A stretch of DNA of 64,000 bases from an uncultured Actinomycetota bacterium. GTDB lineage: Bacteria; Actinomycetota; Actinomycetes; Mycobacteriales; Micromonosporaceae. The DNA is taken from NCBI GenBank assembly GCA_963803115.1, contig CAWDLN010000003.1, positions 372,304 through 436,303 of the forward strand, in the 5' to 3' direction. Positions 1 to 64,000 of this stretch are shown here, piece by piece; within the stretch, counting starts at the first letter, position 1; each line of letters opens with the position of its first letter. A model generated the notes under the pieces. It was not told the DNA's origin. It searched no databases and was given only the letters and a program-made list of their open reading frames with translations. The position numbers were made by a program, and so were the translations under genes.

Positions 1-1066
1 TGGCGGGCCGGCGAAGGAAAGTTGGCCGTACGTCCGCGACAACGCCGGGCAGGGCCCGGAACGCGGTGCGGAACGAGTCGTTGCCGAGCATTGGCACGGC
101 CATCGCCAGGACGGAGAGCAACCCCTGGACGAACCCGCCATACATGGCCGTCATGGAAGTGAGCGGCAACCACAAGGCCAGGATGTGAGCGGCGCCGATG
201 TCGCGGAAGCGCTCCGGTCGGTCGACAGTGCGTAGGCCTTCGCGCAAGAGGGCCACTGCAGCCGCGGTCGTCACGAGGCAGATGAGGTACCAGAGGAACC
301 ACAGCCCGAAGCCGCCACGCACACCTAAGGGCGAGAGCACGGCGATCGCGGCGAGCGCTGCCTGCAACGACCAGGCCAACCCACGCAGGCGCGGCGGTAC
401 GGTCACCCCGTCACCGACGACTCGGGCGCCGAACGCGATGGCAGCGGTACGGGCGCCGCGCTCCGAGTCGTTGCCTAGGTCCCGCAGGCCCCCGTGCACC
501 GAGTTCACGATGACGACAAATCCAACCACGAACAGCGCCGCGAGGAGTGTCGCCGTGGTGGCACCGCCCGCTCGCACACCGCCGTACCAGACGAGGCAAG
601 CCCAGCCGGCGCCCTGCACCGTGTCTGCGATCAGCGGGATCGGGAGCCGTTTGCTGAAGGCGTCGTAGAACACGAGACATCCGTAGCCGAGGGCGAGGGC
701 GAACGTACCCACGGATCCGCTGCGTGGTCCGGACAGCCCGAACACCGCGAGATCGACCACAAAGCTGGCCGCGCCGATCCCGGCGACGACCAGACCCGCA
801 ATCGCCGGGCTCACTTGACCGGCGACCAACGGACTCTCGGCGCGGCTCGGATCGGTGCGATCCAGCTCGAGGTCGAACAGATCGTTGAGGGCGAACGCGA
901 CGATGTGAAACGCAAGGCCTACCAGGACCAGCCCGAGGAGGACCCCGAGCGTTAACGCCATCCGACCGGTCGCGTGCCCGGTGACCACACAGGACAGTCC
1001 GAGGCCTGCGGCGGTGAGCCGGCCAAACCGGGCGACCGCGCGCAGGAATCCGGTCAACCGACGCAT
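1..1066 (-). CDS. UbiA-family prenyltransferase (partial; C-terminus runs off window start)
   Basis: Minus-strand frame from ATG (comp 1064-1066): MRRLTGFLRAVARFGRLTAAGLGL...NDLFDLELDRTDP (NDxxDxxxD) and a second Asp-rich motif GGLRDLGNDSERG; multi-TM hydrophobic. Missing from the ORF track because there is no in-window stop. Confidence 0.6.
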   Translation of the reverse strand, partial: MRRLTGFLRAVARFGRLTAAGLGLSCVVTGHATGRMALTLGVLLGLVLVGLAFHIVAFALNDLFDLELDRTDPSRAESPLVAGQVSPAIAGLVVAGIGAASFVVDLAVFGLSGPRSGSVGTFALALGYGCLVFYDAFSKRLPIPLIADTVQGAGWACLVWYGGVRAGGATTATLLAALFVVGFVVIVNSVHGGLRDLGNDSERGARTAAIAFGARVVGDGVTVPPRLRGLAWSLQAALAAIAVLSPLGVRGGFGLWFLWYLICLVTTAAAVALLREGLRTVDRPERFRDIGAAHILALWLPLTSMTAMYGGFVQGLLSVLAMAVPMLGNDSFRTAFRALPGVVADVRPTFLRRPA

Positions 1067-1214
1067 GCACCCTGCCCCAGGTCGTTGCCGGGGACGCCCC
1101 CAGCCGGCCCGAAGCTAGCGAAACTCGGCCCGGATCGCAATGGCCGCCGGTGTCAACCGTTGCATCCGTTCGTAGGACCAGTTCGGGCTGCGCCAGCACC
1201 GTCCTTTATGGAGG

Positions 1215-2063
1215 CTAGTCGGGCTTGCGCGACACGTATATGGCGGTCCCAGGGAAGAGCGCTCCCCGCAGTGGGCTCCATTGGCCCCACAGCTCCGCGT
1301 GGCCTTCCGGCCACTCGGGCTCGAGTACGTCCTGGATCACGAACCCGGCCGCGACCAGGTCGCGGATGCGGTCACCGAGGGTGCGGTGGTGCTCGACGTA
1401 GACCGCCCGGTCCTGCGGATCGAACTCCACGTACGGGCGCCGGTCGAAATAGGAATGGGTGGCCACCAGGCCCTGAGGTCCGGGGTCGTCCAAGAAGATC
1501 CACCGCATGGGGTGGGTGGCCGAGAAGACCCATCGTCCGCCCGGGCGCAGCACTCGGAAGACCTCCCGCATCACGTGCGCCGAGTCGTCGATGAATGGAA
1601 CCGCGCCGAAGGCGGTGAACGCGACGTCGAACGCGCAGTCCCGCAGCGGCAGCGCCAGGGCGTCACACTGCAGCAGCGCCGGCCGTACGCCGGAAACCTC
1701 GGCCGCCGCCATCGCGTGCCGCAACATCCCCGCGGACAGATCGACCGCCACGACGTCGGCACCCTGGGTCACCAGCCAGCGGGCTGCCGCGGCCGCACCA
1801 CACCCGACCTCGAGAACTCGGGCGCCGGCCACCGGACCGAGGAGACGGACATCCACCTCGCGCAGGCCCTCCGGGCACCAGACGAAGTCGACGTCACCCA
1901 GGAACGCGCCGTGCTCTGCCTGGTAGTTGTCCGCGTCGATGTCCCACCAATGTCGCGACGCGCGCCTGTTGTCGTCGGTCGACAGGTGTTGCCGCGCGAC
2001 TGTTTCTCCCGCCCCCCGCCCTTCGGGCCCGCCCCCCGGGGTCGCGTCGGCATGGTCGTTCAC
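1215..2063 (-). CDS. class I SAM-dependent methyltransferase
   Basis: VLEVGCGAAAAARWL (motif I), Methyltransf_11-like; divergent from rpsA. Confidence 0.65.
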   Translation of the reverse strand: MNDHADATPGGGPEGRGAGETVARQHLSTDDNRRASRHWWDIDADNYQAEHGAFLGDVDFVWCPEGLREVDVRLLGPVAGARVLEVGCGAAAAARWLVTQGADVVAVDLSAGMLRHAMAAAEVSGVRPALLQCDALALPLRDCAFDVAFTAFGAVPFIDDSAHVMREVFRVLRPGGRWVFSATHPMRWIFLDDPGPQGLVATHSYFDRRPYVEFDPQDRAVYVEHHRTLGDRIRDLVAAGFVIQDVLEPEWPEGHAELWGQWSPLRGALFPGTAIYVSRKPD

Positions 2064-2364
2064 CGACTCAACCTACGCCCCGGTGATCTCGCCAGCCGCA
2101 GCCGTACCAGGGGCCGCGCAAGCCCGTCCGAATCGGCCGACCGGCACAGAACGGGCGGTAAGGATACCGGCAGGGTTGGACCGGTCGGTTCCGGGCAGAG
2201 TAAAGTGTTCGATGCACTCGTGGGCTGCGACCTCGGAAGGGAGCAGGTTCGCGGTCGTCACCCAAATCCCGGTAGATCATTTAGGCCGAGGTGTGTGTGG
2301 CGGCGGGCCTGCGGGAGCGGAGATCCAGCCATTACCCATCCAGTCCACCGGAGCAACTGCCCAC

Positions 2365-3843
2365 ATGACGAGCAGCATCGAGGCCACCTCGAGCGTCAAC
2401 AAGGTCGCAATCGACGACATCGGATCTGAGGAAGCACTCCTCGCCGCGATCGACGAGACCATCAAGTACTTCAATGACGGCGACATTGTCGAAGGCACGG
2501 TCGTCAAGGTCGATCGGGACGAGGTCCTGCTCGACATCGGCTATAAAACCGAGGGCGTCATCCCCTCGCGTGAATTGTCGATCAAGCATGACGTCGATCC
2601 GTCCGAGGTCGTCTCTGTCGGTGATCATGTCGAGGCCCTCGTTCTCCAGAAGGAGGACAAGGAAGGCCGCCTGATCCTCTCGAAGAAGCGAGCCCAGTAC
2701 GAACGCGCCTGGGGCACCATCGAGAAGATCAAGGAGGATGACGGCGTCGTCCGCGGCTCGGTCATCGAAGTGGTCAAGGGTGGGCTCATCATCGACATCG
2801 GGCTTCGCGGCTTCCTGCCGGCCTCGCTCGTGGAGATGCGCCGGGTGCGGGATCTGCAGCCGTACGTCGGTCGGGAGCTCGAAGCGAAGATCATCGAGTT
2901 GGACAAGAACCGCAACAACGTCGTGCTCTCGCGCCGCGCATACCTGGAGCAGACCCAGTCCGAGGTGCGCAGCGAGTTCCTGAACAAGCTCGGCAAGGGT
3001 CAGGTCCGCAAGGGCGTCGTCTCGAGCATCGTGAACTTCGGCGCCTTCGTGGACCTCGGCGGCGTCGACGGTTTGGTGCACGTGTCCGAGCTGTCCTGGA
3101 AGCACATCGACCACCCGTCCGAGGTGGTCGAGGTCGGCCAGGAGGTCGAGGTCGAGGTACTCGACGTCGACCTCGACCGCGAACGGGTTTCCTTGTCGCT
3201 GAAGGCGACGCAGGAGGACCCGTGGCGCCAGTTCGCCCGGACTCATGCGATCCAGCAGATCGTTCCGGGCAAGGTCACCAAGTTGGTACCGTTCGGCGCG
3301 TTCGTGCGAGTCGATGATGGTATCGAAGGCCTGGTGCACATCTCCGAGTTGGCCGAGCGCCACGTGGAGATTCCCGAGCAGGTCGTCCAGGTCGGCTCGG
3401 ACGTCATGGTCAAGGTCATCGACATCGACCTCGAGCGGCGGCGGATCTCGCTCTCGCTCAAGCAGGCGAACGAGGGCTTCGTCGAGGGCGAAGAACACTT
3501 CGACCCGACCCTGTACGGCATGGCCGCGACATACGACAGCGAGGGCAACTACGTCTACCCGGACGGCTTCGACCCGGAGACCGGCGAGTGGCTCGACGGC
3601 TACGACAAGCAGCGCGAGGAGTGGGAGAAGCAGTACGCCGAGGCGCGCCAGCGCTGGGAGGCACACACCAAGCAGGTGCAGACGGCGCGCGCCGTCGACA
3701 CCCCGGCCACACCCGCCACGGACGAGGCGCCACCCGCCGCTCCGGCGGCCGCGGCCAAGCCGGCGGAGCAGCCTCAGGGCACCCTCGCCACGGACGAGGC
3801 GCTCGCCGCTCTCAAGGAGAAGCTGGCCGGCGGCAAGTCCTGA
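2365..3843 (+). CDS. rpsA: 30S ribosomal protein S1
   Basis: MTSSIEATSSVNKVAIDDIGSEEALLAAIDETIKYFNDGDIVEGTVVKVDRDEVLLDIGYKTEGVIP..., four S1 repeats, near-identical to mycobacterial RpsA; GGAG 11 nt upstream of the ATG at 2365 (the longer ORF from 1927 is read-through). Confidence 0.95.
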   Translation: MTSSIEATSSVNKVAIDDIGSEEALLAAIDETIKYFNDGDIVEGTVVKVDRDEVLLDIGYKTEGVIPSRELSIKHDVDPSEVVSVGDHVEALVLQKEDKEGRLILSKKRAQYERAWGTIEKIKEDDGVVRGSVIEVVKGGLIIDIGLRGFLPASLVEMRRVRDLQPYVGRELEAKIIELDKNRNNVVLSRRAYLEQTQSEVRSEFLNKLGKGQVRKGVVSSIVNFGAFVDLGGVDGLVHVSELSWKHIDHPSEVVEVGQEVEVEVLDVDLDRERVSLSLKATQEDPWRQFARTHAIQQIVPGKVTKLVPFGAFVRVDDGIEGLVHISELAERHVEIPEQVVQVGSDVMVKVIDIDLERRRISLSLKQANEGFVEGEEHFDPTLYGMAATYDSEGNYVYPDGFDPETGEWLDGYDKQREEWEKQYAEARQRWEAHTKQVQTARAVDTPATPATDEAPPAAPAAAAKPAEQPQGTLATDEALAALKEKLAGGKS

Positions 3844-3858
3844 GTTGGTAGCACCAGG

Positions 3859-3900
3859 AAGGGCACCTTTCAATGCGCTGGCGCATTGAAAGGTGCCCTT
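3859..3900. terminator. perfect 20-bp-stem hairpin 16 nt after the rpsA stop (aagggcacctttcaatgcgc / gcgcattgaaaggtgccctt)
   Basis: Read directly; no U-tract follows; shares the AAGGTGCCCTT core with the hairpin at 20881-20941. Confidence 0.5.
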
Positions 3901-3958
3901 TCTCGCGGGGCCTGTCGGCCGACAGCTCAGCTTGATCTGCCAAACTCAGCGGGTGCTC

Positions 3959-4570
3959 ATGGTCGGACTCACTGGTGGGATCGGCTCCGGTAAAAGCGCT
4001 GTGGCTCGCCGCCTGGCGGAGCTCGGCGCCCTCGTCATCGATGCCGATGCACTGGCGCGCGACGTGGTGGCGCCCGGTACCGACGGGCTGGCCGAGGTCG
4101 TCGCGGCCTTTGGGCCGGGAGTGCTGGCCGCGGACGGAACGATGGACCGGACCAATGTGGCATCGATCGTTTTCGGCGACGACGAGAAGCGCCGGCGACT
4201 GGAGGCGATCATCCACCCCCGGGTCCGGGAGAGGTCGACCCGGATGATCGCGGCGGCCTCGCCCGACGCGGTGGTGGTCAACGACGTGCCGCTGTTGGTG
4301 GAGTCCGGCATGGCGAGTCACTTCGATCTCGTGATCGTGGTGCTCGCGAGCGAAGCGGTACGGCTGCGGCGCCTGGTCGAACAACGTGGCATGACCGAGG
4401 AGACGGTGCGGGCGCGGTTCGCGGCCCAGGCCACCGACGAGCAGCGGCGAGCGGTCGCCGACGTCGAAATCCTCAACGAGGGCACCCTCGACGAACTCAA
4501 CGCGACCGTTGACGCGGTGTGGCAGCAGGCGATCCGGCCGTTGCTGGATGGTTCGTCGATGGCCGGCTGA
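3959..4570 (+). CDS. coaE: dephospho-CoA kinase
   Basis: MVGLTGGIGSGKSAVARRLAELGALVIDADALARDVV (P-loop); single-domain form, 204 aa. Confidence 0.85.
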   Translation: MVGLTGGIGSGKSAVARRLAELGALVIDADALARDVVAPGTDGLAEVVAAFGPGVLAADGTMDRTNVASIVFGDDEKRRRLEAIIHPRVRERSTRMIAAASPDAVVVNDVPLLVESGMASHFDLVIVVLASEAVRLRRLVEQRGMTEETVRARFAAQATDEQRRAVADVEILNEGTLDELNATVDAVWQQAIRPLLDGSSMAG

Positions 4571-4873
4571 GCCACGGGCAGAAGGCGATCGGCCACAGGT
4601 CGACCGGGCAACGAGAGGGCCGCCCGCGAAGCCGGTGAGCGAGGTGCTCATCCGCTCGGGGAGCCGTTCGGCTGCGGACCCAAGCGCCGGGGTCGACCTC
4701 GCCGGTGTGGTGGCTTGGCCGGGACCGGTCGGCCGTCGCGGACGGCCTACGCCAACGACGTTAGCGCGCGCCAACGCCACGACACAATCGTAATCTTGCG
4801 TAAGCATCGACAACTCTGAGTGTTGATCGGCTCGCCCCCCGTTCTTGTCGGTCGGCCGGCGTAGGTTTGGGCC

Positions 4874-7018
4874 ATGAGCCTGGACATCCCGCGGCTGGAC
4901 GGCACGCTCGAGGTCGTCCACGACTACACGCCGTCGGGCGACCAACCGACGGCGATCGAGGAGTTGGCGGCCCGCGTTAAGCGCGGCGACAAGCATGTGG
5001 TGCTGCTCGGCGCGACCGGTACGGGCAAGAGCGCGACCACCGCTTGGCTCATCGAAAAGCTGCAACGCCCGACCCTCGTGCTCGCCCCGAACAAGACTCT
5101 GGCGGCCCAGTTGGCCAAGGAGTTCCGCGAGCTGATGCCCAACAACGCCGTGGAGTACTTCGTCTCGTACTACGACTACTACCAACCCGAGGCGTACATC
5201 CCGCAGACCGACACGTACATCGAGAAGGACTCGTCGATCAACGAGGAGGTGGAGCGGCTTCGGCATTCGGCGACGATGTCACTGCTGACTCGTCGCGACG
5301 TCATCGTCGTCGCCACGGTCTCCGCAATCTACGGACTCGGCACCCCGCAGGAGTATCTCGACCGCTCGGTCAAGCTCGCCATCGGCACCGAGGTCGAGCG
5401 GGACAAGCTGCTGCGGCGACTCGTCGATGTCCAGTACACGCGCAACGACATGGCCTTCAATCGAGGCACGTTCCGCGTCCGCGGCGACACGCTCGAAATC
5501 ATCCCGGCGTACGAGGAGCTCGCCGTACGGGTGGAGATGTTCGGCGACGAGGTGGAGAAGCTGTACTACCTGCACCCGCTCACCGGCGACGTGGTGCGCG
5601 AGGTCGACGAACTGTTGATCTTCCCGGCGACCCACTACACGGCTGGCCCGGAACGGATGGAGCGGGCGATCCGAGGGATCGAGGCCGAGCTCGAGGCGCG
5701 CTTGGCCGAGTTGGACCGTCAGGGCAAGCTCCTCGAGGCGCAGCGGCTGCGGATGCGGACCACGTACGACGTCGAGATGATGCGACAGGTCGGGTTCTGC
5801 TCCGGCATCGAGAACTACTCGATGCACATCGACGGCCGCGAACCGGGCAGTCCGCCACACTGCCTGCTCGACTACTTCCCGGATGACTTCCTCACCGTCA
5901 TCGATGAGTCGCACGTGACCGTGCCGCAGATCGGCGGCATGTACGAGGGCGACGCGTCCCGCAAGCGCACCCTGATCGAGCACGGGTTCCGGCTGCCGTC
6001 GGCGGCTGACAACCGTCCATTGCGTTTCGACGAGTTCGAGGAGCGCGTGGGCCAGACCGTTTATCTGTCGGCGACCCCTGGCCCGTGGGAGCTGGGCAAG
6101 ACCAAGAAACAGGTCGTCGAGCAGGTGATCCGACCGACCGGATTGGTCGACCCGGAGGTCGTCGTCAAGCCAACTAAGGGACAGATCGACGATCTGATGC
6201 ACGAGATCCGCACCCGATCCGAGCGTAACGAGCGCGTGCTGGTGACCACGCTGACGAAGAAAATGGCGGAGGACCTCACCGACTATCTGCTCGAGCACGG
6301 CATTCGGGTGCGGTACCTTCACTCCGAAGTGGACACTCTGCGTCGGGTGGAGCTCCTCCGGGAGCTGCGACGGGGCGACTACGACGTGCTCGTCGGGATC
6401 AACCTGCTCCGCGAGGGCCTGGACCTGCCCGAGGTCTCCCTGGTGTCCATTCTGGACGCCGACAAGGAGGGCTTCCTGCGCTCCGGGACCTCACTCGTGC
6501 AAACCATCGGGCGTGCGGCCCGGCACGTCTCGGGCCAGGTGCACATGTACGCCGACAAGGTCACCCCGTCGATGGCGGCCGCGATCGACGAGACCAACCG
6601 GCGCCGGGCCAAGCAGGTGGCCTATAACGTGGCCAATGGGGTCGACCCGCAGCCGCTGCGCAAGAAGATGGGCGACATTCTCGACGACATCTACCGCGCG
6701 GCCGACGAGGCCGAGGCGTTGGTCGGCGGCGTGCTCGGCGGCCACGGCCCGGGCGGTGCCATCGTCGGCGGCAGCGGCCGGCAGATGTCACGTGGCAAGG
6801 CACCGGTGAAGGAGACCCGCAGTCGGGCATCGAAGGCGATCACCGCGCCCACCGAGGGCATGGCCCGCGCCGAGCTGGCCAAGCTCATCAGCGACCTGAC
6901 GGACCAGATGCTCGGCGCCGCCCGGGAGCTGCAATTCGAGCTGGCCGCCCGAATCCGGGACGAGATAGCGGAGCTCAAGAAGGAGATCCGCCAAATGGAC
7001 GTCGCCGGCGCCCGCTGA
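4874..7018 (+). CDS. uvrB: excinuclease ABC subunit B
   Basis: 714 aa, near-colinear with mycobacterial UvrB ([35 protein letters not shown] ... [23 protein letters not shown]). Confidence 0.95.
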
Positions 7019-7026
7019 ACCCTGCG

Positions 7027-7085
7027 CCGATCTTGGAGAAATGCGCATGGTTCGATCTCCGTTCACGCGCTTTCTTCCAAGGTCG
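7027..7085. repeat. 58-bp imperfect palindromic repeat, copy A (CGATCTTGGAGAAATGCGCATGG...TCACGCGCTTTCTTCCAAGGTCG)
   Basis: Starts 9 nt after the uvrB stop; arms CTTGGAGAAATGCGC / GCGC(T/A)TTCTTCCAAG pair; copies B (39936) and C (57854) are homologous. Confidence 0.6.
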
Positions 7086-7122
7086 GCGGGGCGTGCAGCC
7101 ATCGCGGGGACTCGGCGACGGG

Positions 7123-7171
7123 GCGAGGCGGCGATGGCGAGGCGGCGATGGCGAGGCGGCGATGGCGAGGG
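7123..7171. repeat. tandem 14-bp repeat (ggcgaggcggcgat x ~3.5)
   Basis: Read directly in the uvrB / epimerase convergent spacer. Confidence 0.6.
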
Positions 7172-7195
7172 CTGGCGGCGGTCGTGAGGTCTCGG

Positions 7196-8164
7196 TCAGC
7201 CGGCGGCGGAAAGGGCGTCGTCGTCGGCGGTGAAGTCGATGCTGGCATCGGCGGGCGCGTGGGCTAGGTGCCAGGCGACTGACCGGGCGAGACCGGCAGC
7301 GGGGTCCGGTCGCCAGTCCAGCAGCCGCCGCGCCTTGTACGCGTCGAAGACGACATGCTGGTCGATCCGTTTCGTCATCCACATGTCCTCGGGCACGGTC
7401 GACTCCGGCACGATCACAAGTTCCGCCTCGTGTCCCGCAACGCCGAGGATCTCGGTGGCCCACCCGCGCATGCTGCGGATCGCGGGTTCACCGATGTTGA
7501 GCACCTCACCCCGCACCCGAGGGTTGCCCAAGCAGGCGAGGACGGCGGCGGACACATCGCCGACGTACGCCCGCGACCACAGCCAGGTCCCGGTACCGAT
7601 GGGGATCCGGGTCCGGCCGGCCCGGACCCGGCGCAGGATGAACTCCTCACGCCGCTGGTGATCGTGCTCACCGTAGATCATCGCCAGCCGGAGCACGGCG
7701 GCACCACGCTCCAGATAGGACGGTTCCACGTCGAGCTTGTCGTAGTCGTCGGGCCGGACCCCACGGTCGCGGTATGGATACCGCACCTCGCGCAGGCGGG
7801 AGTCCTCGTTCAAGGGGACGGGCTCGCTCTCCCGGCCGCCAACCAGGACACAGTAGAACGCCTCGTAAACATCCATACTGGACAGGAGCACGAGCTCTGC
7901 GTCGGGCAGGTGGGGCAAAACAGCGTCCACATCGGAGCGTCTCATCGCAAGGCTGTCCACGATGGCGTCCGGGGCGAACCGGGCAACCTCGGTCGCCACC
8001 GTCGCGAATGCGGCCCGGTCCACATGTAAGTGCCGACACGGGGGCAGGTCCGGAGGCTCGGTCTCGCCCCGGTGCACGACAAGCACCTCATCACCACGCG
8101 CCACGAGGTCGGCCACGATCCGCCGCCCGATAAACCTGGTACCGCCGATGACCACAACCCGCAT
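7196..8164 (-). CDS. NAD-dependent epimerase/dehydratase family protein
   Basis: MRVVVIGGTRFIGRRIVADLVARGDEVLVV (Rossmann GxxGxxG); the ORF to 8446 is upstream read-through. Confidence 0.7.
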   Translation of the reverse strand: MRVVVIGGTRFIGRRIVADLVARGDEVLVVHRGETEPPDLPPCRHLHVDRAAFATVATEVARFAPDAIVDSLAMRRSDVDAVLPHLPDAELVLLSSMDVYEAFYCVLVGGRESEPVPLNEDSRLREVRYPYRDRGVRPDDYDKLDVEPSYLERGAAVLRLAMIYGEHDHQRREEFILRRVRAGRTRIPIGTGTWLWSRAYVGDVSAAVLACLGNPRVRGEVLNIGEPAIRSMRGWATEILGVAGHEAELVIVPESTVPEDMWMTKRIDQHVVFDAYKARRLLDWRPDPAAGLARSVAWHLAHAPADASIDFTADDDALSAAG

Positions 8165-8272
8165 CGGCAAAGCCCACCAAGCGGCGGCCACCGGCGGCAA
8201 GCCCCGTTCGCGCCAAGCGGAACCGGCCCGGAGCCCGGAGGTGGCGGCCTCACGCGTGGCACAATCGCCGGC

Positions 8273-9028
8273 ATGGCTGACCTGTCTGTGGGCGAGTACA
8301 TCGTGGCGATCCAGCGCGAGGGCGACCTGATGGCCGCCGCGATTGCTCGGGGCGATCTCGACGCGACCGTGCCGACATGCCCCGACTGGACGCTGCGGGA
8401 GCTTGCCCATCATCTGGGGCGCGTGCACCACTGGGCCGCCGCGCACGTGGAGAAGGCGCGACCGGAGCCGCTGTCGAACGAGGAGTCGCAGGCGGAGTGG
8501 GGTGAGATGCCGGCCGACGCCGACGTTGTGGACTGGTATCGCGCGGCCAATGCCCGACTGGTCGCGACACTGCGCGCGGCGGGGACGGATGTGCAGTGCT
8601 GGTCGTTTCTGCCCGCACCGTCACCGTTGGCCTTCTGGGCGCGGCGGCAGTCTCACGAGACCGCGATCCACCGGGCTGACGCGCAGGTCACCTCGGGCTT
8701 GATCGATCCGGTACCGGTGGACTTCGCCGTCGATGGTATCGACGAACTGCTGACCGGCTTCTACGGCCGGCCCGGTCGGAGGCTCCGGAGCGAGAAACCG
8801 TACACCCTCGGTGTGCGTGCCGGCGGCTCGAATTGGCTCGTCCACATTGGACCGGAAGGGCCACGGGCGGAACGAGGCGAGGGCGCGGCCGACTGCGCGG
8901 TCAGCGGTGAGCCGAGCCAGGTCTACTTCGCGCTCTGGAACCGCGGCCGGTTGACGGATCTGGATGTCACGGGTGATGGCGCCGTGCTGGATCTGTGGGC
9001 GGGGAAGGCTACCGTGCGTTGGTCGTGA
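8273..9028 (+). CDS. maleylpyruvate isomerase family mycothiol-dependent enzyme (DinB_2/MDMPI_N)
   Basis: MADLSVGEYIVAIQREGDLMAAAIARGDLDATVPTCPDWTLRELAHHLGRVHHWAAAHV, typical TIGR03083 N-terminus. Confidence 0.7.
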   Translation: MADLSVGEYIVAIQREGDLMAAAIARGDLDATVPTCPDWTLRELAHHLGRVHHWAAAHVEKARPEPLSNEESQAEWGEMPADADVVDWYRAANARLVATLRAAGTDVQCWSFLPAPSPLAFWARRQSHETAIHRADAQVTSGLIDPVPVDFAVDGIDELLTGFYGRPGRRLRSEKPYTLGVRAGGSNWLVHIGPEGPRAERGEGAADCAVSGEPSQVYFALWNRGRLTDLDVTGDGAVLDLWAGKATVRWS

Positions 9029-9749
9029 TCCAGTCCGCGATCCGACGCAACAGCTCCGGCTTCGCCGCGTTCTCCGCGTGGCCGAACCCGGATTCCAACC
9101 ACAGCTCCTTCGGCTCGCCGGCCGCCGCGAAGAGGTGCTCGGCGTGCTCGACCGGAAAGTAATGGTCGGCATCGCCGTGGACCACGAGCAGTGGAACCGG
9201 GGCGATGTGCGCCGCGAGCTCGTGCGGCGGTGCCGGCACCGGGTCCCAGCCAGCGGCGGAGATCCGGGTGCGTAGCGCCATCCGGCCAACGAGACGGCCG
9301 ACCGGGCGTTCGATGACCCAATGGGCCCGGCGCATGGCCGGTGTGCCGCGGTAGTACCACCGGCTCGGGCCGCTGACGGCTACCACCGCCGCCAGTCCAG
9401 CGTCCGGATCATGAGCATGTAGACCCGCGTGGCGGACGACCACCGACGCCCCCATCGAGAACCCGACGGTCGCGACCCGTTCGTAGCCGAGCTGTCGCGC
9501 CCAGTCGACGGCCGCCTCGAGGTCGAGTACCTCGAGGTCGCCAACGGTGCTGACTCCACCCGAGCGCCCATGGCCCCGAAAGTCGAAGCTCACCACCCCC
9601 GCGACTCGGCCGAACTCCGCCGCGACCCGCCGCATCGGCGGCCGTCGCCACGAACCGGTGAAGCCGTGGGCCACGACGATTGCGAGCTTCGATGGACCCG
9701 GATCGTGGTAGGCGTCGATCGGGACGCCGTCGGCGGCGAAGATTTCCAT
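9009..9749 (-). CDS. alpha/beta hydrolase
   Basis: MEIFAADGVPIDAYHD...VGFSMGASVV (GxSxG) ...HGDADHYFP; its start overlaps the ABM stop as TGATG (translational coupling). Confidence 0.7.
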   Translation of the reverse strand: MEIFAADGVPIDAYHDPGPSKLAIVVAHGFTGSWRRPPMRRVAAEFGRVAGVVSFDFRGHGRSGGVSTVGDLEVLDLEAAVDWARQLGYERVATVGFSMGASVVVRHAGLHAHDPDAGLAAVVAVSGPSRWYYRGTPAMRRAHWVIERPVGRLVGRMALRTRISAAGWDPVPAPPHELAAHIAPVPLLVVHGDADHYFPVEHAEHLFAAAGEPKELWLESGFGHAENAAKPELLRRIADWITTNAR

Positions 9750-10042
9750 CAGGCCGGCACGTCGGTGAAGTGCTCGACCCGCGGTGGCTCGGCAAAGTAC
9801 GGTCCGATGTGCCCGCGCCACTGGGTGAACCGGTCGGTGTTGCGGAAGTTCTCGACATGCGCGTCGACCGAGTCCCACTCGACCAGCAGCACGAACCGCG
9901 ATGGCGACTCGATGCCGCGGGTCATCCGGACCGCACGGCAGCCCGGCGTGGTGACGAGCACCGAGCGGGCGGTGAGGTATGCAGCGGCGAAGTCGTCCTC
10001 CTGGCCGGAACGGACGTCGATCAGGGCAACCTCGAGAACCAT
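9749..10042 (-). CDS. antibiotic biosynthesis monooxygenase (ABM) domain protein
   Basis: MVLEVALIDVRSGQEDDFAAAYLTARSVLVTTPGCRAVRMTRGIESPSRFVLLVEWDSVDAHVENFR, 98 aa; the 364-aa track ORF is upstream read-through. Confidence 0.65.
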   Translation of the reverse strand: MVLEVALIDVRSGQEDDFAAAYLTARSVLVTTPGCRAVRMTRGIESPSRFVLLVEWDSVDAHVENFRNTDRFTQWRGHIGPYFAEPPRVEHFTDVPA

Positions 10043-10071
10043 GCCGGAAGAGTACTGATCACCGGCGCGGG

Positions 10072-11352
10072 TCATTCCACCGACGTCCAATCGGAACGAC
10101 CTCGGCCGTGCCGACGAATGGGGCCGTGCCGACGAATGGGGTGGTGCGCGGGGTCGGTTTCGGGCTGCGGGGATCGTGGCGGCGGAGCGTGCGGCATGGG
10201 CTCTGGCCCGGAATCGTCCAGCAACCGGCCGGCCTCGCCGGTGCGGGCGACGCTGTGCCAGCGCAGGCGGATGCCGGTCAATGCCGTGACGGTCGACTGT
10301 ACGGTCACGAGATACATCAGCTGCCGGTACACGACGAGCTGGAAGGGCAAGCTCCACAGTGGTGTGAGCCGTTCCCGGTCGAGGCGCAGGGCGTACCCGG
10401 CCGCTACCAGTTGTACCGCGGTGTAGCTCAGCCAGACCGCCAGAACCTGCGGTACGGGCAGGAACACCAAGCCGTACACGGCATAGACGTCGACGGCCGG
10501 AGCGCTCAGCGGCAACAGGATCTGGAACAGCACGAGGTACACCAGGCCCCGACGGCCGAGCTTGCCCGCCGCCCCGCGCTCGCGGAGCGACGCGCGGTGC
10601 TTCCAGATCGCCTGCATGGTGCCGTAGCACCACCGGTACCGCTGCCGCCACAGCTGGCGCAGGGTCGACGGCGCTTCGGTCCACGCGATCGCCGTCTCCT
10701 CGTAGACGACCCGCCAGCCGGCGCGCAGGACGGCCATCGTGAGGTCCGTGTCCTCGGCCAGAGTGGTCGCAGGCACGCCGCCGGTCGCGTCGAGGACCTG
10801 GCGGCGGAACGCCCCGATCGCACCCGGCACGGTCGGCATGCACTCGCCGAGGTCGTAGAGACGACGGTCGAGGTTGAATCCCACCACGTACTCGAGGTGT
10901 TGCCAGCGGCCGAGCAGGCCCTTGCGGTTGGCGACCTTCGTGTTGCCGCTGACGGCACCCACATCCGCGTCGGCGAAGGGTTGCACGAGGCGCCCTAGGG
11001 CATCACGCTCGAAGACCGTGTCGCCGTCCACGAGCACGATGAGATCGCCCATCGCCCGGGCAATGCCGGCATTGAGCGCGGCCGGTTTGCCGGCATTGGC
11101 CTGTCGTACAACCCGGACACCCCGCAGGCCCAGCGACCGCACGATATCCGCCGTGCCGTCGGTTGACCCATCATCGACGACGATCACTTCCACCGACGGG
11201 TAGTCGCTCGCGATCAGCGATCGGACCGTGGCGGCGATATTCGCCGCCTCGTTGTATGCGGGCACGACCACCGAGACGGACCCGAGGTATCGCAGGCGGC
11301 TGTGCTCTCGGCTGACGCCGGGCGCGTCGCGCGTGGATCCTCGCGGCCACAA
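10072..11352 (-). CDS. processive family-2 glycosyltransferase (PgaC/IcaA/NodC-like)
   Basis: VVVPAYNEA...VDDGSTDGT...LVDGDT...QRYRWCYG (QxxRW) and C-terminal TM helices; contains an 18-bp tandem duplication (10104-10139) that gives HHPIRRHGPIRRHG. Confidence 0.75.
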   Translation of the reverse strand: MWPRGSTRDAPGVSREHSRLRYLGSVSVVVPAYNEAANIAATVRSLIASDYPSVEVIVVDDGSTDGTADIVRSLGLRGVRVVRQANAGKPAALNAGIARAMGDLIVLVDGDTVFERDALGRLVQPFADADVGAVSGNTKVANRKGLLGRWQHLEYVVGFNLDRRLYDLGECMPTVPGAIGAFRRQVLDATGGVPATTLAEDTDLTMAVLRAGWRVVYEETAIAWTEAPSTLRQLWRQRYRWCYGTMQAIWKHRASLRERGAAGKLGRRGLVYLVLFQILLPLSAPAVDVYAVYGLVFLPVPQVLAVWLSYTAVQLVAAGYALRLDRERLTPLWSLPFQLVVYRQLMYLVTVQSTVTALTGIRLRWHSVARTGEAGRLLDDSGPEPMPHAPPPRSPQPETDPAHHPIRRHGPIRRHGRGRSDWTSVE

Positions 11353-12331
11353 CCTGAATCCCGAGCCGGAGCAGGCCCAGGCCCAACGCGACGAACAGGA
11401 TCAACTCCAGCGCGCTGGACAACCAATTCGCCAGGCGCTGAGCGACGCGAAGGGCATCGCCACGCAGATTGCTGGCGGCGTTGGCGTCCGCGTTGCTCGG
11501 GGGCAGCTGCAGCGCCTCCGAGACCGTTGTGAAGTGGTATCCCTGCTGGCCGAGCTGGGTCAGCAGGGCATCGACGGCAGCAACTGTCTGCGACCGGTCG
11601 CCGCCGCCGTCGTGGAGCATGATTACCGCGCCCTCGCCCGGCGCCGGCGCGGCCGCGGCGACGATGGCGGGCACGCCTGGATTGGCCCAGTCTTTGGTGT
11701 CGCGGTCGGCCAGGACGGTGAGATACCGGCCAGCGGCGACGCTCTTCAATGCGTCGAACTCCTCGGCGCTCATCGCGTCGGGTTCGGACGAGAAGGGCGG
11801 CCGCAGGAGCACACTGTTGACCCCGGCGGCCCCGGCGATCGCGTTCTGGCTGAGGGTCAGCTCGAGATTACGACGCCACTGCGGGATCGTGATGAGCTCG
11901 GCGTGGGTGAACGTGTGCGCCCCGACCTCGTGGCCCTCGGCGACCATGCGACGAACCAGATCCGGGTGATCGTTGACTTCCGAGCCGATGACAAAGAAGG
12001 TGGCGTGCGCGCCGTGTCGAGCAAGCACATCGAGGATCTTCGGTGTCCAGTTCGGGTCCGGTCCGTCGTCAAACGTCAGGGCGATCGAATCGGCGGGCAG
12101 GCGGCGGCTGGACACCTCGCCGTTGCTGTCAATGCGAAGCACGGGTCCACCCGCGAGCACGTTGTCCGGCGCCGCCGCGCGTCCTTCCGCGGGTATCCGC
12201 GGTCCGTCCCCCTCATGACCGACGTGGTGCACATAGCCGGAAAGGCACAACTCGCCGAGCAGAAGTACCAGCCCAAGAACGAGCAGCACCCAGTGCGCGC
12301 GTGGCTCGCGCCGGTTGGTGTGGATGGCCAT
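11171..12331 (-). CDS. polysaccharide deacetylase (NodB/CE4 domain) with N-terminal TM anchor
   Basis: HWVLLVLGLVLLLGELCLSGYV (TM) ... ALTFDDGPDPNWTPKILDVLARHGAHATFFVIG ... a C-terminal TM, then an Arg-rich tail overlapping the GT2 start by 182 nt in another frame. Confidence 0.75.
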   Translation of the reverse strand: MAIHTNRREPRAHWVLLVLGLVLLLGELCLSGYVHHVGHEGDGPRIPAEGRAAAPDNVLAGGPVLRIDSNGEVSSRRLPADSIALTFDDGPDPNWTPKILDVLARHGAHATFFVIGSEVNDHPDLVRRMVAEGHEVGAHTFTHAELITIPQWRRNLELTLSQNAIAGAAGVNSVLLRPPFSSEPDAMSAEEFDALKSVAAGRYLTVLADRDTKDWANPGVPAIVAAAAPAPGEGAVIMLHDGGGDRSQTVAAVDALLTQLGQQGYHFTTVSEALQLPPSNADANAASNLRGDALRVAQRLANWLSSALELILFVALGLGLLRLGIQVVAARIHARRARRQPRAQPPAIPRVRLGGRARIQRGGEYRRHGPIADRERLPVGGSDRRR

Positions 12332-12336
12332 CGAAG

Positions 12337-12801
12337 CTAGGTTTTCGTCGGCTTGGGGGGATGCGAAGGCGTTTGAGTGGGAACGTGTCGGCGAGATGTC
12401 AGATCAACCGATGCGGTGGTACCCGGCGTCGGATCTTGCGTGCTACCGGCACCAGGGACAGCACCGCCGGCCGCGCCGGTCGGCTCACGGGGGTTGGGGG
12501 TCTGGGCACCGGCGTTGTTTGGCGGTTGCCCGAAGTCGGGGAATCCGGGCACCCGCAGCGGCGCCGTGCCGGAGAACCCGGCGACAAGCGTGATCAACGC
12601 AAGGAGGATCAGCACCGCCGCGGCGGAACCTGAAACGATCACGAGACGGCGCCTCCGGCCGGACCGGTCGAGAAAAACGGGCCGAGCGGCCCTGCGGGCG
12701 CTTCTCGGCGCGGCGTCCCGTGGGGTACGGATCGTCGCATCACGCTGAGTGCTCGACTCAGCCGCGACTGGTGATCGGGGAGTGGTCGGGGATCTGTTCA
12801 T
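12337..12801 (-). CDS. hypothetical single-pass membrane protein with Pro/Thr-rich C-terminal tail
   Basis: MNRSPTTPRS...RRRLVIVSGSAAAVLILLALITLVAGF...PTPGTTASVDLTSRR...PKPTKT; GAGGTGA RBS; stop lies 5 nt before the deacetylase start (operon). Confidence 0.4.
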   Translation of the reverse strand: MNRSPTTPRSPVAAESSTQRDATIRTPRDAAPRSARRAARPVFLDRSGRRRRLVIVSGSAAAVLILLALITLVAGFSGTAPLRVPGFPDFGQPPNNAGAQTPNPREPTGAAGGAVPGAGSTQDPTPGTTASVDLTSRRHVPTQTPSHPPKPTKT

Positions 12802-12989
12802 GTCACCTCGCTCAGCGATCCCTCTCCCGTAGGTGTCACACGCCTCGGATTGGGCGCGATCCATCATGCACGAATCCGTAGCGACAACCTACTGCCTGCC
12901 GGTCGCCATATGACGCAGCCGCTCCCGGGGTCAAACCATCGACGAAGATCAACGGTACGGGCTGGTGCAGCCGATCCGGCCATCATCAG

Positions 12990-13140
12990 GCACAATGGTC
13001 GACACCAGGAGGGGAGTATTCCCTAGCCGTGGGGTCGTCAGCACGGTCAAGCCCGCGGTGCTCAGCCAGAGCGCCATCCGGAGGAGGCCCGGCGCCGCGG
13101 GTCGTCGGGTTGGGGCCCGGGGGCGGGAGAGACCTCCGCT
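12990..13140 (+). ncRNA. candidate yybP-ykoY-like (Mn2+) riboswitch in the 355-bp leader of the TerC gene
   Basis: AGGAGGGGAGUAUUCC at 13005-13020 matches the conserved GGGGAGUA element of yybP-ykoY leaders, which typically precede TerC-family genes. The rest of the fold was not verified. Confidence 0.25.
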
Positions 13141-13223
13141 GAACACCAAGTGCATCCGTGCGTGTGCTGGCGCTTCCAGCCGGCCTGCGGGACGGGCGCA
13201 CGTGTCCGCGGAGGGGTAGGCGC

Positions 13224-14240
13224 ATGGGCGTCGAGACCTGGGTCTGGGTCGTCACACTGGTTGCTACGGTCGGCTTGCTTTTCGCCGACCTGTTCGTGAT
13301 CGGTCGGCGGCCGCACGAGCCGTCGTTGCGAGAGTCAACCCTCTGGGTGACCTTCTACGTCGCCCTCGCGCTGCTCTTCGGCGTCGGCCTGTGGTTCGTC
13401 GCAGGGCCCACGTACGCGGGACAGTTCTACGCGGGCTGGCTTACCGAGTACAGCCTGTCCGTGGACAATCTCTTCGTCTTTGTGATCATCATGTCGCGGT
13501 TCGCGGTACCGCGGCAGTTCCAGCAGAAGACATTGCTGATCGGCATCGTGCTCGCCCTCATCATGCGCGGCATCTTCATCGCGGCCGGCGCGGCTTTGAT
13601 CAGCCAGTTCATCTGGGTCTTCTACATCTTCGGCCTGTTCCTGCTTCTTACCGCCATCCGCCTGGTGACCCATCGGGGGACCGAAGATCCGAGCGAGTTC
13701 AAGGAGAACCTGCTCATCCGGGTGTCCCGCCGGGTGCTGCGGACGTCGAAGGAGTACGACTCCAAGGCCCACTTCTTCACCCACTTCCCTGACGGCCGGC
13801 GGATGCTGAGCCCCCTGATCATTGTGATCATCGCGATCGGTACCACCGACCTGATCTTCGCCCTCGACTCGATCCCGGCGATCTTTGGTTTGACCAAGGA
13901 GCCGTACATCGTCTTCACCGCGAACGTGTTCGCGCTGATGGGGCTGCGGCAGCTCTACTTCCTGCTCGGGGGTCTGCTCGACCGGCTGAAGTTCCTGTCG
14001 TACGGGCTTGCGATCGTCCTCGCCTTCATCGGCGTCAAGTTGGTGATGGAGGCCCTGCACGCGAACAACGTGCCGTTCATCAATGATGGTGAGCCGCTCA
14101 CCGCGGTGCCGGAGATCTCGACCGCGACGTCGCTGGTCGTGATCGCCGCGACGCTCGTCATCACGACCGTGGCGAGCCTGGTCAGCTCCCGGCGCGACCG
14201 GCAACGCGCCGAGGCGAGCACACCAGCCGTCGAGCCGTGA
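13224..14240 (+). CDS. TerC family integral membrane protein
   Basis: MGVETWVWVVTLVATVGLLFADLFVIGRRPHEP...EYSLSVDNLFVF...TDLIFALDSIPAIFG; GGGGTAGG RBS. Confidence 0.85.
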   Translation: MGVETWVWVVTLVATVGLLFADLFVIGRRPHEPSLRESTLWVTFYVALALLFGVGLWFVAGPTYAGQFYAGWLTEYSLSVDNLFVFVIIMSRFAVPRQFQQKTLLIGIVLALIMRGIFIAAGAALISQFIWVFYIFGLFLLLTAIRLVTHRGTEDPSEFKENLLIRVSRRVLRTSKEYDSKAHFFTHFPDGRRMLSPLIIVIIAIGTTDLIFALDSIPAIFGLTKEPYIVFTANVFALMGLRQLYFLLGGLLDRLKFLSYGLAIVLAFIGVKLVMEALHANNVPFINDGEPLTAVPEISTATSLVVIAATLVITTVASLVSSRRDRQRAEASTPAVEP

Positions 14241-14268
14241 CGGAGGACCGCGCTGGCATGCTGGACGG

Positions 14269-14694
14269 GTGCTGGATGAGCTTCGTGTGGGCGGCCGGCT
14301 GTCGATTCCGGCGTCGGAGCTGAGCTGGCGGTTCTCTCACTCCGGCGGGCCGGGCGGTCAGGGGGTCAACACCAGCGACAGCCGCGTCGAGCTCTCCTGG
14401 GACGTGGGGGCGACGACCGCACTGTCCCCGGTGCTGAAGGAGCGCGCCCTCACGCGGCTCGCGCCACGCTTGACGGGTACGACGCTCACGGTGGTCGCCT
14501 CTGAGTTCCGAACGCAGCTGCTCAACCGGAAGGCGGCCGCCGCCCGGCTCGCGGCGATCGTGTCGGCCGCGATCGCCCCGCCTCCACGGGGCCGGCGGCC
14601 CACCCGGCCGACGGCCAGGTCGGTGGGGCGCCGTCTGGCGGCCAAGAAACGCCGGGGCGAGCTCAAGCGCCGTCGTCGTGGCGAGCTGGATTAG
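14269..14694 (+). CDS. arfB: alternative ribosome-rescue factor / peptidyl-tRNA hydrolase ArfB (GGQ-family)
   Basis: RFSHSGGPGGQGVNTSDSRVEL (GGQ motif) with a basic C-terminal tail; GTG start. Confidence 0.75.
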   Translation: MLDELRVGGRLSIPASELSWRFSHSGGPGGQGVNTSDSRVELSWDVGATTALSPVLKERALTRLAPRLTGTTLTVVASEFRTQLLNRKAAAARLAAIVSAAIAPPPRGRRPTRPTARSVGRRLAAKKRRGELKRRRRGELD

Positions 14695-14734
14695 ACCGCC
14701 GCCGGATGCGTCCCTTGTGGACGATTAGTACGGA

Positions 14735-15811
14735 CTACAGCCGGACTCGCCCGACCCCGACGAGCGTGGCGGCCCGTACGGCGGGCATGTCCTGGAGCAC
14801 CACCTTGCCCTGGATGTCGCAGGCATGCAGGATCGGGCGGACCGAGGCCTCGTCCGACGCCGGCGCGACAAAGCCAACGTGATGGATGGGGCCGCCCGGC
14901 TGGCCGAAGAAGTACAGGTCGCCGGGGCGCTCCTCGCCGGGCTGGATCGGCGTCACCACGGTCGCCTGGTCGTGCGCATCGCGCGGGAGCGTGACCCCGA
15001 ACCGGCGCCACACCAGGTGCACCAGGCCGGAACTGTCGACGCCGTAGGCCGATCCGCCACCCCAGACGTGGGGGACATCGCGCAGGCGGTCCGCCCAGGG
15101 TACGACCTCGGCGTGGTCGAGCGGCGGCGCCGGGGGCACCGCCACGACGTCGTCCTCGATGGCCCACGCCGGCTCGAACCGACCCGGCACGGCCACGGGC
15201 AGCCAGCCGTCGAACGGTGCCCCGAGCGCCATGAGGCGGGTGCCGAAGGTGACCCCGGGCACAGCCAGCGCGGCATCCGGGTCGTCGCGCAACGCGGTCG
15301 CGGTGGCCGTGACGACGTGCCAGACGCCGGAGCGATCCTCGACCTCATCACCTCGGTCCCGGTGCCGGGCCGCTACCCGTACGCCGGCCGCGTGGAACCC
15401 GTCGACGGGAGAGATCTGGTCCGCCGGCACCCAGCCGGGGTATCCCTGGGCGTCCAGGGAACTCGGCTGGGCCAGGGCCACAACCTGCGCCCAGTCTCCG
15501 CTGAGCTGACGGACCACGACTCGCTCCCCGAGCAACAGCTGCGCGAGCGCGCGGCCCCGCAGGTCGGCCCGGTCGTCGACGCTCATCGCCTCGACCCATT
15601 CGCGCGGCCGGGCGGGTACCCACACCGCCGGTTCGTCCACGGCCCGGACCCGATCGGGCGCCGCCCACAGCGTCGCGACCCCGACGCTGACGACGGCCTC
15701 CGCACCGGGCGACAGCTGTGAATCGAGGCTGGCGAGCAGGGACCCCAGGCTCACGTGCGCCCGTCCTCTCCGTTGGCAAAGCTGCGTGTGCATGTGCAGC
15801 GTACGCGGCAC
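14735..15811 (-). CDS. NlpC/P60 (C40) family protein with N-terminal SH3b-like domains; catalytic Cys position encodes Ser
   Basis: C-terminal WGGGSAYGVDSSGLVHLVWRRFGVTLPRDAHDQ...GDLYFFG...HHVGFV. The canonical GxDCSG has AGT (Ser) at the Cys position (plus-strand act, 15042-15044). Confidence 0.7.
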   Translation of the reverse strand: MPRTLHMHTQLCQRRGRAHVSLGSLLASLDSQLSPGAEAVVSVGVATLWAAPDRVRAVDEPAVWVPARPREWVEAMSVDDRADLRGRALAQLLLGERVVVRQLSGDWAQVVALAQPSSLDAQGYPGWVPADQISPVDGFHAAGVRVAARHRDRGDEVEDRSGVWHVVTATATALRDDPDAALAVPGVTFGTRLMALGAPFDGWLPVAVPGRFEPAWAIEDDVVAVPPAPPLDHAEVVPWADRLRDVPHVWGGGSAYGVDSSGLVHLVWRRFGVTLPRDAHDQATVVTPIQPGEERPGDLYFFGQPGGPIHHVGFVAPASDEASVRPILHACDIQGKVVLQDMPAVRAATLVGVGRVRL

Positions 15812-15918
15812 CCTGCTTGCACGCAGTGCAGCGCGCGTCGCGGCCTCTTGGCCACATTCATCGATAGGAACAGCGGTGTCCGCTCCCCGGTGCGTTACGG
15901 TCGGGCCAGTTCACGACC

Positions 15919-16740
15919 TTGAGGGAGGCGGACGTGTCGCTTGGCCTGGAGAGGGCAACCAACGCGCGCGACCTCGGTGGCTATCGCACCCAGGATGGCC
16001 GAATCGTACGGTCTGGCCTGGTTTTTCGGTCCAATGCGCTTAACCACCTCTCGGACGCCGACGTCGTCGCGGTCGGCAATCTCGGCCTGGCTTGCGTGAT
16101 CGATTTCCGCCACCAGCGGGAGATCGACCTGATCGGCGCCGACCGTCTGCCCTCGCCCGCGCCCAAAGTCGTCTCGCTGCCGCTGTTCGATCCCGACCAC
16201 GACGTGTTCACGGCGGTCAGCGCGGTGCTGCGGGGTCAGGCCGGTGCCGACGCGATCGAGCACCTGCGCGCCGACGCCGCCTCGGGGGGCGCCGCGGTGA
16301 TGATGATCGATCTGTACCGGCGTTTCGTCAACGCGCCGGAGTCGCGGGCCATCTTCGCCGCCGCCATGCAACTCCTGACCACGCCGGAGGCGCTGCCGCT
16401 GCTGTTCCACTGCACGGCTGGCAAGGACCGAACGGGATGGCTGGCCGCGACATTGCTCTCCGCGTTGGGCGCCGACCGAGACACGATCATGGCCGATTAC
16501 CTGCGCACTTCGGAGCTCAACGCCGGCGGGCGCGACCGGACCCTGACCGCGATGGCGACCCGGGTGGCCCAACCCGAGATCATTCTTCCGCTGCTCGAAG
16601 TGAGAACCGAGTACCTCGAGGCGGCCCTGCTCGAGGCGGACTCCCGCTACGGCGGCATGGACGGCTACGTCACCAATGGCCTCGGTCTGACCGAGGCGCA
16701 GCTAGACCGCCTGCGCACCCGACTCCTCACCGACGAGTGA
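15919..16740 (+). CDS. protein-tyrosine/phosphoinositide phosphatase (PtpB-like, Y_phosphatase3)
   Basis: LLFHCTAGKDRTGWLAATLL (CX5R P-loop, like mycobacterial PtpB CFAGKDRTG). Confidence 0.75.
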   Translation: MREADVSLGLERATNARDLGGYRTQDGRIVRSGLVFRSNALNHLSDADVVAVGNLGLACVIDFRHQREIDLIGADRLPSPAPKVVSLPLFDPDHDVFTAVSAVLRGQAGADAIEHLRADAASGGAAVMMIDLYRRFVNAPESRAIFAAAMQLLTTPEALPLLFHCTAGKDRTGWLAATLLSALGADRDTIMADYLRTSELNAGGRDRTLTAMATRVAQPEIILPLLEVRTEYLEAALLEADSRYGGMDGYVTNGLGLTEAQLDRLRTRLLTDE

Positions 16741-17196
16741 GGACCTCCGGGTCCAACCATTGACGATGAGCACCTGGCCGACGACGTAGGAAACCGCGAC
16801 GAGCACCGCTGATGCCGGCAGGTCAGCGGCACCGCTCAGTCGTACCGCGAGCAGAACATCGAAGAGCAACAACGCGACCACGCCGAGCCCGACCCACCTC
16901 GCCCGCGCGAACGCGACCGTGTAGCACGCGTGGCAGACGACGAGGAACGCGATGCCGAGCATCGGCACGGACGGGAATGTGAGGTCGAACACGGTGGCCG
17001 AACCGAGTCCCACGAGCAGCCAGACGTCGGGCCGGCGGCGCGCCTCGGACGCCGCGAAGATCACGACGCCGGCGAGCAACGGCATGAGCAACGGAGCGGT
17101 GGCCCAGGCCAGGCTGGCCGGTCCGCGCGCGGTGGCCATCGCGTAGGCGGTGGCGATGAAGGCGTACAGGATCACGATCACGCGCGATGTCGGCAT
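16702..17196 (-). CDS. hypothetical integral membrane protein
   Basis: Four or five hydrophobic helices (VIVILYAFIATAYAMA..., LLMPLLAGVVIFAA..., AFLVVCHACYTVAF...); 3' end overlaps ptpB-like convergently by 39 nt. Confidence 0.45.
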   Translation of the reverse strand: MPTSRVIVILYAFIATAYAMATARGPASLAWATAPLLMPLLAGVVIFAASEARRRPDVWLLVGLGSATVFDLTFPSVPMLGIAFLVVCHACYTVAFARARWVGLGVVALLLFDVLLAVRLSGAADLPASAVLVAVSYVVGQVLIVNGWTRRSSLVGEESGAQAV

Positions 17197-17232
17197 CGGT
17201 GCTACCTCGGGGGGGTGGGGGAGCGTCCGAGG

Positions 17233-18039
17233 TTACCCGGTGAGGTCGCGACGGTCCTGCCAGGCCGCCTCGGCAACGGTACGGATGAGCTGGCACGCGT
17301 CGTCGGCGGGATCGTTGACCGCCAACGGAGTCGTGGCGCACACCGCGAGCACGAAGGGCGGCGCGTCTTCGGGAAACACGACTCCCGCGGCATGCCGGAC
17401 CCCGATGACCCAGCCGTTCTTGTGCGCCACCCGGGTGCCGGGCGGCAGGCCCGACGCAAGATCCTCGGTGCGCTGCTGGGCGAACAGGGTCGACAGCATC
17501 CCGTCGGGCGGGCCCAGGCGCCCAGTGGCGATCCCGTCGAAGAGCCGAGCGATATCGGCGACGCTCACTGTGTTCGTCAGACCCGCATCCTCGGCCGCGG
17601 TGTCGCCGATGCCGCGCTCGAGGCGGCTCGTCACCGCGCCCACCTCGCGCCAGATCTCGGCCGCCGCCGGCAGCCCGACTGCGCTCAAAACCAGGTTCGT
17701 GGCCAGGTTCGACGACCGGGTGATCATCCGTTCGGAGAGCCAGCCCAGCCGTGCCCAGCCGCCGATCCGATCCCACACGGCGTCGTCCTGATCATGCCGT
17801 TGCGACAACGCGTACCGCGGCGCGCCGGGGTCCTCGGAGGCGAAGTCGTTGATCACCCGTACCCGATCGTCGAGACCGCCCCGCCGGTGCAGCGCAACCA
17901 GTACCGGAACCTTCATCAGGCTCGCCGCGAAATGCGGCTCGTGCTCCAGCCGGGCGAAGGCCGCCGGCCCGCCCAGCGGGCCACACCACACGGACACCGT
18001 GCCGGGTCCGTCCCAGGTGAGACGGCGCAGGTGCCTCAT
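17233..18039 (-). CDS. class A beta-lactamase-related serine hydrolase
   Basis: ASLMKV (SxxK), RSSNLATN (SxN), HKNGW (KTG-like); start taken at MRHLRRL. Confidence 0.65.
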   Translation of the reverse strand: MRHLRRLTWDGPGTVSVWCGPLGGPAAFARLEHEPHFAASLMKVPVLVALHRRGGLDDRVRVINDFASEDPGAPRYALSQRHDQDDAVWDRIGGWARLGWLSERMITRSSNLATNLVLSAVGLPAAAEIWREVGAVTSRLERGIGDTAAEDAGLTNTVSVADIARLFDGIATGRLGPPDGMLSTLFAQQRTEDLASGLPPGTRVAHKNGWVIGVRHAAGVVFPEDAPPFVLAVCATTPLAVNDPADDACQLIRTVAEAAWQDRRDLTG

Positions 18040-18067
18040 GGGCGCTGACGCTACGCTGGCTGCCATG

Positions 18068-18607
18068 ACGGGCATCGTGGTCGCCGTGCATCGCAGCCCC
18101 GCCCACACGATGGCCAAGGCGAGCCAACCGATGATCCGGTTGCTCGCCGGCCTGGGCGTCGAGGGCGACGCGCACGCCGGTACGACGGTCAAGCACCGGT
18201 CCCGTGTGGCTCGCGATCCGTCGCGGCCGAACCTGCACCAGGTACACCTGGTCCACGCCGAGCTGCACGATGAACTGGCTTCCCGCGCAATGCCGGTCGC
18301 CCCTGGTCAGATGGGGGAGAACGTGACCACCCGCGGTCTCAACCTGCTCTCACTTCCGGTCTCCACTAACCTCCACATAGGACCGTCGGCCGTGGTCGAG
18401 ATTACCGGACTGCGCAACCCGTGCCTGCAGCTCGAAGGCATCCACAGTGGATTGATGTCGGCCGTTCTGGATCGCGACGCGGACCGGAAACTGGTGCGCA
18501 AGGCGGGCGTGATGGGGATCGTCCTGGCTGGCGGTGACGTGAGCACCGGCGACTCGATCACCGTCGTCCTCCCGGACGGTCCGCACCGGCCGCTGGCGCC
18601 GGTCTAG
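18068..18607 (+). CDS. MOSC domain-containing protein (YiiM-like)
   Basis: MTGIVVAVHRSP...VHLVHAELHDEL...GENVTTRGLNLLSLPVSTNLHIGPSAVVEITGLRNPC. Confidence 0.7.
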   Translation, partial: TGIVVAVHRSPAHTMAKASQPMIRLLAGLGVEGDAHAGTTVKHRSRVARDPSRPNLHQVHLVHAELHDELASRAMPVAPGQMGENVTTRGLNLLSLPVSTNLHIGPSAVVEITGLRNPCLQLEGIHSGLMSAVLDRDADRKLVRKAGVMGIVLAGGDVSTGDSITVVLPDGPHRPLAPV

Positions 18608-18666
18608 GTGTTAAGGAGGGCCCCCTTGCTAACCGTTTCTGTAAAGGAAGGGTCCTCTCCTAACAC
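18608..18666. promoter_or_regulatory. low-GC imperfect hairpin (GTGTTAAGGAGGGCCC ... GGGTCCTCTCCTAACAC, 26-nt loop) between the MOSC gene and the next gene
   Basis: Read directly; a local AT-rich island in a 70% GC background. Function unknown (terminator or small structured RNA). Confidence 0.3.
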
Positions 18667-18694
18667 CACGGCCGGCCTGGCAGACTGACTCGAC

Positions 18695-19651
18695 GTGGCG
18701 CCCGAATCAGGCGACGAGCTGACGTGGATCGTGCTGGTGCGCGACCTCTCCGACGTGGCCGCCGTCAGCGGCCAGGAGAGGACGTTTGTATCGTTGGTCC
18801 TCGATGCCGACACCGGCCTCGCTCGAGGTGTCGCACTGGGACAGACCGTCAGCGAAGCGAGAACGGCGGCCATGACCTCGGCCGCGACGACGGCCGTTGC
18901 GCCATTCGCCGAGGCGGGACCCCCGAGTCGGGTCCTGTGCGCGCCGGGTGCCGGGGAGGACATGGCAACCGATGTCATCGCCGCCCTCGGCGGTGGCGCC
19001 CTGCCGCTCATCGCCGAGGTGCCGATGCCACCCGAGGCCGAGGACATCCTCGATGAGCTGGTGGGGCATCTGTCCGGCCGGAACCTGCCCGACGAGCTGC
19101 CCCAGGCCGAGGACTGGGAGGCGCTGGTCTCCCGAACCTTGGACTACGCCGAGACCGAGCCGTGGCAGGCGTGGCCCGACGACCTTCAGCTGCGGCTCGT
19201 CGTCAGTCTCGCCGATCAGTCCATGTCCTACGTGGCCGTCGTGATCGGTCGAGACGGACTGCAGGCTGGGCTGGTGCTCTATCCCGGGCGGGAACAGAAG
19301 GACGTCGTGGTACCGGGCGACGACTGGCAGCCCGAGGATCCGCTGCCGTTCCTGGACGGCTCGCTGCTGCTGCACCTCAACCCGCCCGACGACACGCTCG
19401 CGGACATGGCCGCCAAGGCGATCCGGTACGGCTGGCCCGAGGACGCCACCTGGATGCCGGTCTGGCTCACCGCGGGCCCGGATGGATTCGCCGACCTAGA
19501 TCGGACCCAGGCGATCCATCTGACCGTCGCACTGGCCGGCGTTCTCGCCCGCCATCGAAAATCCGGCGCCGCGAAGAAGTCCGCCAAGACGACCGGCACG
19601 CTGGCCCTGCCCGGCGGAGCGGGTCGGTTCACGATCACTGACCTACGGTGA
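18695..19651 (+). CDS. hypothetical acidic protein
   Basis: 318-aa ORF with GC3-rich codons; no recognisable motif; stop overlaps the purD start region. Confidence 0.5.
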   Translation: MAPESGDELTWIVLVRDLSDVAAVSGQERTFVSLVLDADTGLARGVALGQTVSEARTAAMTSAATTAVAPFAEAGPPSRVLCAPGAGEDMATDVIAALGGGALPLIAEVPMPPEAEDILDELVGHLSGRNLPDELPQAEDWEALVSRTLDYAETEPWQAWPDDLQLRLVVSLADQSMSYVAVVIGRDGLQAGLVLYPGREQKDVVVPGDDWQPEDPLPFLDGSLLLHLNPPDDTLADMAAKAIRYGWPEDATWMPVWLTAGPDGFADLDRTQAIHLTVALAGVLARHRKSGAAKKSAKTTGTLALPGGAGRFTITDLR

Positions 19652-19656
19652 GCACC

Positions 19657-20874
19657 ATGCGCGTACTTGTGGTCGGCGGCGGCGGTCGGGAACACGCCCT
19701 CGTCAGCGCGTTGGCCGCCGATCCTTCGGTGTCCCTTGTGGTGGTTGCTCCCGGCAACCCAGGCATGGCCGCGGTCGCAGAGCTGCGCGCAGTTGACCCG
19801 CTCGACCCGGTCGCGGTGGCGCGGCTCGCGGTAGACGAGCGCATCGACCTCGTCGTGATCGGGCCGGAGGCTCCCTTGGTGGCCGGGACGGCGGACGCGG
19901 TCCGCGCGAGCGGTATCGCCTGCTTCGGTCCGTCGGCCGCGGCGGCCCGGCTCGAGAGCTCGAAGGCGTTCGCCAAGGAGATCATGGCCTCCGCTGGCGC
20001 CCCGACTGCCCAGTCGTTCCTCTGCACCAGCCAGGCCGAGGCGGAGGTCGCGCTCAAGACCTTTGGCCCCCCATACGTCGTGAAGAACGACGGGCTCGCC
20101 GCGGGCAAGGGCGTGGTGGTGACCGACGACTACGAGGTCGCCTTGGCTCACGCCGTCGAATGTGGACGGACCGTCATCGAGGAGTACCTGGACGGGCCGG
20201 AGCTGTCCCTATTCGTCGTCACCGACGGAGCGGCGGCGGTGCCATTGTTGCTCGCCCAGGACTACAAACGGGTCGGTGATGGCGACGTCGGGCCCAACAC
20301 CGGCGGCATGGGTGCGTATGCCCCGATCGTCTGGGCCCCGCCGGATCTGGTGCCAACCGTACTGTCCACAGTGGTCAATCCGGTGCTCGCCTCGATGGCG
20401 GGCCGGGGTACGCCGTTCGCCGGGCTGCTCTACGTCGGACTGGCGCTGACCTCAAACGGAGCCAAGGTGGTGGAGTTCAACGCCCGGTTCGGGGACCCGG
20501 AGGCCCAGGTGATCCTGCCGCTGCTCGAGTCGAGCCCGGCCCAGCTGCTGCACGCCGCCGCGACGGGCGTTCTCACCGACCTCCCGCCATTGCGGTGGCG
20601 CGACGCGTCGGCGGTCACGGTGGTCATCGCATCCGCGGGGTACCCCACGGCGGGCCGCAAGGGCGACGTCATTACCGGCGCGGATGGTCCCGGCTTCATC
20701 CACGCCGGCACCGCCCTCACGCCCGACGGAGCCCTCATCGCCACCGGCGGACGCACGCTGTGCTGCACCGCCGTCGCCGGCACCCTCGGCGAGGCCCGTT
20801 CCCGCGCGTACGAGTTGGTGCGACGGGTGCACCTCGACGGCGCCGTCTACCGCACCGATATCGCCGCGCTCTGA
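19657..20874 (+). CDS. purD: phosphoribosylamine--glycine ligase
   Basis: MRVLVVGGGGREHALVSALAADPSV...ATP-grasp motifs. Confidence 0.9.
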   Translation: MRVLVVGGGGREHALVSALAADPSVSLVVVAPGNPGMAAVAELRAVDPLDPVAVARLAVDERIDLVVIGPEAPLVAGTADAVRASGIACFGPSAAAARLESSKAFAKEIMASAGAPTAQSFLCTSQAEAEVALKTFGPPYVVKNDGLAAGKGVVVTDDYEVALAHAVECGRTVIEEYLDGPELSLFVVTDGAAAVPLLLAQDYKRVGDGDVGPNTGGMGAYAPIVWAPPDLVPTVLSTVVNPVLASMAGRGTPFAGLLYVGLALTSNGAKVVEFNARFGDPEAQVILPLLESSPAQLLHAAATGVLTDLPPLRWRDASAVTVVIASAGYPTAGRKGDVITGADGPGFIHAGTALTPDGALIATGGRTLCCTAVAGTLGEARSRAYELVRRVHLDGAVYRTDIAAL

Positions 20875-20880
20875 CCGTAG

Positions 20881-20941
20881 GGGCACCTTCGGCGCGAGGA
20901 AGGTGCCCTTCATGGCCCGAATCCGTATGGAAGGTGCCCTT
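20881..20941. terminator. hairpin (gggcaccttc-N8-gaaggtgccc) plus an extra GAAGGTGCCCTT half-site between convergent purD and typA
   Basis: Read directly; same core as the rpsA hairpin (3859-3900). Confidence 0.5.
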
Positions 20942-20949
20942 CCTTTGCA

Positions 20950-22854
<1,905 letters not shown>

Positions 22855-22961
22855 TGTCCTGGCCGGTGCCGTTCGCCCGGCCGTGACCCCGGGCCGATGT
22901 GACCCCTGCCCTTGGGCGCGGGTGGGCCTGCCTGGGATGATTTCGTTCGGGAGGAACGACG

Positions 22962-24362
22962 GTGCTGGATGTGATCGCGTGGCTCGGCGAGGTGCCGCCG
23001 ATCCTGGTCTATGTCGTCGCCGCTGCCCTGGTCTTCACCGAGACCGGGTTGATCATCGGGCTGGTGCTGCCGGGTGAGGTGACGCTGATCTTCGTCGGTT
23101 TCCTCTGCTCGATCGGAACGATCGACCCCGTACCCGCCGCGGCGACCATGATCATCGCGGCGCTGGCGGGAGATTCGGTCGGATTCAATGAAGGCCGCCG
23201 GTACGGTCGCCGGCTCGAGGCCTCGCGGCTTGGCCAATGGGTCGGCGAACAACGGTGGGCCAAGGCGGACGCTCTGCTTGACCGTCACGGTGGTCGGGCC
23301 GTGTTTTTGGGGCGGTACGTCGCATTTGCCAGGACGCTCATGCCGCGACTGAGCGCGATGGCCGGCATGACCTACCGGCGCTTCGTCCGCTGGGACATCC
23401 TGGGCGTGACCACGCAGGTGATCGCCTCGATCGCCATTGGCTACCTGGCCGGCGGCTCCTACCGTCTCGCGGCGGAGCTGCTTGGCCGGGCCACCGGCGC
23501 ATTTCTCTTGCTCCTGTTGGTGCTCCTCGCGCTTGTCCTGTTTGGACGGTACCTCGGCCGGCACCCGGACCCGGTCACCTCGTTCGGCGACCGGATCGGC
23601 CAATGGGTTCCGCTGCGCCTGCTGGATCGGGCGTACGACTCGGTCTTCCGCTGGCTCACTGCGCGCCTCGGTGTGAGCGGCGCGGTGTTCACCAGCATCG
23701 TTCTCGGTGTCGTCCTGCTCCTTGGTGCGGGCGTCGCACTGACGATCGTCATCGATCTCCTGGTTTCGCAGAGCGGCATTCCGTTGGTCGATCCGCTGGT
23801 CGCCGACTGGTTCGCGGCTCAGCGCTCGCCCGGTACGGTCGACGCCGCGACGACGATGCTCTCCCTGCTCCGGGGCTCCTACCTGGTGGTGGCGGCGGGA
23901 TTGGTCGGGCTCGTGCTCAACCGCCGTCCGGCCCGCTGGCGCTCCGATCTCCTGGGCGTGGTCGGCACGATCGGTGCCTTCGTCCCGCTCGTCATCCTCG
24001 CGATCGCCACGGACTTCGCCCGTCCCGGCCGCTCGGACGTGCCGGGCGAGCAGGCTCCGTTCGCCAACCAGATCACCCTGGCCACGGCGAGCGTGGGTCT
24101 CGTGGCCTGGCTGCTGACCCGTCAGCCGCTTGGCTGGGGCGGCCGCGTCGCGAGCTGGACCGCCGCCGTCGGCGTCGTGTTGGTGATCTGCGCGGCGCGG
24201 CTCTACCTGGGCTGGAACTGGCCTAGTGAGGTGGTGGCGTCGGTGCTGCTCGGCGCGGCGTGGGTGGTCGTCTTCGCGGTCGCGTGGCGTACCCGTGACC
24301 GGATCCGCGCCAGCGACCCGGAGGCCGAGAAAACCCTCGCCGGTGCTCCTCGAGTGCGGTGA
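22962..24362 (+). CDS. DedA/VTT-domain membrane protein fused to a degenerate PAP2-like C-terminal domain
   Basis: N-terminus [19 protein letters not shown]...[14 protein letters not shown] (DedA). C-terminus [22 protein letters not shown] resembles PAP2 motif 3 with His/Asp replaced. GTG start with GGGAGGAA RBS. Confidence 0.65.
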
Positions 24363-24421
24363 CGTCTGACCATTCGACGGACGTCGGGTAAGGTCGGTCG
24401 GGCAACGGGGAGGAACGACCT

Positions 24422-25522
24422 ATGCACCCATATGAAAACGACGTCACGAGAGAACTACCCACGGTTAGTGAGGAGCGCTGGACCTTCAACCAGCACCCGG
24501 TTCCTCGTCCACCCATCGATCCCGGTCAGGCCGACGACACCTATCCGATGCGACCGAGTCTCACACCACCGAGGCATCGCAGCCGGCGCCGGAGCTACGA
24601 ACCGTACGAGCCGCGTCAGGATGACCCTCCGTGGTGGCGCCGTCGCTCAACGATGGCCGTCGGCTTGAGCTTTGTCGCAGTGCTGGTGATAGGTACGGCC
24701 GGATTCGTCCTACTCCGACCCGACGACAAACCGTCGCGATTAACAGTCGGTCCAGGGCCGATGTCGAGCACCGCCGAGTCGGCCACGCCCTCGCCGACCC
24801 CGTCACCGACGCCGTCGCCATCCCTGTCGCCGAGTGCCTCCCGGACTCCGGCGGCCGCGCGGACCAACCATCCAGTCCCCACCGCGCCGCCGAAGACCAA
24901 GCCCCCCGCAGCGGAGAAGCCGCCGGCCCCCGTGCCACAACCGACGACCGCGAACACCTCGTGCCCGACATACAACGGCACCAATGCGTCGAAGCCACAG
25001 GTGCGCGACGCGCTCGTCTCGGCCGGCGCCAAACAGTATTGGCAGGGCGTGCAACTACCGGCCGATTACGTGGGCCCGCTGGTGCCGATCACTGTGCCGT
25101 CCAACCTGATGAAGGCGATCGCCTGGCAGGAGAGCGGTTGGCAGTCGGCCATCGTGGCCTGCGACGGCGGCATCGGGACGATGCAGTTGATGGCCGGCAC
25201 GGTGAGCCAGATCAACAGCCGGTTCGGCGAGAACTACAACCCGAACACCTTGGTCGGCAACACCGAACTGGGGGCGAACTACCTCGAGTGGCTGATCATG
25301 TACTTCGGCCTCTTCTACTACGGGCAGAACTTCGACTTATCGGTCGCCGCGCCGGTTGGCAAGAACAACGAGGAATTGGCTCTGCTCGATGTGGTCGTCG
25401 CTGCCTACAACGTCGGGCCCGCCGCGCTCGAGAACTCGGACAACTCCCTCTCGATCCCGAACTGGCAATACGTGAACAATGTCGAGGCTCTCATGACGAA
25501 CTGCCCGTGCCTCAGCTACTGA
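24422..25522 (+). CDS. membrane-anchored lytic transglycosylase-like protein (SLT/lysozyme-like domain)
   Basis: TM MAVGLSFVAVLVIGTAGFVLL, a Pro/Ser/Thr linker, then AIAWQESGWQ...GIGTMQLM (catalytic Glu motif). Confidence 0.65.
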   Translation: MHPYENDVTRELPTVSEERWTFNQHPVPRPPIDPGQADDTYPMRPSLTPPRHRSRRRSYEPYEPRQDDPPWWRRRSTMAVGLSFVAVLVIGTAGFVLLRPDDKPSRLTVGPGPMSSTAESATPSPTPSPTPSPSLSPSASRTPAAARTNHPVPTAPPKTKPPAAEKPPAPVPQPTTANTSCPTYNGTNASKPQVRDALVSAGAKQYWQGVQLPADYVGPLVPITVPSNLMKAIAWQESGWQSAIVACDGGIGTMQLMAGTVSQINSRFGENYNPNTLVGNTELGANYLEWLIMYFGLFYYGQNFDLSVAAPVGKNNEELALLDVVVAAYNVGPAALENSDNSLSIPNWQYVNNVEALMTNCPCLSY

Positions 25523-25538
25523 CAGGTAATCTCGACGG

Positions 25539-27218
25539 GTGACGCTCGCCGCAGTCTCGCCGGTCAGCTCGTTGGCGGCGCGTCTGCTGGGGCTCTCGCC
25601 GCCGCTGACGCACGACGTCAGGGTGCGTCGTGATGTCGCGGTTCGGGTTCGGGACGGGGTGATCCTCCGAACGGATCACTACGCACCCGTGTTGGATGGC
25701 GCACCGACGGTACTGATTCGCACGCCATACGGCCGGGGCGGCGTGACCGGCATCGCCGGCCGGGTCCTGGCCGAGCGTGGCTTCCATGTGGTGATGCAGA
25801 GCTGCCGCGGCACCGGTGGATCGGGCGGGGTCTTCGAGCCTCTGATCCACGAACGTGACGACGGACTGGACACAGTGGACTGGTTGCGGCGCCAGCCCTG
25901 GTTCAACGGCCGGCTCGGGATGTTCGGCCCAAGCTATGTGGGCTACACGCAGTGGGCGATCGCCGACGTGCCGGAGCTCGCCGCCTTGGCGACGGTGGTC
26001 ACGGCGTCGTCCTTCCGGGATCCCGTCTACGCCGGCGACGCGTTCGCACTGTTCACGACTCTCGCGTGGGTGTCCATTCTGCGGGCCCAGACCGGACCGT
26101 GGCTTGCCGGTACGGTCGAGGCCTTCCGCGGCCAGCCCAGGCTCCAGCGCGCGTTCGCCCATCTCCCGCTGGTGGAGGCCGACGAGCGGGCGACCGGAGC
26201 CGAGGTCTCCTTCTTCCGCCGTTGGCTCGCTCTCGCCGGCACCGACGGACTCGAGCGGGACGCGTACTGGGGCGCGCTCGACCACGCCGGCCTCCTGGAA
26301 CGACTCACGGCGCCGGTGCTCATGGTCGGGGGCTGGCACGACATCTTCCTGCCGTGGCAGTTGCGCGACTATGCCGCGCTGCGGGCGGCTGGCGCGAACC
26401 CGTACCTGACCATCGGCCCGTGGACCCACGGGAGCAACGGCCTGTTCGCCGCGTCGCTGCGGGAGAGCATTGACTGGCTCCGGGCGCACCTTCGCGGCGA
26501 ACGCGATCGGCTTCGGCAGCAGCCGGTGCGCGTCTTCGTGGTGGGCGCAGACGCCTGGCGCGAGTACGACTCCTGGCCGCCGCCGCGACAGTCCCAATCG
26601 TGGTACCTGGGACCCGAGGGGCGTCTCGCGCCAGCACCACCGCTAACGTCTACTGTGGACCGATTTCGTTTCGACCCACTCGATCCAACCCCCATGGTCG
26701 GCGGTCCGCTGCTACTCGCCAGCTTCGCCGGCCCCAAGGACAACCGGGCGGTCGAGGCGCGGCCGGACGTGCTCGTGTACTCAGGTGAGCCGCTCGGGCG
26801 CGACTTCGAGATCGTGGGACCGGTCACGGCAGTGCTCAAGGTCCGGGGCTCCCGGCCGTACCACGACGTCTTCGTCCGGCTCTGCGACGTGGAACCGGCC
26901 GGACGGTCGGTCAACGTGTGCGACGGCCTCGCCCGGATCACGCCCGAATCGCACACACGCGACGGCGACGGTTGGGCCGAGGTGTCGATTGATCTGTGGC
27001 CCGCCGCTCATCGTTTCCGGGCCGGCCACCGGATTCGGGTGCAGGTCAGCGGCGGGGCCCACCCGCGCTATGCCCGCAACCCCGGCACGGCCGAGCCACT
27101 CGGGACGACGACCGACCTCCGGCCGGTCGACCTCGAGGTGTCTCACGGACCGTCGATGGTGTGCCTGCCGGGGGGCGGGCCCGAAGGGCAGGGGGGCGGG
27201 GAAAGCAAAGCTGGATGA
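25539..27218 (+). CDS. CocE/NonD family hydrolase (S15 X-Pro dipeptidyl-peptidase-like)
   Basis: VLIRTPYGRGG...VVMQSCRGTGGSGG...RQPWFNGRLGMFGPSYVGYTQW...; 559 aa. Confidence 0.8.
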   Translation: MTLAAVSPVSSLAARLLGLSPPLTHDVRVRRDVAVRVRDGVILRTDHYAPVLDGAPTVLIRTPYGRGGVTGIAGRVLAERGFHVVMQSCRGTGGSGGVFEPLIHERDDGLDTVDWLRRQPWFNGRLGMFGPSYVGYTQWAIADVPELAALATVVTASSFRDPVYAGDAFALFTTLAWVSILRAQTGPWLAGTVEAFRGQPRLQRAFAHLPLVEADERATGAEVSFFRRWLALAGTDGLERDAYWGALDHAGLLERLTAPVLMVGGWHDIFLPWQLRDYAALRAAGANPYLTIGPWTHGSNGLFAASLRESIDWLRAHLRGERDRLRQQPVRVFVVGADAWREYDSWPPPRQSQSWYLGPEGRLAPAPPLTSTVDRFRFDPLDPTPMVGGPLLLASFAGPKDNRAVEARPDVLVYSGEPLGRDFEIVGPVTAVLKVRGSRPYHDVFVRLCDVEPAGRSVNVCDGLARITPESHTRDGDGWAEVSIDLWPAAHRFRAGHRIRVQVSGGAHPRYARNPGTAEPLGTTTDLRPVDLEVSHGPSMVCLPGGGPEGQGGGESKAG

Positions 27219-27230
27219 GCCCGGCTGGCT

Positions 27231-27560
27231 ATCCTTCCTGCTCCAGTTCCCAGAGTGCCGGGGTGTTCGGTGGCTCCCAGCCGGGCAATGACACGTGCGC
27301 TTGGCGGGCCCGGTACGTCAGGCCATTGTGGACAACACGGTCTCCGACCTCGTAGGCGACCTGCGGCTGCCAGGTCGGCGTTTCGCCGGAGGCCGTGCAC
27401 CTATCGGTGTCATCCAGTTTCTCGTTCCCGCAGGGTTGCCCGTGAACCGTCGCCCCAGGCTCTCCGTTGCCGGAACGGTGAGGCGATGGATGAAGTTCAT
27501 GGCACGCGCGTGAATGGTCAGGGTCATCTCTGTAGTCGTGCTGCTGTCGGTCGGGGTTGT
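27231..27560 (-). pseudogene. orphan CBM5/12 (chitin-binding type 3) domain remnant without start codon
   Basis: Minus frame ending at TAG (comp 27228-27230): TWQPQVAYEVGDRVVHNGLTYRARQAHVSLPGWEPPNTPALWELEQEG fits the ChtBD3 consensus W..Y..GD.V.hNG..Y.A....WEP....ALW. The frame opens right after a TAG and has no start codon or upstream catalytic domain. Confidence 0.4.
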
Positions 27561-28108
27561 CCTAGCTACTACGATCCCGGCCGATGCAAAGCTCATCGCT
27601 GACATCGATGCGGCGCGAAATACGCCCCGTTCCGCGTTTGGGATTCTCAACTGCGATGGGCCCGGATCGATCAGCGTGGTCACCGATGAGTCCCGTGGCA
27701 AGGTCTGGCGGTTCCACAAGCCTGCCGACTCCAGTCGTTGTGAGGCGCACGGATTCAAGGTGAACGGTTCCATGTTCGCGACCCGCAACAACGCGACGTA
27801 CTGCTCTGCGTGGTCGAGCCGGATGTCGACGGTCGTGGATACGAACGCGGTGTTCCACGACGCCGGCGCCGGCAACGTCGAGCTCCCGTCAGCCGACACC
27901 GACCAAGTCGCCGCGGCCGACCCCGTCCGACGCTGGCAACACCCAAGCAGGGGGCCCCGAAGCCGGCGACCCCGAAGCCGGCGAGGTCGTGACGGCCAAC
28001 AATGCCTCTCTATCCAAGGCCTTTATCGCCGCCGCCGTCCTGCTCTGTGCCATCCCGGTCGCGCTCGGATTCGTTTCGGCTCGGCGGCGAAGGGCGCGCA
28101 ACGATTGA
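27514..28108 (+). pseudogene. secreted protein (signal peptide) whose C-terminal membrane anchor lies in the +1 frame (apparent frameshift near 27890)
   Basis: Frame 1: MVRVISVVVLLSVGVVLATTIPADA...WRFHKPADSSRCEAHGFKVNGSMFATRNNATYCSAW..., then an Arg-rich junk tail. Frame +1: PTPTKSPRPTPS...ANNASLSKAFIAAAVLLCAIPVALGFVSARRRRARND-stop (TM plus basic tail). Contains a 15-bp x2 tandem repeat at 27955-27984. Confidence 0.4.
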
Positions 28109-28109
28109 C

Positions 28110-28810
28110 TTAGTCCTTAGTGGACGGTCGCAGCGCAGGGGATAGTCCGAGCACAGTGGATCGTTGGAGGCTCGGTCCCGTCACCAGCGCGAAGGCTAAC
28201 CCGGTCAGTGTGCCAACGACCACGAGGGGCCGAGCCGATGGAAAGTCCTCGGGGCGCAACCAATGCACAACCTCGACGAGACCAAGCCTCGCGACGATGA
28301 ATCCTGCCATCAGACCGAGGATCAAGCCACCCAGACTGAGCCATGGCCATGCGCCCGACCGGTCCATGAATCGTCGCAGGACGAGCCATTGGCAGGCGCC
28401 CGGCAGTAGGCCGACGAGCAGACCGACCGGCACGCCGATGAGCACCATGCGTGTCCATCCGATGTCGGGTCCAACGTCGGAGATCTTTCCGCCGATTGCT
28501 CCGGACAGGGCGCCGCCCGACCGGCCGACCAGAATCCAACCCAGCATCGTGGCGGGAATCCACCAGACCGACACCCGCAGTGCTCGGCGAAGAACCAACC
28601 ACCGTGCTGCTCCGATGAGCAGGCCAAAGATCGTCAGGCTGATGGCGGGTGTTCACGGCCTCGATCCGGGCGGCTCGCCCGGCCGACGTGGTGACGCCGA
28701 AGTATGGCTGCATCTGCTGCCGCTGGAGGGCGCCGACCACGGCTCCGGCGAGGGCGAAACCGCCAACGTTGGCGACCAGCCTGAGCCACCGGGTCTGGCG
28801 CGTCTCCATG
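28110..28810 (-). pseudogene. multi-TM membrane protein split over two frames (frameshift near 28640-28660)
   Basis: Frame A: METRQTRWLRLVANVGGFALAGAVVGAL...RIEAV. Frame B: ISLTIFGLLIGAARWLVLRRALRVSVWWIPATMLGWILVG... to the stop at 28110. Paralog of the intact gene at 61989-62603. Confidence 0.45.
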
Positions 28811-28822
28811 TGCACTCCAGGG

Positions 28823-31179
28823 TCACTCGGTGAGGCCAGCGCGGCGTAGTGCGTCGGCGAGGGCCGTGTTGGATCCGTCGGAGGTCGGCCCCCCGCGGCC
28901 GCGCCCCGGGGCAGGCGGTCGACCACCCCGATCGTCGCGTTGGTCTCGACCGTCCCGGGGCGATCGACCGGGGCGAGCCGAGGTTGCCTCGTCGTCGAGG
29001 CGCAGGGTGAGGGATATCCGCTTGCGGGGGATGTCGACGTCGAGCACCTTCACCCGTACGACGTCCCCTGGTTTGACCACATCGCGCGGATCCTTGACAT
29101 AGGTGTGGGACAGGGCCGAGACGTGCACCAGACCGTCCTGGTGGACGCCGACGTCGACGAATGCGCCAAACGCGGCGACATTTGTCACGACGCCCTCGAG
29201 CACCATCCCGGCACGGAGGTCGGCGAGCGTCTCGACGCCGTCGGCGAAGGTGGCCGTCTTGAACGCCGGCCGAGGATCGCGTCCGGGCTTCTCCAGTTCC
29301 CTGAGGATGTCCGTGACGGTCGGCAGGCCGAAGGTGTCGTCGACGAACTCGTCCGGCTTCAGTCCACGAAGGACGGACGAGTTGCCGATCAGCACCTTGA
29401 GGTCGGTGCCCGTCGTCCGAAGGATCCGCCGTACCACGGGGTAGGCCTCCGGGTGCACGCTCGAGGCGTCCAGGGGGTCGTCACCCCCGGGGATGCGCAG
29501 GAAGCCGGCGCACTGCTCGAACGCCTTCGGGCCCAGCCGCGGGACCGACTTCAGTGCCGTCCGTGTACGGAATGGTCCGTTTGCGTCGCGGTGCGCCACG
29601 ATGTTGCCGGCGAGGCCCTCGCCGATCCCGGAAACCCTTGTCAGCAAGGGCACCGACGCGGTGTTCACGTCGACGCCAACCGCGTTGACGCAGTCCTCGA
29701 CGACCGCGTCGAGGCTGCGGGAGAGTTTGATCTCGGCGAGATCGTGCTGGTACTGGCCGACGCCGATCGACTTCGGGTCGATCTTCACCAGCTCGGCCAA
29801 GCGGGTCCTGCAGTCGCCGTGCGATCGAGACCGCGCCCCGCAACGACACATCCAGCCCGGGCAGCTCGGCCGACGCATAGGCCGACGCCGAGTAGACCGA
29901 GGCGCCGGCCTCGGAAACGACGATCTTGGTCAGGCCGGACACCAACGAGATGAGATCGCCGGCCAGCTTGTCGGTCTCCCGGGATGCGGTGCCGTTGCCG
30001 ATCGCGACCAACTCGACCTGGTGCGCCTTGGCGAGCCGGGCGAGAGTAGCCAATGCACTCTTGCCAGCGCTGCTGCGGCACGTGGGGGTAGATGGTGTCG
30101 GTCGCGACGACCTTGCCGGTGGCATCGACGACGGCCACCTTCACGCCGGTCCGGAATCCGGGGTCGAGGCCCATGGTGGCGCGGGTTCCGGCGGGAGCGG
30201 CGAGGAGCAGGTCGCGCAGATTGGCCGCGAAGACCCGTACCGCTTCGTCCTCGGCCGCCTGGAACAGGCGCATCCGAACGTCGATGCCGAGATGCGCGAG
30301 GATCCGCGTCCGCCAGGCCCAGCGGACCGTGTCGCCGAGCCACTTGTCGGCCGCGCGTCCGCGGTCCGCGATGCCGAACCGTACCGCGATCTCTTGCTCG
30401 TACTAGTCGGCCCGTCCGATCGCCGGCGCCTGGTCCGGCTCCATCGACAGATCGAGGATCTCCTCCTTCTCGCCCCGGAACATCGCCAGGATCCGGTGCG
30501 AGGGCAGTTTGGTGAACGGTTCCGAGAACTCGAAGTAGTCGGCGAACTTGGCCCCCGCTTCCTGCTTGCCCGGCCGTACCGTTGCCGCCACCCGGCCCTT
30601 CGCCCACATCTTCTCGCGCAGCGAACCGATCAGGTCCGCGTCTTCGGCGAAGCGCTCGACGAGGATCGCCCGCGCACCCTCGAGCGCCGCCGCGGCGTCG
30701 GCCACACCCCGGTCAGCGTCGACATAGGCCAGTGCGGTCGCCAGGGGTCCAGCGTCGGATCGCCGAGCAGCGCGTCGGCGAGTGGTTCGAGGCCAGCCTC
30801 CCGGGCGATCTGCGCCTTCGTGCGGCGCTTGGGCTTGTACGGCAGGTAGATGTCTTCGAGACGCGCCTTGGAGTCGGCGGCCATGAGCTGGTCGAGCAGC
30901 GCGTCGTCGAGCTTGCCCTGCGAGCGGATCGACTCGATGATCGCGGCCCGGCGGTCCTCCATCTCCCGGAGGTAGCGCAATCGCTCCTCGAGCGTGCGAA
31001 GCTGGGCGTCATCCAGCGACCCCGTGACCTCCTTGCGGTAGCGCGCGATGAACGGCACCGTCGCCCCGCCGTCGAGCAATTCGACCGCGGCGGCCACCTG
31101 TCCGTCGCGAACGCCGAGCTCATCCGCGATCCGCTGGCTGATCTTGCGCGCGGTGTCCGCTGGGGTCGCGTTGCTCACT
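28823..31179 (-). pseudogene. tex: transcription accessory protein Tex, disrupted by three frameshifts and one in-frame amber codon
   Basis: Pieces in different frames align colinearly with E. coli Tex: Tex_[15 protein letters not shown]; YqgF MRLFQAAEDEAV...[20 protein letters not shown]; [15 protein letters not shown]; HhH/S1 [20 protein letters not shown]...[17 protein letters not shown]. Lesions at about 30744-30747, 30403-30405 (cta, i.e. TAG), 30064-30075 and 29797-29801. Confidence 0.8.
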
Positions 31180-31495
31180 GAACCGCCTCTTCGCTCGTCG
31201 GGACGTCGGCGTGTCATTGTGCCGTCGCCCGCTGGTTGTTGTCGCGCCGGCTCGCGGAGCTTGACGCAATCGGCAAGATTGGTACGCGGTAGCGACGGGA
31301 GGCGGCATGAGCGAGAACCGCAACGTGTATCTGGACCAGGTGATGGCCCAGCAGGAGCGGCTGGAACAGGACTTGCGCTCGAAGCGGTCGCGCGCCGGCG
31401 CCAGCGGTGGCTCCAGCGGCCGGGGGCGTTCCGGCTCAGCGCGGCCGGGGCGGCGGCCGCGACTCCGGCGGCGCGACCGGAGCCGGCACCGTCGG

Positions 31496-32695
31496 CGGTG
31501 GACGTACGGGTCAGCGGCTTCTGGCGCTGGAAGACGGTGCTCGTGCCGCCGAACGCGTTCGTGGTGCACACCCGCCGCGGCCGGAGCGAGCCGCTGCACG
31601 TCGGGCTCGGCACCTCGTTCCGGTTCGACCCGGCCCGCGACTCGTACCTGGTCGTACCCGGGCGCCATGCAGACGATCCTGATCAACGCCTACTGCATCT
31701 GCCAGGAGCTGCAGGGTCTGGTGGTTCAGGCGTACGTCCAGTGGATCATCCAGGACTTCCCCACCGCGTACCGCAAGCTCGACTTCGGCGACCCGGACGA
31801 CCCGATGCGCCTGGTGAACCTGCAGCTCAAGGAGCAGGCCGAGGCGGCCATCAAGGACAAGGTCGCCACGATGGGCGTGCACGAGGTGCTCAGCGACAAG
31901 CAGCCGATCGTGGAGGAGCTGACCGCCCGGCTGCGCGCGGTGGCCGAGGGTGAGGGCGGCAGCGACCGCGGCCTCGGTCTGCGCATCGTCACGGTGCAGA
32001 TCAAGGAGGCGATCGTCAGCTCGGCACGGCTATGGGAGAACCTGCAGAAGCCATTCCGCTCCGAGCAGGGCCGGATCGCCCGCCTCGCCGAACTGAGCGC
32101 GGAGGAGGCGATCACCGAACGCGAACTGTCCGCGGCCCGGGTGCAGGAGACCCAGCGGATGGAGACCGAGCGCGAACTGGCCGAGCTGCGGGCGCGCAAC
32201 GAGGCGGCCACGTTCGACCGGGAGGCGGGGGAGAAGGTCCGCCGAGCGCAGACGGAGCAGGAGTCCGCGCGCCAGTTGAGTGAGATGCAGAACGAGACCC
32301 TGCTGCATGAACTCGAGCTGGAGCGGGAGCGCAGCGAGCAGGAGCTCGAGGTCGGCCGGCTTCGGCTGGAGCGGGAGTACGCACTGCAGCGTCAGGGTCT
32401 GGATGGCGAGCTGGCCCTGGCCCAGGCGCGTGCCGACGCCGCCCACGCCAACGCCCTCCTAGCCCTGGAACGGGATCGTATCCGGGCTGCCATAGAGAAC
32501 GGGGCGTCACCGCAGGCAATCCAAGCGAAGATGATCGACTCGCTGCCGGAGATCGTCGCCAAGCTGCCCAAGCCGGCCGAACTCCGGGCGGTGACGATCG
32601 GCGGCGACTCGACCACCGTGGCGGGGCTCATCGCTGAGCTCGGAGCCGTGGTCGGCGCCCTACGCACGATCGCCCCACCCGGGGCGGATGCCTGA
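31496..32695 (+). pseudogene. SPFH/band-7 (flotillin/YqiK-like) protein with a frameshift near 31657-31662; N-terminus uncertain
   Basis: [51 protein letters not shown] in one frame, continuing as [25 protein letters not shown]...coiled-coil in the next. An extra G in cccggg is consistent with the shift. Upstream [12 protein letters not shown]... (31307) may belong to it. Confidence 0.55.
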
Positions 32696-32700
32696 CTCGA

Positions 32701-33500
32701 TTACGGTTTGCGGCCAACTCCGGCGAACTCGGAGCACGGCGTGGTGTCGTTGCCGTCGGGGCGCCATTGCGAGCAGGTGACGATACCCGGCTCCAATAGC
32801 TCCAGACCCTCGAAGAAGGCGGCGATCCCTTGTGGATTACGGGCCGTGATCGGAGCCGACCCGCTGGAGTTCCACATCTGCATCGCCCGGTCGACTGCTT
32901 CGGGGTTGACCTCCATCGTTGGATGGGAGATCGCGAGGTAACTGCCCGACGGTACGGCCGACACGAGTCGGCGGACGATCGTCTGCGCCTTCTCGTCGTC
33001 GACCACGAAGTTCAGGATGCCCAGGAGCATGACGGCGACCGGCTGGTTGAAGTTGAGCGTGAGCGAAGCGTCCTCGAGAATCCGGTCCGGATCGCGTAGA
33101 TCAGCGTCGATGTAGTCGGTTTTGCCCTGAGGTGTACTCGTCAACAGCGCCCGCGCATGTACCAGAACCATCGGGTCGTTGTCGACGTAGACGATGCGGC
33201 TGTCGGGCGCGGTCGCCTGGGCCACCTCATGGGTGTTGTTCGCGGTCGGTAGACCCGTGCCGATGTCGAGGAATTGTCGGACGCCGGCCTCGCCGGCGAG
33301 AAACCGTACCGCTCGACCCAGAAACCACGGTTGAACCGAGCGGACTGGACCAGCTCGGGCATGTACGTCAGGACCTGGTCGGCCGCTTCGCGGTCCACCG
33401 CGAAGTTGTCCTTGCCCCCCAGTAGGTAATTCCACAGTCGCGCCGAGTGGGCGACCGTGGTGTCCAGCTTGGACAGTTGTTCGGCAACAGGATCAGTCAT
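32701..33500 (-). pseudogene. DUF574-type SAM-dependent methyltransferase with a frameshift near 33322-33325
   Basis: N-terminus MTDPVAEQLSKLDTTVAHSARLWNYLLGGKDNFAVDREAADQ...ARFNRGF, then a frame change to LGRAVRFLAGEAGVRQFLDIGTGLPT...; a T/A homopolymer at the junction. Confidence 0.6.
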
Positions 33501-33599
33501 GTCAGGAGCCCCTCGGCGGGTCCGAAGTAGATCGTCGATGCGTAGCGTAGTGTGATCGGGCGGCCGGGGGAAAGGGGGCGGCTCGGCGAGCCGAGAAAC

Positions 33600-34487
33600 T
33601 CAGTGCGCCAGGTCCTTGAGAATCCCGGAAAGTGTCTCCGCGGTCCGCGACGGCGGATGGGCCTCCAGGCACAACCGCTCCATGGTCTCGGCGTACAAGT
33701 CGAGATCCTCGCGTTTGTCCAGGTAAAGCGCACTGGTGAGTTGCTCGACGTAGACCACGTCGGAAAGATCCCGTTCCGGAAAGCGCAGGATCGTGAATGC
33801 GCCACCGGCGGCCGCGTGCCCGCCGATGTCGAACGACACGATCTGTAGCCGCACATTCGGCCTGGTGGTGGCCTCAATGAGGGCTTCGATCTGCGCCCGA
33901 AGAATGTCCATTCCACCGATCGGCCGGCGCAGTGCCGCCTCGTCGATGACGGCCCACAAGTGCGATGGCCCGGGTCGGGTGAGCACATTCTGCCGGGCCA
34001 GGCGCAGGTCGACCCGGCGCTCGACCTCGGCGTCGGGGGCTCGCTGGTGTCCGAGTCGGACCACGGCTCGGGCGTAGTCCCGGGTCTGCAGCAGCCCGGG
34101 TACGAACTGGACCTCGTAGGTCCGGATGAGCGACGCCGCCGCCTCCAAGCCCAGGTACGACAGGAACCAGGACGGCAGCACGTCGCCGTACCGGTGCCAC
34201 CATCCGGTCTTGTTCGCCTCACGGGCCAGTGCCAGCATGCGGCCGCGCTCTGGGTCATCCGTGGCCATGCCGTACAGGGTGAGCAGGTCACCGATGTCGC
34301 GTTCCTTGAAGCTGACCCGACCCAACTCGATCCGGCTGATCTTCGATTCCGACGAGCGGATGGCGTATCCGGCCTCTTCGCGGGTCACTCCTTGGGCTTC
34401 GCGCATGCGCCTCAGGTGGGCACCGAGCAGCATCCGCAGCACGGTCGGCCCGCCAGCCGACCCGCTCTCGATCGCAGGCGTCAACAC
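33600..34487 (-). CDS. XRE-family HTH regulator with DUF5753 C-terminal domain (WhiJ/Scr1-like)
   Basis: LGAHLRRMREAQGVTREEAGYAIRSSESKISRIELGRVSFKERDIGDLLTLYG... Confidence 0.8.
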   Translation of the reverse strand: MLTPAIESGSAGGPTVLRMLLGAHLRRMREAQGVTREEAGYAIRSSESKISRIELGRVSFKERDIGDLLTLYGMATDDPERGRMLALAREANKTGWWHRYGDVLPSWFLSYLGLEAAASLIRTYEVQFVPGLLQTRDYARAVVRLGHQRAPDAEVERRVDLRLARQNVLTRPGPSHLWAVIDEAALRRPIGGMDILRAQIEALIEATTRPNVRLQIVSFDIGGHAAAGGAFTILRFPERDLSDVVYVEQLTSALYLDKREDLDLYAETMERLCLEAHPPSRTAETLSGILKDLAH

Positions 34488-34668
34488 CGCCTACCTCCGC
34501 GTTGTATAGCCCCCCGGCTTCGAACGTGCTCTCTGCCGGTAAGCATGCCATGACCTCCGGTGATATGCACCGGTCGACATGCCGACGTTCGGTTGGCGGA
34601 ATGACCTAACGGGTGCGCACTCGATCGTGTATAGGGCCGGGCGAATCCTCCAATGGCGGTAGCTCGGG

Positions 34669-34887
34669 CTAGGGAAGAAACAGATCAAAGTCGCCGGCGA
34701 CGACGCCCCGCACGAATGCCTCTATCTCGGTCTTTGTATAGATGAGGGCCGGGCCGCCGGGATCTCGCGAATTCCGAACCGCGACCCCCGCACCGTCTGT
34801 CAGTTCGGCAAGCTCGACGCAATTTCCGCTCGGATTGCTGAACTGGCTCTTTATCCAACCGCCGTGGGCCAGTTCCGTCGCTGGCAT
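34669..34887 (-). CDS. DUF397 domain protein (BldB-like)
   Basis: [68 protein letters not shown]; 72 aa. Confidence 0.7.
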   Translation of the reverse strand: MPATELAHGGWIKSQFSNPSGNCVELAELTDGAGVAVRNSRDPGGPALIYTKTEIEAFVRGVVAGDFDLFLP

Positions 34888-35256
34888 TCCGTTGTATATC
34901 GGGACGAGGTTCTCGTCCGTCCTCTGTGGCTTGTCTTCGCCCGGGGTAGTCACGAGATGATTGAACCATGCACGTGCATCGGCTCTTGCGCATGCAGGGT
35001 CGTGTGGAGCATGATGACCCCGTGCGATGGTGGGCGATCCCCTACACAGTGTGATGGGCGATCTTCCCCTAGCGGAGCTCAATGACTCCTCGATGACGCG
35101 TAGGGACCGCTCCGCGTTGTCGGGTGACCGGGCGGGCGTGTCACCACGCGACGCCGGTGCGACCCCCGCGCGCCGGTTAGCGGACACGTCCGCCCGGGTG
35201 CGTGCTCTCCCCTCGTACCGCGTGCATTGCTGCCAAAGTCCATCGTGGAGCGTCCT

Positions 35257-36207
35257 ATGCCAATGCTGATCGAGGACTATCGCTCCACACCCGATCTAGA
35301 CAATGAGCTTGCCGAGTTGGGCTACGCCGCGGTGCACGGCTGGCCGGACCAGCGGCCGCTGACGGCCGCGATGGTGCGATCGCTCCTGCGTCCCGGCGGC
35401 ATGACCGCCACGACGTTGGCTCTGCGACGCGACCGCGACGGCCGCTTGGTCGGTGCGGCGGCCTTGCGGTGGCCGGCCACCCTGTCCGCCTCGGGTCGGC
35501 TGTGGGGTCCGGTCGTGCACCCGAGCGCGCGCCACGGTGGCATCGCCCGGGAGCTGCTTTCGACTTTGATCGAGGTGGCCGGCTCGCACCCGGGCGTGCG
35601 GTTCACGACGACCGAGATCCCCGAGTCGCGCGCCGAGGGCTGGAAGCTTTTTGAACAGCTCGGTTGGCGCAAGGACACGCCGTGCACGCTCTTGGCCCGC
35701 CCCCTGCCAGCCGGCCTAAAGGTTTCGACGACGGTCCCCGTCCGGGCCGCCCGGCCGGGCGAGTACCTCGACAAGGCGCTGGCCGACCTGTTCACGCTTG
35801 CCCGACCGCACCTGTGCCCGAGCATCGCCCGCGACACGTTCGCCCGGTGGAGCTCGGATGCTCGTTACACATCGGACGGACTGTTGCTCGCCGGCGAACC
35901 GGATGTACTCGCGGGCGCCGTGCTCGTCTATCCGTCACGACACACTGGACCGACACTACACAGCGAACCGACACTACACAGTGAACCGGCCGAAGCGCTT
36001 CTCTCCGATGTCCTTATCGACACCAAGCTCGAACCGGAACGAGCCGCTGAGGTACGGACCGCGCTCATCTCGGCCGCGCTGACCATGGCGGACGGCTCCG
36101 GTGCGGAGGTCGCCCGAGCGGTCGTGGACAACCCCGACTTGCGTGCCACGCTGCAGTCCATGGGATTCGTGGAGGTTGACCGGATCCGCCACTACGTTTC
36201 CGCGTAG
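35257..36207 (+). CDS. GNAT family N-acetyltransferase (two-domain)
   Basis: LVGAAALRWPA...GPVVHPSARHGGIARELLSTLIE; GGAG RBS ahead of MPMLIEDY; in-frame 18-bp tandem duplication 35949-35984 gives PTLHSEPTLHSE. Confidence 0.6.
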   Translation: MPMLIEDYRSTPDLDNELAELGYAAVHGWPDQRPLTAAMVRSLLRPGGMTATTLALRRDRDGRLVGAAALRWPATLSASGRLWGPVVHPSARHGGIARELLSTLIEVAGSHPGVRFTTTEIPESRAEGWKLFEQLGWRKDTPCTLLARPLPAGLKVSTTVPVRAARPGEYLDKALADLFTLARPHLCPSIARDTFARWSSDARYTSDGLLLAGEPDVLAGAVLVYPSRHTGPTLHSEPTLHSEPAEALLSDVLIDTKLEPERAAEVRTALISAALTMADGSGAEVARAVVDNPDLRATLQSMGFVEVDRIRHYVSA

Positions 36208-37027
36208 TTGGGGTATCGGCGTAGGTTTGGGCTGGTGCGGCGCCGGTCGTACCGGGACTCGGATCTGGCCGAACTGCAGCGGGTCGTCGCGGGCTGGATC
36301 GCGCAGGCCGGCCCGCGTGGCTACGACCACATAGGAGAATTGCCGCACCGCATCTACGAGAATCTCCGCGGACGCCGGCCCGTCGGGGACCTGGTTCACC
36401 TGTGGCACGAAGAGTCCACTGTGGTCGGCCTAGCGATCTGCGGCCGCTTCGGTAGCTCGTTCGACCTGGTGGTTGCCCCGCATCTGCGCGGTTCCGACGC
36501 CGAGCGGGCGTTGCTCGCTGATGCGGCCGCGACAACCGAACGGGTTCGTGACGCCGGTGAGGAATTCGTCGGTACGGACGTGTTCGCTAGCGATACGCTC
36601 CGACAGCAGGCGCTCACGGAGCTCGGGTTTGCAAAGTTCCGGGTCTGGGACCACGTTCGCGAGCGCGACCTCGCCGGGCCGGTGGACCCCGTGCAACCGC
36701 CGGGCTTCCAGATCCGAGAGGCCACAATAATCCGAGAGGCCACAATGGACGATGCCGACCAGCTCGCGGCGGTCCGCAACGGTGCCTTTGGCGAGAACTG
36801 GACCGGCACGTCGCTTCGGGCTCAGGTGATGACGAAGCCCGGCTACGACCCCGCGCACGAAATCGTGGCGGGCCGTCATTTCGCATTCCCTGGTGAGAAT
36901 GCGGGCGGCCGGAATGTCGAGTGTGACGCTCAACCACAACGCGGAAAACGTGGCCGCCCGTCGACTGTACGAGTCGCTCGGCTTCGTCAAGACCGATGTC
37001 ATATACGGCTTCCGCCGGCCGTGTTAA
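36208..37027 (+). pseudogene. GNAT family N-acetyltransferase with a frameshift near 36880-36920
   Basis: Main frame reads to ...GYDPAHEIVA, then junk. The conserved C-terminal GNAT motif MSSVTLNHNAENVAARRLYESLGFVKTDVIYGFRRP-stop is in the +1 frame ending at 37027. In-frame 18-bp tandem duplication at 36712-36747 (REATIIREAT). Confidence 0.5.
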
Positions 37028-37031
37028 GACT

Positions 37032-37451
37032 TCATTGTCCGCGAGCCGAAATCTGTTGGACGGCCCAGCTGTTCCCATCGGGGTCGTCGAAGAACACGAA
37101 GCCGACGTTGTCGAGCGGGCTGGGCGTCGGTGCGGGATTCTCGCCCATGACGACGACGTCGCTCACTTTCACGCCGTTGTCGAGCAGCTGCGTTCGCGCC
37201 TTGTTGATGTCGGCCACCACGAGCTGCACGCCCTTCAGCGATCCGGGCTCCATGTTGTAACCGGTTCCTCCGATTCCTTTGCCGATCACGATCGAGCAGC
37301 CGGAGCCCGGCGGGGTCAGCTGCACAACCCGTACGTCGTCGCCGATCACGGTGTCGTGATCGACCACGAAACCGAGCTGCCGCTCGTAGAAGGCCTTGCT
37401 CCGGTCCACATCGGAGACAGGTACGACGACAACCTCCAGGGTCCAGTTCAT
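37032..37451 (-). CDS. VOC/glyoxalase family protein
   Basis: MNWTLEVVVVPVSDVDRSKAFYERQLGFVVDHD... Confidence 0.8.
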   Translation of the reverse strand: MNWTLEVVVVPVSDVDRSKAFYERQLGFVVDHDTVIGDDVRVVQLTPPGSGCSIVIGKGIGGTGYNMEPGSLKGVQLVVADINKARTQLLDNGVKVSDVVVMGENPAPTPSPLDNVGFVFFDDPDGNSWAVQQISARGQ

Positions 37452-37963
37452 GTGCGTTCTCCCTCCATTGTGGGCGGTCCCCAGACGGCCGCCCTCTGTG
37501 TCAACAGTTCGCTGAGCCGGTCGTAGCTCTCGCTGACTCCTTGCGCCATCGGGTATCCGAGCGCGATGTCGCGGCCCATCGCGGTTGCGAAATAGATGGT
37601 GGTCGTGACTGTCGTCAGCCCGTCGCTTTCGGTGAACTCATGCGTGATCAGGGATTCGCCCGGGTACGACTGATCATCAAAGAGTTCTGTCACGACGAGC
37701 CGGGCCGGCGGGATGATCTCTTGGTAGGTGCCGCTTTGCACCATGATCGCGGACCGTGGGCCGTGCGACTCGAATCGGTACCGTCCGCCGATCTGAAGGT
37801 CGACGTCACAACTAACCAGATGCCAGCCGGTCGCGCCGTACCACTGCACGAGTAGCTCCGGCCGGGTGAAGGCGTCGAAGACCATCCTGCGTGGCGCGTC
37901 GAACTCACGCGCGAGCAGGATCTCGCGTTCCGACGGTGTCGTGAGAACCAGTTCCCGGGTCAT
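37448..37963 (-). CDS. SRPBCC / Aha1-domain (AHSA1-like) protein
   Basis: MTRELVLTTPSEREILLAREFDAPRRMVFDAFTRPELLVQWYG...; ATGA overlaps with both neighbours. Confidence 0.75.
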   Translation of the reverse strand: MTRELVLTTPSEREILLAREFDAPRRMVFDAFTRPELLVQWYGATGWHLVSCDVDLQIGGRYRFESHGPRSAIMVQSGTYQEIIPPARLVVTELFDDQSYPGESLITHEFTESDGLTTVTTTIYFATAMGRDIALGYPMAQGVSESYDRLSELLTQRAAVWGPPTMEGERT

Positions 37964-38320
37964 CTGCGGCTCACCCGCCGGCGCATCGGCGTCTGCGCCG
38001 CCTTCATCTCCTCCAGGAGCGCGTCTAGCCGAACGTAGGACTCCTCCCAGCGTTGCCGCAGGTCCTCGAGCCAATCGGTCGCCGCTCGCAGTGCCGGTTC
38101 CTCAAGCCGGCACGGCCGGCGTTGGGCGTCCCGGCCACGCGAGATGAGCCCAGCACGCTCGAGCACGCGCAGGTGCTTGGACACGGCCGGTTGGGTCATC
38201 GCGAACGGTGCCGCCAGCTCGCCGACCGTCGCTTCGCCGGCGGTCAGTCGGACCAGGATCGCCCGCCGCGTCGGGTCGGCCAGCGCCGCGAACGCCGAGT
38301 CGAGCGTGGCTGCCTCCATA
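37960..38320 (-). CDS. ArsR/SmtB family transcriptional regulator
   Basis: LADPTRRAILVRLTAGEATVGELAAPFAMTQPAVSKHLRVLERAGLI. Confidence 0.8.
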
Positions 38321-38327
38321 ACCATCC

Positions 38328-38339
38328 GGTTATTTAACC
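38328..38339. promoter_or_regulatory. GGTTA-TT-TAACC palindrome just upstream of the ArsR start (candidate operator)
   Basis: Read directly in the AT-rich divergent spacer between arsR-like and the fadD-like gene. Confidence 0.3.
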
Positions 38340-38396
38340 ACACGGTAGCCGCTTGCAACTGGCTCACCGCTGAAAAGTCAGAGGTAATGTGACCGG

Positions 38397-39923
38397 ATGG
38401 AGTACCCGTTGACCATCTCCGATTTTCTTTACCGTGCCGAGCAGGTCTACGGGGACCGGGTCTCCGTGGTCGACGAGCCGGATCAGCCGGCGCCATCGCT
38501 CGGTGAGATCAGCTATCGACGGCTGGCGGCCCTGGCTGCCGCCCAGGCGGCTCGCCTTGACCAACTCGGAGTGCCGGTCGGCGGCCGCGTGGCCATCGTG
38601 TCGCACAACTCCGCCCGCCTGCTCGGGTCGTTCTTCGGTGTCTGTGGCTGGGGCCGGATCCTGGTGCCGGTCAACTTCCGGTTGGCGGAGCCGGAGATCC
38701 GCTACATCGTCGAGCACTCCGGGGCCGACGTACTGCTGGTCGATCCCGAGCGCAAGGAACTGCTGGACACCATCCGGGTGAGCCATCCCGCGCTGCTCGG
38801 CGAAGACGACTCTCAGCTCTACCTCGAGGGCATCGAGCCGCGGCCCTGGGTTGGCGACGAGCACGAGACCGCGACGATCAACTACACCTCGGGTACGACC
38901 GCGCGTCCCAAGGGCGTACAGATGACCCACCGCAACCTGTGGCTCAACGCGACCGTCTTCGGGCTCCACGCGGGCGTCACCGACAACGACGTATATCTGC
39001 ACACGCTGCCGATGTTCCATGCCAACGGCTGGGGCATGCCATTCACCGTTACTGGCATGGGGGGCGAGCACATCGTCCTTCGCAAGGTGGACGGCACCGA
39101 AATCCTGAAGCGGGTCCAACGGTACGGCGTGACGCTCATGTGCGCCGCCCCGGCGGTCGTCAACGCCGTACTCGACGCCGCTCCACAGTGGACGGGCGAG
39201 ATGCCGGGTCGGGGCACGGCCCGCATCATCGTAGCCGGCGCCCCTCCGGCTACTCGCACGATCGAGCGGGTCCGAAACGAGCTCGGCTGGGAGTTCATGC
39301 AGATCTACGGCCTGACCGAGACGGCACCCGTGTTGACCGTGAACCGGATGCGGTCGGAGTGGACCGATCTGGAGCCGCGGCAGCAGGCCCGCAACCTCGG
39401 CCGCGCCGGAACCCCGGCGATCGGGGTCCGGCTGAACGTGGACGAGTCGGGCGAGGTGCTCGCACAGACGAACCACAACCTGCTCGGTTACTGGAACAAC
39501 CCGGACGAGACCGAGCGGGTGCAGGCAGGCAACTGGTTCCACACCGGCGACGGCGGATCTATTGTGGACGGATATCTCACGATCTCCGACCGGAAGAAGG
39601 ACGTCATCATCACCGGCGGCGAGAATGTCTCCTCCATCGAGGTCGAGGACGCGATCAGCCTGCACCCCGACGTGGCCGAGGTGGCGGTGATCGGCATCCC
39701 GGACGAGAAGTGGGGCGAGCTGGTCACGGCTCTGGTGGTGCGGCGCGACGAGTCGCTCACCGCCGAGCAGGTGATCGAGCATTGCCGGCAGCACCTGGCG
39801 GGGTACAAGTGTCCCAAGCGAGTGGAATTCACTGACGTGCTGCCGCGAACCGCGACCGGCAAGGTGCAGAAGTTCCGGCTTCGCGAACCGTACTGGGAAG
39901 GCCAGGACCGCCAGGTCCACTGA
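38397..39923 (+). CDS. AMP-dependent synthetase/ligase (fatty-acyl-CoA synthetase-like)
   Basis: INYTSGTTARPKGVQMTHRN (AMP-binding motif I) ...GYWNNPDET...TGDGG...; 508 aa. Confidence 0.85.
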   Translation: MEYPLTISDFLYRAEQVYGDRVSVVDEPDQPAPSLGEISYRRLAALAAAQAARLDQLGVPVGGRVAIVSHNSARLLGSFFGVCGWGRILVPVNFRLAEPEIRYIVEHSGADVLLVDPERKELLDTIRVSHPALLGEDDSQLYLEGIEPRPWVGDEHETATINYTSGTTARPKGVQMTHRNLWLNATVFGLHAGVTDNDVYLHTLPMFHANGWGMPFTVTGMGGEHIVLRKVDGTEILKRVQRYGVTLMCAAPAVVNAVLDAAPQWTGEMPGRGTARIIVAGAPPATRTIERVRNELGWEFMQIYGLTETAPVLTVNRMRSEWTDLEPRQQARNLGRAGTPAIGVRLNVDESGEVLAQTNHNLLGYWNNPDETERVQAGNWFHTGDGGSIVDGYLTISDRKKDVIITGGENVSSIEVEDAISLHPDVAEVAVIGIPDEKWGELVTALVVRRDESLTAEQVIEHCRQHLAGYKCPKRVEFTDVLPRTATGKVQKFRLREPYWEGQDRQVH

Positions 39924-39935
39924 GCCCCTTTCCGC

Positions 39936-39993
39936 GATCTTGGAGAAATGCGCGTGAGTCGATCGCAAATCACGCGCATTCTTCCAAGGTCGT
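39936..39993. repeat. 58-bp palindromic repeat, copy B
   Basis: CGATCTTGGAGAAATGCGCGTGAGTCGATCGCAAATCACGCGCATTCTTCCAAGGTCG, 13 nt after the ligase stop; nearly perfect 19-bp arms. Confidence 0.6.
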
Positions 39994-40140
39994 GGATGTA
40001 GAGGCCGTGGCGTCACACCTGACGGTGATATAACGACTACGCGCCGCGCGTTCGGTGGTGCCCGCGCGCGTTGACTGTTAGTTTGACGGGCCTGACCGGA
40101 AACCACCCCCGTTAACTGGTTCGAGCCCCCTGGGGATGCC

Positions 40141-41700
40141 TTGCCACGGTTGCGCACGTGTGTCATATCGCTGCTCGGAGTGCTGCTGATTACCGGCTGC
40201 ACGTCTAGTCCAGAGGCGCCTGTCGATACGACCCCGCCCGATCGGGCGCAGTCGCGAACAGCTCTCCCCGACGGTGACACCACGGTCGTGGACGGCGTCG
40301 GTGCAGTGGGGCTCGCGTTGGCCACAAGTCGGGCCATCTTTCAGAGTGCGCCGGCCGTCGTGTTGATCGCGGAGGGCGAGAACGCCGACTTCGAGCGGGC
40401 CGGTAAGGCGGCCGTGGATCTCGGCGTACCGCTGCTTGTCGCGCCCGCCGTGGCCAGCCCGAGCGGATCGGCGGAGCCGAGCGCGACGCTGGCACCCGCG
40501 GGCGGCCAGGAGCCGGACGCGGACCTGCGTACCGAGCTGACCAGGCTTGCCCCCCGAACGGTGGTGGCGGTCGGTGCCGCGGCCACGGCCTGGGCTCAGC
40601 GCGCCTCCCTGACCGTGACCACACTGCCCGACTCGGTGGATGACCCGGTGCTTCCGGACGTACGGCCGCCGGCACCGCTGGAGTCGTTGTTGGTCCTCGC
40701 GCGGGGCGACGGCAGCGACGCGGCGGCGATCGTTACGGCGCGGGCCAGCGGTGCCCAGGTTCTGACTCTCAGCGAGCCGGATCCGCGCGCGTCCAGCGAA
40801 TCCGTCAAGGCGGTGGCCGCGGCGCCGATCGCTCACGTACTCGCGATCGGTGGCGCATTCGGGCCGGCCGACCTACTTCGCCGCCGGCTCGCAGGCCGCG
40901 ACCGGCGTCGAGCTGCCCGGCGGCGGCCAGGTGATCTTCCCCGGCCGGCGCATGGTCGCGCTGTACGGGCACCCGGGTGACACAGTGCTCGGAGCACTTG
41001 GTGAGCAGCGCTCGACGCCGCGATCGCCCGGGCGAAGAAGGTGGCGGCGCGTAGGCGCGCTCGTGGGCGAGCCGGTGGTACCGACATTCGAGATCATCGC
41101 CACCGTGGCCGCGGCGTCGCCGGCTCGGACGGCAACTACTCCAACGAGACGCCGGAGTCCGAGCTCGCCCCTGGATCGACGCGGCCAAGGCCGGGATCTA
41201 CGTGGTGCTCGACCTGCAACCCGGCCGGTCCGATTTCCTCACCCAGGCGAAGCTCTACGCCGACCTGCTGCTCACCGCATGTCGGGCTCGCGCTGGACCC
41301 GGAGTGGCACATGAAGCCAGACGCAGGTGCCGATGGTGCATCGGCTCGGTCAGCGCCGACGAGATCAACCAGACCGGCCAGTGGTTGGCCAGTTCACCGG
41401 GAGCACAACTTGCCGCAGAAGGTCCTCATGCTGCACCAGTTCCGCTCGCGATGATCTCGAACCGAGCGTCGCTCGTCACCGAGCTACGACGAGCTGCAGG
41501 TGGTCATCCATGCCGACGGGTTCGGCTCACCCGGCGCGAAGATCGAACACCTGGAATGGACTTCACATCGATGCGCCGCCGAACATCCATTGGGGCTGGA
41601 AGAACTTCTACGACGAGGACAAGCCCACATTCACGCCGACGCAGACGATGGCGGTCGAACCCACGCCGGTCTTCGTGTCCTACCAGTAGCTCCCGTCACG
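40141..41700 (+). pseudogene. lipoprotein (lipobox LLITGC) with cell-wall-binding-like repeats and a C-terminal putative hydrolase domain; reading frame switches about 11 times between 40865 and 41560
   Basis: Intact frame 40141-40865. After that, GC3-rich protein-like segments alternate frames: TYFAAGSQAATGVELPGGGQVIFPG / AALDAAIARAKKVAA / VGALVGEPVVPTFEIIATVAAAS / GSDGNYSNETPESELAP / IYVVLDLQPGRSDFLTQAKLYADLLL / PHVGLALDPEWHMKPDA / GSVSADEINQTGQWLA / NLPQKVLMLHQF / SYDELQVVIHADGFGSPGAKIEH / NGLHIDAPPNIHWGWKNFYDEDKPTFTPTQTMAVEPTPVFVSYQ-stop. Confidence 0.55.
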
Positions 41701-42448
41701 AGTGAGCCGTGTAGTAGATGACCTCGATCAGCCCGTGCCGGTTCGCCGGCGGGGCCTGGATAGTCGGATTGAGGAACGAGAACACGATCGTGTCGCCGGC
41801 CGGGTCGGAGAAAAGGTGGAATATGTGGCCGGCGCCGCCCTCTTCGTGCGCGTAGGTCCACGTGTCGGCCCGGCGCGCGGGTGGCACCTCTCCGAACGCG
41901 GTTTCGCCCGGCTTACCGGTCAGCAGCGCGACAGCGGCGGTGTTGTGTCCGAGCCACGCGTTGAGGGCCTCCTGGGCGTACGCCTTCAGGTCCTGCGGAA
42001 ACGTGATCGGGTGCCACTGCCCGTCCACGACGGCATGCGGCTGACCAATGAGGTCGTTGCGCAGGCGTAGGTCGAGCTCGTCGCCGACTTCGTTGTAGAG
42101 CGCGCAGATGCTGGAACCGGCGGCCCCGTTGCACTGGTACAGCGTGAAGACCTTGTTGTAGTTGCCCGAGTCCAATGTGGAGAAGATATGGTCGGCCGGA
42201 TCGTCGAGCTGGCTGAGAAGACCAGCGTCGCCTCGGCTCCACGCGCCGACGGCGGCTGTCGCGTACGAGCCCGCCTCGTTCGGCAATGGTGTCGTCGTCG
42301 ACGTGGGCGTAGCCGTATCACCCAGCTGGCCGGTGCCGGCGCCGGTGCCGTCAGGTGCCGGGCTGCCACTCTTGGGTGCGCAGCCGGCAAGGGAGCCAAG
42401 TGCGACTGCGGCGAGCGCGAGCGCGGCGAGGCGGTTGACCTTTCGCAT
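41696..42448 (-). CDS. hypothetical lipoprotein
   Basis: MRKVNRLAALALAAVALGSLAGCAPK (lipobox), Thr/Pro linker, Cys-containing globular part. Confidence 0.55.
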   Translation of the reverse strand: MRKVNRLAALALAAVALGSLAGCAPKSGSPAPDGTGAGTGQLGDTATPTSTTTPLPNEAGSYATAAVGAWSRGDAGLLSQLDDPADHIFSTLDSGNYNKVFTLYQCNGAAGSSICALYNEVGDELDLRLRNDLIGQPHAVVDGQWHPITFPQDLKAYAQEALNAWLGHNTAAVALLTGKPGETAFGEVPPARRADTWTYAHEEGGAGHIFHLFSDPAGDTIVFSFLNPTIQAPPANRHGLIEVIYYTAHS

Positions 42449-42549
42449 GACCGAAGCCTCGTGGTTCGTGAGACGACTGTCTCGCATCAGTCAAAACGAC
42501 GACTACCCGGCCCAGTGCTGCCTCGACCGAGAGCCGGGTGAGAGCTGAG

Positions 42550-43335
42550 TCACGGCGCGACGCCCCGTACCGCCCAGGCTCGTGCCGTGAGGGCGATTGA
42601 TCCATCAGACGCTATGGGCAGTCGCGAACGTAGCAACTCTTGCAACCGCGTCCGGTGGTCCTCGTCCAAGGAGATCACGTATGCCCCGGCCGGGCCTTGA
42701 CCACCGAGGAACGGTGTCCAATAGTCGTCGAAGTCCTTGAACGGAGTTGGAACGACGATCGCCTCGCCGGACAGCTCCACGAGGGCATGGTCTGTCCACA
42801 GTCGACGGAGGCCCTCCGGTTGGCAGAGCGGGAACCGCGGACCCTCATCGAGGTCGGCAGCATCCGGATCCAGATCGATCGCCGCGTCCCAGAGATATCG
42901 CAGCAGTGCCATCCCTTCGGCGTAGTCCCATACGTACGCGGCGACCGTGGCGCCGGTCCGGGCGACCCGGAGGAACTCGGCCATGGCCCGGTCCGGCTCG
43001 GGCACGAAGTTCAGGGTCAGGCCGCTGACCACCACGTCGGCGCTTCGGTCGTCCACGGGCAACTCGCGGGCATCACCGACGCGGAACGTGGCCGCCGGAT
43101 TGTTCGCCCGTGCGGTTGCGAGGAAGCCGTCCGACGGATCGACGCCGAGTACGTCGGCCGGCTCGGCCATCGCGATGATTGTCGCCGCCAATGCGCCTGT
43201 ACCGGAGCCCACGTCGAGCCAGTGGTGCCCCGGCGGCAGGTCGAGCCACCGGATGAACTCGACCGCTACCTTCCGACTCCATCGGCCGATGTACCCGTCG
43301 TAGGCCTCGCCCGCCGACCACTGTTCGGTTGTCAT
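42550..43335 (-). CDS. class I SAM-dependent methyltransferase
   Basis: HWLDVGSGTGALAATIIAM (motif I) ...VVVSGLTLNFVPEP. Confidence 0.7.
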   Translation of the reverse strand: MTTEQWSAGEAYDGYIGRWSRKVAVEFIRWLDLPPGHHWLDVGSGTGALAATIIAMAEPADVLGVDPSDGFLATARANNPAATFRVGDARELPVDDRSADVVVSGLTLNFVPEPDRAMAEFLRVARTGATVAAYVWDYAEGMALLRYLWDAAIDLDPDAADLDEGPRFPLCQPEGLRRLWTDHALVELSGEAIVVPTPFKDFDDYWTPFLGGQGPAGAYVISLDEDHRTRLQELLRSRLPIASDGSIALTARAWAVRGVAP

Positions 43336-43454
43336 GTCGGGAGCCTAGCGCCGGGTGCTATATGGACCCGGCGCCCCATCTCGGACGTTTGAGTAAGGTT
43401 TGTCTTGGCCGCCCGGCGTGTCGCGGCGCGGACAGCATGGGCTCTTCAGACTCG

Positions 43455-43490
43455 ACACCCGCACAGGAGTAACTACTCCTGTGCGGGTGT
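43455..43490. promoter_or_regulatory. perfect 36-bp palindrome (17-bp arms: ACACCCGCACAGGAGTA-AC-TACTCCTGTGCGGGTGT) in a divergent promoter region
   Basis: Read directly; lies between the methyltransferase (-, start 43335) and the cupin gene (+, start 43622). Confidence 0.5.
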
Positions 43491-43621
43491 GGACTCAAGA
43501 AGACACACCCCGGCCGGACCGGGTCATCCACACCGCAGGAGCGCGTTGCGGCGCCGCGGATCGCGTCGGCGACTCCAGCGGCGCCGCGCTAGCTCGGCCC
43601 GTTCGATGACGGCCCGGTACA

Positions 43622-43975
43622 GTGCGGGCAATGCGGATCATCAAACTGCGGCCGGAGCAGGCGCACGAGATTGCACATCACGGTAGCCGTGGGTTCCGGG
43701 CACAGGCAGTGGTACGGGCCGATAGCGTGGGCGTCACCGTGCTATGGGTGGCCGCCGGCGGGGAGATAGGCCGTCACCCGACGACGGTCGACCAATTGTT
43801 CTTCGTCCTGTCCGGACGTGGCGAAGTGTGCGGCGAGGACGGCGTTTGGCACGGCATCGTAGCCGGCGAGGCGGCGCTGTGTTTGGCCGGCGAGCGCCAC
43901 ACCACCCGGGCCCACGACGACACTGTCGCCATCGCCATCGAAATGGATGGGCTCGCGCTCGGCATGGCAGTCTAG
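43622..43975 (+). CDS. cupin domain protein
   Basis: [49 protein letters not shown]. Confidence 0.6.
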
Positions 43976-45255
43976 TGCTTCGGTGTGATGGTGTAGTGCA
44001 GCGTGAGGAATGGGAAGCCGAAGACCCGGAAATCGTGTTCGGCGCGCACCTGGCCGTCCGCGACGTACACCTCCAGCCGCTCGGCGAATCCGTGGACGGC
44101 TAGTGTCGTGAGGTCCCGCGTCTGGGGGTCCACATAGGTCAAATAGTGCCCGGCCTGACCAAGCTCACTGCGGCTGGTGAGGATCAGCCCGCCGCCCGGA
44201 CGCGGATAAGGCACGAGGGTTGCCGTGAAGCTCGCCTGCGGCAGCGGGAAGCCGACGCTCACGTAGCCTCGGCCGTCCCGTCGATAGGTAGTGTAGATGC
44301 CGACATAAATGGGCTCATCATTGTCCACAAAGGACCTGATCCAGCCGCGGATGCTGACCACGCGGTCGCTGCGGGTGCTGATCGTGTCGATCCGGCTCCG
44401 GACGCCGCGTTGGGCCTCCCGTTGGTTCATCGGAACGTTGGCCTGGCCGAGTGGTCTGGCCACGAGCGCGCGGTAGACCAGGTAACCGGGCCGACCCCAG
44501 AGACGTAGCTGCGGAACGATGTCGAGCGTGAAGCGCGTCGTGTGCTCGTAGAATTCGCGCACCCGCGGGTCGATCGTGCTTGGGTCGAATTGCGGTCCAG
44601 CCAGCTCATCAAGTGACGCGATAATGCCGACGTCGAGCGCGTCGGCTTGATAGTCGCCGCCGACTACCTCGGCCAGGTCGCGTACGTAACCAGTCCCGAC
44701 GTACCGGGTCCGCGCCTCGAGCGGCACCACGAACGGCAACTCCTGCGCCGTCACCCGCTCGGCCAGCAACTCGACCTGTGCGTCGCGGAACATCGCCGCC
44801 GACAAGGTCCGGAAGACGAGCACCGTGGTCGCGCCGACGACGGCCGCCGGCACATTTGCCCACACCTCCCCGAGCACCCACCCAACGGCGATGCCCACCA
44901 ATGGTCCCAGAATGACCTTCTGCGGCCGCAGCGCCAAGGCTCCGGTCAGCGCGCCCAGTAAGAGTCCGACGACAATGGGTCCCGCGCCGAACAGCTTTCC
45001 CAGCACCCAGCCCGCGATCGCGGCGAGCGCTGTGCTCATGACGATGCGGGACCACAGGGCTGGGATCTCGCCGGGTTTCTGACGTGCCCGGGCCAGTGTG
45101 TCCGTACCGGCAAGAACGAATCCGCCGACCACGCCGCCAATCGCCATCACCGCAACACCCCAGCGCGATGTCAACGACAGCCCAGCCAGGACCCCGATGA
45201 CCGCCGAGAAACCAACCGAACCCGACCTGTTGTCGCGCGGCCGCGCATCGTCTGC
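43972..45255 (-). CDS. hypothetical membrane protein (N-terminal TM bundle, ~250-aa C-terminal domain)
   Basis: [37 protein letters not shown]...; the N-terminal ~50 aa of the track ORF overlap the PPOX gene and are read-through. Confidence 0.45.
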
Positions 45256-45265
45256 CACAACCGTG

Positions 45266-45697
45266 TCAGCCCTGGCGATCCGGACCGGCGCGGGTAATCG
45301 TGACTCGAACGAGAACACGCCGGTCCCGCTCCATCGCGGCGCGGTAATCGTCCCAATCCGGGTGTTCGCCGGAGATGCCGCGGTAGTAGTCGATGAGGGG
45401 CTCCATCGCATCGGGCAGGTGAATGACCTCGGCCCGACCCTCGATGAGTACCCATTGACCGAAGAACGCCTCCGTGAGCGCGCAGAGCACGACGCGCGGG
45501 TCGGTCAAGAGGTTACGGGTCTTGGTCGCGGTCTCTCGGGTGCTGATGACCACGTGACCGGATGTGTCGACGCCCACCGTCACGGGCGAGAGCTGGGCTC
45601 GTCCGTCTGGGAAGTACGTCGTCAGTACGGCGCGGTGGTGCTGCCGCACGAACTCGCGCGCCAGTTCAGTGTCCACGGTGCCTACCGTACGGCTCAC
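45266..45697 (-). CDS. PPOX-class F420-dependent oxidoreductase (pyridoxamine 5'-phosphate oxidase fold)
   Basis: [60 protein letters not shown]. Confidence 0.7.
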
Positions 45698-45893
45698 ACA
45701 GCGACGATGCGTATGCCGGGCGTCGTCGGCTCGTCTCGTTTCGCCTCATACCTGGCCGACGGCTGGTCGGGAGGCGTCAGGCGTCGCCGGTCGACACATC
45801 ATCAAGCCAGCTTCGGATGCGGCGTCGCCGGCGACTCGTCACACAGTTCCTGATCGTATGACCGCGGCGGACATTGTCGGCCCAGATCACTCG

Positions 45894-47351
45894 TCAAACG
45901 GAGACGACGCGGATGCCGGGTGTGATGGGTTCGTCGCGTTTGGCTTCGTACATGGCACGGTCGGCGCGTCGGATGAGGGTGTTGGCGTCGGCTTCTCCGG
46001 TGGCGACGGCGATGCCGATGCTGGCGCCGATGTTAACGTGTTCGCCTCGTAGTGGGATGGCCCGTGACAGTGCATCGGCGATGCGGTTGCGCACGGTTGT
46101 GATGTCGGAGGGTGCCTGGTCGCGAAGCAGGATGAGGAACTCGTCGCCGCCGAATCGGCTGACGAGGTCGTCGTGGCGTACGCACGCGCGCAGTCGTCGG
46201 CCGATTTCGATGAGTAGGTCATCGCCGGCGCTGTGGCCGAGGCGGTCGTTGACGTTCTTGAATCCGTCGAGGTCGCAGAAGAAGATGACGCATGGGGGGG
46301 ATCGCCTGAGTTCGGCGCTCAGCTGGTCCAGAAATTCGCGTCGGTTGGGCAGGCCGGTGAGTGGGTCGTGGGTGGCTTCGAACCGTAGTGCCCGCTCGGC
46401 CCGGTCGCGCGCGGCGGACAACCGCCAGATTCGCGCCATAACCAAGGCTGCAACGGCGAATCCACCGGCCGCGAGGAGTAGTCCGTCGTTATCCAAACCG
46501 ACCATGGCGCGGGATCCGACAACAACCGGTATCGCGGCCACGGCTGCCCCGAGGAAGACGAGCCGTCCGGTGGAGAGTTCATCGGACTGTGGAATGTGCC
46601 GCGACTGGGCGAGTTGTTTCGCGCTGGGATCCAGCCCGAACAGCCCCAGCGGCACGAACGCTGCCATGAGCAACATCGACGCCGCAACACGGTGGACGGG
46701 CAGCGGCCCCACTGCGTAAAGAATGTTTCCGACCAGGCCCAAGCCCAACGCGGCGAGCAGCAGCGACAGGGCTCGTGGTGGCCGGGCGGTGACCTGCACC
46801 AGCCGCACGAGAGCGCCCAGAACCCCGCAGAGCGCGAAGACTACGACGAACAGATCCAAGCGTTGCGCGAGCAGGTCGTATGGCGGCACGAGATTAGGCA
46901 GCAGCACGGCATCCCAGAGCAGCCCACCAAGCGCCAACGCCACGATCGTGGAATCGATGATGCCGCCGAGACTGCCCTTGCCGTAACGCAGGACCTGGGT
47001 GAGCGCGGCCACGAGCACCAACGCGTTGCCGGTGGCGTCCAGTAGCACGCTGGCGGTCACCACCGCGTCACCGGGCAGGAGCAGAAGCAGGCTCGCTACG
47101 TTGATCATTACGAGGGCGGTCAGCAGAATCTGCCATGGCAGGCGCCGCGACGGCGGGATCGCTCGAAGACCAACGAAGACGGCAGGTGTCGCGCTTATCG
47201 ACACGATGAGGTAGTCGATGTCACGACTGGTCGCCGACAGCAATGGGTACAGGGCGATCAGGATCACGGAGCCGATCAGGTACGCGCGGCGCACAGTGTC
47301 CGCCGGTGTCTTATACCGACACAACACGAACGCTCTGCGTGGCTGGCTCAT
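45894..47351 (-). CDS. GGDEF diguanylate cyclase with N-terminal multi-TM sensor domain (paralog 1)
   Basis: THDPLTGLPNRREF...VIFFCDLDGFKNVNDRLGHSAGDDLL...RFGGDEFLILL. Confidence 0.85.
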   Translation of the reverse strand: MSQPRRAFVLCRYKTPADTVRRAYLIGSVILIALYPLLSATSRDIDYLIVSISATPAVFVGLRAIPPSRRLPWQILLTALVMINVASLLLLLPGDAVVTASVLLDATGNALVLVAALTQVLRYGKGSLGGIIDSTIVALALGGLLWDAVLLPNLVPPYDLLAQRLDLFVVVFALCGVLGALVRLVQVTARPPRALSLLLAALGLGLVGNILYAVGPLPVHRVAASMLLMAAFVPLGLFGLDPSAKQLAQSRHIPQSDELSTGRLVFLGAAVAAIPVVVGSRAMVGLDNDGLLLAAGGFAVAALVMARIWRLSAARDRAERALRFEATHDPLTGLPNRREFLDQLSAELRRSPPCVIFFCDLDGFKNVNDRLGHSAGDDLLIEIGRRLRACVRHDDLVSRFGGDEFLILLRDQAPSDITTVRNRIADALSRAIPLRGEHVNIGASIGIAVATGEADANTLIRRADRAMYEAKRDEPITPGIRVVSV

Positions 47352-48756
47352 CCCGTTTCGCCTCGTACATCGCCCGGTCGGCGCGCCGTATCAAGGCCTC
47401 AGCGTCGGCCTCGGCGGTAGCGATGGCGATACCGATGCTAGCGCCGATGTTGACCTCGTCGTCGCGCAACAGGATCGGACGCGACAGCGCGTCCGCGATC
47501 CGGTCGCGAACCGCCCCGATGTTGGACTCCGCCCGATCACGCAACAGGATAAGGAACTCGTCACCTCCGAACCGGCTCACCACGTCGCCTTGTCGCACGC
47601 AGCCGCGCAGGCGCCGGCCCACCTCGACCAGTAGTTCGTCACCGGCGCCGTGCCCAAGCCGGTCATTGACACTCTTAAACTCGTCAAGGTCGCAGAAGAA
47701 GATCACGCATTGCGGGGCATGGGTCAACTCAATGCTGAGTTGGTGGAGAAACTCGCGTCGATTCGCCAAACCCGTCAGCGGGTCATGGGTCGCTTCGAAG
47801 CGCAGGGCTTGCTCAGCCCGGTCGCGCGCTGACGACAATCCGCCAATGCGCACCATCACCAACGCGGCGACCGCGGTCCCGCCACAAGCGAGCAAGAGTC
47901 CATCGACCCCGGCACCGGTGAGCTCACGGCAGCCTACGACCACGGGTATCGCTGCCACCGCCGCCCAGAGGAAGGCAAGCCGGACGGTTGAGAGCTCGAC
48001 GTCGGTCCGTACATCCCGTGTGTCCGCAAGCTCGGCTGCGTTGGGATCGAGTCCGAACAATCCAAGTGCGGCGTACGCCCCCATAAACATCATCATTGCG
48101 GTCACCCGGACCGCGGGAGTTGACACAACGGCGAGCAGGATGTTGCCCACCAGCGCCAGTCCTAAAGCCGCCAGCAGCAACCATAGAGCCGATTCCGGAT
48201 CCCTCATGATCCGCGCCAGTCGCGTCAGCGCGCCAAGGACGCCGCAGAGCACAAAGACAACCACGAACAGGTTCGCCTTCTGCGCCGGGATTTGGTACGG
48301 GGCAACAAGGTTAGGCACCAGGATGACCTCCCAGAGCACCCCCCCAAGCGCCAACGCGACGATGGTGGCGTCGATGATGCCGCCGAAGCCGCCGCCGCCG
48401 TGCCGGACAACGAGTGCGAGAGCCGCCGCGAGCACTAACGCGTTACCCGCAGCGTCGAGCACCTGGCTTGTCGTGAACGCCCACTCGGTGGAGACGAGCC
48501 TGATGACGTTGGCTGCGTTGACGACCACGAGGGCGGCCAGCAGCAGCTGCCACGGGCGTCGCCGGGAAGGCGGGATCCTTGACAGGCCGACGACGACGGC
48601 CGGCACCGCGCCGATTGAGACCACCAGAAAGTCGATGCGCCGCCATGGTGCGTTCAGCAGCGGATAGACCCCAATGAGAATGAGTGAGCCGATTAGGTAC
48701 GCCTGGCGCACACCGCGTCCGGAACTCCCAGGCGTCGGCAGCCGACCAGTCATCAA
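47311..48756 (-). CDS. GGDEF diguanylate cyclase with N-terminal multi-TM sensor domain (paralog 2)
   Basis: Colinear with paralog 1 at ~65% identity (THDPLTGLANRREF...RFGGDEFLILL); the two overlap by 41 nt. Confidence 0.85.
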   Translation of the reverse strand: MMTGRLPTPGSSGRGVRQAYLIGSLILIGVYPLLNAPWRRIDFLVVSIGAVPAVVVGLSRIPPSRRRPWQLLLAALVVVNAANVIRLVSTEWAFTTSQVLDAAGNALVLAAALALVVRHGGGGFGGIIDATIVALALGGVLWEVILVPNLVAPYQIPAQKANLFVVVFVLCGVLGALTRLARIMRDPESALWLLLAALGLALVGNILLAVVSTPAVRVTAMMMFMGAYAALGLFGLDPNAAELADTRDVRTDVELSTVRLAFLWAAVAAIPVVVGCRELTGAGVDGLLLACGGTAVAALVMVRIGGLSSARDRAEQALRFEATHDPLTGLANRREFLHQLSIELTHAPQCVIFFCDLDEFKSVNDRLGHGAGDELLVEVGRRLRGCVRQGDVVSRFGGDEFLILLRDRAESNIGAVRDRIADALSRPILLRDDEVNIGASIGIAIATAEADAEALIRRADRAMYEAKRDEPATQSVRVVSV

Positions 48757-48870
48757 GCCTCGTCTCGATGCGACATACCAGACGATCTCGCAAGTCTGTC
48801 ACGATCGTATGACCGAGGACAGGGTCGGCGGTTGAGATGTCGAGATTCGGCGCTCGCGTGAGCGCAATGC

Positions 48871-49530
48871 TCACCAGCCGCGAGCGCGCCACTCCGGCAG
48901 CGACCCTCGCTCCGCGCCGAGCGTGGAGTCCTTTCCATGGCCGGGATAGAACCACGTGTCGTCGGGCAGCCGGTCGAAGAGCTTTTGCTCCACATCGTTG
49001 ATGAGGGACGCGAAGTCGTCCGCGTTGCCACGGGTCGCGCCCACGCCGCCGGGGAACAGCGAGTCGCCGGTGAACAGATGGTTGACGCCGCCCGGGTCCC
49101 GGAAGAGCAGCGCGATCGAGCCCGGCGTGTGGCCCACAAGGTGGATCACCTCGAGCCGACAGTTTCCGACATCGACAATGTCGTCGTCTCCGACGGTGTC
49201 GTGAACGACCGGAAGGGCGTCGGCGTCGGCCGCGTGCGCCACCGAGCGCGCGCCGGTCTCTGCCACCACATCCTCAAGTCCAAACCAGTGATCCTGATGA
49301 CGGTGCGTTGTGACCACAGTGGACAATCCGCTCGGACCGATGAGCTCAAGCAGTCGGTCCGGCTCGTTGGCCGCGTCGATGAGCACCTGGTCCCCAGTGG
49401 ACTTGCAGCGCAACAGATAAGCGTTGTTATCCATCGGGCGCAGCGAGATTTTGGTGATGACGAGATCGGACAGCTCGCGCACGTCAGGCGGACCGCCTTG
49501 GCTCACGTTGCCGGTGTAGGTCACACGCAA
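48871..49530 (-). CDS. MBL-fold metallo-hydrolase (glyoxalase II-like)
   Basis: VVTTHRHQDHWFG (HxHxDH) ...HLVGHTPGSIALL. Confidence 0.8.
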   Translation of the reverse strand: MRVTYTGNVSQGGPPDVRELSDLVITKISLRPMDNNAYLLRCKSTGDQVLIDAANEPDRLLELIGPSGLSTVVTTHRHQDHWFGLEDVVAETGARSVAHAADADALPVVHDTVGDDDIVDVGNCRLEVIHLVGHTPGSIALLFRDPGGVNHLFTGDSLFPGGVGATRGNADDFASLINDVEQKLFDRLPDDTWFYPGHGKDSTLGAERGSLPEWRARGW

Positions 49531-49533
49531 ACC

Positions 49534-50244
49534 CTAGCCGAACGGCGGTACGACCGGCAGCAGTCCGGCGGGCGTCAGCGTCAAGTCATTGCCGGCGGAA
49601 CGTCCGGTGAGCCAAGCGGCGATGGCCCACGCCGGACCGCTGACGACGGGGCCGTCGCCGAGTACCAGGTCGTGTCCGACCTCGGGCGCTCGAAGAACGA
49701 CTGCCGGGCCACCTTCGCGGTGAGCCAGAGCGTCCGCTTGGGTCCGGCACAGGCGTAACACGAACGCCTGGGGCCAATCGACTGGCACGTAACCGGCGTC
49801 GAGGTCGACGTGGTGGATCTCGACCTCCCGCAGCCGGTGCCATGTCACCTCGGCGGCCGGTGCCTCGCGACCGCTGGCCCATTGGACCACCGTCGTCCAC
49901 GCCTGCGCCGGCGTCTCGTCGACGGCGGCGGCGAATCGCTCGCACGCCCGACTCAAATCGTCGAGCTGGGTCGCCCAGTCGCGGCCGGCGCCGGCCTCGA
50001 TGTCGACAGCGCGCTGGGCCATGCTCTCGTATTGCGGGGTGCGTACTCCGGTCCGCGCCCACGTGAGCAGGTTGACCGCGCCATCGGCGTTACGCGCGAG
50101 GTGGGTGAGCACGTGGCCGCGCGTCCACCCGGGCAGCAGCGACGGTCCGCCGACTGACTCGTCGGTCAGGCCATTCGTGGTCGCGAGGAGCCGGGTCGTC
50201 GACAGGGCTACGTCCCTGGCCAGCCCGAGCGGGTCGGTCGTCAT
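49534..50244 (-). CDS. maleylpyruvate isomerase family mycothiol-dependent enzyme (second copy)
   Basis: MTTDPLGLARDVALSTTRLLATTNGLTDESVGGPSLLPGWTRGHVLTHLARNADG; the upstream 216 aa of the track ORF are Arg/Pro-rich read-through. Confidence 0.7.
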   Translation of the reverse strand: MTTDPLGLARDVALSTTRLLATTNGLTDESVGGPSLLPGWTRGHVLTHLARNADGAVNLLTWARTGVRTPQYESMAQRAVDIEAGAGRDWATQLDDLSRACERFAAAVDETPAQAWTTVVQWASGREAPAAEVTWHRLREVEIHHVDLDAGYVPVDWPQAFVLRLCRTQADALAHREGGPAVVLRAPEVGHDLVLGDGPVVSGPAWAIAAWLTGRSAGNDLTLTPAGLLPVVPPFG

Positions 50245-50444
50245 GGTGCAGACCGTACCGGCCCGCCGGGCGCGGGCGTGAGCGGCCAAGGGCGTCGGCG
50301 TAAACAAGTGTGTCGGCGTAAATCGGTTTGCTCGAGCGGAACGGGCATCTAACGTCGTTGCGAACGTGTTGCATCGGCGACGGCGAGGGAGGTGGGAACG
50401 ATGACTGACCAACCCACCACCCGACTGACCTGACGAAGGAACCG

Positions 50445-51509
50445 ATGACGTTCGACCTGTCGTCCCTGGGTTGGGACGAAAGCTTCGGCACCTCATACGA
50501 ACGCCACGCCCGGCCCGACCAACGACCCGCCCGGGTGATCCGCGTCGACCGAGGCGTTTGTACTCTGATTTCGGCCGGCGGCACTTTGCGTGCGAGTCTC
50601 GGCGGTGCTGTGCTCGCCGCGGCCGCGAAAGACCCCACGAGACTTCCGTGTGCCGGCGACTGGGCGGTGGTTCGCACCTGGCCGGACGACCGGATGACGG
50701 TCGAGGCGGTGCTGGCCCGCCGTACGGCGGTGGTCCGCGCCTCGGCCGGCGCCGAGGCCGTCGGACAGGTGCTTGTGGCCAATGTGGACACTGTGGCGGT
50801 CGTCGTATCGGTAGATCCCGAACCCGACCTGGGTCTGATCGAACGGCTGTTGTCCCTCGCCTGGGAGTCCGGCGCGCGACCGTTTGTCGCACTGACCAAA
50901 GTGGACCTCGCCGCCCGCCCGGCGATCCTCGTCGACGAGGTGGCGCACATCGCTCCCCACGTTGAGGTTCATGGTGTGGGCGCCGCCGCCGGCATCGGGC
51001 TCGAGCGACTCCGGGCTCTGGTCGGCGGCGGTCGTACCCTCGGGCTGCTGGGCCCGTCGGGCTCGGGGAAGTCGACGATCGTCAATGCGCTGGCCGGCAC
51101 CACCGTGATGCCGACGCGGCCGATCCGTCAATCCGACGGTCGTGGTCGCCATACAACCACCCATCGGGCCCTGGTCTTGTTGCCCGGTGGCGGCGCGGTC
51201 ATTGACATTCCGGGGATCCGGGCGGTCGGCCTGTTCGCCGGGATCGACGGCCTCGCCCGCGCGTTCGCCGACGTCGTCGCCTATGCCCGGCGGTGCCGGT
51301 TCGACGACTGTACACACCAGCATGAACCTGATTGCGCCGTGCTCGCGGCCGTGACCGCGGGCGAGCTCAGTCCCCGCCGGATCGAACATTGGCGAAAACT
51401 ACATCGAGAAATCGAACGCGAGTCTCATCGGCGTGAGGTCCGCGTCACCACCCACGAACGGCGTCGATGGGCGCAGCGCCGGGCTCGACCGTACCCACGT
51501 ATCTCCTGA
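50445..51509 (+). CDS. rsgA: ribosome small-subunit-dependent GTPase A
   Basis: LLGPSGSGKSTIVNAL, CRFDDCTHQHEPDCAV zinc knuckle. Confidence 0.85.
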   Translation: MTFDLSSLGWDESFGTSYERHARPDQRPARVIRVDRGVCTLISAGGTLRASLGGAVLAAAAKDPTRLPCAGDWAVVRTWPDDRMTVEAVLARRTAVVRASAGAEAVGQVLVANVDTVAVVVSVDPEPDLGLIERLLSLAWESGARPFVALTKVDLAARPAILVDEVAHIAPHVEVHGVGAAAGIGLERLRALVGGGRTLGLLGPSGSGKSTIVNALAGTTVMPTRPIRQSDGRGRHTTTHRALVLLPGGGAVIDIPGIRAVGLFAGIDGLARAFADVVAYARRCRFDDCTHQHEPDCAVLAAVTAGELSPRRIEHWRKLHREIERESHRREVRVTTHERRRWAQRRARPYPRIS

Positions 51510-51563
51510 ACCGGCCGTACGGTGGTCGCGTAACCAAAGGCTCGGCCGGTAGGTTCCCACCGC

Positions 51564-52682
51564 GTGAGCACTCCAGCGCAGTCCGGATCCGAAGATCTCG
51601 CTGGCGAGGTTGAGAGCTCGGCCGTCCCCCGGGCTCGGCACGCCTCGGATGAGCAAGAGGACGTCGCCGCGGAGCCCGCCGCCAACTCGGTGACCAGAAT
51701 TATGCCGGTCATCGCTCCCTGGCCCGAGCCTGGTCGGGAGTCACCGGGCCCGCCCCAACGTGCGCTGCCGCCCGGGCGGGTGTCGGCTGCTGTTCCCGTG
51801 CCCTGGCCAGACCTGCCCGTTGTGCCCACGGGCGTGATCGGAGCGAGCGCGGCCATGGCGGAGCCGAGCGAGACCTCACGGCCGGGGCCGAGGGCGGTCG
51901 CCGAGGACTCGTGGGATGAGCGCCCGCCGTCGAGTGCGGTCGACGGGCGTCCGGCGAGCCCGCCGTCGCGTCGACTGTGGATCGCGGTTCTGGGCGTCCT
52001 CATGGGACTCGGAGCCATTGTCGCGGTGCCGTTCGCCCTCTCCTCGCAGCCGAAGGTCGAGCCCGAAGCCGCGCCTGGTCAGCTGCCGACCGAGCTCGAC
52101 ATGCCGTCGTCGGAATTCGTCCCGGATTCGGTCCTCACGACGCCGCCGCAGGCAACGATGCCGACCGGGCACGTCGCGACTCCCGTGCCGACGACCGCGC
52201 CGGTGCCGAACCCCCCACCACCCAACACGACGGAGCCGCGAGCCAAGAGCGCGACCACTCCGCCCACCCTTCCTGCACCCCCACCCCTGACCATCGAGGC
52301 GGAGAGCGGGGTCGTGACTGGCTCGGCGTGGAACTGGGATGGTTATCCGACAACGGCTTCTGGCGGGTGGATCGTTCGCAACCTGGGCAACTGGGGCGGC
52401 ACCCCGGGGACACTCACGGTCAACGAGATCGTCTTTCCCACGACCGGCACGTACACGCTCACCATCTATTTCGTTCATCCCAATGGGGAGGTGAACCGGA
52501 GCGCGTTGGTAACGGTCTCGGGTGTGCCCTCCGTGACGGTCAACTTCACGGCACCCAGCCCGGACTGCTGCTACACGCAGGCCGTCACCATCAACGTGCC
52601 CGCAGGTACTCATTCGATCAAGTTCGAGAATCCGACCGACCATGCACCGTCGGTAGACAAGATCGTCATTACCCGGTCGTGA
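51564..52682 (+). CDS. single-pass membrane protein: acidic/Pro-rich cytoplasmic N-terminus, Pro/Thr linker, C-terminal CBM6/35-like beta-sandwich domain
   Basis: TM RRLWIAVLGVLMGLGAIVAVPFAL; C-terminus LTIEAESGVVTGSAWNWDG...GTYTLTIYFVHPNGEVNRSALVTVSGVPSVTVNF...IDKIVITRS. Confidence 0.6.
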   Translation: MSTPAQSGSEDLAGEVESSAVPRARHASDEQEDVAAEPAANSVTRIMPVIAPWPEPGRESPGPPQRALPPGRVSAAVPVPWPDLPVVPTGVIGASAAMAEPSETSRPGPRAVAEDSWDERPPSSAVDGRPASPPSRRLWIAVLGVLMGLGAIVAVPFALSSQPKVEPEAAPGQLPTELDMPSSEFVPDSVLTTPPQATMPTGHVATPVPTTAPVPNPPPPNTTEPRAKSATTPPTLPAPPPLTIEAESGVVTGSAWNWDGYPTTASGGWIVRNLGNWGGTPGTLTVNEIVFPTTGTYTLTIYFVHPNGEVNRSALVTVSGVPSVTVNFTAPSPDCCYTQAVTINVPAGTHSIKFENPTDHAPSVDKIVITRS

Positions 52683-52994
52683 TGAGCCCAGAGTAGGGGA
52701 CCGATGACGGCCCGCTCGCTGCACGGTGACGCCAGACATAAGGGAATGTCGATGGATGCCCGAGCGAACGTTCGTGTGCCCACCGTCTTGAACAGTGTCG
52801 ATGCCCGACGGGCTTACCGCGTGATGGCCGACCGGTGGGCCACGGCTGGCCGCTTGGCCGGTCCCGCCAGAGGTGCTCGGAGCGGTACGTTTCGGGCCGC
52901 GCTGGAGGCCGGGGGGCCGATCAAGCGCAGGGTGAGTCCGGCGGTGAGCGCGTGACTCTGTGAAGCTTGCGCTGGGCGGACGACCCAGACGCGT

Positions 52995-54695
52995 GTGCGG
53001 GTTCAGAGGGGTGCGATGACTGCGGGCGAGGGGGAGGACAGCGGGTTGCACGCGGGCCCACAGATCCCGGAGACGGCACTGCCCCCCGAACGGGCTGTCA
53101 CGCAGCCGCTGCCCATGGTCCGGCGTGAGGGCTCAACGGAGCCGCCGAGCGTACGGGCGGTTGCCCGCCGCGTCGCCTCGGCGCTGCCTGCTTTGGGCCA
53201 TGCCGACGCGGCTGGCGACACGCCACACTCCGCCCGGATGACGGCCGATCGACGCCGCCAGGCCCGTGCGGCGGCCCGCGGGAGCGCCTCCGGGACTCCC
53301 ACTCCACGGCCCATCGAGGGGGAGTCCCCGCCTTCGGACAAGAAGGCCCCGGCTTCGGACCAGAAGGCACCGGCTTCGGACCAGGAGGTCTCGGCTTCGG
53401 ACCAGGAGGTCTCGGCTTCGGACCAGCTGGCCACTGCTTCGGAGAAAGGAGCCTTGTCTGATCCGAGCGCCCTGGGCGACGAACGACCGTCGCCTGAGTC
53501 GGCGGCCGAGCTCGAGCCGGTGGTCGAGGCGGATCGGGCCGCGAGGGCCCGGCGGGCGATCGAATTGGTGATCGAACCACTCGCGGTGGCCGACACTGGA
53601 CAGGCCGACGGTGACCGGCCCGCGCCGGAGCCGGTGGTGGTCGTCAGCCGACCCCGGTCGCACGGAACCCCGCTATCTCAGGGCGGCCCGGTGTCGGCCC
53701 CGCTGATGGGGCAGCCACCGCGAGCCGGAGACGTGCTCGACGCGGAGATCGTCGACGACCCTCCGGCGCTCGGTCGGACCGGCATGAGCGCCGCCGCGGC
53801 CGAGGTGGTGACCGCGCTGACCGAGGTCGCATTCCGCGAGGCCCGGACCGACGAATGGATCATGGGTCCACCCGAGCCCGTGGTGGAGCCGAGCGCCGGC
53901 GTGCTGGTTGACCTTAGGCCCGGTCCGTCGGTACTCGGGCCCGACTCGTGGGATCCCGATGACCTGCCGGTACCGCAACACGACGCGTACCAGGGCCGCC
54001 GCCGCGCAGCGTCCTCCACGCGACTGTGGCTGGTGATAGGACTGGTCATCGCAGCACTCGGCACCGCGATCGCGGTGCCGTTCCTGTTGACGTCAGGTAC
54101 CCCGGAACCGATAGCGGTGCTCACGCCGAACGCGTCGGCCTCGAGCGATCAGGGAGCCAGCACGCTGACCTCCTCGCCGGCGCCGGAATCGTCGTCGGCT
54201 CAGACCGGTTTACCAGTGATCGGTGCGTCACCATTGGTCACGTCGTCAACACCCACGACGCCTCCGGTCCTCCTGACCGTGCAGGCTGAGCAGGGAGGCT
54301 CGGCGACGGCGTGGGGTGGTACCTCAGATCGGGCCAGTTTCGCCGGGGCCACGGTCATCGACGAGCTCGGCGAGCATTGGCCGGGGACCTCCATCGATGG
54401 CTGGCTGGAGTTTCGCAACATCACTGGGTTCGACGCCGGGCCGTATGTGCTCAAGATCTACTACGTGTACACAAATCAGCCGCCGGAGGCGCCACGTCCC
54501 GTCAATGGGGTACGCAGCATGAACGTGACCGTGAACGGCAATAACGTGCTACGAAATCAGCAGTTCAGTCCGGTATCGACGATCACCGTTCTCAACGTGA
54601 ACGTGACACTACGGGCGTCGTCGAACACGATCCGTCTGACCCACAGCAACGTCGAATGTCCTGCGATCGATCGGATCGAGATCACCAGGACATAA
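52995..54695 (+). CDS. paralogous single-pass membrane protein with a 21-bp-repeat region and a C-terminal CBM6/35-like domain
   Basis: TM LWLVIGLVIAALGTAIAVPFLL; C-terminus LLTVQAEQGGSATAWGGTSDR...GPYVLKIYYVYTNQPPEAPRPVNGVRSMNVTVNG...IDRIEITRT. Confidence 0.6.
   Translation: MRVQRGAMTAGEGEDSGLHAGPQIPETALPPERAVTQPLPMVRREGSTEPPSVRAVARRVASALPALGHADAAGDTPHSARMTADRRRQARAAARGSASGTPTPRPIEGESPPSDKKAPASDQKAPASDQEVSASDQEVSASDQLATASEKGALSDPSALGDERPSPESAAELEPVVEADRAARARRAIELVIEPLAVADTGQADGDRPAPEPVVVVSRPRSHGTPLSQGGPVSAPLMGQPPRAGDVLDAEIVDDPPALGRTGMSAAAAEVVTALTEVAFREARTDEWIMGPPEPVVEPSAGVLVDLRPGPSVLGPDSWDPDDLPVPQHDAYQGRRRAASSTRLWLVIGLVIAALGTAIAVPFLLTSGTPEPIAVLTPNASASSDQGASTLTSSPAPESSSAQTGLPVIGASPLVTSSTPTTPPVLLTVQAEQGGSATAWGGTSDRASFAGATVIDELGEHWPGTSIDGWLEFRNITGFDAGPYVLKIYYVYTNQPPEAPRPVNGVRSMNVTVNGNNVLRNQQFSPVSTITVLNVNVTLRASSNTIRLTHSNVECPAIDRIEITRT
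53330..53455. repeat. tandem 21-bp repeat (ggcttcggaccagaaggcacc-like, ~6 copies) inside the CBM protein 2 gene
   Basis: Read directly; encodes KAPASDQ/EVSASDQ heptad repeats. Confidence 0.6.
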
Positions 54696-54814
54696 ACCGG
54701 AACTGGCACGCATTGGAGGCGCTTCTTGTCGGAGGGCCCGGCTAGAGTTGCCACGGCGTGGCGACCTGGGATGCTGCGCTTGGGCCGTAACCGTTTGACG
54801 TATCGGTAAGGCTG

Positions 54815-57802
<2,988 letters not shown>

Positions 57803-57853
57803 GCTGCTGGCCGCCGCCTCACGCGAAGGCTTCCCCCGCTCGCACATCCCCGC

Positions 57854-57911
57854 CGATCTTGGGCGAATGCGCATGAGTCGATCTCTGATCACGCGCATAA
57901 CCCCAAGGTCG
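57854..57911. repeat. 58-bp palindromic repeat, copy C (more diverged)
   Basis: CGATCTTGGGCGAATGCGCATGAGTCGATCTCTGATCACGCGCATAACCCCAAGGTCG, ~50 nt after the uvrA stop. Confidence 0.6.
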
Positions 57912-57927
57912 CGAAGTGTTGGGCGAC

Positions 57928-58590
57928 TCAGGAGACGTCGCTGAGGAAGGCGAGCACCGCCCGTACCCGACGGTGACTTGTGTCGTCGTCGACCAAGCCG
58001 AGTTTCGCGAAGATGGCGTTGATGTGCTTCTCGACCGCGCGGGTTCCGATGTCCAGCCGCTGCGCGATCGCGGTGTTGCTCAGGCCCGTGGCCATCGCCG
58101 CCAGTACCTCAGCCTCGCGGGGGGTCAGCCAGGAAAGTGGTGACCGGCCACGAGCACGGGCATTGACCAGCCGGGTCACCACCCTCGGGTCGATGACGGA
58201 GCCGCCGGCCGCGACCGTTCGGATCGCGCCGGTGAGCTGGTCCACGTCGGAGATCGTCTCCTTGAGCAGGTACGACCGACGCTCCGAGCCGGCCTCCAGT
58301 AGCGCGAGCACGTACTCCGGCTCGTCGTACTGGCTCAACACAACGACGCCGACCTGCGGCGCCTCGACCGCGAGTTCGGCCGCTAGGCGGATTCCCTCGT
58401 CGGAGCGGGTCGGTGGCATCCGGATGTCGGTCAGGACGACGTCGGGCCGCTCACGTACCACCGCGTCTCGAAGCGTCCCGTAGTCGGCACAGGTCGCGAC
58501 GACGTCGAGGTCCGGTTGGGTGGCCAGGATCCGCTCGATACCCTGCCGGACCAGGAAGTCGTCCTCGCCGATCGCGACTCGGATGCCCAT
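57928..58590 (-). CDS. NarL/LuxR-family response regulator (REC + HTH_LuxR), no adjacent kinase
   Basis: MGIRVAIGEDDFLVRQGIERIL...VVLTDIRMPP...LTPREAEVLAAMATGLSNTAIAQRLDIGTRAVEKHINAIFAKL. Confidence 0.85.
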   Translation of the reverse strand: MGIRVAIGEDDFLVRQGIERILATQPDLDVVATCADYGTLRDAVVRERPDVVLTDIRMPPTRSDEGIRLAAELAVEAPQVGVVVLSQYDEPEYVLALLEAGSERRSYLLKETISDVDQLTGAIRTVAAGGSVIDPRVVTRLVNARARGRSPLSWLTPREAEVLAAMATGLSNTAIAQRLDIGTRAVEKHINAIFAKLGLVDDDTSHRRVRAVLAFLSDVS

Positions 58591-58780
58591 GTCGCAAAGG
58601 CTAGTGCCGCGACGGTCGATGCATCGACCGGCTTCCGTCGCCGGTCTGGGAAATCCGGCCGTGTCGGGGTTCGGGCAGGTATGTCGGTCCGAAGTCCACA
58701 CCGGCAGCAGAGTAGCTACTCGCTGAGCGGTGTGGACTTCATGACAGACACGGTGGCCCGGTATGGCCACCGGGTGTCAC

Positions 58781-61369
58781 CTAGGGCCGATCGGCGATCC
58801 GCCAAGCGCGGACCTGAAGCGAACCGTCCAGGCCTCCCACTACCGCGAGGTTCGCCGACACCAGGTCGCCCTCCGCGTGGTTCGTTGGCACCGCACACAC
58901 CTCGATCGAACTCGAGTCAAAGGTCGGGACTTGATGTTCGGCGATGCGATACGGCGTGATCGTGTCGTCCGCGTTGCGCCGGGACTCCCAGACGACGAGC
59001 CTCTGTTTCGCCTCACCGTCCTTGATGGCCGTCACCAACCCCGACGTGCCGAACGGTACGACTGACGGTCGCTCGAGGACTACGTCGGTCGTGGGCCCTG
59101 TATCACCGCGCTTGGTGAAGTCCTTGAACCCGTCGAAGTCGAAGTCCACGCCGCCGTACACGATCCGTAGGAATCCGCCGTTAGTCCGGACTGCGGTCGC
59201 GAAATAGATCGGCCTGAAGATCTCGTCGTCGGGCAGCCGTTGCTCGACCGGGATGGCGGTGATACTCACGCGGCTGGCGGCGATCGAGGTGCCGAATGAC
59301 CCGACGGCCGCGATCGTGCCGGCGACCGGGTCGAGTGACCAGAGTTCGTTGGCCACGGTGCCCGTGTCGCTCCTACGCACGGCCGTGGCGAAGTAATACA
59401 GGGCTCCCACCACAAACGGACCCGCCACCGACACCTGGTCGACCGCGAGCGACGGGGTGAGCGATCCGACGCTGACAAGCTTCGTCGTCACGTTCCGGGT
59501 GTCGACCCGCCACGCCGTGAGCGCGAGTTTCCCGTCCTGGTCAACATCGGCGACAAGGAATAGGCTGTCGTCGATCGGCAGCAGGCGAACGGACGCGCCG
59601 ACACCCGCGGGTACGTCCTCAACGACGAGACTCGGTGTGCCGCTCGGCGCGACATTCCATAGCGAGAGCTTGATGCTTCCGCCAGGCTTGGGGTTGTTCA
59701 GGCTCGGATTACCCTTCGTCTTGGCCGTAACGACGGAGTTATCACCAAGGTGTATCGCTTGAACGTCGGAAGTGAAGAGAGCCTGCGAATTGCTAGCCCC
59801 CTGAGGCGCGCTTTCAGCGACTTTCGCGATCGTTGATCCGTCGACGTCGACCCCCCATGTCGTCAGGGTCACGCCGTGGTCGGCCGCCATCGCGGCCGAG
59901 ACCGCGCGGCCGTCGGGTAGGCAGGCCAAGGCGTGGTCGGTCCAGCCGGTCCCAGCACCGATCGTGTCGCGCAGGTCGGGATGGAATAGGACGGAGAACG
60001 AGTAGTCGAGCGCGAGCGTCGGGTCATCCTGGGTCGGTGGGTAGCTCGCTCCAATCAGGCCGAGCACGAGCCGGCGCCCGATCCGTTTCGCGCTGGAGAT
60101 CGAGCAGTTGAGGTTGTACGGGCTGTTCGAGCCGCTGCCGCACGCGCCGGAGCTGCCGCCCTTGCCACCCTCGGAGCCCGGATAGGCGCCGACGCCCCAA
60201 CCGAGGCTGTACTGCTTCTGGCCACCGCCCAGGAACGTCGAGAAGCTGTAGGCCGGGCCGGGGAATCCAACCACCTGGCGGAAGAGCGGGTCCTGGAAGC
60301 CGTGCTCCCAGATCCTCGCGAGATCGCGCGCGGTTGTGTAATGGATGTAACCGTTCTTCTTGAACGAGTCTTTGCAGAATGACAGGTTGAGCACTGTTCC
60401 ATAGGCGTCGGCGGTGGGGCACTTGTTGTCGAGGCCGGCGGGATTCGTGAAGTGGCTGTTCGGAAGACCAGCGGCCGTGACGTGACCGGGCAGGGTGACG
60501 TCGTTCATGAGCTCAACGAAGGTGCTGACATTGCCCGCGACGTGCTCGGCTATGGCGATGGCCGCGTCGTTGCCCGAGGGATACATCATGCCGCGCAGAA
60601 GGTCGCCGAACTGCACCTGCTCACCTTGTTGCAACGGGATGTATGAGTTCCAGGTGCCGAGATCGTAGAAGTCCATGTAGCGGATGCGCGGATCGTCGGT
60701 CACCGGCGTAACCGGGTTGGTCGTCGGTTGCGGGCCAAGGAAGAGTCTCTCGCCGCCGTCGTACTGCCCGTCCAGGTCCGCGTCGTACACGATGGTCTCG
60801 CCGCTGTCGCGCGTCCCGTTGCTGTTCGAGTCGACGTACGTAACATGGGGGTCGTCGGCGAGTGCCGCTCCCGTCGCCGGCGTGCCATTCCCGTTTGGCA
60901 GCAGGACAACCTCGCCGGAGCCGTAGGTGGCGTCCTGGTCGGCGTCGATGACAAGGAACTCGCCGAACCGATCGCCCATGAGCGAGCTGCAGCCGCCCAT
61001 CAGCGAGCTACAAGGCACCCAGGGCGACGTGGCCACCGCGTTCGCGCTCACGGTGACCCAGTCGCCGAGAGTGCAGAACCCGGCCGGCGAGGTGGGGCAT
61101 GCGCCGGGAATGCGACCCATGAGCGCATCGACCGCGATGTGCAACGACACGATCTTGGTGGTGCTGGCCATGCCGTTCGGGTCGTCCGGCAATCCTGAGA
61201 AGAGTTCGCCGTTCGGTCCCTGGAAGTCATAGAGCGGATCGCCGACGAAGTAACGCGGCGCGATCAGTGTGGGCGCGGCGGAGTCCGCATGGGCAATCTC
61301 AGATGCCGTCGTGAGAGCGAGGACGGCGACGGTTGCGACGGCTCCGACCAGAACTCTACGGATATACAT
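58781..61369 (-). CDS. secreted serine-type D-Ala-D-Ala carboxypeptidase (S11/PBP-like) with internal insert and ~450-aa C-terminal extension
   Basis: Signal peptide; ASTTKIV (SxxK), YPSGNDAAIAIAEH (SxN), Asp/Gly-rich Ca-binding-like insert; long beta-rich C-terminal region. Confidence 0.7.
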   Translation of the reverse strand: MYIRRVLVGAVATVAVLALTTASEIAHADSAAPTLIAPRYFVGDPLYDFQGPNGELFSGLPDDPNGMASTTKIVSLHIAVDALMGRIPGACPTSPAGFCTLGDWVTVSANAVATSPWVPCSSLMGGCSSLMGDRFGEFLVIDADQDATYGSGEVVLLPNGNGTPATGAALADDPHVTYVDSNSNGTRDSGETIVYDADLDGQYDGGERLFLGPQPTTNPVTPVTDDPRIRYMDFYDLGTWNSYIPLQQGEQVQFGDLLRGMMYPSGNDAAIAIAEHVAGNVSTFVELMNDVTLPGHVTAAGLPNSHFTNPAGLDNKCPTADAYGTVLNLSFCKDSFKKNGYIHYTTARDLARIWEHGFQDPLFRQVVGFPGPAYSFSTFLGGGQKQYSLGWGVGAYPGSEGGKGGSSGACGSGSNSPYNLNCSISSAKRIGRRLVLGLIGASYPPTQDDPTLALDYSFSVLFHPDLRDTIGAGTGWTDHALACLPDGRAVSAAMAADHGVTLTTWGVDVDGSTIAKVAESAPQGASNSQALFTSDVQAIHLGDNSVVTAKTKGNPSLNNPKPGGSIKLSLWNVAPSGTPSLVVEDVPAGVGASVRLLPIDDSLFLVADVDQDGKLALTAWRVDTRNVTTKLVSVGSLTPSLAVDQVSVAGPFVVGALYYFATAVRRSDTGTVANELWSLDPVAGTIAAVGSFGTSIAASRVSITAIPVEQRLPDDEIFRPIYFATAVRTNGGFLRIVYGGVDFDFDGFKDFTKRGDTGPTTDVVLERPSVVPFGTSGLVTAIKDGEAKQRLVVWESRRNADDTITPYRIAEHQVPTFDSSSIEVCAVPTNHAEGDLVSANLAVVGGLDGSLQVRAWRIADRP

Positions 61370-61408
61370 ATGGACGACCTTCCCTTCGAGGGCTGTGACG
61401 GGTGGCGT

Positions 61409-61903
61409 TTACAACTTGGCGACGACCGCCCTCGCGACGGCGGGGCGCAGGGCATCGAGGTTCGAGTCGCCGATGACCGCGACCAGGAACACGTCCTGTC
61501 CTTTGCGGAACATGAACATGCCCGGCCCGACGTGCGCGGCGTCGCCGATGCCGGCGACAGCGGTGAAACCGCCGGTGGCATCCGGGGTGTAGTACTCGGT
61601 CCCGTGCCAGGCGGTCAGCTCGATCTCCGCAGTGTCGGTGACGACTTCCTGGCGCGGGTAGGTCCACGTGCACTTCCGGCCCTGGAACTCACCCACCGGG
61701 CCGGTCTGCGTTACGGCCGGTGCGGCGGCCAGTTGGTCCACAGTGGATATTATCGTGGCCAGTTCGGTTGCGGAGAGCAGCTCACATGGGTTGCGCGCAG
61801 TCGCGTTGCCTCCGCCCGCCGATGGCGGCGGGGAGTCTTGCTCGGGACCGCACGCGGCCGTCAACACGAGGACGAGCGCGACGGTAATGGCTGCGATTCT
61901 CAT
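61409..61903 (-). CDS. DUF3558-type lipoprotein
   Basis: MRIAAITVALVLVLTAACG (lipobox) ...NPCELLSATELATI...GRKCTW. Confidence 0.6.
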   Translation of the reverse strand: MRIAAITVALVLVLTAACGPEQDSPPPSAGGGNATARNPCELLSATELATIISTVDQLAAAPAVTQTGPVGEFQGRKCTWTYPRQEVVTDTAEIELTAWHGTEYYTPDATGGFTAVAGIGDAAHVGPGMFMFRKGQDVFLVAVIGDSNLDALRPAVARAVVAKL

Positions 61904-61988
61904 GGTTCTCCGATCGGGGTTCCGGGGACATGGATGTTCCTTGAACTGGGCAACAAGGTATTTACGCGGACACCGTGCGTGAACCGTG

Positions 61989-62603
61989 TCAACCGGCCGC
62001 ACCCGGGTTCGGTGGACACGAAGAGCGGCGGATGAGAACCGCCAAGCCGGCGCCGGATGCGACGGCGGCAACGACGAAGCCCGTCAGCAGGTCGAGCGGA
62101 GGCTCGGCGTAATGCCCGATTAAGTCGCCGATCGAGGCTCCGAGCGACCACGCCACGACGCTGTAAAGCAACCACCAGCGAGCGCCGGCCAGCCGGCGCT
62201 GGAGCGCGAGCCACTGCACGGTGCCGACGATCGCGCCGATGGCCACGCCGTGCCCCGCACCTGCGATGACCACGCCGGGCAGCCCTGAACCTTCGGGCAG
62301 CGCCAACGCAACCGCGAGTCCGAGACCGATCCCGACCGCTGAGAACAATGCCCAACCGGGTACTCCACCGATCGCCCGCCGGAGTACCCAGCTCTGAGCA
62401 AGGCCGAGCACGGCCCCGACTCCGGCGAGAATGAGCGGAAATACGATCATGAAGTACGGGTCGGTGCGCTCCTCCTCGCCGGTGACCTCGATGGCCACCA
62501 CCGCGAGGACAAAGCCGATGACGATCGCGACCGTTGAGGTCGCCGACCAGCGCAGCCACAGCTTGACGCCAGTCCACTGAGGAGGGCGGGCAAGAGTTGT
62601 CAT
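61989..62603 (-). CDS. hypothetical multi-TM membrane protein (intact paralog of 28110-28810)
   Basis: Repeated W(L/V)(V/A)L(R/Q)RR motifs between TM helices (SWVLRRAIGG..., QWLALQRRLAG...). Confidence 0.45.
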   Translation of the reverse strand: MTTLARPPQWTGVKLWLRWSATSTVAIVIGFVLAVVAIEVTGEEERTDPYFMIVFPLILAGVGAVLGLAQSWVLRRAIGGVPGWALFSAVGIGLGLAVALALPEGSGLPGVVIAGAGHGVAIGAIVGTVQWLALQRRLAGARWWLLYSVVAWSLGASIGDLIGHYAEPPLDLLTGFVVAAVASGAGLAVLIRRSSCPPNPGAAG

Positions 62604-62685
62604 GCCTGGTAACGCTGCTCGGCGTTGTTCGGGTGGGGTTAAGGCCGCAGACCGGATGGTGCGTGTCGGCCCGAGTTCGCCCACA

Positions 62686-64000
62686 ATGACTGCCATGTCG
62701 GCCACCTGGAGTTCGGTCCGGCGTCCAACCGTCGCGCTCACGGCGGTCGTCGTCATCGCGGCGGTCGGCGCGGTTCTCGGTCAGCATGCCAATGGGCAAG
62801 CGGTGGGCGAGCCGTACGATCTCGCGGTCTTCATCGCGTTCACGGCGGTCGCGGCTGCGGGAGCCTTCGTCGCCGCCCGCCAACCGAGGCATCCGATCGG
62901 TTGGCTGATCGTGGCGCTGGGCGGCGGCTGGGTCCTGGCCGGACTGCTCGTCAATTATGCGAACGCCGCGATGCCCGCTCTGCCCGCGCGCCTCGCCGCG
63001 TGGGCGGCCAGTTGGGAATGGGTTGTGCCGGTCGGTCTGGTCGGCCTCATCTTTCTGGTCTTTCCGGACGGGCGCCTGCCGTCGCCGCGGTGGCGACCCC
63101 TGCTCTGGCTCGGCTCCGGCGGCGTGGGACTTACCTTCCTCGTCAAGGCGTTGGCACCAGGACCACTGCCCGAGACGCCCGGGCTGGACAACCCGTTCGG
63201 GGTGCACGCGCCGGCCGGTGTGTTCGCGGTGCTCGATGGTTCGGCCCAGACCCTCTTCGCCGTCGCGATGCTCGCCGCCCTCGCGTCGGTGGTGCTGCGG
63301 TTCCGCCGCGCCGACGGTCTGGCCCGCCGTCAGCTGGCCTGGCTCGCTTACGCCGCGGCCGTCGTGGCGGCCGCCTTCACCGCGGCCAACGTTCTCGACG
63401 CCCTCGATCTCCGCAATGTCGCGGACAACCTGCGAATCGGCTCGCTGCTTGCGATTCCAGCCGGAGTCGCCGTCGCGGTGCTGCGTTACCGCCTCTACGA
63501 CATCGACATCCTGATCAACCGGACCGTCGTCGCCGCCGGCATGGTCGGCTTTGTCAGCACTGTGTACGTCGCGCTGGTGGTCGGGGTCGGCATGGCCGTC
63601 GGCAGCGGCACCGGATCCAATCTCGCTCTCGCGGTGGTGGCGACCGCGGTGGTCGCGGTCGCGTTTCAGCCCGTCCAGGGGCAGATCCAACGATGGGCGC
63701 GGCGGCTCGTGTTCGGCGCACCGACGCCGCCCGAGGTACGGGCGGGGGTGTCGATCCAGACCCTTGGCTCGTTTCAGGTCTTCCGGGACGGCCGGCCCGT
63801 ACCGTTGACCGCCTGGCAGTCGAAGAAGGCGCGCACATTGGTCAAGCTGCTCATCGCGCACCGCGGGCGGGCGGTTTCCCGAGAGGTGTTGATGGACGCA
63901 CTCTGGCCGGACGAGGATCCCGTCCTGGCCACGCGCCGGCTATCGGTCGCTCTGACTACCGCCCGCAGCGTGCTCGATCCCGGCAAGGCCCACCCGCCCG
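62686..64000 (+). CDS. membrane-domain protein fused to SARP/BTAD-type winged-helix DNA-binding domain (partial; continues past window end)
   Basis: No stop in-window, so absent from the ORF track. N-terminal ~330 aa with about eight hydrophobic helices, then SIQTLGSFQVFRDGRPVPLTAWQSKKARTLVKLLIAHRGRAVSREVLMDALWPDE (OmpR/SARP N-terminal DBD). Confidence 0.55.
   Translation, partial: MTAMSATWSSVRRPTVALTAVVVIAAVGAVLGQHANGQAVGEPYDLAVFIAFTAVAAAGAFVAARQPRHPIGWLIVALGGGWVLAGLLVNYANAAMPALPARLAAWAASWEWVVPVGLVGLIFLVFPDGRLPSPRWRPLLWLGSGGVGLTFLVKALAPGPLPETPGLDNPFGVHAPAGVFAVLDGSAQTLFAVAMLAALASVVLRFRRADGLARRQLAWLAYAAAVVAAAFTAANVLDALDLRNVADNLRIGSLLAIPAGVAVAVLRYRLYDIDILINRTVVAAGMVGFVSTVYVALVVGVGMAVGSGTGSNLALAVVATAVVAVAFQPVQGQIQRWARRLVFGAPTPPEVRAGVSIQTLGSFQVFRDGRPVPLTAWQSKKARTLVKLLIAHRGRAVSREVLMDALWPDEDPVLATRRLSVALTTARSVLDPGKAHPP

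Follow-up and report, generated by a model that had tools for sequence, protein, structure and literature searches.

In Streptomyces coelicolor and S. lividans, MatB (SCO2962) and MatA (SCO2963) are the synthase/deacetylase of poly-beta-1,6-GlcNAc (PNAG) involved in hyphal aggregation, and the MatAB product is known as poly-beta-1,6-GlcNAc, being reactive with mAb F598 and sensitive to dispersin B (PMC5972031). In the published MatB, one transmembrane (TM) helix connects a CE4 domain outside the cell with a GT2 domain inside it, the domain-less MatA being encoded upstream, while SCO2961, an IcaC-like acyltransferase, is only a possible participant which "might also play a role" (PMC5972031). 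The Ica and Pga systems use two separate proteins, a deacetylase and a synthase (PMC5972031). It was to the fused CE4/GT2 arrangement of the MatB type that the first-pass annotation had likened the locus described here, a comparison that proved apt since the published architecture matches.

A mat-type locus with overlapping reading frames

In the window, that is the whole 64-kb stretch of DNA analysed, three open reading frames (ORFs) follow one another on the minus strand as had been claimed: a matA-like ORF encoding a small membrane protein of 176 aa (12337-12867), a CE4 deacetylase ORF of 386 aa with an ATG start (11171-12331) and a GT2 ORF of 426 aa with a TTG start (10072-11352). The deacetylase and GT2 ORFs share 182 nt (11171-11352), the GT2 frame being +1 relative to the CE4 frame, and the annotated motifs TFDDGP and QRYRW were found in the former and the latter respectively. 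The locus is in all probability a cassette of two genes, one matA-like and one matB-like, from a Micromonosporaceae-type actinomycete. The source record gives products for the flanking genes and none for the CE4 and GT2 ORFs, which fits a pseudogene annotation, and it appears to list no protein for the locus. An Rfam scan of the whole window, including the intergenic region between the matA-like gene and TerC, returned no riboswitch or other RNA, and a promoter scan of 9700-13300 returned no sigma-70-like sites, a result of little weight for an actinomycete.

The matA-like ORF, without a match in Pfam or NCBIfam, has RPVFLDRSGRRRR as its conserved core and encodes a single TM helix and a tail rich in Pro and Thr. 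It lies directly upstream of the CE4 ORF in the same orientation, with 5 nt between its stop and the CE4 start. Its true start is probably the ATG at 12801 or at 12864/12867; the source record calls a 101-aa product from GTG 12642, by which the conserved motif is lost. Homologues are found immediately 5' of the fused gene in loci from Micromonosporaceae (phmmer 1e-27 to 1e-12); more weakly, the ORFs at the matA position of Streptomyces loci are also homologous to it. On the other side of the cassette, an ABM-domain (HmoA-like; PF03992) gene occupies 9749-10075 on the minus strand, with a 108-aa product in the source contig. In this version its ATG overlaps the GT2 stop (ATGA), making co-transcription possible, so that the gene may be transcribed together with GT2; its position in the gene order is kept in the contigs of three relatives (P0001, P0002 and P0130).

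The in-frame 5' part of the matB-type gene (11314-12331, minus strand) encodes an anchor TM segment, the CE4/NodB domain, a linker TM helix and the start of an Arg-rich linker. By hydropathy, the N-terminal signal-anchor covers aa 14-32 and the linker helix aa 310-328. The PF01522 polysaccharide deacetylase domain spans aa 78-187 of the 386-aa ORF (9e-34), and all five CE4 motifs are legible in the translation (TFDDG, HTFTH, RPPF, DTKDW and MLHD). The annotation had described a TM helix followed by an Arg-rich, out-of-frame tail at the end of this ORF, and both are borne out: the helix LILFVALGLGLLRLGIQVV, residues 310-328 of the restored protein, stands just before the Arg-rich tail, the start of the cytoplasmic linker including ...ARIHARRARR, and the GC3 phase places the tail out of frame. 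The phase changes from the CE4 to the GT2 frame at about 11328-11333, some 140 nt before the CE4 stop. The out-of-frame stretch (11171-11312, minus strand) counts 47 codons, reading QPRAQPPAIPRV...SDRRR before the stop and containing QPRAQPPAIPRVRLGGR...; no homologue of it was found among 5.8 billion proteins, and the same DNA, read in the other frame, encodes the beginning of the GT2 domain.

The 3' part of the gene, in the +1 frame (10072-11312, minus strand), encodes the remainder of the linker, the GT2 catalytic domain, and C-terminal TM segments with a tail. PF13641 and PF00535 cover aa 26-244 of the 426-aa ORF, PF13632 is also matched, and the motifs of a processive GT2 are present (VVPAYNE, VVDDGS, DGD, AEDTD and QRYRW). 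As had been noted from the sequence, the ORF has no hydrophobic N-terminal segment, with which it fits that the PgaC_IcaA model TIGR03937 is matched only from position 39 (model positions 39-283; 7e-55). The first codons of the ORF, from its TTG start (11313-11352, minus strand; MWPRGSTRDAPGV), are a spurious extension, namely CE4/linker-helix DNA read out of frame. A GT2 start farther 5' that would include a TM helix was rejected, since the GT2 frame is closed by a stop at about 11401 and specifies nothing hydrophobic ahead of the junction. The non-conserved C-terminal tail carries a perfect in-frame tandem duplication of 18 bp (10104-10141, minus strand; PIRRHG-PIRRHG; TRF period 18, 2.1 copies, 100% match), which the closest relatives do not share: it is an 18-nt gap in L163, and P0001 and P0130 have one copy.

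A single extra base at the junction

Nucleotide comparisons and dN/dS estimates were made against L163, the contig of P0130, whose gene is intact (746 aa). With this protein as query, tblastn gave two segments, residues 1-340 on 12331-11312 (88% identity) and 341-746 on 11310-10075 (91.5%), which abut at 11312/11310 one frame apart. Over the 2.26 kb of coding sequence, the only indels in the nucleotide alignment with L163 are the in-frame 18-nt duplication and one extra base at 11313, an A on the coding strand (minus; T on the plus strand) in the context cgg cgt c[A]gc cga gag. The annotation had suspected one fused gene with a frameshift near 11250-11300, reparable by a single shift to a protein of about 770 aa. 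Relatives, tblastn, alignment and restored ORF all agree with one fused gene and one frameshift, which lies at 11313 by the L163 alignment, outside the range proposed, and the repaired length is 752 aa.

Once the A is removed, this single 752-aa ORF matches the closest relatives end to end and keeps both Pfam domains, its junction reading ...ARRARRRREHSRLRYLGSVSVVVPAYNE as compared with ...ARRARRRRERSRLRYLGPVSVVVPAYNE in P0002. At 140 columns conserved in at least 97% of 161 relatives, the restored protein has no mismatch (35/35 in the CE4 half and 105/105 in the GT2 half). The CE4 half has a dN/dS of 0.09 against L163 and the GT2 half one of 0.06, values in the range of the intact flanking genes (0.12 and 0.07). 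As sequenced, CE4 and GT2 do not share a polypeptide with a single TM helix between them, the frame breaking 11 codons past the linker helix; removal of one base restores that structure, so that the locus is a disrupted member of the MatB type or, should the base be an error, an intact one.

In a search with the conceptual fusion, the best 120 database relatives were all single fused proteins, of about 622-765 aa, carrying PF01522 and GT2 together, the top one being 90% identical over 97% of the query; where NCBI gives a product name, it is mostly [quoted passage not shown]. One ORF with both motifs was found in 156 of 160 related loci. The four exceptions are a fused gene with a motif variant (L011), two genes cut by contig ends (L092 and L145) and one with a single frameshift inside the CE4 domain, at another site than 11313 (L154). 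Of these loci, 157 are complete across the junction, and in every one the reading frame runs on through it uninterrupted. A further public relative (L162/P0142, contig_65655) has three frameshifts in the CE4 half, none at the junction, and a GT2-only gene call. Orthologues with two genes sharing the present boundaries were found neither in the 160 loci nor in L162. In the P0001, P0002 and P0130 contigs, the gene is intact and the gene order of the window is shared.

In-frame relatives, full conservation and low dN/dS together imply that the break is very recent or artefactual, and a frame break in an otherwise intact fused gene marks the two-ORF picture as a lesion rather than an evolved split. 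It is consequently very likely that the two ORFs are one fused matB-type gene broken by one extra base, and not a new arrangement. The normal product of a matB-type gene is one membrane protein with an N-terminal anchor helix, an extracellular CE4 domain, a TM helix, a cytoplasmic processive GT2 domain and C-terminal TM segments, predicted by homology to Streptomyces MatB to polymerise and partly deacetylate PNAG. In the present sequence the A at 11313 shifts the frame, sending the CE4 half into its nonsense tail and leaving the GT2 half as an ORF with neither an N-terminal TM helix nor an evident ribosome-binding site.

Lesion, consensus error or functional split

Whether the base belongs to the organism or to the deposited sequence bears on all that follows, a recent inactivating mutation and a consensus error being roughly equally likely. 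The second is a sub-case of the single-base lesion in which the 752-aa gene is intact in the organism and the extra A is confined to the deposited sequence, for which the chances are judged slightly short of even. A single-base indel in a perfectly conserved gene under strong purifying selection is consistent with such an error, as is the finding, in the same window, of a Tex gene with three frameshifts and a stop, next to an SPFH gene with at least one frameshift. The Tex frameshifts (near 30745, 30061 and 29800) and the mapped SPFH one (31657-31662) fall in short runs of one nucleotide or of a dinucleotide, all inside some 3 kb (29.8-31.7 kb), and their closeness suggests that the consensus may be locally unreliable; the source contig, of 697 kb, suggests a long-read assembly, and the public relative L162 has its three frameshifts in the same gene. 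On the other hand, the inserted A stands between C and G, outside any homopolymer, the in-frame TAG of Tex (30403-30405) is a substitution rather than an indel, and a composition scan detected no further frame break in the roughly 60 kb outside the Tex/SPFH cluster. An independent Logan contig (run ERR11718635) is 100% identical over 3541 nt of the window (58463-62003), away from 11313; no contig spanning 11313 was found among Logan or other assemblies. Exact-match queries with the CE4 ORF, UvrB, the hydrolase, TerC and a variant of the ABM ORF returned no recorded sequence; where the start codon chosen made such a query uninformative, homology searches take its place. With several frame-broken conserved genes in one window, oddities of gene structure in this assembly call for read support first.

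If the lesion is real, the synthase, and hence the polysaccharide, would most likely be lost. An environmental Micromonosporaceae lineage would then be a natural matB null, in which, by analogy with Streptomyces matB mutants (PMC5972031), a PNAG-like matrix would be absent and aggregation and adhesion reduced. Against inactivation, both ORFs are open and every catalytic motif is intact, and, judged from the sequence, a CE4-TM protein may be made alongside a GT2 protein with its own initiation. A real and tolerated frameshift, after which these two proteins cooperate as in ica/pga, would also accord with the low dN/dS of the GT2 half and with the natural separation of deacetylase and synthase in Ica/Pga (PMC5972031). 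However, the split occurs in no relative, including those of about 90% identity, leaving no time for selection to have acted on it, and the GT2 ORF is without the N-terminal TM helix of PgaC/IcaA-type synthases. Moreover, no Shine-Dalgarno (AGGAGG-like) sequence was seen by eye before TTG 11352, GTG 11271 or GTG 11265, and the CE4 stop lies 100-180 nt 3' of the candidate GT2 starts, which makes simple stop-start coupling impossible. Such cooperation of two separate proteins is therefore very unlikely, and it is a shade less likely still that the A is real and the polysaccharide is made by two separately translated pieces, a membrane-anchored CE4 deacetylase retaining the first TM helix of the synthase and a GT2 synthase without it, in a natural un-fusion of MatB; the linker helix would then be dispensable or able to act in trans.

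Genes for exopolysaccharides are phase-variable in some bacteria, and a +1 shift at 11313 would restore the full protein, so that control of synthase expression by a phase-variable switch or by programmed +1 frameshifting on the ribosome was also considered. This was rejected and is exceedingly improbable: the break is not conserved, the sequence cgt cag ccg offers no slippery or repeat tract, TRF finds no repeat there, and no suitably placed stop or hungry codon is present. In addition, homology in the GT2 frame starts at the codon immediately after the insertion, and none of the 157 loci complete across the junction would need a shift. The preferred reading is still that of one matB-type gene carrying one extra base, to be annotated as a single gene, frameshifted or corrected, instead of two, with little significance beyond that.

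Comparison with the Mat, Pga and Ica systems

Members of the Micromonosporaceae family of this gene (Dactylosporangium, Phytohabitans, Micromonospora, Hamadaea and others) share 62-90% full-length identity with the restored protein. In the closest contigs, the neighbours are shared as well, with TerC, an RF-1-domain protein and NlpC/P60 on one side and ABM, alpha/beta-hydrolase, MDMPI, epimerase and UvrB on the other. The family genes are intact single ORFs, whereas the copy in the window has the frameshift and the 18-bp tail duplication.

Streptomyces MatB resembles the restored protein in domain order, from anchor TM, extracellular CE4 domain and single TM helix to cytoplasmic GT2 domain and C-terminal TM segments, and the fused proteins of Streptomyces loci are 50-55% identical to it. 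One of these loci (L033) has the order matA-like gene, fused gene and Acyl_transf_3, which is the published mat-locus architecture, and from this level of identity to proteins at Streptomyces loci of mat architecture we infer that the product would be PNAG. The Streptomyces ORFs at the matA position and the matA-like ORF have the motif PVF[LV]DxSGRR in common. The downstream gene differs, being Acyl_transf_3 (IcaC-like) in Streptomyces mat loci and the ABM-domain gene in the window, where no IcaC-like acyltransferase follows directly. Unlike Streptomyces MatB, the window gene is interrupted by a 1-nt insertion, and its host is of Micromonosporaceae type.

Among NCBIfam models, the GT2 domain is closest to the PgaC/IcaA model TIGR03937, far under the equivalog cutoff (186.6 bits against 422.3) and not over the full length that includes the N-terminal TM segment, and the deacetylase ORF is, likewise, of the CE4/NodB family to which PgaB/IcaB belong. 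In E. coli and Staphylococcus, PgaC/IcaA and PgaB/IcaB are by nature distinct proteins that are targeted individually, whereas the split in the window is accidental and deprives the GT2 part of its first TM helix.

Two overlapping ORFs in place of one reading frame

The locus lies entirely on the minus strand and comprises a matA-like ORF of 176 aa (12337-12867), a CE4 deacetylase ORF of 386 aa with an ATG start (11171-12331) and a GT2 ORF of 426 aa with a TTG start (10072-11352). The last two overlap over 182 nt (11171-11352), the GT2 frame being +1 relative to the CE4 frame. Pfam searches assigned a polysaccharide deacetylase domain (PF01522, 9e-34) to residues 78-187 of the 386-aa ORF and GT2 domains (PF13641, 2e-41; PF00535; PF13632) to the 426-aa ORF, while the 176-aa ORF had no Pfam match. 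The NCBIfam model nearest to the GT2 part was PgaC_IcaA (TIGR03937, 7e-55, with a score far under the model cutoff), and this match starts only at model position 39, indicating that the usual N-terminal membrane helix is absent from the GT2 ORF. The operon layout and the overlap described in the first-pass annotation were confirmed as written by the ORF listing, Pfam and NCBIfam. Solved-structure relatives reflected generic GT2 and CE4 folds only.

Codon-position GC fits the CE4 frame as far as ~11333 and the GT2 frame from ~11328, which is ~140 nt ahead of the CE4 stop codon, and the final 47 codons of the CE4 ORF (QPRAQPPAIPRV...SDRRR) had no match among 5.8 billion proteins. Judged from the sequence, this tail is a wrong-frame translation.

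A single fused gene in relatives and its interruption at 11313

When a conceptual CE4+GT2 fusion was used as query, the best 120 matches were all single proteins of ~622-765 aa containing both domain types; those named by NCBI were mostly called 'bifunctional polysaccharide deacetylase/glycosyltransferase family 2 protein' and came mostly from Micromonosporaceae. The top match, P0001, showed 90% identity over 97% of the query. Among 160 related loci drawn from collections of genomes and metagenomes, 156 had a single ORF containing both catalytic motifs, and the four exceptions are L011, also fused and carrying a motif variant, L092 and L145, in which the gene is truncated by contig ends, and L154 (2455-5099), in which one frameshift lies within the CE4 domain at another site than in the window. 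P0142, a GT2-only gene call on the long contig L162 (ENA ERZ25039591 contig_65655, 3134-5257), turned out to come from a copy broken by three frameshifts, all inside the CE4 half and again at other sites. No two-gene arrangement with the window's boundaries was found in the 160 loci plus L162; therefore these relatives, P0142/L162 included, do not refute the split of a fused gene proposed at first pass. As L162 and L154 are frame-broken, ~1-2% of public copies of this ~2.2-kb gene appear disrupted.

At the junction, relatives read ...ARIHARRARRRQERYRLRYLGPVSVVVPAYNE (P0001) and ...ARRARRRRERSRLRYLGPVS (P0002, another database protein); translated from the window, the CE4 frame gives ...ARIHARRARR and the GT2 frame SREHSRLRYLGSVSVVVPAYNE. 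In tblastn with P0130, an intact 746-aa member of the P0001 cluster, residues 1-340 aligned to 12331-11312 and residues 341-746 to 11310-10075, as two abutting HSPs one frame apart. The contig encoding P0130 (L163) is 84% identical in nucleotides to window positions 13521-8675, and within the 2.26-kb gene the only indels between them are an extra A at 11313 (coding strand), 11 codons past the linker helix (residues 310-328 of the restored protein), and an in-frame 18-nt duplication at ~10124-10141. Removal of this A yields an ORF of 752 aa (...ARRARRRREHSRLRYLG...) that encodes both Pfam domains in a single chain. The fused relatives, the tblastn result, the L163 alignment and the restored ORF together show that the interpretation of a frameshifted fused gene was correct, a one-base removal restoring a single ORF, of 752 rather than the ~770 aa anticipated; the expected position, near 11250-11300, was ~10-60 nt off. 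The matB-type gene belongs to a known family and lies in a known arrangement, with a single base interrupting it.

The 18-nt duplication is a perfect tandem repeat (10104-10141, PIRRHG twice) in the non-conserved C-terminal tail of the GT2 half, and is not present in the closest relatives P0001 and P0130/L163.

Age, origin and consequences of the frameshift

The 140 alignment columns conserved at >=97% in 161 relatives, of which 35 fall in the CE4 half and 105 in the GT2 half, show no mismatch in the restored protein, whose GT2 half shares 95% identity with P0001 and P0002. The CE4 half had a Nei-Gojobori dN/dS of 0.090 against L163 and the GT2 half one of 0.061 (dS 0.45-0.79), compared with 0.12 and 0.07 for intact flanking genes. 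The absence of mismatches and the low dN/dS imply that divergence from the nearest relative took place almost entirely under purifying selection on the fused frame. On these comparisons, the frameshift is either very recent or absent from the organism itself.

The latter corresponds to one of two readings, namely that the extra A is a sequence or consensus error, and further conserved genes of the window are indeed frame-broken. Tex (transcription accessory protein; 28838-31160, minus strand) lies in four frame segments, with frameshifts at ~30745 (CCCC run), 30061 and 29800 (TT/GG run) and an in-frame TAG at 30403-30405, and is otherwise ~62-70% identical to the full-length references P0179 and P0181. 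The adjoining SPFH/Band_7 gene (31307-32695, plus strand) is shifted in frame within a CCCGGG run (31657-31662); with one G removed, its Band_7 match, otherwise confined to profile positions 38-175, covers 3-175, and a second shift may lie near 31380, given that the ATG at 31307 belongs to another frame. These lesions cluster inside ~3 kb (29.8-31.7 kb), the Tex frameshifts and the mapped SPFH one being in short runs, and look like locally poor consensus or a decaying region. On the other hand, the A at 11313 is flanked by C and G, the Tex stop is a substitution rather than an indel, a composition scan revealed no more frame breaks in the other ~60 kb of the window, and positions 58463-62003 are matched at 100% identity by a Logan contig from run ERR11718635. 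By this match, the run includes the same organism as the window. Look-ups of contigs from other assemblies retrieved none that spans 11313. Rfam found nothing in the whole window.

The source record, an NCBI+ENA contig of 697,172 bp, has products in the protein collection for flanking genes (ABM, 108 aa; matA-like, 101 aa; hydrolase, 246 aa) and none for the CE4 or GT2 ORF, which would fit a locus annotated as a pseudogene with a frameshift.

Should the A be real, translation of the CE4 half would yield a protein that keeps the linker helix and ends in a 47-residue nonsense tail. Translation of the GT2 half would have to start independently, at TTG 11352 or GTG 11271/11265, ahead of which no Shine-Dalgarno-like sequence was seen by eye, and a separate GT2 product would be without the first TM helix typical of this synthase class. 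Synthase function would then most likely be lost, and a working split into CE4 and GT2 proteins has a low probability. Programmed frameshifting or phase variation was rejected because the site has neither a slippery nor a repeat tract and relatives do not share the break. The finding itself is ordinary, its main value being an annotation and quality flag.

Comparison with the Streptomyces mat locus

Streptomyces MatB combines intracellular GT2 and extracellular CE4 domains with one TM helix between them; MatA, encoded upstream, is without known domain, and PNAG, aggregation of hyphae and attachment to hydrophilic surfaces all depend on matAB (PMC5972031). By analogy, the window gene may serve MatB-like PNAG synthesis. 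The hydropathy profile of the restored protein agrees with the topology of MatB, showing an anchor helix (14-32), the linker helix and C-terminal hydrophobic segments from 595. Upstream, the window ORF shares with same-position ORFs of Micromonosporaceae and Streptomyces a conserved core, RPVF[LV]DxSGRRRR, a TM helix and then PG. The matA-like product of the source record starts at GTG 12642, downstream of the motif RPVFLDRSGRRRR conserved in the homologs of both groups, and the gene probably begins instead at ATG 12801 or 12864/12867.

Streptomyces loci in the set share 50-55% identity with the window protein, and one of them, L033, has the MatA/MatB architecture followed by an Acyl_transf_3 (IcaC-like) gene. 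In contrast, the window and its closest relatives are without this acyltransferase and carry in its position, in conserved order, an ABM-domain (HmoA-like) gene (9749-10075, minus strand, in the 108-aa version from the source contig), whose ATG overlaps the GT2 stop (ATGA).

Follow-up and report, generated by a model that had tools for sequence, protein, structure and literature searches.

Four consecutive genes at 28.6-33.4 kb of the window analysed here (the whole 64,000-nt stretch of DNA) need frame changes to be read as proteins: those encoding a membrane protein, Tex, an SPFH/Band7 protein and a Methyltransf_19 (DUF574) methyltransferase. Taken at face value, the window would point to the onset of genome decay in a soil actinomycete, uncultured and related to Micromonosporaceae. 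The question raised by this locus is whether its genes are really decaying or were broken in the assembly. An earlier note on this DNA had kept two explanations, indel-prone sequencing and relaxed selection leading to genome decay. Our analysis favours the former, although not through the homopolymers then invoked, and leaves to the latter only some remnants at the left edge of the region. With a probability of about 0.8, what looks like a set of decaying genes is mainly a cluster of single-base indel errors that entered the consensus when a metagenome was assembled from long reads. Real and very recent pseudogenisation, either as early genome decay or as relaxed selection on a dispensable block, is the rival that survives best, and we consider it unlikely.

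The tex gene (28826..31178, minus strand) has its Pfam matches to the Tex_N, central, YqgF, HHH and S1 domains on separate ORFs, and its reading is spread over frames -3/-2/-3/-1 according to tblastn. Nucleotide alignments to the contigs L081 and L167 of two relatives located five 1-nt indels, at positions 29799 (+1), 30058 (+1), 30405 (-1), 30421 (+1) and 30748 (-1), some of them in a length-variable loop (residues 247-264). The frameshifts reported earlier for this gene were thus confirmed, but their number rises from three to five, and the amber codon listed with them is not a substitution: the -1/+1 indel pair itself creates the TAG at 30403-30405, and the corrected segment around it reads GPTEYE, the same as in L081 and L167. 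An apparent insertion bias among the indels was dropped, since the +1/+2 labels given by the aligner are unreliable for telling insertions from deletions.

The conservation of the frame-corrected Tex protein was evaluated over 371 near-invariant columns, defined by a conservation of 97% or more among 77 other orthologs from actinobacteria; a scan of genome contigs with the tex C-terminal fragment, whose listed matches included distant, non-syntenic actinobacteria, fed this test. Only one of the 371 columns deviated in the protein from the window, compared with a median of 1 (range 0-12) in the 77 other orthologs. Bacterial mutation-accumulation studies give 3-10 substitutions per indel, and under a neutral model with this ratio the five tex indels would be accompanied by 5-17 deviations (P ≤ 0.04 to 7e-7). 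Tex shows no relaxed constraint, its conserved residues being kept despite five indels, and this combination of several indels per gene with retained residues argues against pseudogenisation.

The three remaining genes of the block gave a similar picture. In the SPFH/Band7 gene (31307..32695, plus strand), tblastn, nucleotide and frameshift-aware alignments placed three frame-changing events at 31391, ~31473 and 31656, some of these indels being located in the low-complexity N-terminus. Their sum is a multiple of 3 and they cancel out, therefore the ORF stays open, with ~90 codons (~31391-31656) out of frame; residues 68-122 of the ortholog match in frame +1 with 92.7% identity, and the remainder is found in frame +2. 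The methyltransferase gene (32704..33500, minus strand) lacks one base at ~33325-33326, and positions 4-56 and 55-268 of the Methyltransf_19 profile are found on two ORFs, a split at ~33325 that is also backed by tblastn and nucleotide alignments. The membrane-protein gene (28113..28811, minus strand), which is absent from L167, belongs to a family of ~230 aa with 228 homologues at E ≤ 1e-3. Homologue residues 60-231 match the 180-aa in-frame piece, and frameshift-aware alignment to the homologues P0241, P0242 and P0245 regained the N-terminal 55 residues with a single +1 at 28647, corresponding to one extra base at about this position. The disruption of each of these genes had been proposed in the earlier note, whose junction coordinates proved accurate to ~10 nt in ortholog alignments.

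All 10 lesions found between 28647 and 33326 are 1-nt indels, as determined by alignment to orthologs (82.8% nucleotide identity for L081 and 88.3% for L167), and no true nonsense substitutions were found in the broken genes in the nucleotide alignments. These genes have lost nothing in GC3 or coding signal, and their codon-position GC signal is fully preserved. Both the lack of nonsense substitutions and the intact coding signal stand against pseudogenisation.

A second and denser patch of indels lies outside the flagged block, in a lipoprotein gene (40141..41688, plus strand) that was followed by three-frame reading and by frameshift-aware and nucleotide alignments. The number of indels, of 1-2 nt each, ranged from 12 at the protein level to ~17 at the nucleotide level against L167, all of them within 654 nt (40892-41545). 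The first 750 nt of the gene are indel-free, and all the indels fall in its 3' 42%, a clustering with P=6e-4. The ortholog is a single intact ORF of 513-518 aa in L085, L086 and L167, and the lipoprotein is also intact in a JGI contig that encodes a ligase with 97% identity to that of the window. The lesions noted earlier in the lipoprotein at 40.9-41.6 kb are therefore well founded, 12-17 indels having been found against intact orthologs of 517-518 aa. Twelve indels accumulated neutrally would mean 5-18% extra nucleotide divergence, and the damaged part of the gene is still 80-82% identical to intact orthologs; 12-17 indels confined to one part of a gene that keeps this identity are hardly what pseudogenisation would leave.

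Further lesions were present elsewhere in the window. A two-domain GNAT-like remnant (36208..37050, plus strand) shows in its translations the frame change, at ~36870, that had been proposed for a GNAT gene at 36.9 kb. It appears to be short of ~45 residues of the GNAT core, its C-terminal piece matching positions 76-116 of the Acetyltransf_1 profile directly after 'HEIVA' (a weak match, E=0.004), and it is absent from L084 and L085, where a synteny gap is found. The overlap between a polysaccharide-deacetylase ORF and a GT2 ORF (11171..11400, minus strand), defined by Pfam and translations, contains a frame switch at 11335/11336 without a gap in coding potential, and probably represents one frameshift (~11.34 kb) in a fused gene. 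A YhhN fragment was observed as a further remnant in the neighbourhood. The same-strand frame switches at 37.0-38.5, 45.3 and 47.3 kb were discarded as lesions, being ordinary gene boundaries instead.

The left edge of the region (27.2-28.1 kb) differs from the frameshifted block in the type of damage: structural remnants, with truncations and internal deletions, are present only here and at 36.2-37.05 kb. An orphan C-terminal CBM5/12 domain (27229..27398, minus strand; Pfam CBM_5_12, E=1.4e-17) occupies the position at which L083, the closest relative, encodes an LPMO_10 domain (E=2e-57) followed by two CBM_5_12 domains, and nucleotide homology with L083 (82.6%) ends at 27398. On this comparison the fragment reads as a real truncation remnant of an LPMO_10 gene with two CBM5/12 domains; it had rightly been called an orphan, whereas the frame change also ascribed to it is not needed. 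The adjacent secreted-protein gene (27514..28107, plus strand), for which no Pfam family was found, has a signal peptide and, in six-frame reading, a C-terminal TM anchor in another frame, and a frame change is plausible at about 27.87-27.9 kb. Two segments, 27476-27855 and 27987-28099, have a counterpart in L167, where ~100 nt more separate them; the L167 version of the gene is itself spread over three frames. The gene is thus probably truly degraded, having suffered deletions in its interior. Both remnants lie between the S15 peptidase gene and tex, in an island whose gene content differs in L081, L082, L083, L167 and the window. They are ordinary and isolated within this variable island, and constitute no evidence of genome-wide decay. 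The presence of genuine remnants nearby, that is, the reduced LPMO gene, the secreted-protein gene, the GNAT remnant and the YhhN fragment, is nevertheless a point in favour of pseudogenisation.

A second such point is that the housekeeping genes of the window are intact. As stated in the earlier note, rpsA, uvrB, purD, typA, the ligase gene, rsgA and uvrA are free of lesions: purD, typA and the ligase gene are single-frame and full length in comparison with orthologs, and rpsA, uvrB, rsgA and uvrA each occupy one long ORF in which the Pfam domains are complete. All the essential genes in the window are clean, as decay predicts, but with 3-4 independent patches this result is not significant. 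Between 17.2 and 45.7 kb, 19 of the 24 ortholog-checked genes were clean, including those for a beta-lactamase-like protein, MOSC, EAL, S15 peptidase, SLT, GNAT, glyoxalase, AHSA1 and PNPOx proteins. Most of these 19 genes are not obviously essential, and that many such neighbours are untouched speaks against pseudogenisation. The four affected genes of the block are adjacent and lie on both strands (P=0.009 for such adjacency, within a test of lesion distribution confined to the 64 kb), and the patches are independent of gene borders and of gene function. The bias toward dispensable genes that the earlier note had read in this distribution is thus replaced by spatial clustering. Paired events called by the frameshift-aware aligner in L088, L092, L103, L121 and L135 and at the ends of the EAL, VTT, PAP2 and DUF397 genes were rejected as false positives after a tblastn check; such false pairs arise in low-complexity or terminal regions.

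The sequence context of the lesions gave no support to homopolymers as their cause. At 19 indels there was no homopolymer enrichment, the longest run within ±7 nt being mostly 2-3 nt, against a background of random 15-nt windows in which the longest run is 2 in 57% and 3 in 34% of cases. The association of most junctions with short homopolymers, previously put forward, is therefore no more than chance. The lack of enrichment argues for consensus error from low coverage or mixed reads over systematic homopolymer error.

Comparison with orthologous loci, which had been suggested as a check, showed uninterrupted ORFs at the window's sites in the relatives. None of the indels of the window was found in L081, L084, L085 or L167, and relatives have indels of their own at other positions; lesion positions differ between relatives, and therefore the lesions are not inherited, a further argument against pseudogenisation. 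Four sister long contigs carry indels: in tex (three) and Band7 (two) in L085, in the C-terminal half of the lipoprotein gene (four) in L084, in the VTT, SLT and DUF5925 genes in L082, and in the tex C-terminus and an HTH gene (two) in L167, a JGI contig of unknown platform that is thus itself error-bearing. The proteins of these contigs are otherwise 88-95% identical. No indels were seen in the closest relatives on short JGI contigs (L083, L086 and a 5.6-kb contig). Single frameshifts in tex or Band7 are also present on the short metagenome contigs L102, L112 and L151 (platform unknown); these, like the lesions of L167, count against the artefact reading. One G at the tex loop is the sole difference between L100 and L102 over 240 nt. 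Concerning still closer sequences, the Band7 scan of metagenome contigs found no contig of the same species (best 83-86% amino acid identity), a DNA pattern with degenerate codons, spanning the variable loop of tex and the "amber", had no match in metagenome contigs, and the best relative with DNA is 88% identical to the window, with no same-species sequence among those searched.

The occurrence of frameshifts in tex and Band7 of several relatives can be taken as favouring pseudogenisation. The same genes are affected in the window and in its sisters (tex and Band7 in L085, the lipoprotein C-terminal half in L084), with a joint chance of ~0.015, a rough estimate from patch and locus lengths. 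Because of this repeated damage, the artefact reading needs an extra assumption, for example a difficulty intrinsic to the sequence or to the population.

On balance, the evidence favours indel error over decay because the lesions are of 1 nt, conserved residues are kept, the patches ignore gene boundaries, and the positions differ in relatives. We infer, for the window and the ENA 'contig_N' assemblies, an origin in long-read sequencing, judging by the size and names of the contigs, and also that low coverage or mixed reads gave rise to the indel patches. Under this model, few or mixed reads probably went into the consensus at 28.6-33.4 kb, at 40.9-41.55 kb and perhaps at ~11.3 kb, as could happen close to strain-variable islands or at places where the reads of co-occurring relatives collapse. 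The outcome would be scattered 1-nt indels breaking whichever genes lie in the patch. That indel errors fragment genes in long-read assemblies is a problem described in PMC12007338.

A strain mosaic, in which the consensus merges related strains that truly differ by small length polymorphisms and the frameshifts are junctions between real haplotypes, seems somewhat less likely again than pseudogenisation. The block adjoins the island of variable gene content, and indels in length-variable segments (the tex 247-264 loop and the Band7 low-complexity N-terminus), as well as the single G that separates L100 from L102 at the tex loop, would fit such junctions. Most indels nevertheless affect conserved parts of the genes, and haplotypes that are in frame are not expected to show a 1-nt length difference there. 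Even if correct, a mosaic would still be an assembly artefact as regards gene integrity, and is thus a sub-mechanism of consensus error more than a biological rival.

It is very unlikely that a real local mutational process producing only indels, or recurrent and very recent inactivation, has independently affected the same genes in related lineages. If true, it would explain why frameshifts occur at different positions in the window, L085, L084, L102 and L112, and would concern tex, the SPFH gene and the lipoprotein C-terminal half in related soil actinomycetes. Finally, restoration of the proteins by programmed ribosomal frameshifting or transcriptional slippage, which could appeal to the open Band7 ORF with its three shifts and to the well-conserved peptides in corrected frames, can be dismissed. 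The indel sites share neither a common nor a slippery motif, the orthologs have a single frame there, and this lack of positional conservation effectively refutes it. No known case of recoding comes close to five shifts in one gene, as in tex, or to the 12 or more of the lipoprotein gene.

Read as consensus error, the locus has its main value as a caution, since at face value false pseudogenes (tex, SPFH, methyltransferase and lipoprotein) would enter annotation and pangenome statistics. It also provides criteria by which indel patches in a consensus can be told from true pseudogenes without the need of reads: the type of lesion, the state of invariant residues after frame correction, the relation of patches to gene boundaries, and the positions of lesions in sister assemblies. 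The remaining biology is minor, and consists of the variable island between the S15 peptidase gene and tex, with an LPMO gene reduced to a single CBM5/12 domain.

Among known systems, three are relevant for comparison. The window resembles assemblies and MAGs made from long reads (Nanopore or PacBio) and affected by indel errors: conserved genes are cut by 1-base indels into neighbouring ORFs although their orthologs elsewhere are whole, and the damage comes in clusters, whatever the function of the gene. It differs from them in that its indels are not concentrated in homopolymers, the classic Nanopore signature, and in their uneven density, from ~2/kb in the block to ~20/kb in the lipoprotein patch. 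Gene remnants in strain-variable islands are matched by the LPMO gene reduced to CBM5/12 and by the secreted-protein gene, with a gene content that differs in each relative examined, but this model fits only the 27.2-28.1 kb segment and not the frameshifted genes. Decay of the Mycobacterium leprae type is characterised by pseudogenes with multiple lesions and runs of genes needing several frame corrections, with housekeeping genes intact, and runs of this kind beside intact housekeeping genes are also seen in the window. Unlike that decay, the window shows neither excess amino acid change at conserved sites nor stop-codon substitutions, its lesions fall in spatial patches that cut through a gene, and most of the genes that are not obviously essential remain intact, with codon-position GC preserved.

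The genes of a block at 28.6-33.4 kb, which the earlier note had placed within a run of at least five disrupted genes, were indeed found to be frame-disrupted, essentially where that note had located the breaks. Pfam domains of Tex fell on four separate minus-strand ORFs, and two ORFs shared the Methyltransf_19 (DUF574) profile. A syntenic relative, ENA ERZ25039591 contig_8635 (960 kb; its parts are denoted L081 and L084), was reached via the S15 peptidase, and its tex (807 aa), Band7 (470 aa) and Methyltransf_19 (266 aa) genes are all intact and in the same order as in the window. Mapping of the L081 proteins onto the window distributed Tex over frames -3/-2/-3/-1, Band7 over +1/+2 and the methyltransferase over -3/-2, and recovered each gene at 17.2-27.2 kb as a single full-length segment. 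In addition, frameshift-aware alignment of the membrane-protein candidate (228 homologues, ~230 aa) required exactly one +1, at 28647.

Comparison with L081 and with L167, the best relative represented by DNA (a 105-kb JGI contig, 88.3% identity over 28823-34586), revealed that all lesions in the block are one-base indels: 28647 (+1) in the membrane-protein gene; 29799 (+1), 30058 (+1), 30405 (-1), 30421 (+1) and 30748 (-1) in tex; 31391 (+1), ~31473 (net +1) and 31656 (+1) in Band7; and 33326 (-1) in the methyltransferase gene. The in-frame TAG of tex at 30403-30405, previously listed as an amber lesion, is not a nonsense substitution but a by-product of the -1/+1 pair, whose reversal gives ...DGPTEYE (GPTEYE in L081, GPSEYE in L167). 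The Band7 ORF at 31307-32695 is uninterrupted because its three shifts cancel. Short homopolymers at the junctions had also been proposed as a signature of sequencing error; the longest runs within 7 nt of the indels are mostly of 2-3 nt, equal to those at random positions, and a homopolymer signature is therefore absent.

The G+C content of the window is 65-72%, with a strong third-codon-position GC signal. The best named relatives of the S15 peptidase adjoining the block belong to Micromonosporaceae (~57-60% identity), and closer matches (86%, 77% and 75%) came from metagenomes only. The source is most likely a long contig from a long-read MAG of an uncultured actinomycete, a platform that we infer. 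Searches of metagenome contigs found no second assembly of the same species.

To assess constraint, the frame-corrected Tex of the window was aligned with L081 Tex and 76 full-length orthologs from other actinobacteria. It showed one deviation (I to L) among 371 columns conserved at ≥97%, the intact orthologs having a median of 1 (range 0-12). In bacterial mutation-accumulation work, 3-10 substitutions occur per indel. At this ratio, five neutral indels in tex would be accompanied by 5-17 deviations (P from 0.04 to 7e-7). Real recent pseudogenisation is poorly supported and quite improbable. On its side could be set the sparing of essential genes (~20% of the window), which is not significant with three or four independent patches. 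The bias toward dispensable genes claimed by the earlier note did not hold, since 19 of the 24 ortholog-checkable genes at 17.2-45.7 kb carry no lesion and many of these are not obviously essential (beta-lactamase-like, MOSC, EAL, VTT, PAP2, SLT, S15 peptidase, GNAT, glyoxalase, AHSA1, ArsR, a methyltransferase and PNPOx). The four affected genes of the block are adjacent and lie on both strands (P=0.009 for such adjacency); the pattern of lesions is spatial, not functional.

The lipoprotein gene at 40141-41688 (lipobox LLITGCTSS) contains the window's densest patch of errors, with 12 frame changes by protein-level alignment and ~17 small indels by nucleotide alignment. All of them lie within 40892-41545, the first 750 nt of the gene being indel-free (P=6e-4 that 12 random points cover so small a part). 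The damaged part retains 80-82% identity to intact orthologs, with much of the mismatch at the junctions; had 12 indels accumulated neutrally, nucleotide divergence would be higher by 5-18%. In L167, in two further contigs of relatives (L085 and L086) and in a JGI contig carrying a ligase with 97% identity to the window's, the gene is a single intact ORF of 513-518 aa. A dozen frameshifts in half a gene with the peptide kept are what a poorly supported consensus produces, and a pseudogene does not.

Other long contigs of the clade carry similar damage at other positions. In L085 (ERZ25039504 contig_15158, region 1-3347), tex is broken at residues 259, 423 and 505 and Band7 twice, the remaining checked genes being clean; in L084, the lipoprotein gene is broken four times (12490-13164); in L082 (ERZ25039581 contig_8185), VTT, SLT and DUF5925 are affected (5205-7673 and 12963-14056); and in L167, the tex C-terminus and, twice, an HTH gene (~972 and 5493-6348). 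The corrected proteins of these four contigs are 88-95% identical to intact ones. Short JGI contigs of the closest relatives (L083, L086 and a 5.6-kb contig) were free of breaks of this kind. On other metagenome contigs, a true frameshift was present in 3 of 51 segments of tex or Band7 (L102, L112 and L151); over 240 nt, L100 and L102 differ by only a single G, in the tex loop. L112, a short contig of a different species (81-82% nucleotide identity), has at 1456-1458 (window 31656-31684) a 20-21-nt deletion that shifts the Band7 frame exactly at GTACCCGGGC, the site of the window's +1. Tex and Band7 are affected in both the window and L085, and the C-terminal half of the lipoprotein in both the window and L084, an overlap somewhat above chance (joint chance ~0.015, a rough estimate from patch and locus lengths). 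Possible causes of this repeated damage are mixed-strain pile-ups beside variable islands, or the collapse of loci that co-occurring relatives have in common with the source.

At the left edge of the block, Pfam upheld the CBM5/12 fragment. In L083, the closest relative here (82.6% nucleotide identity), the gene after the S15 peptidase encodes LPMO_10 and two CBM5/12 domains; window homology stops at 27398, leaving the last CBM5/12 alone (79% amino acid identity), a truncation that is structural and does not stem from faulty base calling. The secreted-protein gene at 27514-28107 aligns only piecewise to L167, ~100 nt of which are absent, and the L167 copy is likewise spread over three frames; the decay of this gene is probably genuine. 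Each relative examined has a different set of genes from the S15 peptidase gene to tex: DUF5925-AAA, a beta-helix protein and two hypothetical genes in L081; an acetyltransferase and a group II intron RT in L082; the LPMO in L083; and the secreted-protein gene, without the membrane-protein gene, in L167. This segment is a variable island; at 27219-28822 its third-position GC is lower (~0.72 vs 0.85).

Observations were also made on other ORFs of the window. A second, two-domain GNAT-like ORF (36208-37050), missing from L084 and L085 and represented in L167 by a 96-aa GNAT piece, shows a frame change at ~36870, an apparent deletion of ~45 GNAT core residues and a 5-codon tandem duplication (IREAT-IIREAT) near 36712-36740. 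Polysaccharide-deacetylase and GT2 ORFs overlap by 230 nt (11171-11400), and coding potential changes frame at 11335/11336 without a gap, which looks like one frameshift within a fused gene. A YhhN-family ORF (16702-17232) covers only profile positions 2-82 of 182 and has no counterpart in the L081 interval flanked by the Y_phosphatase3 and beta-lactamase-like genes; it may be what is left of a truncated gene. VTT and PAP2 domains form a single uninterrupted 473-codon ORF (22941-24362), the L081 genes (199 and 268 aa) being separated by 13 nt; either this is a natural fusion, or a stop codon was lost through an indel near 23500-23530. The EAL-domain protein (18689-19651) has only ~320 aa, corresponding to residues 434-752 of the 753-aa L081 ortholog, and the N-terminal 430 residues, the sensor or GGDEF part, are missing.

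What is real in the window is ordinary, namely the LPMO remnant, the degraded secreted-protein gene and the GNAT remnant. Altogether, the data indicate, with a probability of about 0.8, that consensus indel errors in a long-read metagenome assembly account for the patches of lesions at 28.6-33.4 kb and 40.9-41.55 kb; the fragmentation of genes by such errors is a known, described problem (PMC12007338).

Follow-up and report, generated by a model that had tools for sequence, protein, structure and literature searches.

The stretch of DNA analysed here (the window, 64,000 nucleotides of actinobacterial DNA with 67.5% G+C) contains a lipoprotein gene that is sound at one end and broken at the other. 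The open reading frame starting at position 40141 stays in a single frame up to a stop at 40978–40980, and beyond 40980 protein-like peptides continue in alternating frames as far as a TAG codon at 41687–41689. The locus raises the question of whether the gene is broken in the organism or only in the sequence that was deposited. A preliminary description, made from the letters of the sequence and its translated reading frames, had noticed about eleven frame changes in the C-terminal half and left two readings standing side by side, namely a locally very low-quality stretch of the assembly, or something unusual such as a hypermutated or recently inactivated gene. The gene, its parts and the damaged region are located as follows.

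40141–41689, plus strand: lipoprotein gene with a TTG start and a TAG stop (41687–41689), about 519 codons once the indels are undone.
40141–40200, plus strand: signal peptide with the lipobox LLITG-C, read from the translation; the lipobox cysteine, Cys20, lies at 40198–40200.
40270–40890, plus strand: undamaged N-terminal half, composed of alpha/beta units (AF2 secondary structure) with weak CWB2 similarity, gapless against the syntenic relative L161.
40892–41545, plus strand: indel patch, 14 indels private to the window, inside the conserved C-terminal domain, a predicted TIM barrel.

When the blocks were stitched together, the resulting protein matched, over its full length, a family of proteins of about 515 amino acids (6573 hits at E ≤ 1e-3), with 80% identity to the top match. 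Family hits that carry a name are annotated as "hypothetical protein" or "lipoprotein" and belong to Micromonosporaceae, Catellatospora and Actinopolymorpha, and the family has neither a Pfam match nor an NCBIfam model. The preliminary description had credited the intact N-terminal half with a lipobox and with four cell-wall-binding-like repeats. The lipobox (LLITGC) was borne out, Cys20 being invariant across a family alignment of 60 sequences. The repeats are weakly supported: no Pfam match was obtained, and a profile of 60 family members searched against the PDB gave for the N-terminal part a weak match to Clostridioides difficile Cwp6 (5j72, E = 2e-4), with Cwp8 at 0.05. The fold prediction, which is confident, describes the protein as a CWB2-like N-terminal module followed by a C-terminal TIM barrel, a candidate glycoside-hydrolase-like barrel. 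Downstream of the lipoprotein gene, between 41696 and 43335 on the minus strand, lie two genes, one for a protein of 263 amino acids of unknown function and one for a methyltransferase of 261 amino acids; the contig bearing the homologue P0106 has both in this order too, so that local synteny is conserved across relatives.

In a frameshift-tolerant dynamic-programming alignment, the kind of homology search that the preliminary description had proposed for counting the indels, the homologues P0001, P0106 and P0002 required 12 changes of frame in the window DNA, all of them within 40894–41545; the first 753 nt of the gene (40141–40893) required none. DNA alignments with five metagenomic homologues, together with the pairwise alignment to L161, refined this to 14 events within about 650 nt (40892–41545), 13 of them frame-changing and one a 3-nt deletion, which corresponds to roughly one frame change per 50 nt. 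Eleven are deletions of 1–3 nt (17 nt in total, including four of 2 nt and one of 3 nt) and three are insertions of a single G, giving a net loss of 14 nt. Unless indicated otherwise, each of the following was placed by both the homologue and the L161 alignments.

40892–40893, plus strand: deletion of 2 nt.
41009–41010, plus strand: deletion of 1 nt.
41053–41054, plus strand: deletion of 2 nt.
41111–41117, plus strand: deletion of 1 nt, its placement ambiguous by a few nucleotides.
41166–41167, plus strand: deletion of 1 nt.
41187–41192, plus strand: in-frame deletion of 3 nt (one codon).
41270–41271, plus strand: deletion of 2 nt.
41323, plus strand: insertion of 1 nt (G).
41339–41340, plus strand: deletion of 2 nt.
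41390 and 41398, plus strand: two deletions of 1 nt each, 8 nt apart, resolved in the L161 alignment; the distant homologues give a single −2.
41443–41444, plus strand: deletion of 1 nt.
41481, plus strand: insertion of 1 nt (G).
41545, plus strand: insertion of 1 nt (G), placed by the homologue alignments; L161 ends before this site.

The roughly eleven frame changes first described are therefore real and an undercount, a 15-nt block and a split pair having been missed, and the peptides quoted at the time are present in the blocks to which they had been assigned. Undoing the indels left no stop in any corrected block and raised third-position GC to 0.89, compared with 0.65–0.71 at a fixed phase. 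The C-terminal region has a constant length of 864 nt in the metagenomic homologues and measures 850 nt in the window, and in an alignment of six DNA sequences each length difference was private to the window. About 11 kb of the window's coding DNA, checked in a comparable way, holds 6 frameshifts; against this background, the Poisson probability of at least 13 frame changes in 653 nt is about 1e-16.

A syntenic comparison came from L161, a locus on a 105-kb JGI contig (JGI 3300044699, Ga0418691_56730), which was reached by searching with the neighbouring tex gene through its homologue P0123 (93% identity). L161 is syntenic with the window over approximately 27.3–41.5 kb at 83–87% nucleotide identity, aligns without a gap across 40126–40892, and carries an intact orthologue of 513 amino acids that has the same acyl-CoA synthetase gene as its neighbour. 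P0106, which stems from a second sample, is identical to this orthologue over the C-terminal part. Neither L161 nor any of the five metagenomic homologues has a single one of the indels seen in the lipoprotein gene of the window, the site at 41545 lying outside L161. Protein-guided scans returned no copy from the same species, the best matches reaching 60% in genomes and 80% in metagenomes. Three intact proteins of the window had no exact match on record, a 44-mer was absent from the genome collection, and a degenerate DNA pattern had no match in metagenomes.

Real pseudogene decay would be expected to leave substitutions at all codon positions and to erode conserved residues, and the preliminary description had argued in the same sense that ordinary decay would also blur the sequence. 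This argument held when it was put into numbers. A comparison that took three more distant homologues as outgroup assigned 59 private substitutions to the window and 60 to the intact homologue L081; with L081 as outgroup, 45 substitutions are specific to the window and 44 to L161 in the damaged half, the corresponding counts for the intact half being 43 and 52. For the window and L161, dN/dS amounts to 0.165 in the intact and 0.181 in the damaged half, with dS values of 0.58 and 0.55. A chimeric join with another lineage was ruled out, since dS to L161 is equal in both halves. In the alignment of 60 members, the repaired protein violates none of the 98 invariant columns; of the 178 columns with a conservation of 90% or more it violates 4, and the median for the family is 3. 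The signature of a decaying pseudogene, namely surplus substitutions, a relaxed dN/dS and lost conserved residues, was accordingly not found, a small excess of unique residues apart: 14 residues of the damaged half are unique to the window, 5 of them adjoining an indel, compared with 3–4 in L161 and P0001. As this leaves at most about 9 window-unique residues away from the indels, additional substitutions, if any, would not be as numerous as the indels. Bacteria naturally acquire several times more substitutions than small indels, and the indels arise mainly in homopolymers and short repeats. The ratio of indels to substitutions in the lipoprotein patch is the reverse of this pattern.

The local context of the indel sites was equally unremarkable. 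Homopolymers are not enriched there, the longest run being at most 4 and the same as in the background, and no repeats or hairpins were found at the lipoprotein sites, which share no motif in the L161 alignment. Neither GC content nor skew is anomalous at the patch, and no paralogue able to cause a mis-assembly was found within the window. Given the lack of homopolymer context and the deletions of 2 and 3 nt, the error spectrum does not indicate a single sequencing platform. A hypermutated or recently inactivated gene, the other reading initially offered, would call for a ratio of indels to substitutions, and for a sequence context, that do not resemble known natural mutation.

The preliminary description had also warned that, if the lipoprotein gene should prove to be a single reading frame, the other frameshifts of the window would need re-evaluation, and such frameshifts did turn up: five in tex, one in a gene for a SAM-dependent methyltransferase and one in a deacetylase–glycosyltransferase fusion. 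The gene tex, which encodes an RNA-binding transcriptional accessory protein (31178–28829, minus strand), contains five single-nucleotide indels within 940 nt, as established by frameshift-tolerant alignment to P0121 and P0122 (90–91% amino acid identity) and by pairwise alignment to L161.

29801–30743, minus strand: second indel patch, in tex, with −1 at 30743, +1 at 30420, −1 at 30404, +1 at 30057 and +1 at 29801.

An in-frame stop in tex was considered as a nonsense substitution and rejected, as it lies inside a shifted stretch of 16 nt between a compensating +1/−1 pair. The methyltransferase gene (about 32704–33500, minus strand) is split into two frames by a 1-nt deletion near 33322–33326, and its orthologue in L161 is intact (266 amino acids, Methyltransf_19). 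Open reading frames for a polysaccharide deacetylase and a GT2 glycosyltransferase (10072–12331, minus strand) share about 180 nt, read in different frames; in their closest homologues the two parts form one fused protein of 650–740 amino acids, and undoing one frameshift near 11278–11311 restores this form. Of the other window genes that were inspected by eye, most read as single open frames, and further same-strand frame switches proposed by a codon-usage frame HMM proved on inspection to be mostly ordinary neighbouring genes. In an ORF of 199 amino acids (27514–28113, plus strand), the coding signal switches frame near 27928, and the segment 27855–28100 shows many odd-length gaps against L161, which could represent either a further error patch or a divergent tail.

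The L161 contig turned out to carry private frameshifts of its own, two in an AHSA1 gene (about 3713 and 3853), one in a DUF5753 regulator gene and one at the end of tex, the remaining positions being about 7180 and 12108. In the window, each of these three regions is intact or reads in one frame. These private frameshifts indicate that assemblies of this lineage are error-prone, and two independent assemblies of related organisms in which different conserved genes are broken are what would be expected from consensus errors rather than from shared biology.

The indels of the lipoprotein gene are present in the sequence, clustered and private to the window, and they come without an excess of substitutions or a loss of conserved residues. 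Judging from these sequence comparisons, we consider it very probable that the frame changes are errors of the deposited consensus, locally of low quality within an error-prone assembly, and that their cause is technical. Private indels, the absence of extra substitutions, the retention of invariant residues and the second patch in tex all support the suspicion of a poor stretch of assembly that had been voiced at the outset. The living cell then most likely has an intact lipoprotein gene, which would encode about 519 amino acids. About 0.65 kb (40892–41545) probably drew on one or a handful of poor, error-prone reads, as where long-read coverage is thin or polishing is missing; a local drop in coverage, a stretch that escaped polishing or a raw long read spanning a gap are possible causes. 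Such a patch would retain read-level indel errors at about 2% of positions between flanks of good quality, and the same process could have produced the weaker patch in tex and the isolated single-base frameshifts elsewhere.

Indels are the dominant error of long reads, break up genes and become worse at low coverage (PMC8103633; PMC12007338). Known errors of long-read or low-coverage assemblies resemble the present case in that the indels are short, break conserved genes, are absent from relatives and are unaccompanied by matching substitutions, with single events scattered elsewhere on the contig and a related metagenomic contig having its own. The present case differs from them in that 14 events fall locally within 650 nt of an otherwise mostly clean window and show no homopolymer bias. 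Several observations count against consensus errors as the explanation. Since little else in the window is damaged, a special local cause has to be assumed; the four 2-nt deletions, the 3-nt deletion and the lack of homopolymer context single out no sequencing platform; and a very recent loss of constraint would produce the small excess of unique amino acids seen in the damaged half.

This last point leads to the possibility that the gene is a genuine, very recently inactivated pseudogene carrying real small indels with a deletion bias, a reading that we regard as improbable. Pseudogenes of reductive genomes such as that of Mycobacterium leprae likewise contain several frameshifts per gene and more deletions than insertions, but the gene studied here differs from them in lacking a substitution excess, in keeping its invariant residues and an unchanged dN/dS, in a GC3 that is still 0.89 and in damage limited to part of the gene. 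While the predominance of deletions over insertions (11 versus 3) agrees with the deletional bias expected of bacterial pseudogenes, and the other disrupted genes of the window as well as the slight excess of unique amino acid changes in the damaged half would fit recent inactivation, it is difficult to see these 14 indels arising with practically no additional substitutions (45 versus 44), with 98 of 98 invariant residues retained and with dN/dS unchanged. Neither the natural preponderance of substitutions over indels nor the preference for homopolymers and repeats is seen, the damage begins at a sharp edge inside the gene after 753 gapless nucleotides, and the orthologue of the closest relative is intact, in two samples.

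A very recent, localised burst of indel-only mutation, for example by one or a few rounds of highly error-prone repair synthesis, in two patches of about 0.7–0.9 kb (the C-terminal half of the lipoprotein gene and tex) would account for the sharp edges of the two discrete clusters, for damage that is nearly indel-only and for the clean remainder of the window. We give it only a slight chance, as the sites have no common motif, repeat or hairpin, the private frameshifts in other genes of the L161 contig point to a technical cause, and we know of no bacterial polymerase or repair pathway that would leave indels at about 2% of positions and yet no substitutions. Recoding during expression, whether by programmed ribosomal frameshifting or by transcriptional slippage, has nothing in its favour beyond the fact that every corrected block is open. 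It would require 13 shifts of mixed sign and size at sites without slippery runs (longest at most 4, the background level), and no shift is conserved in any relative, so that we regard it as effectively refuted.

With consensus errors as the most probable explanation, the repaired protein can be considered as a member of its family. This very large actinobacterial family, with more than 6500 hits and 98 invariant positions, is a candidate new domain family, and a reasonable guess is that the protein may be a lipoprotein enzyme of the cell envelope that acts on or processes glycans. Cwp19 of C. difficile and other CWB2 cell-wall proteins offer comparison systems for the protein, not for the frameshifts. 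For the contig itself, the finding has its value as a quality flag. Gene calls made from it will be fragmented unless frameshift-aware correction or re-polishing is applied, and the frameshifts in tex, the SAM-dependent methyltransferase gene and the deacetylase–GT2 fusion call for the same caution as those of the lipoprotein gene, which is not to be counted among pseudogenes or taken as evidence of genome decay or hypermutation in this organism.
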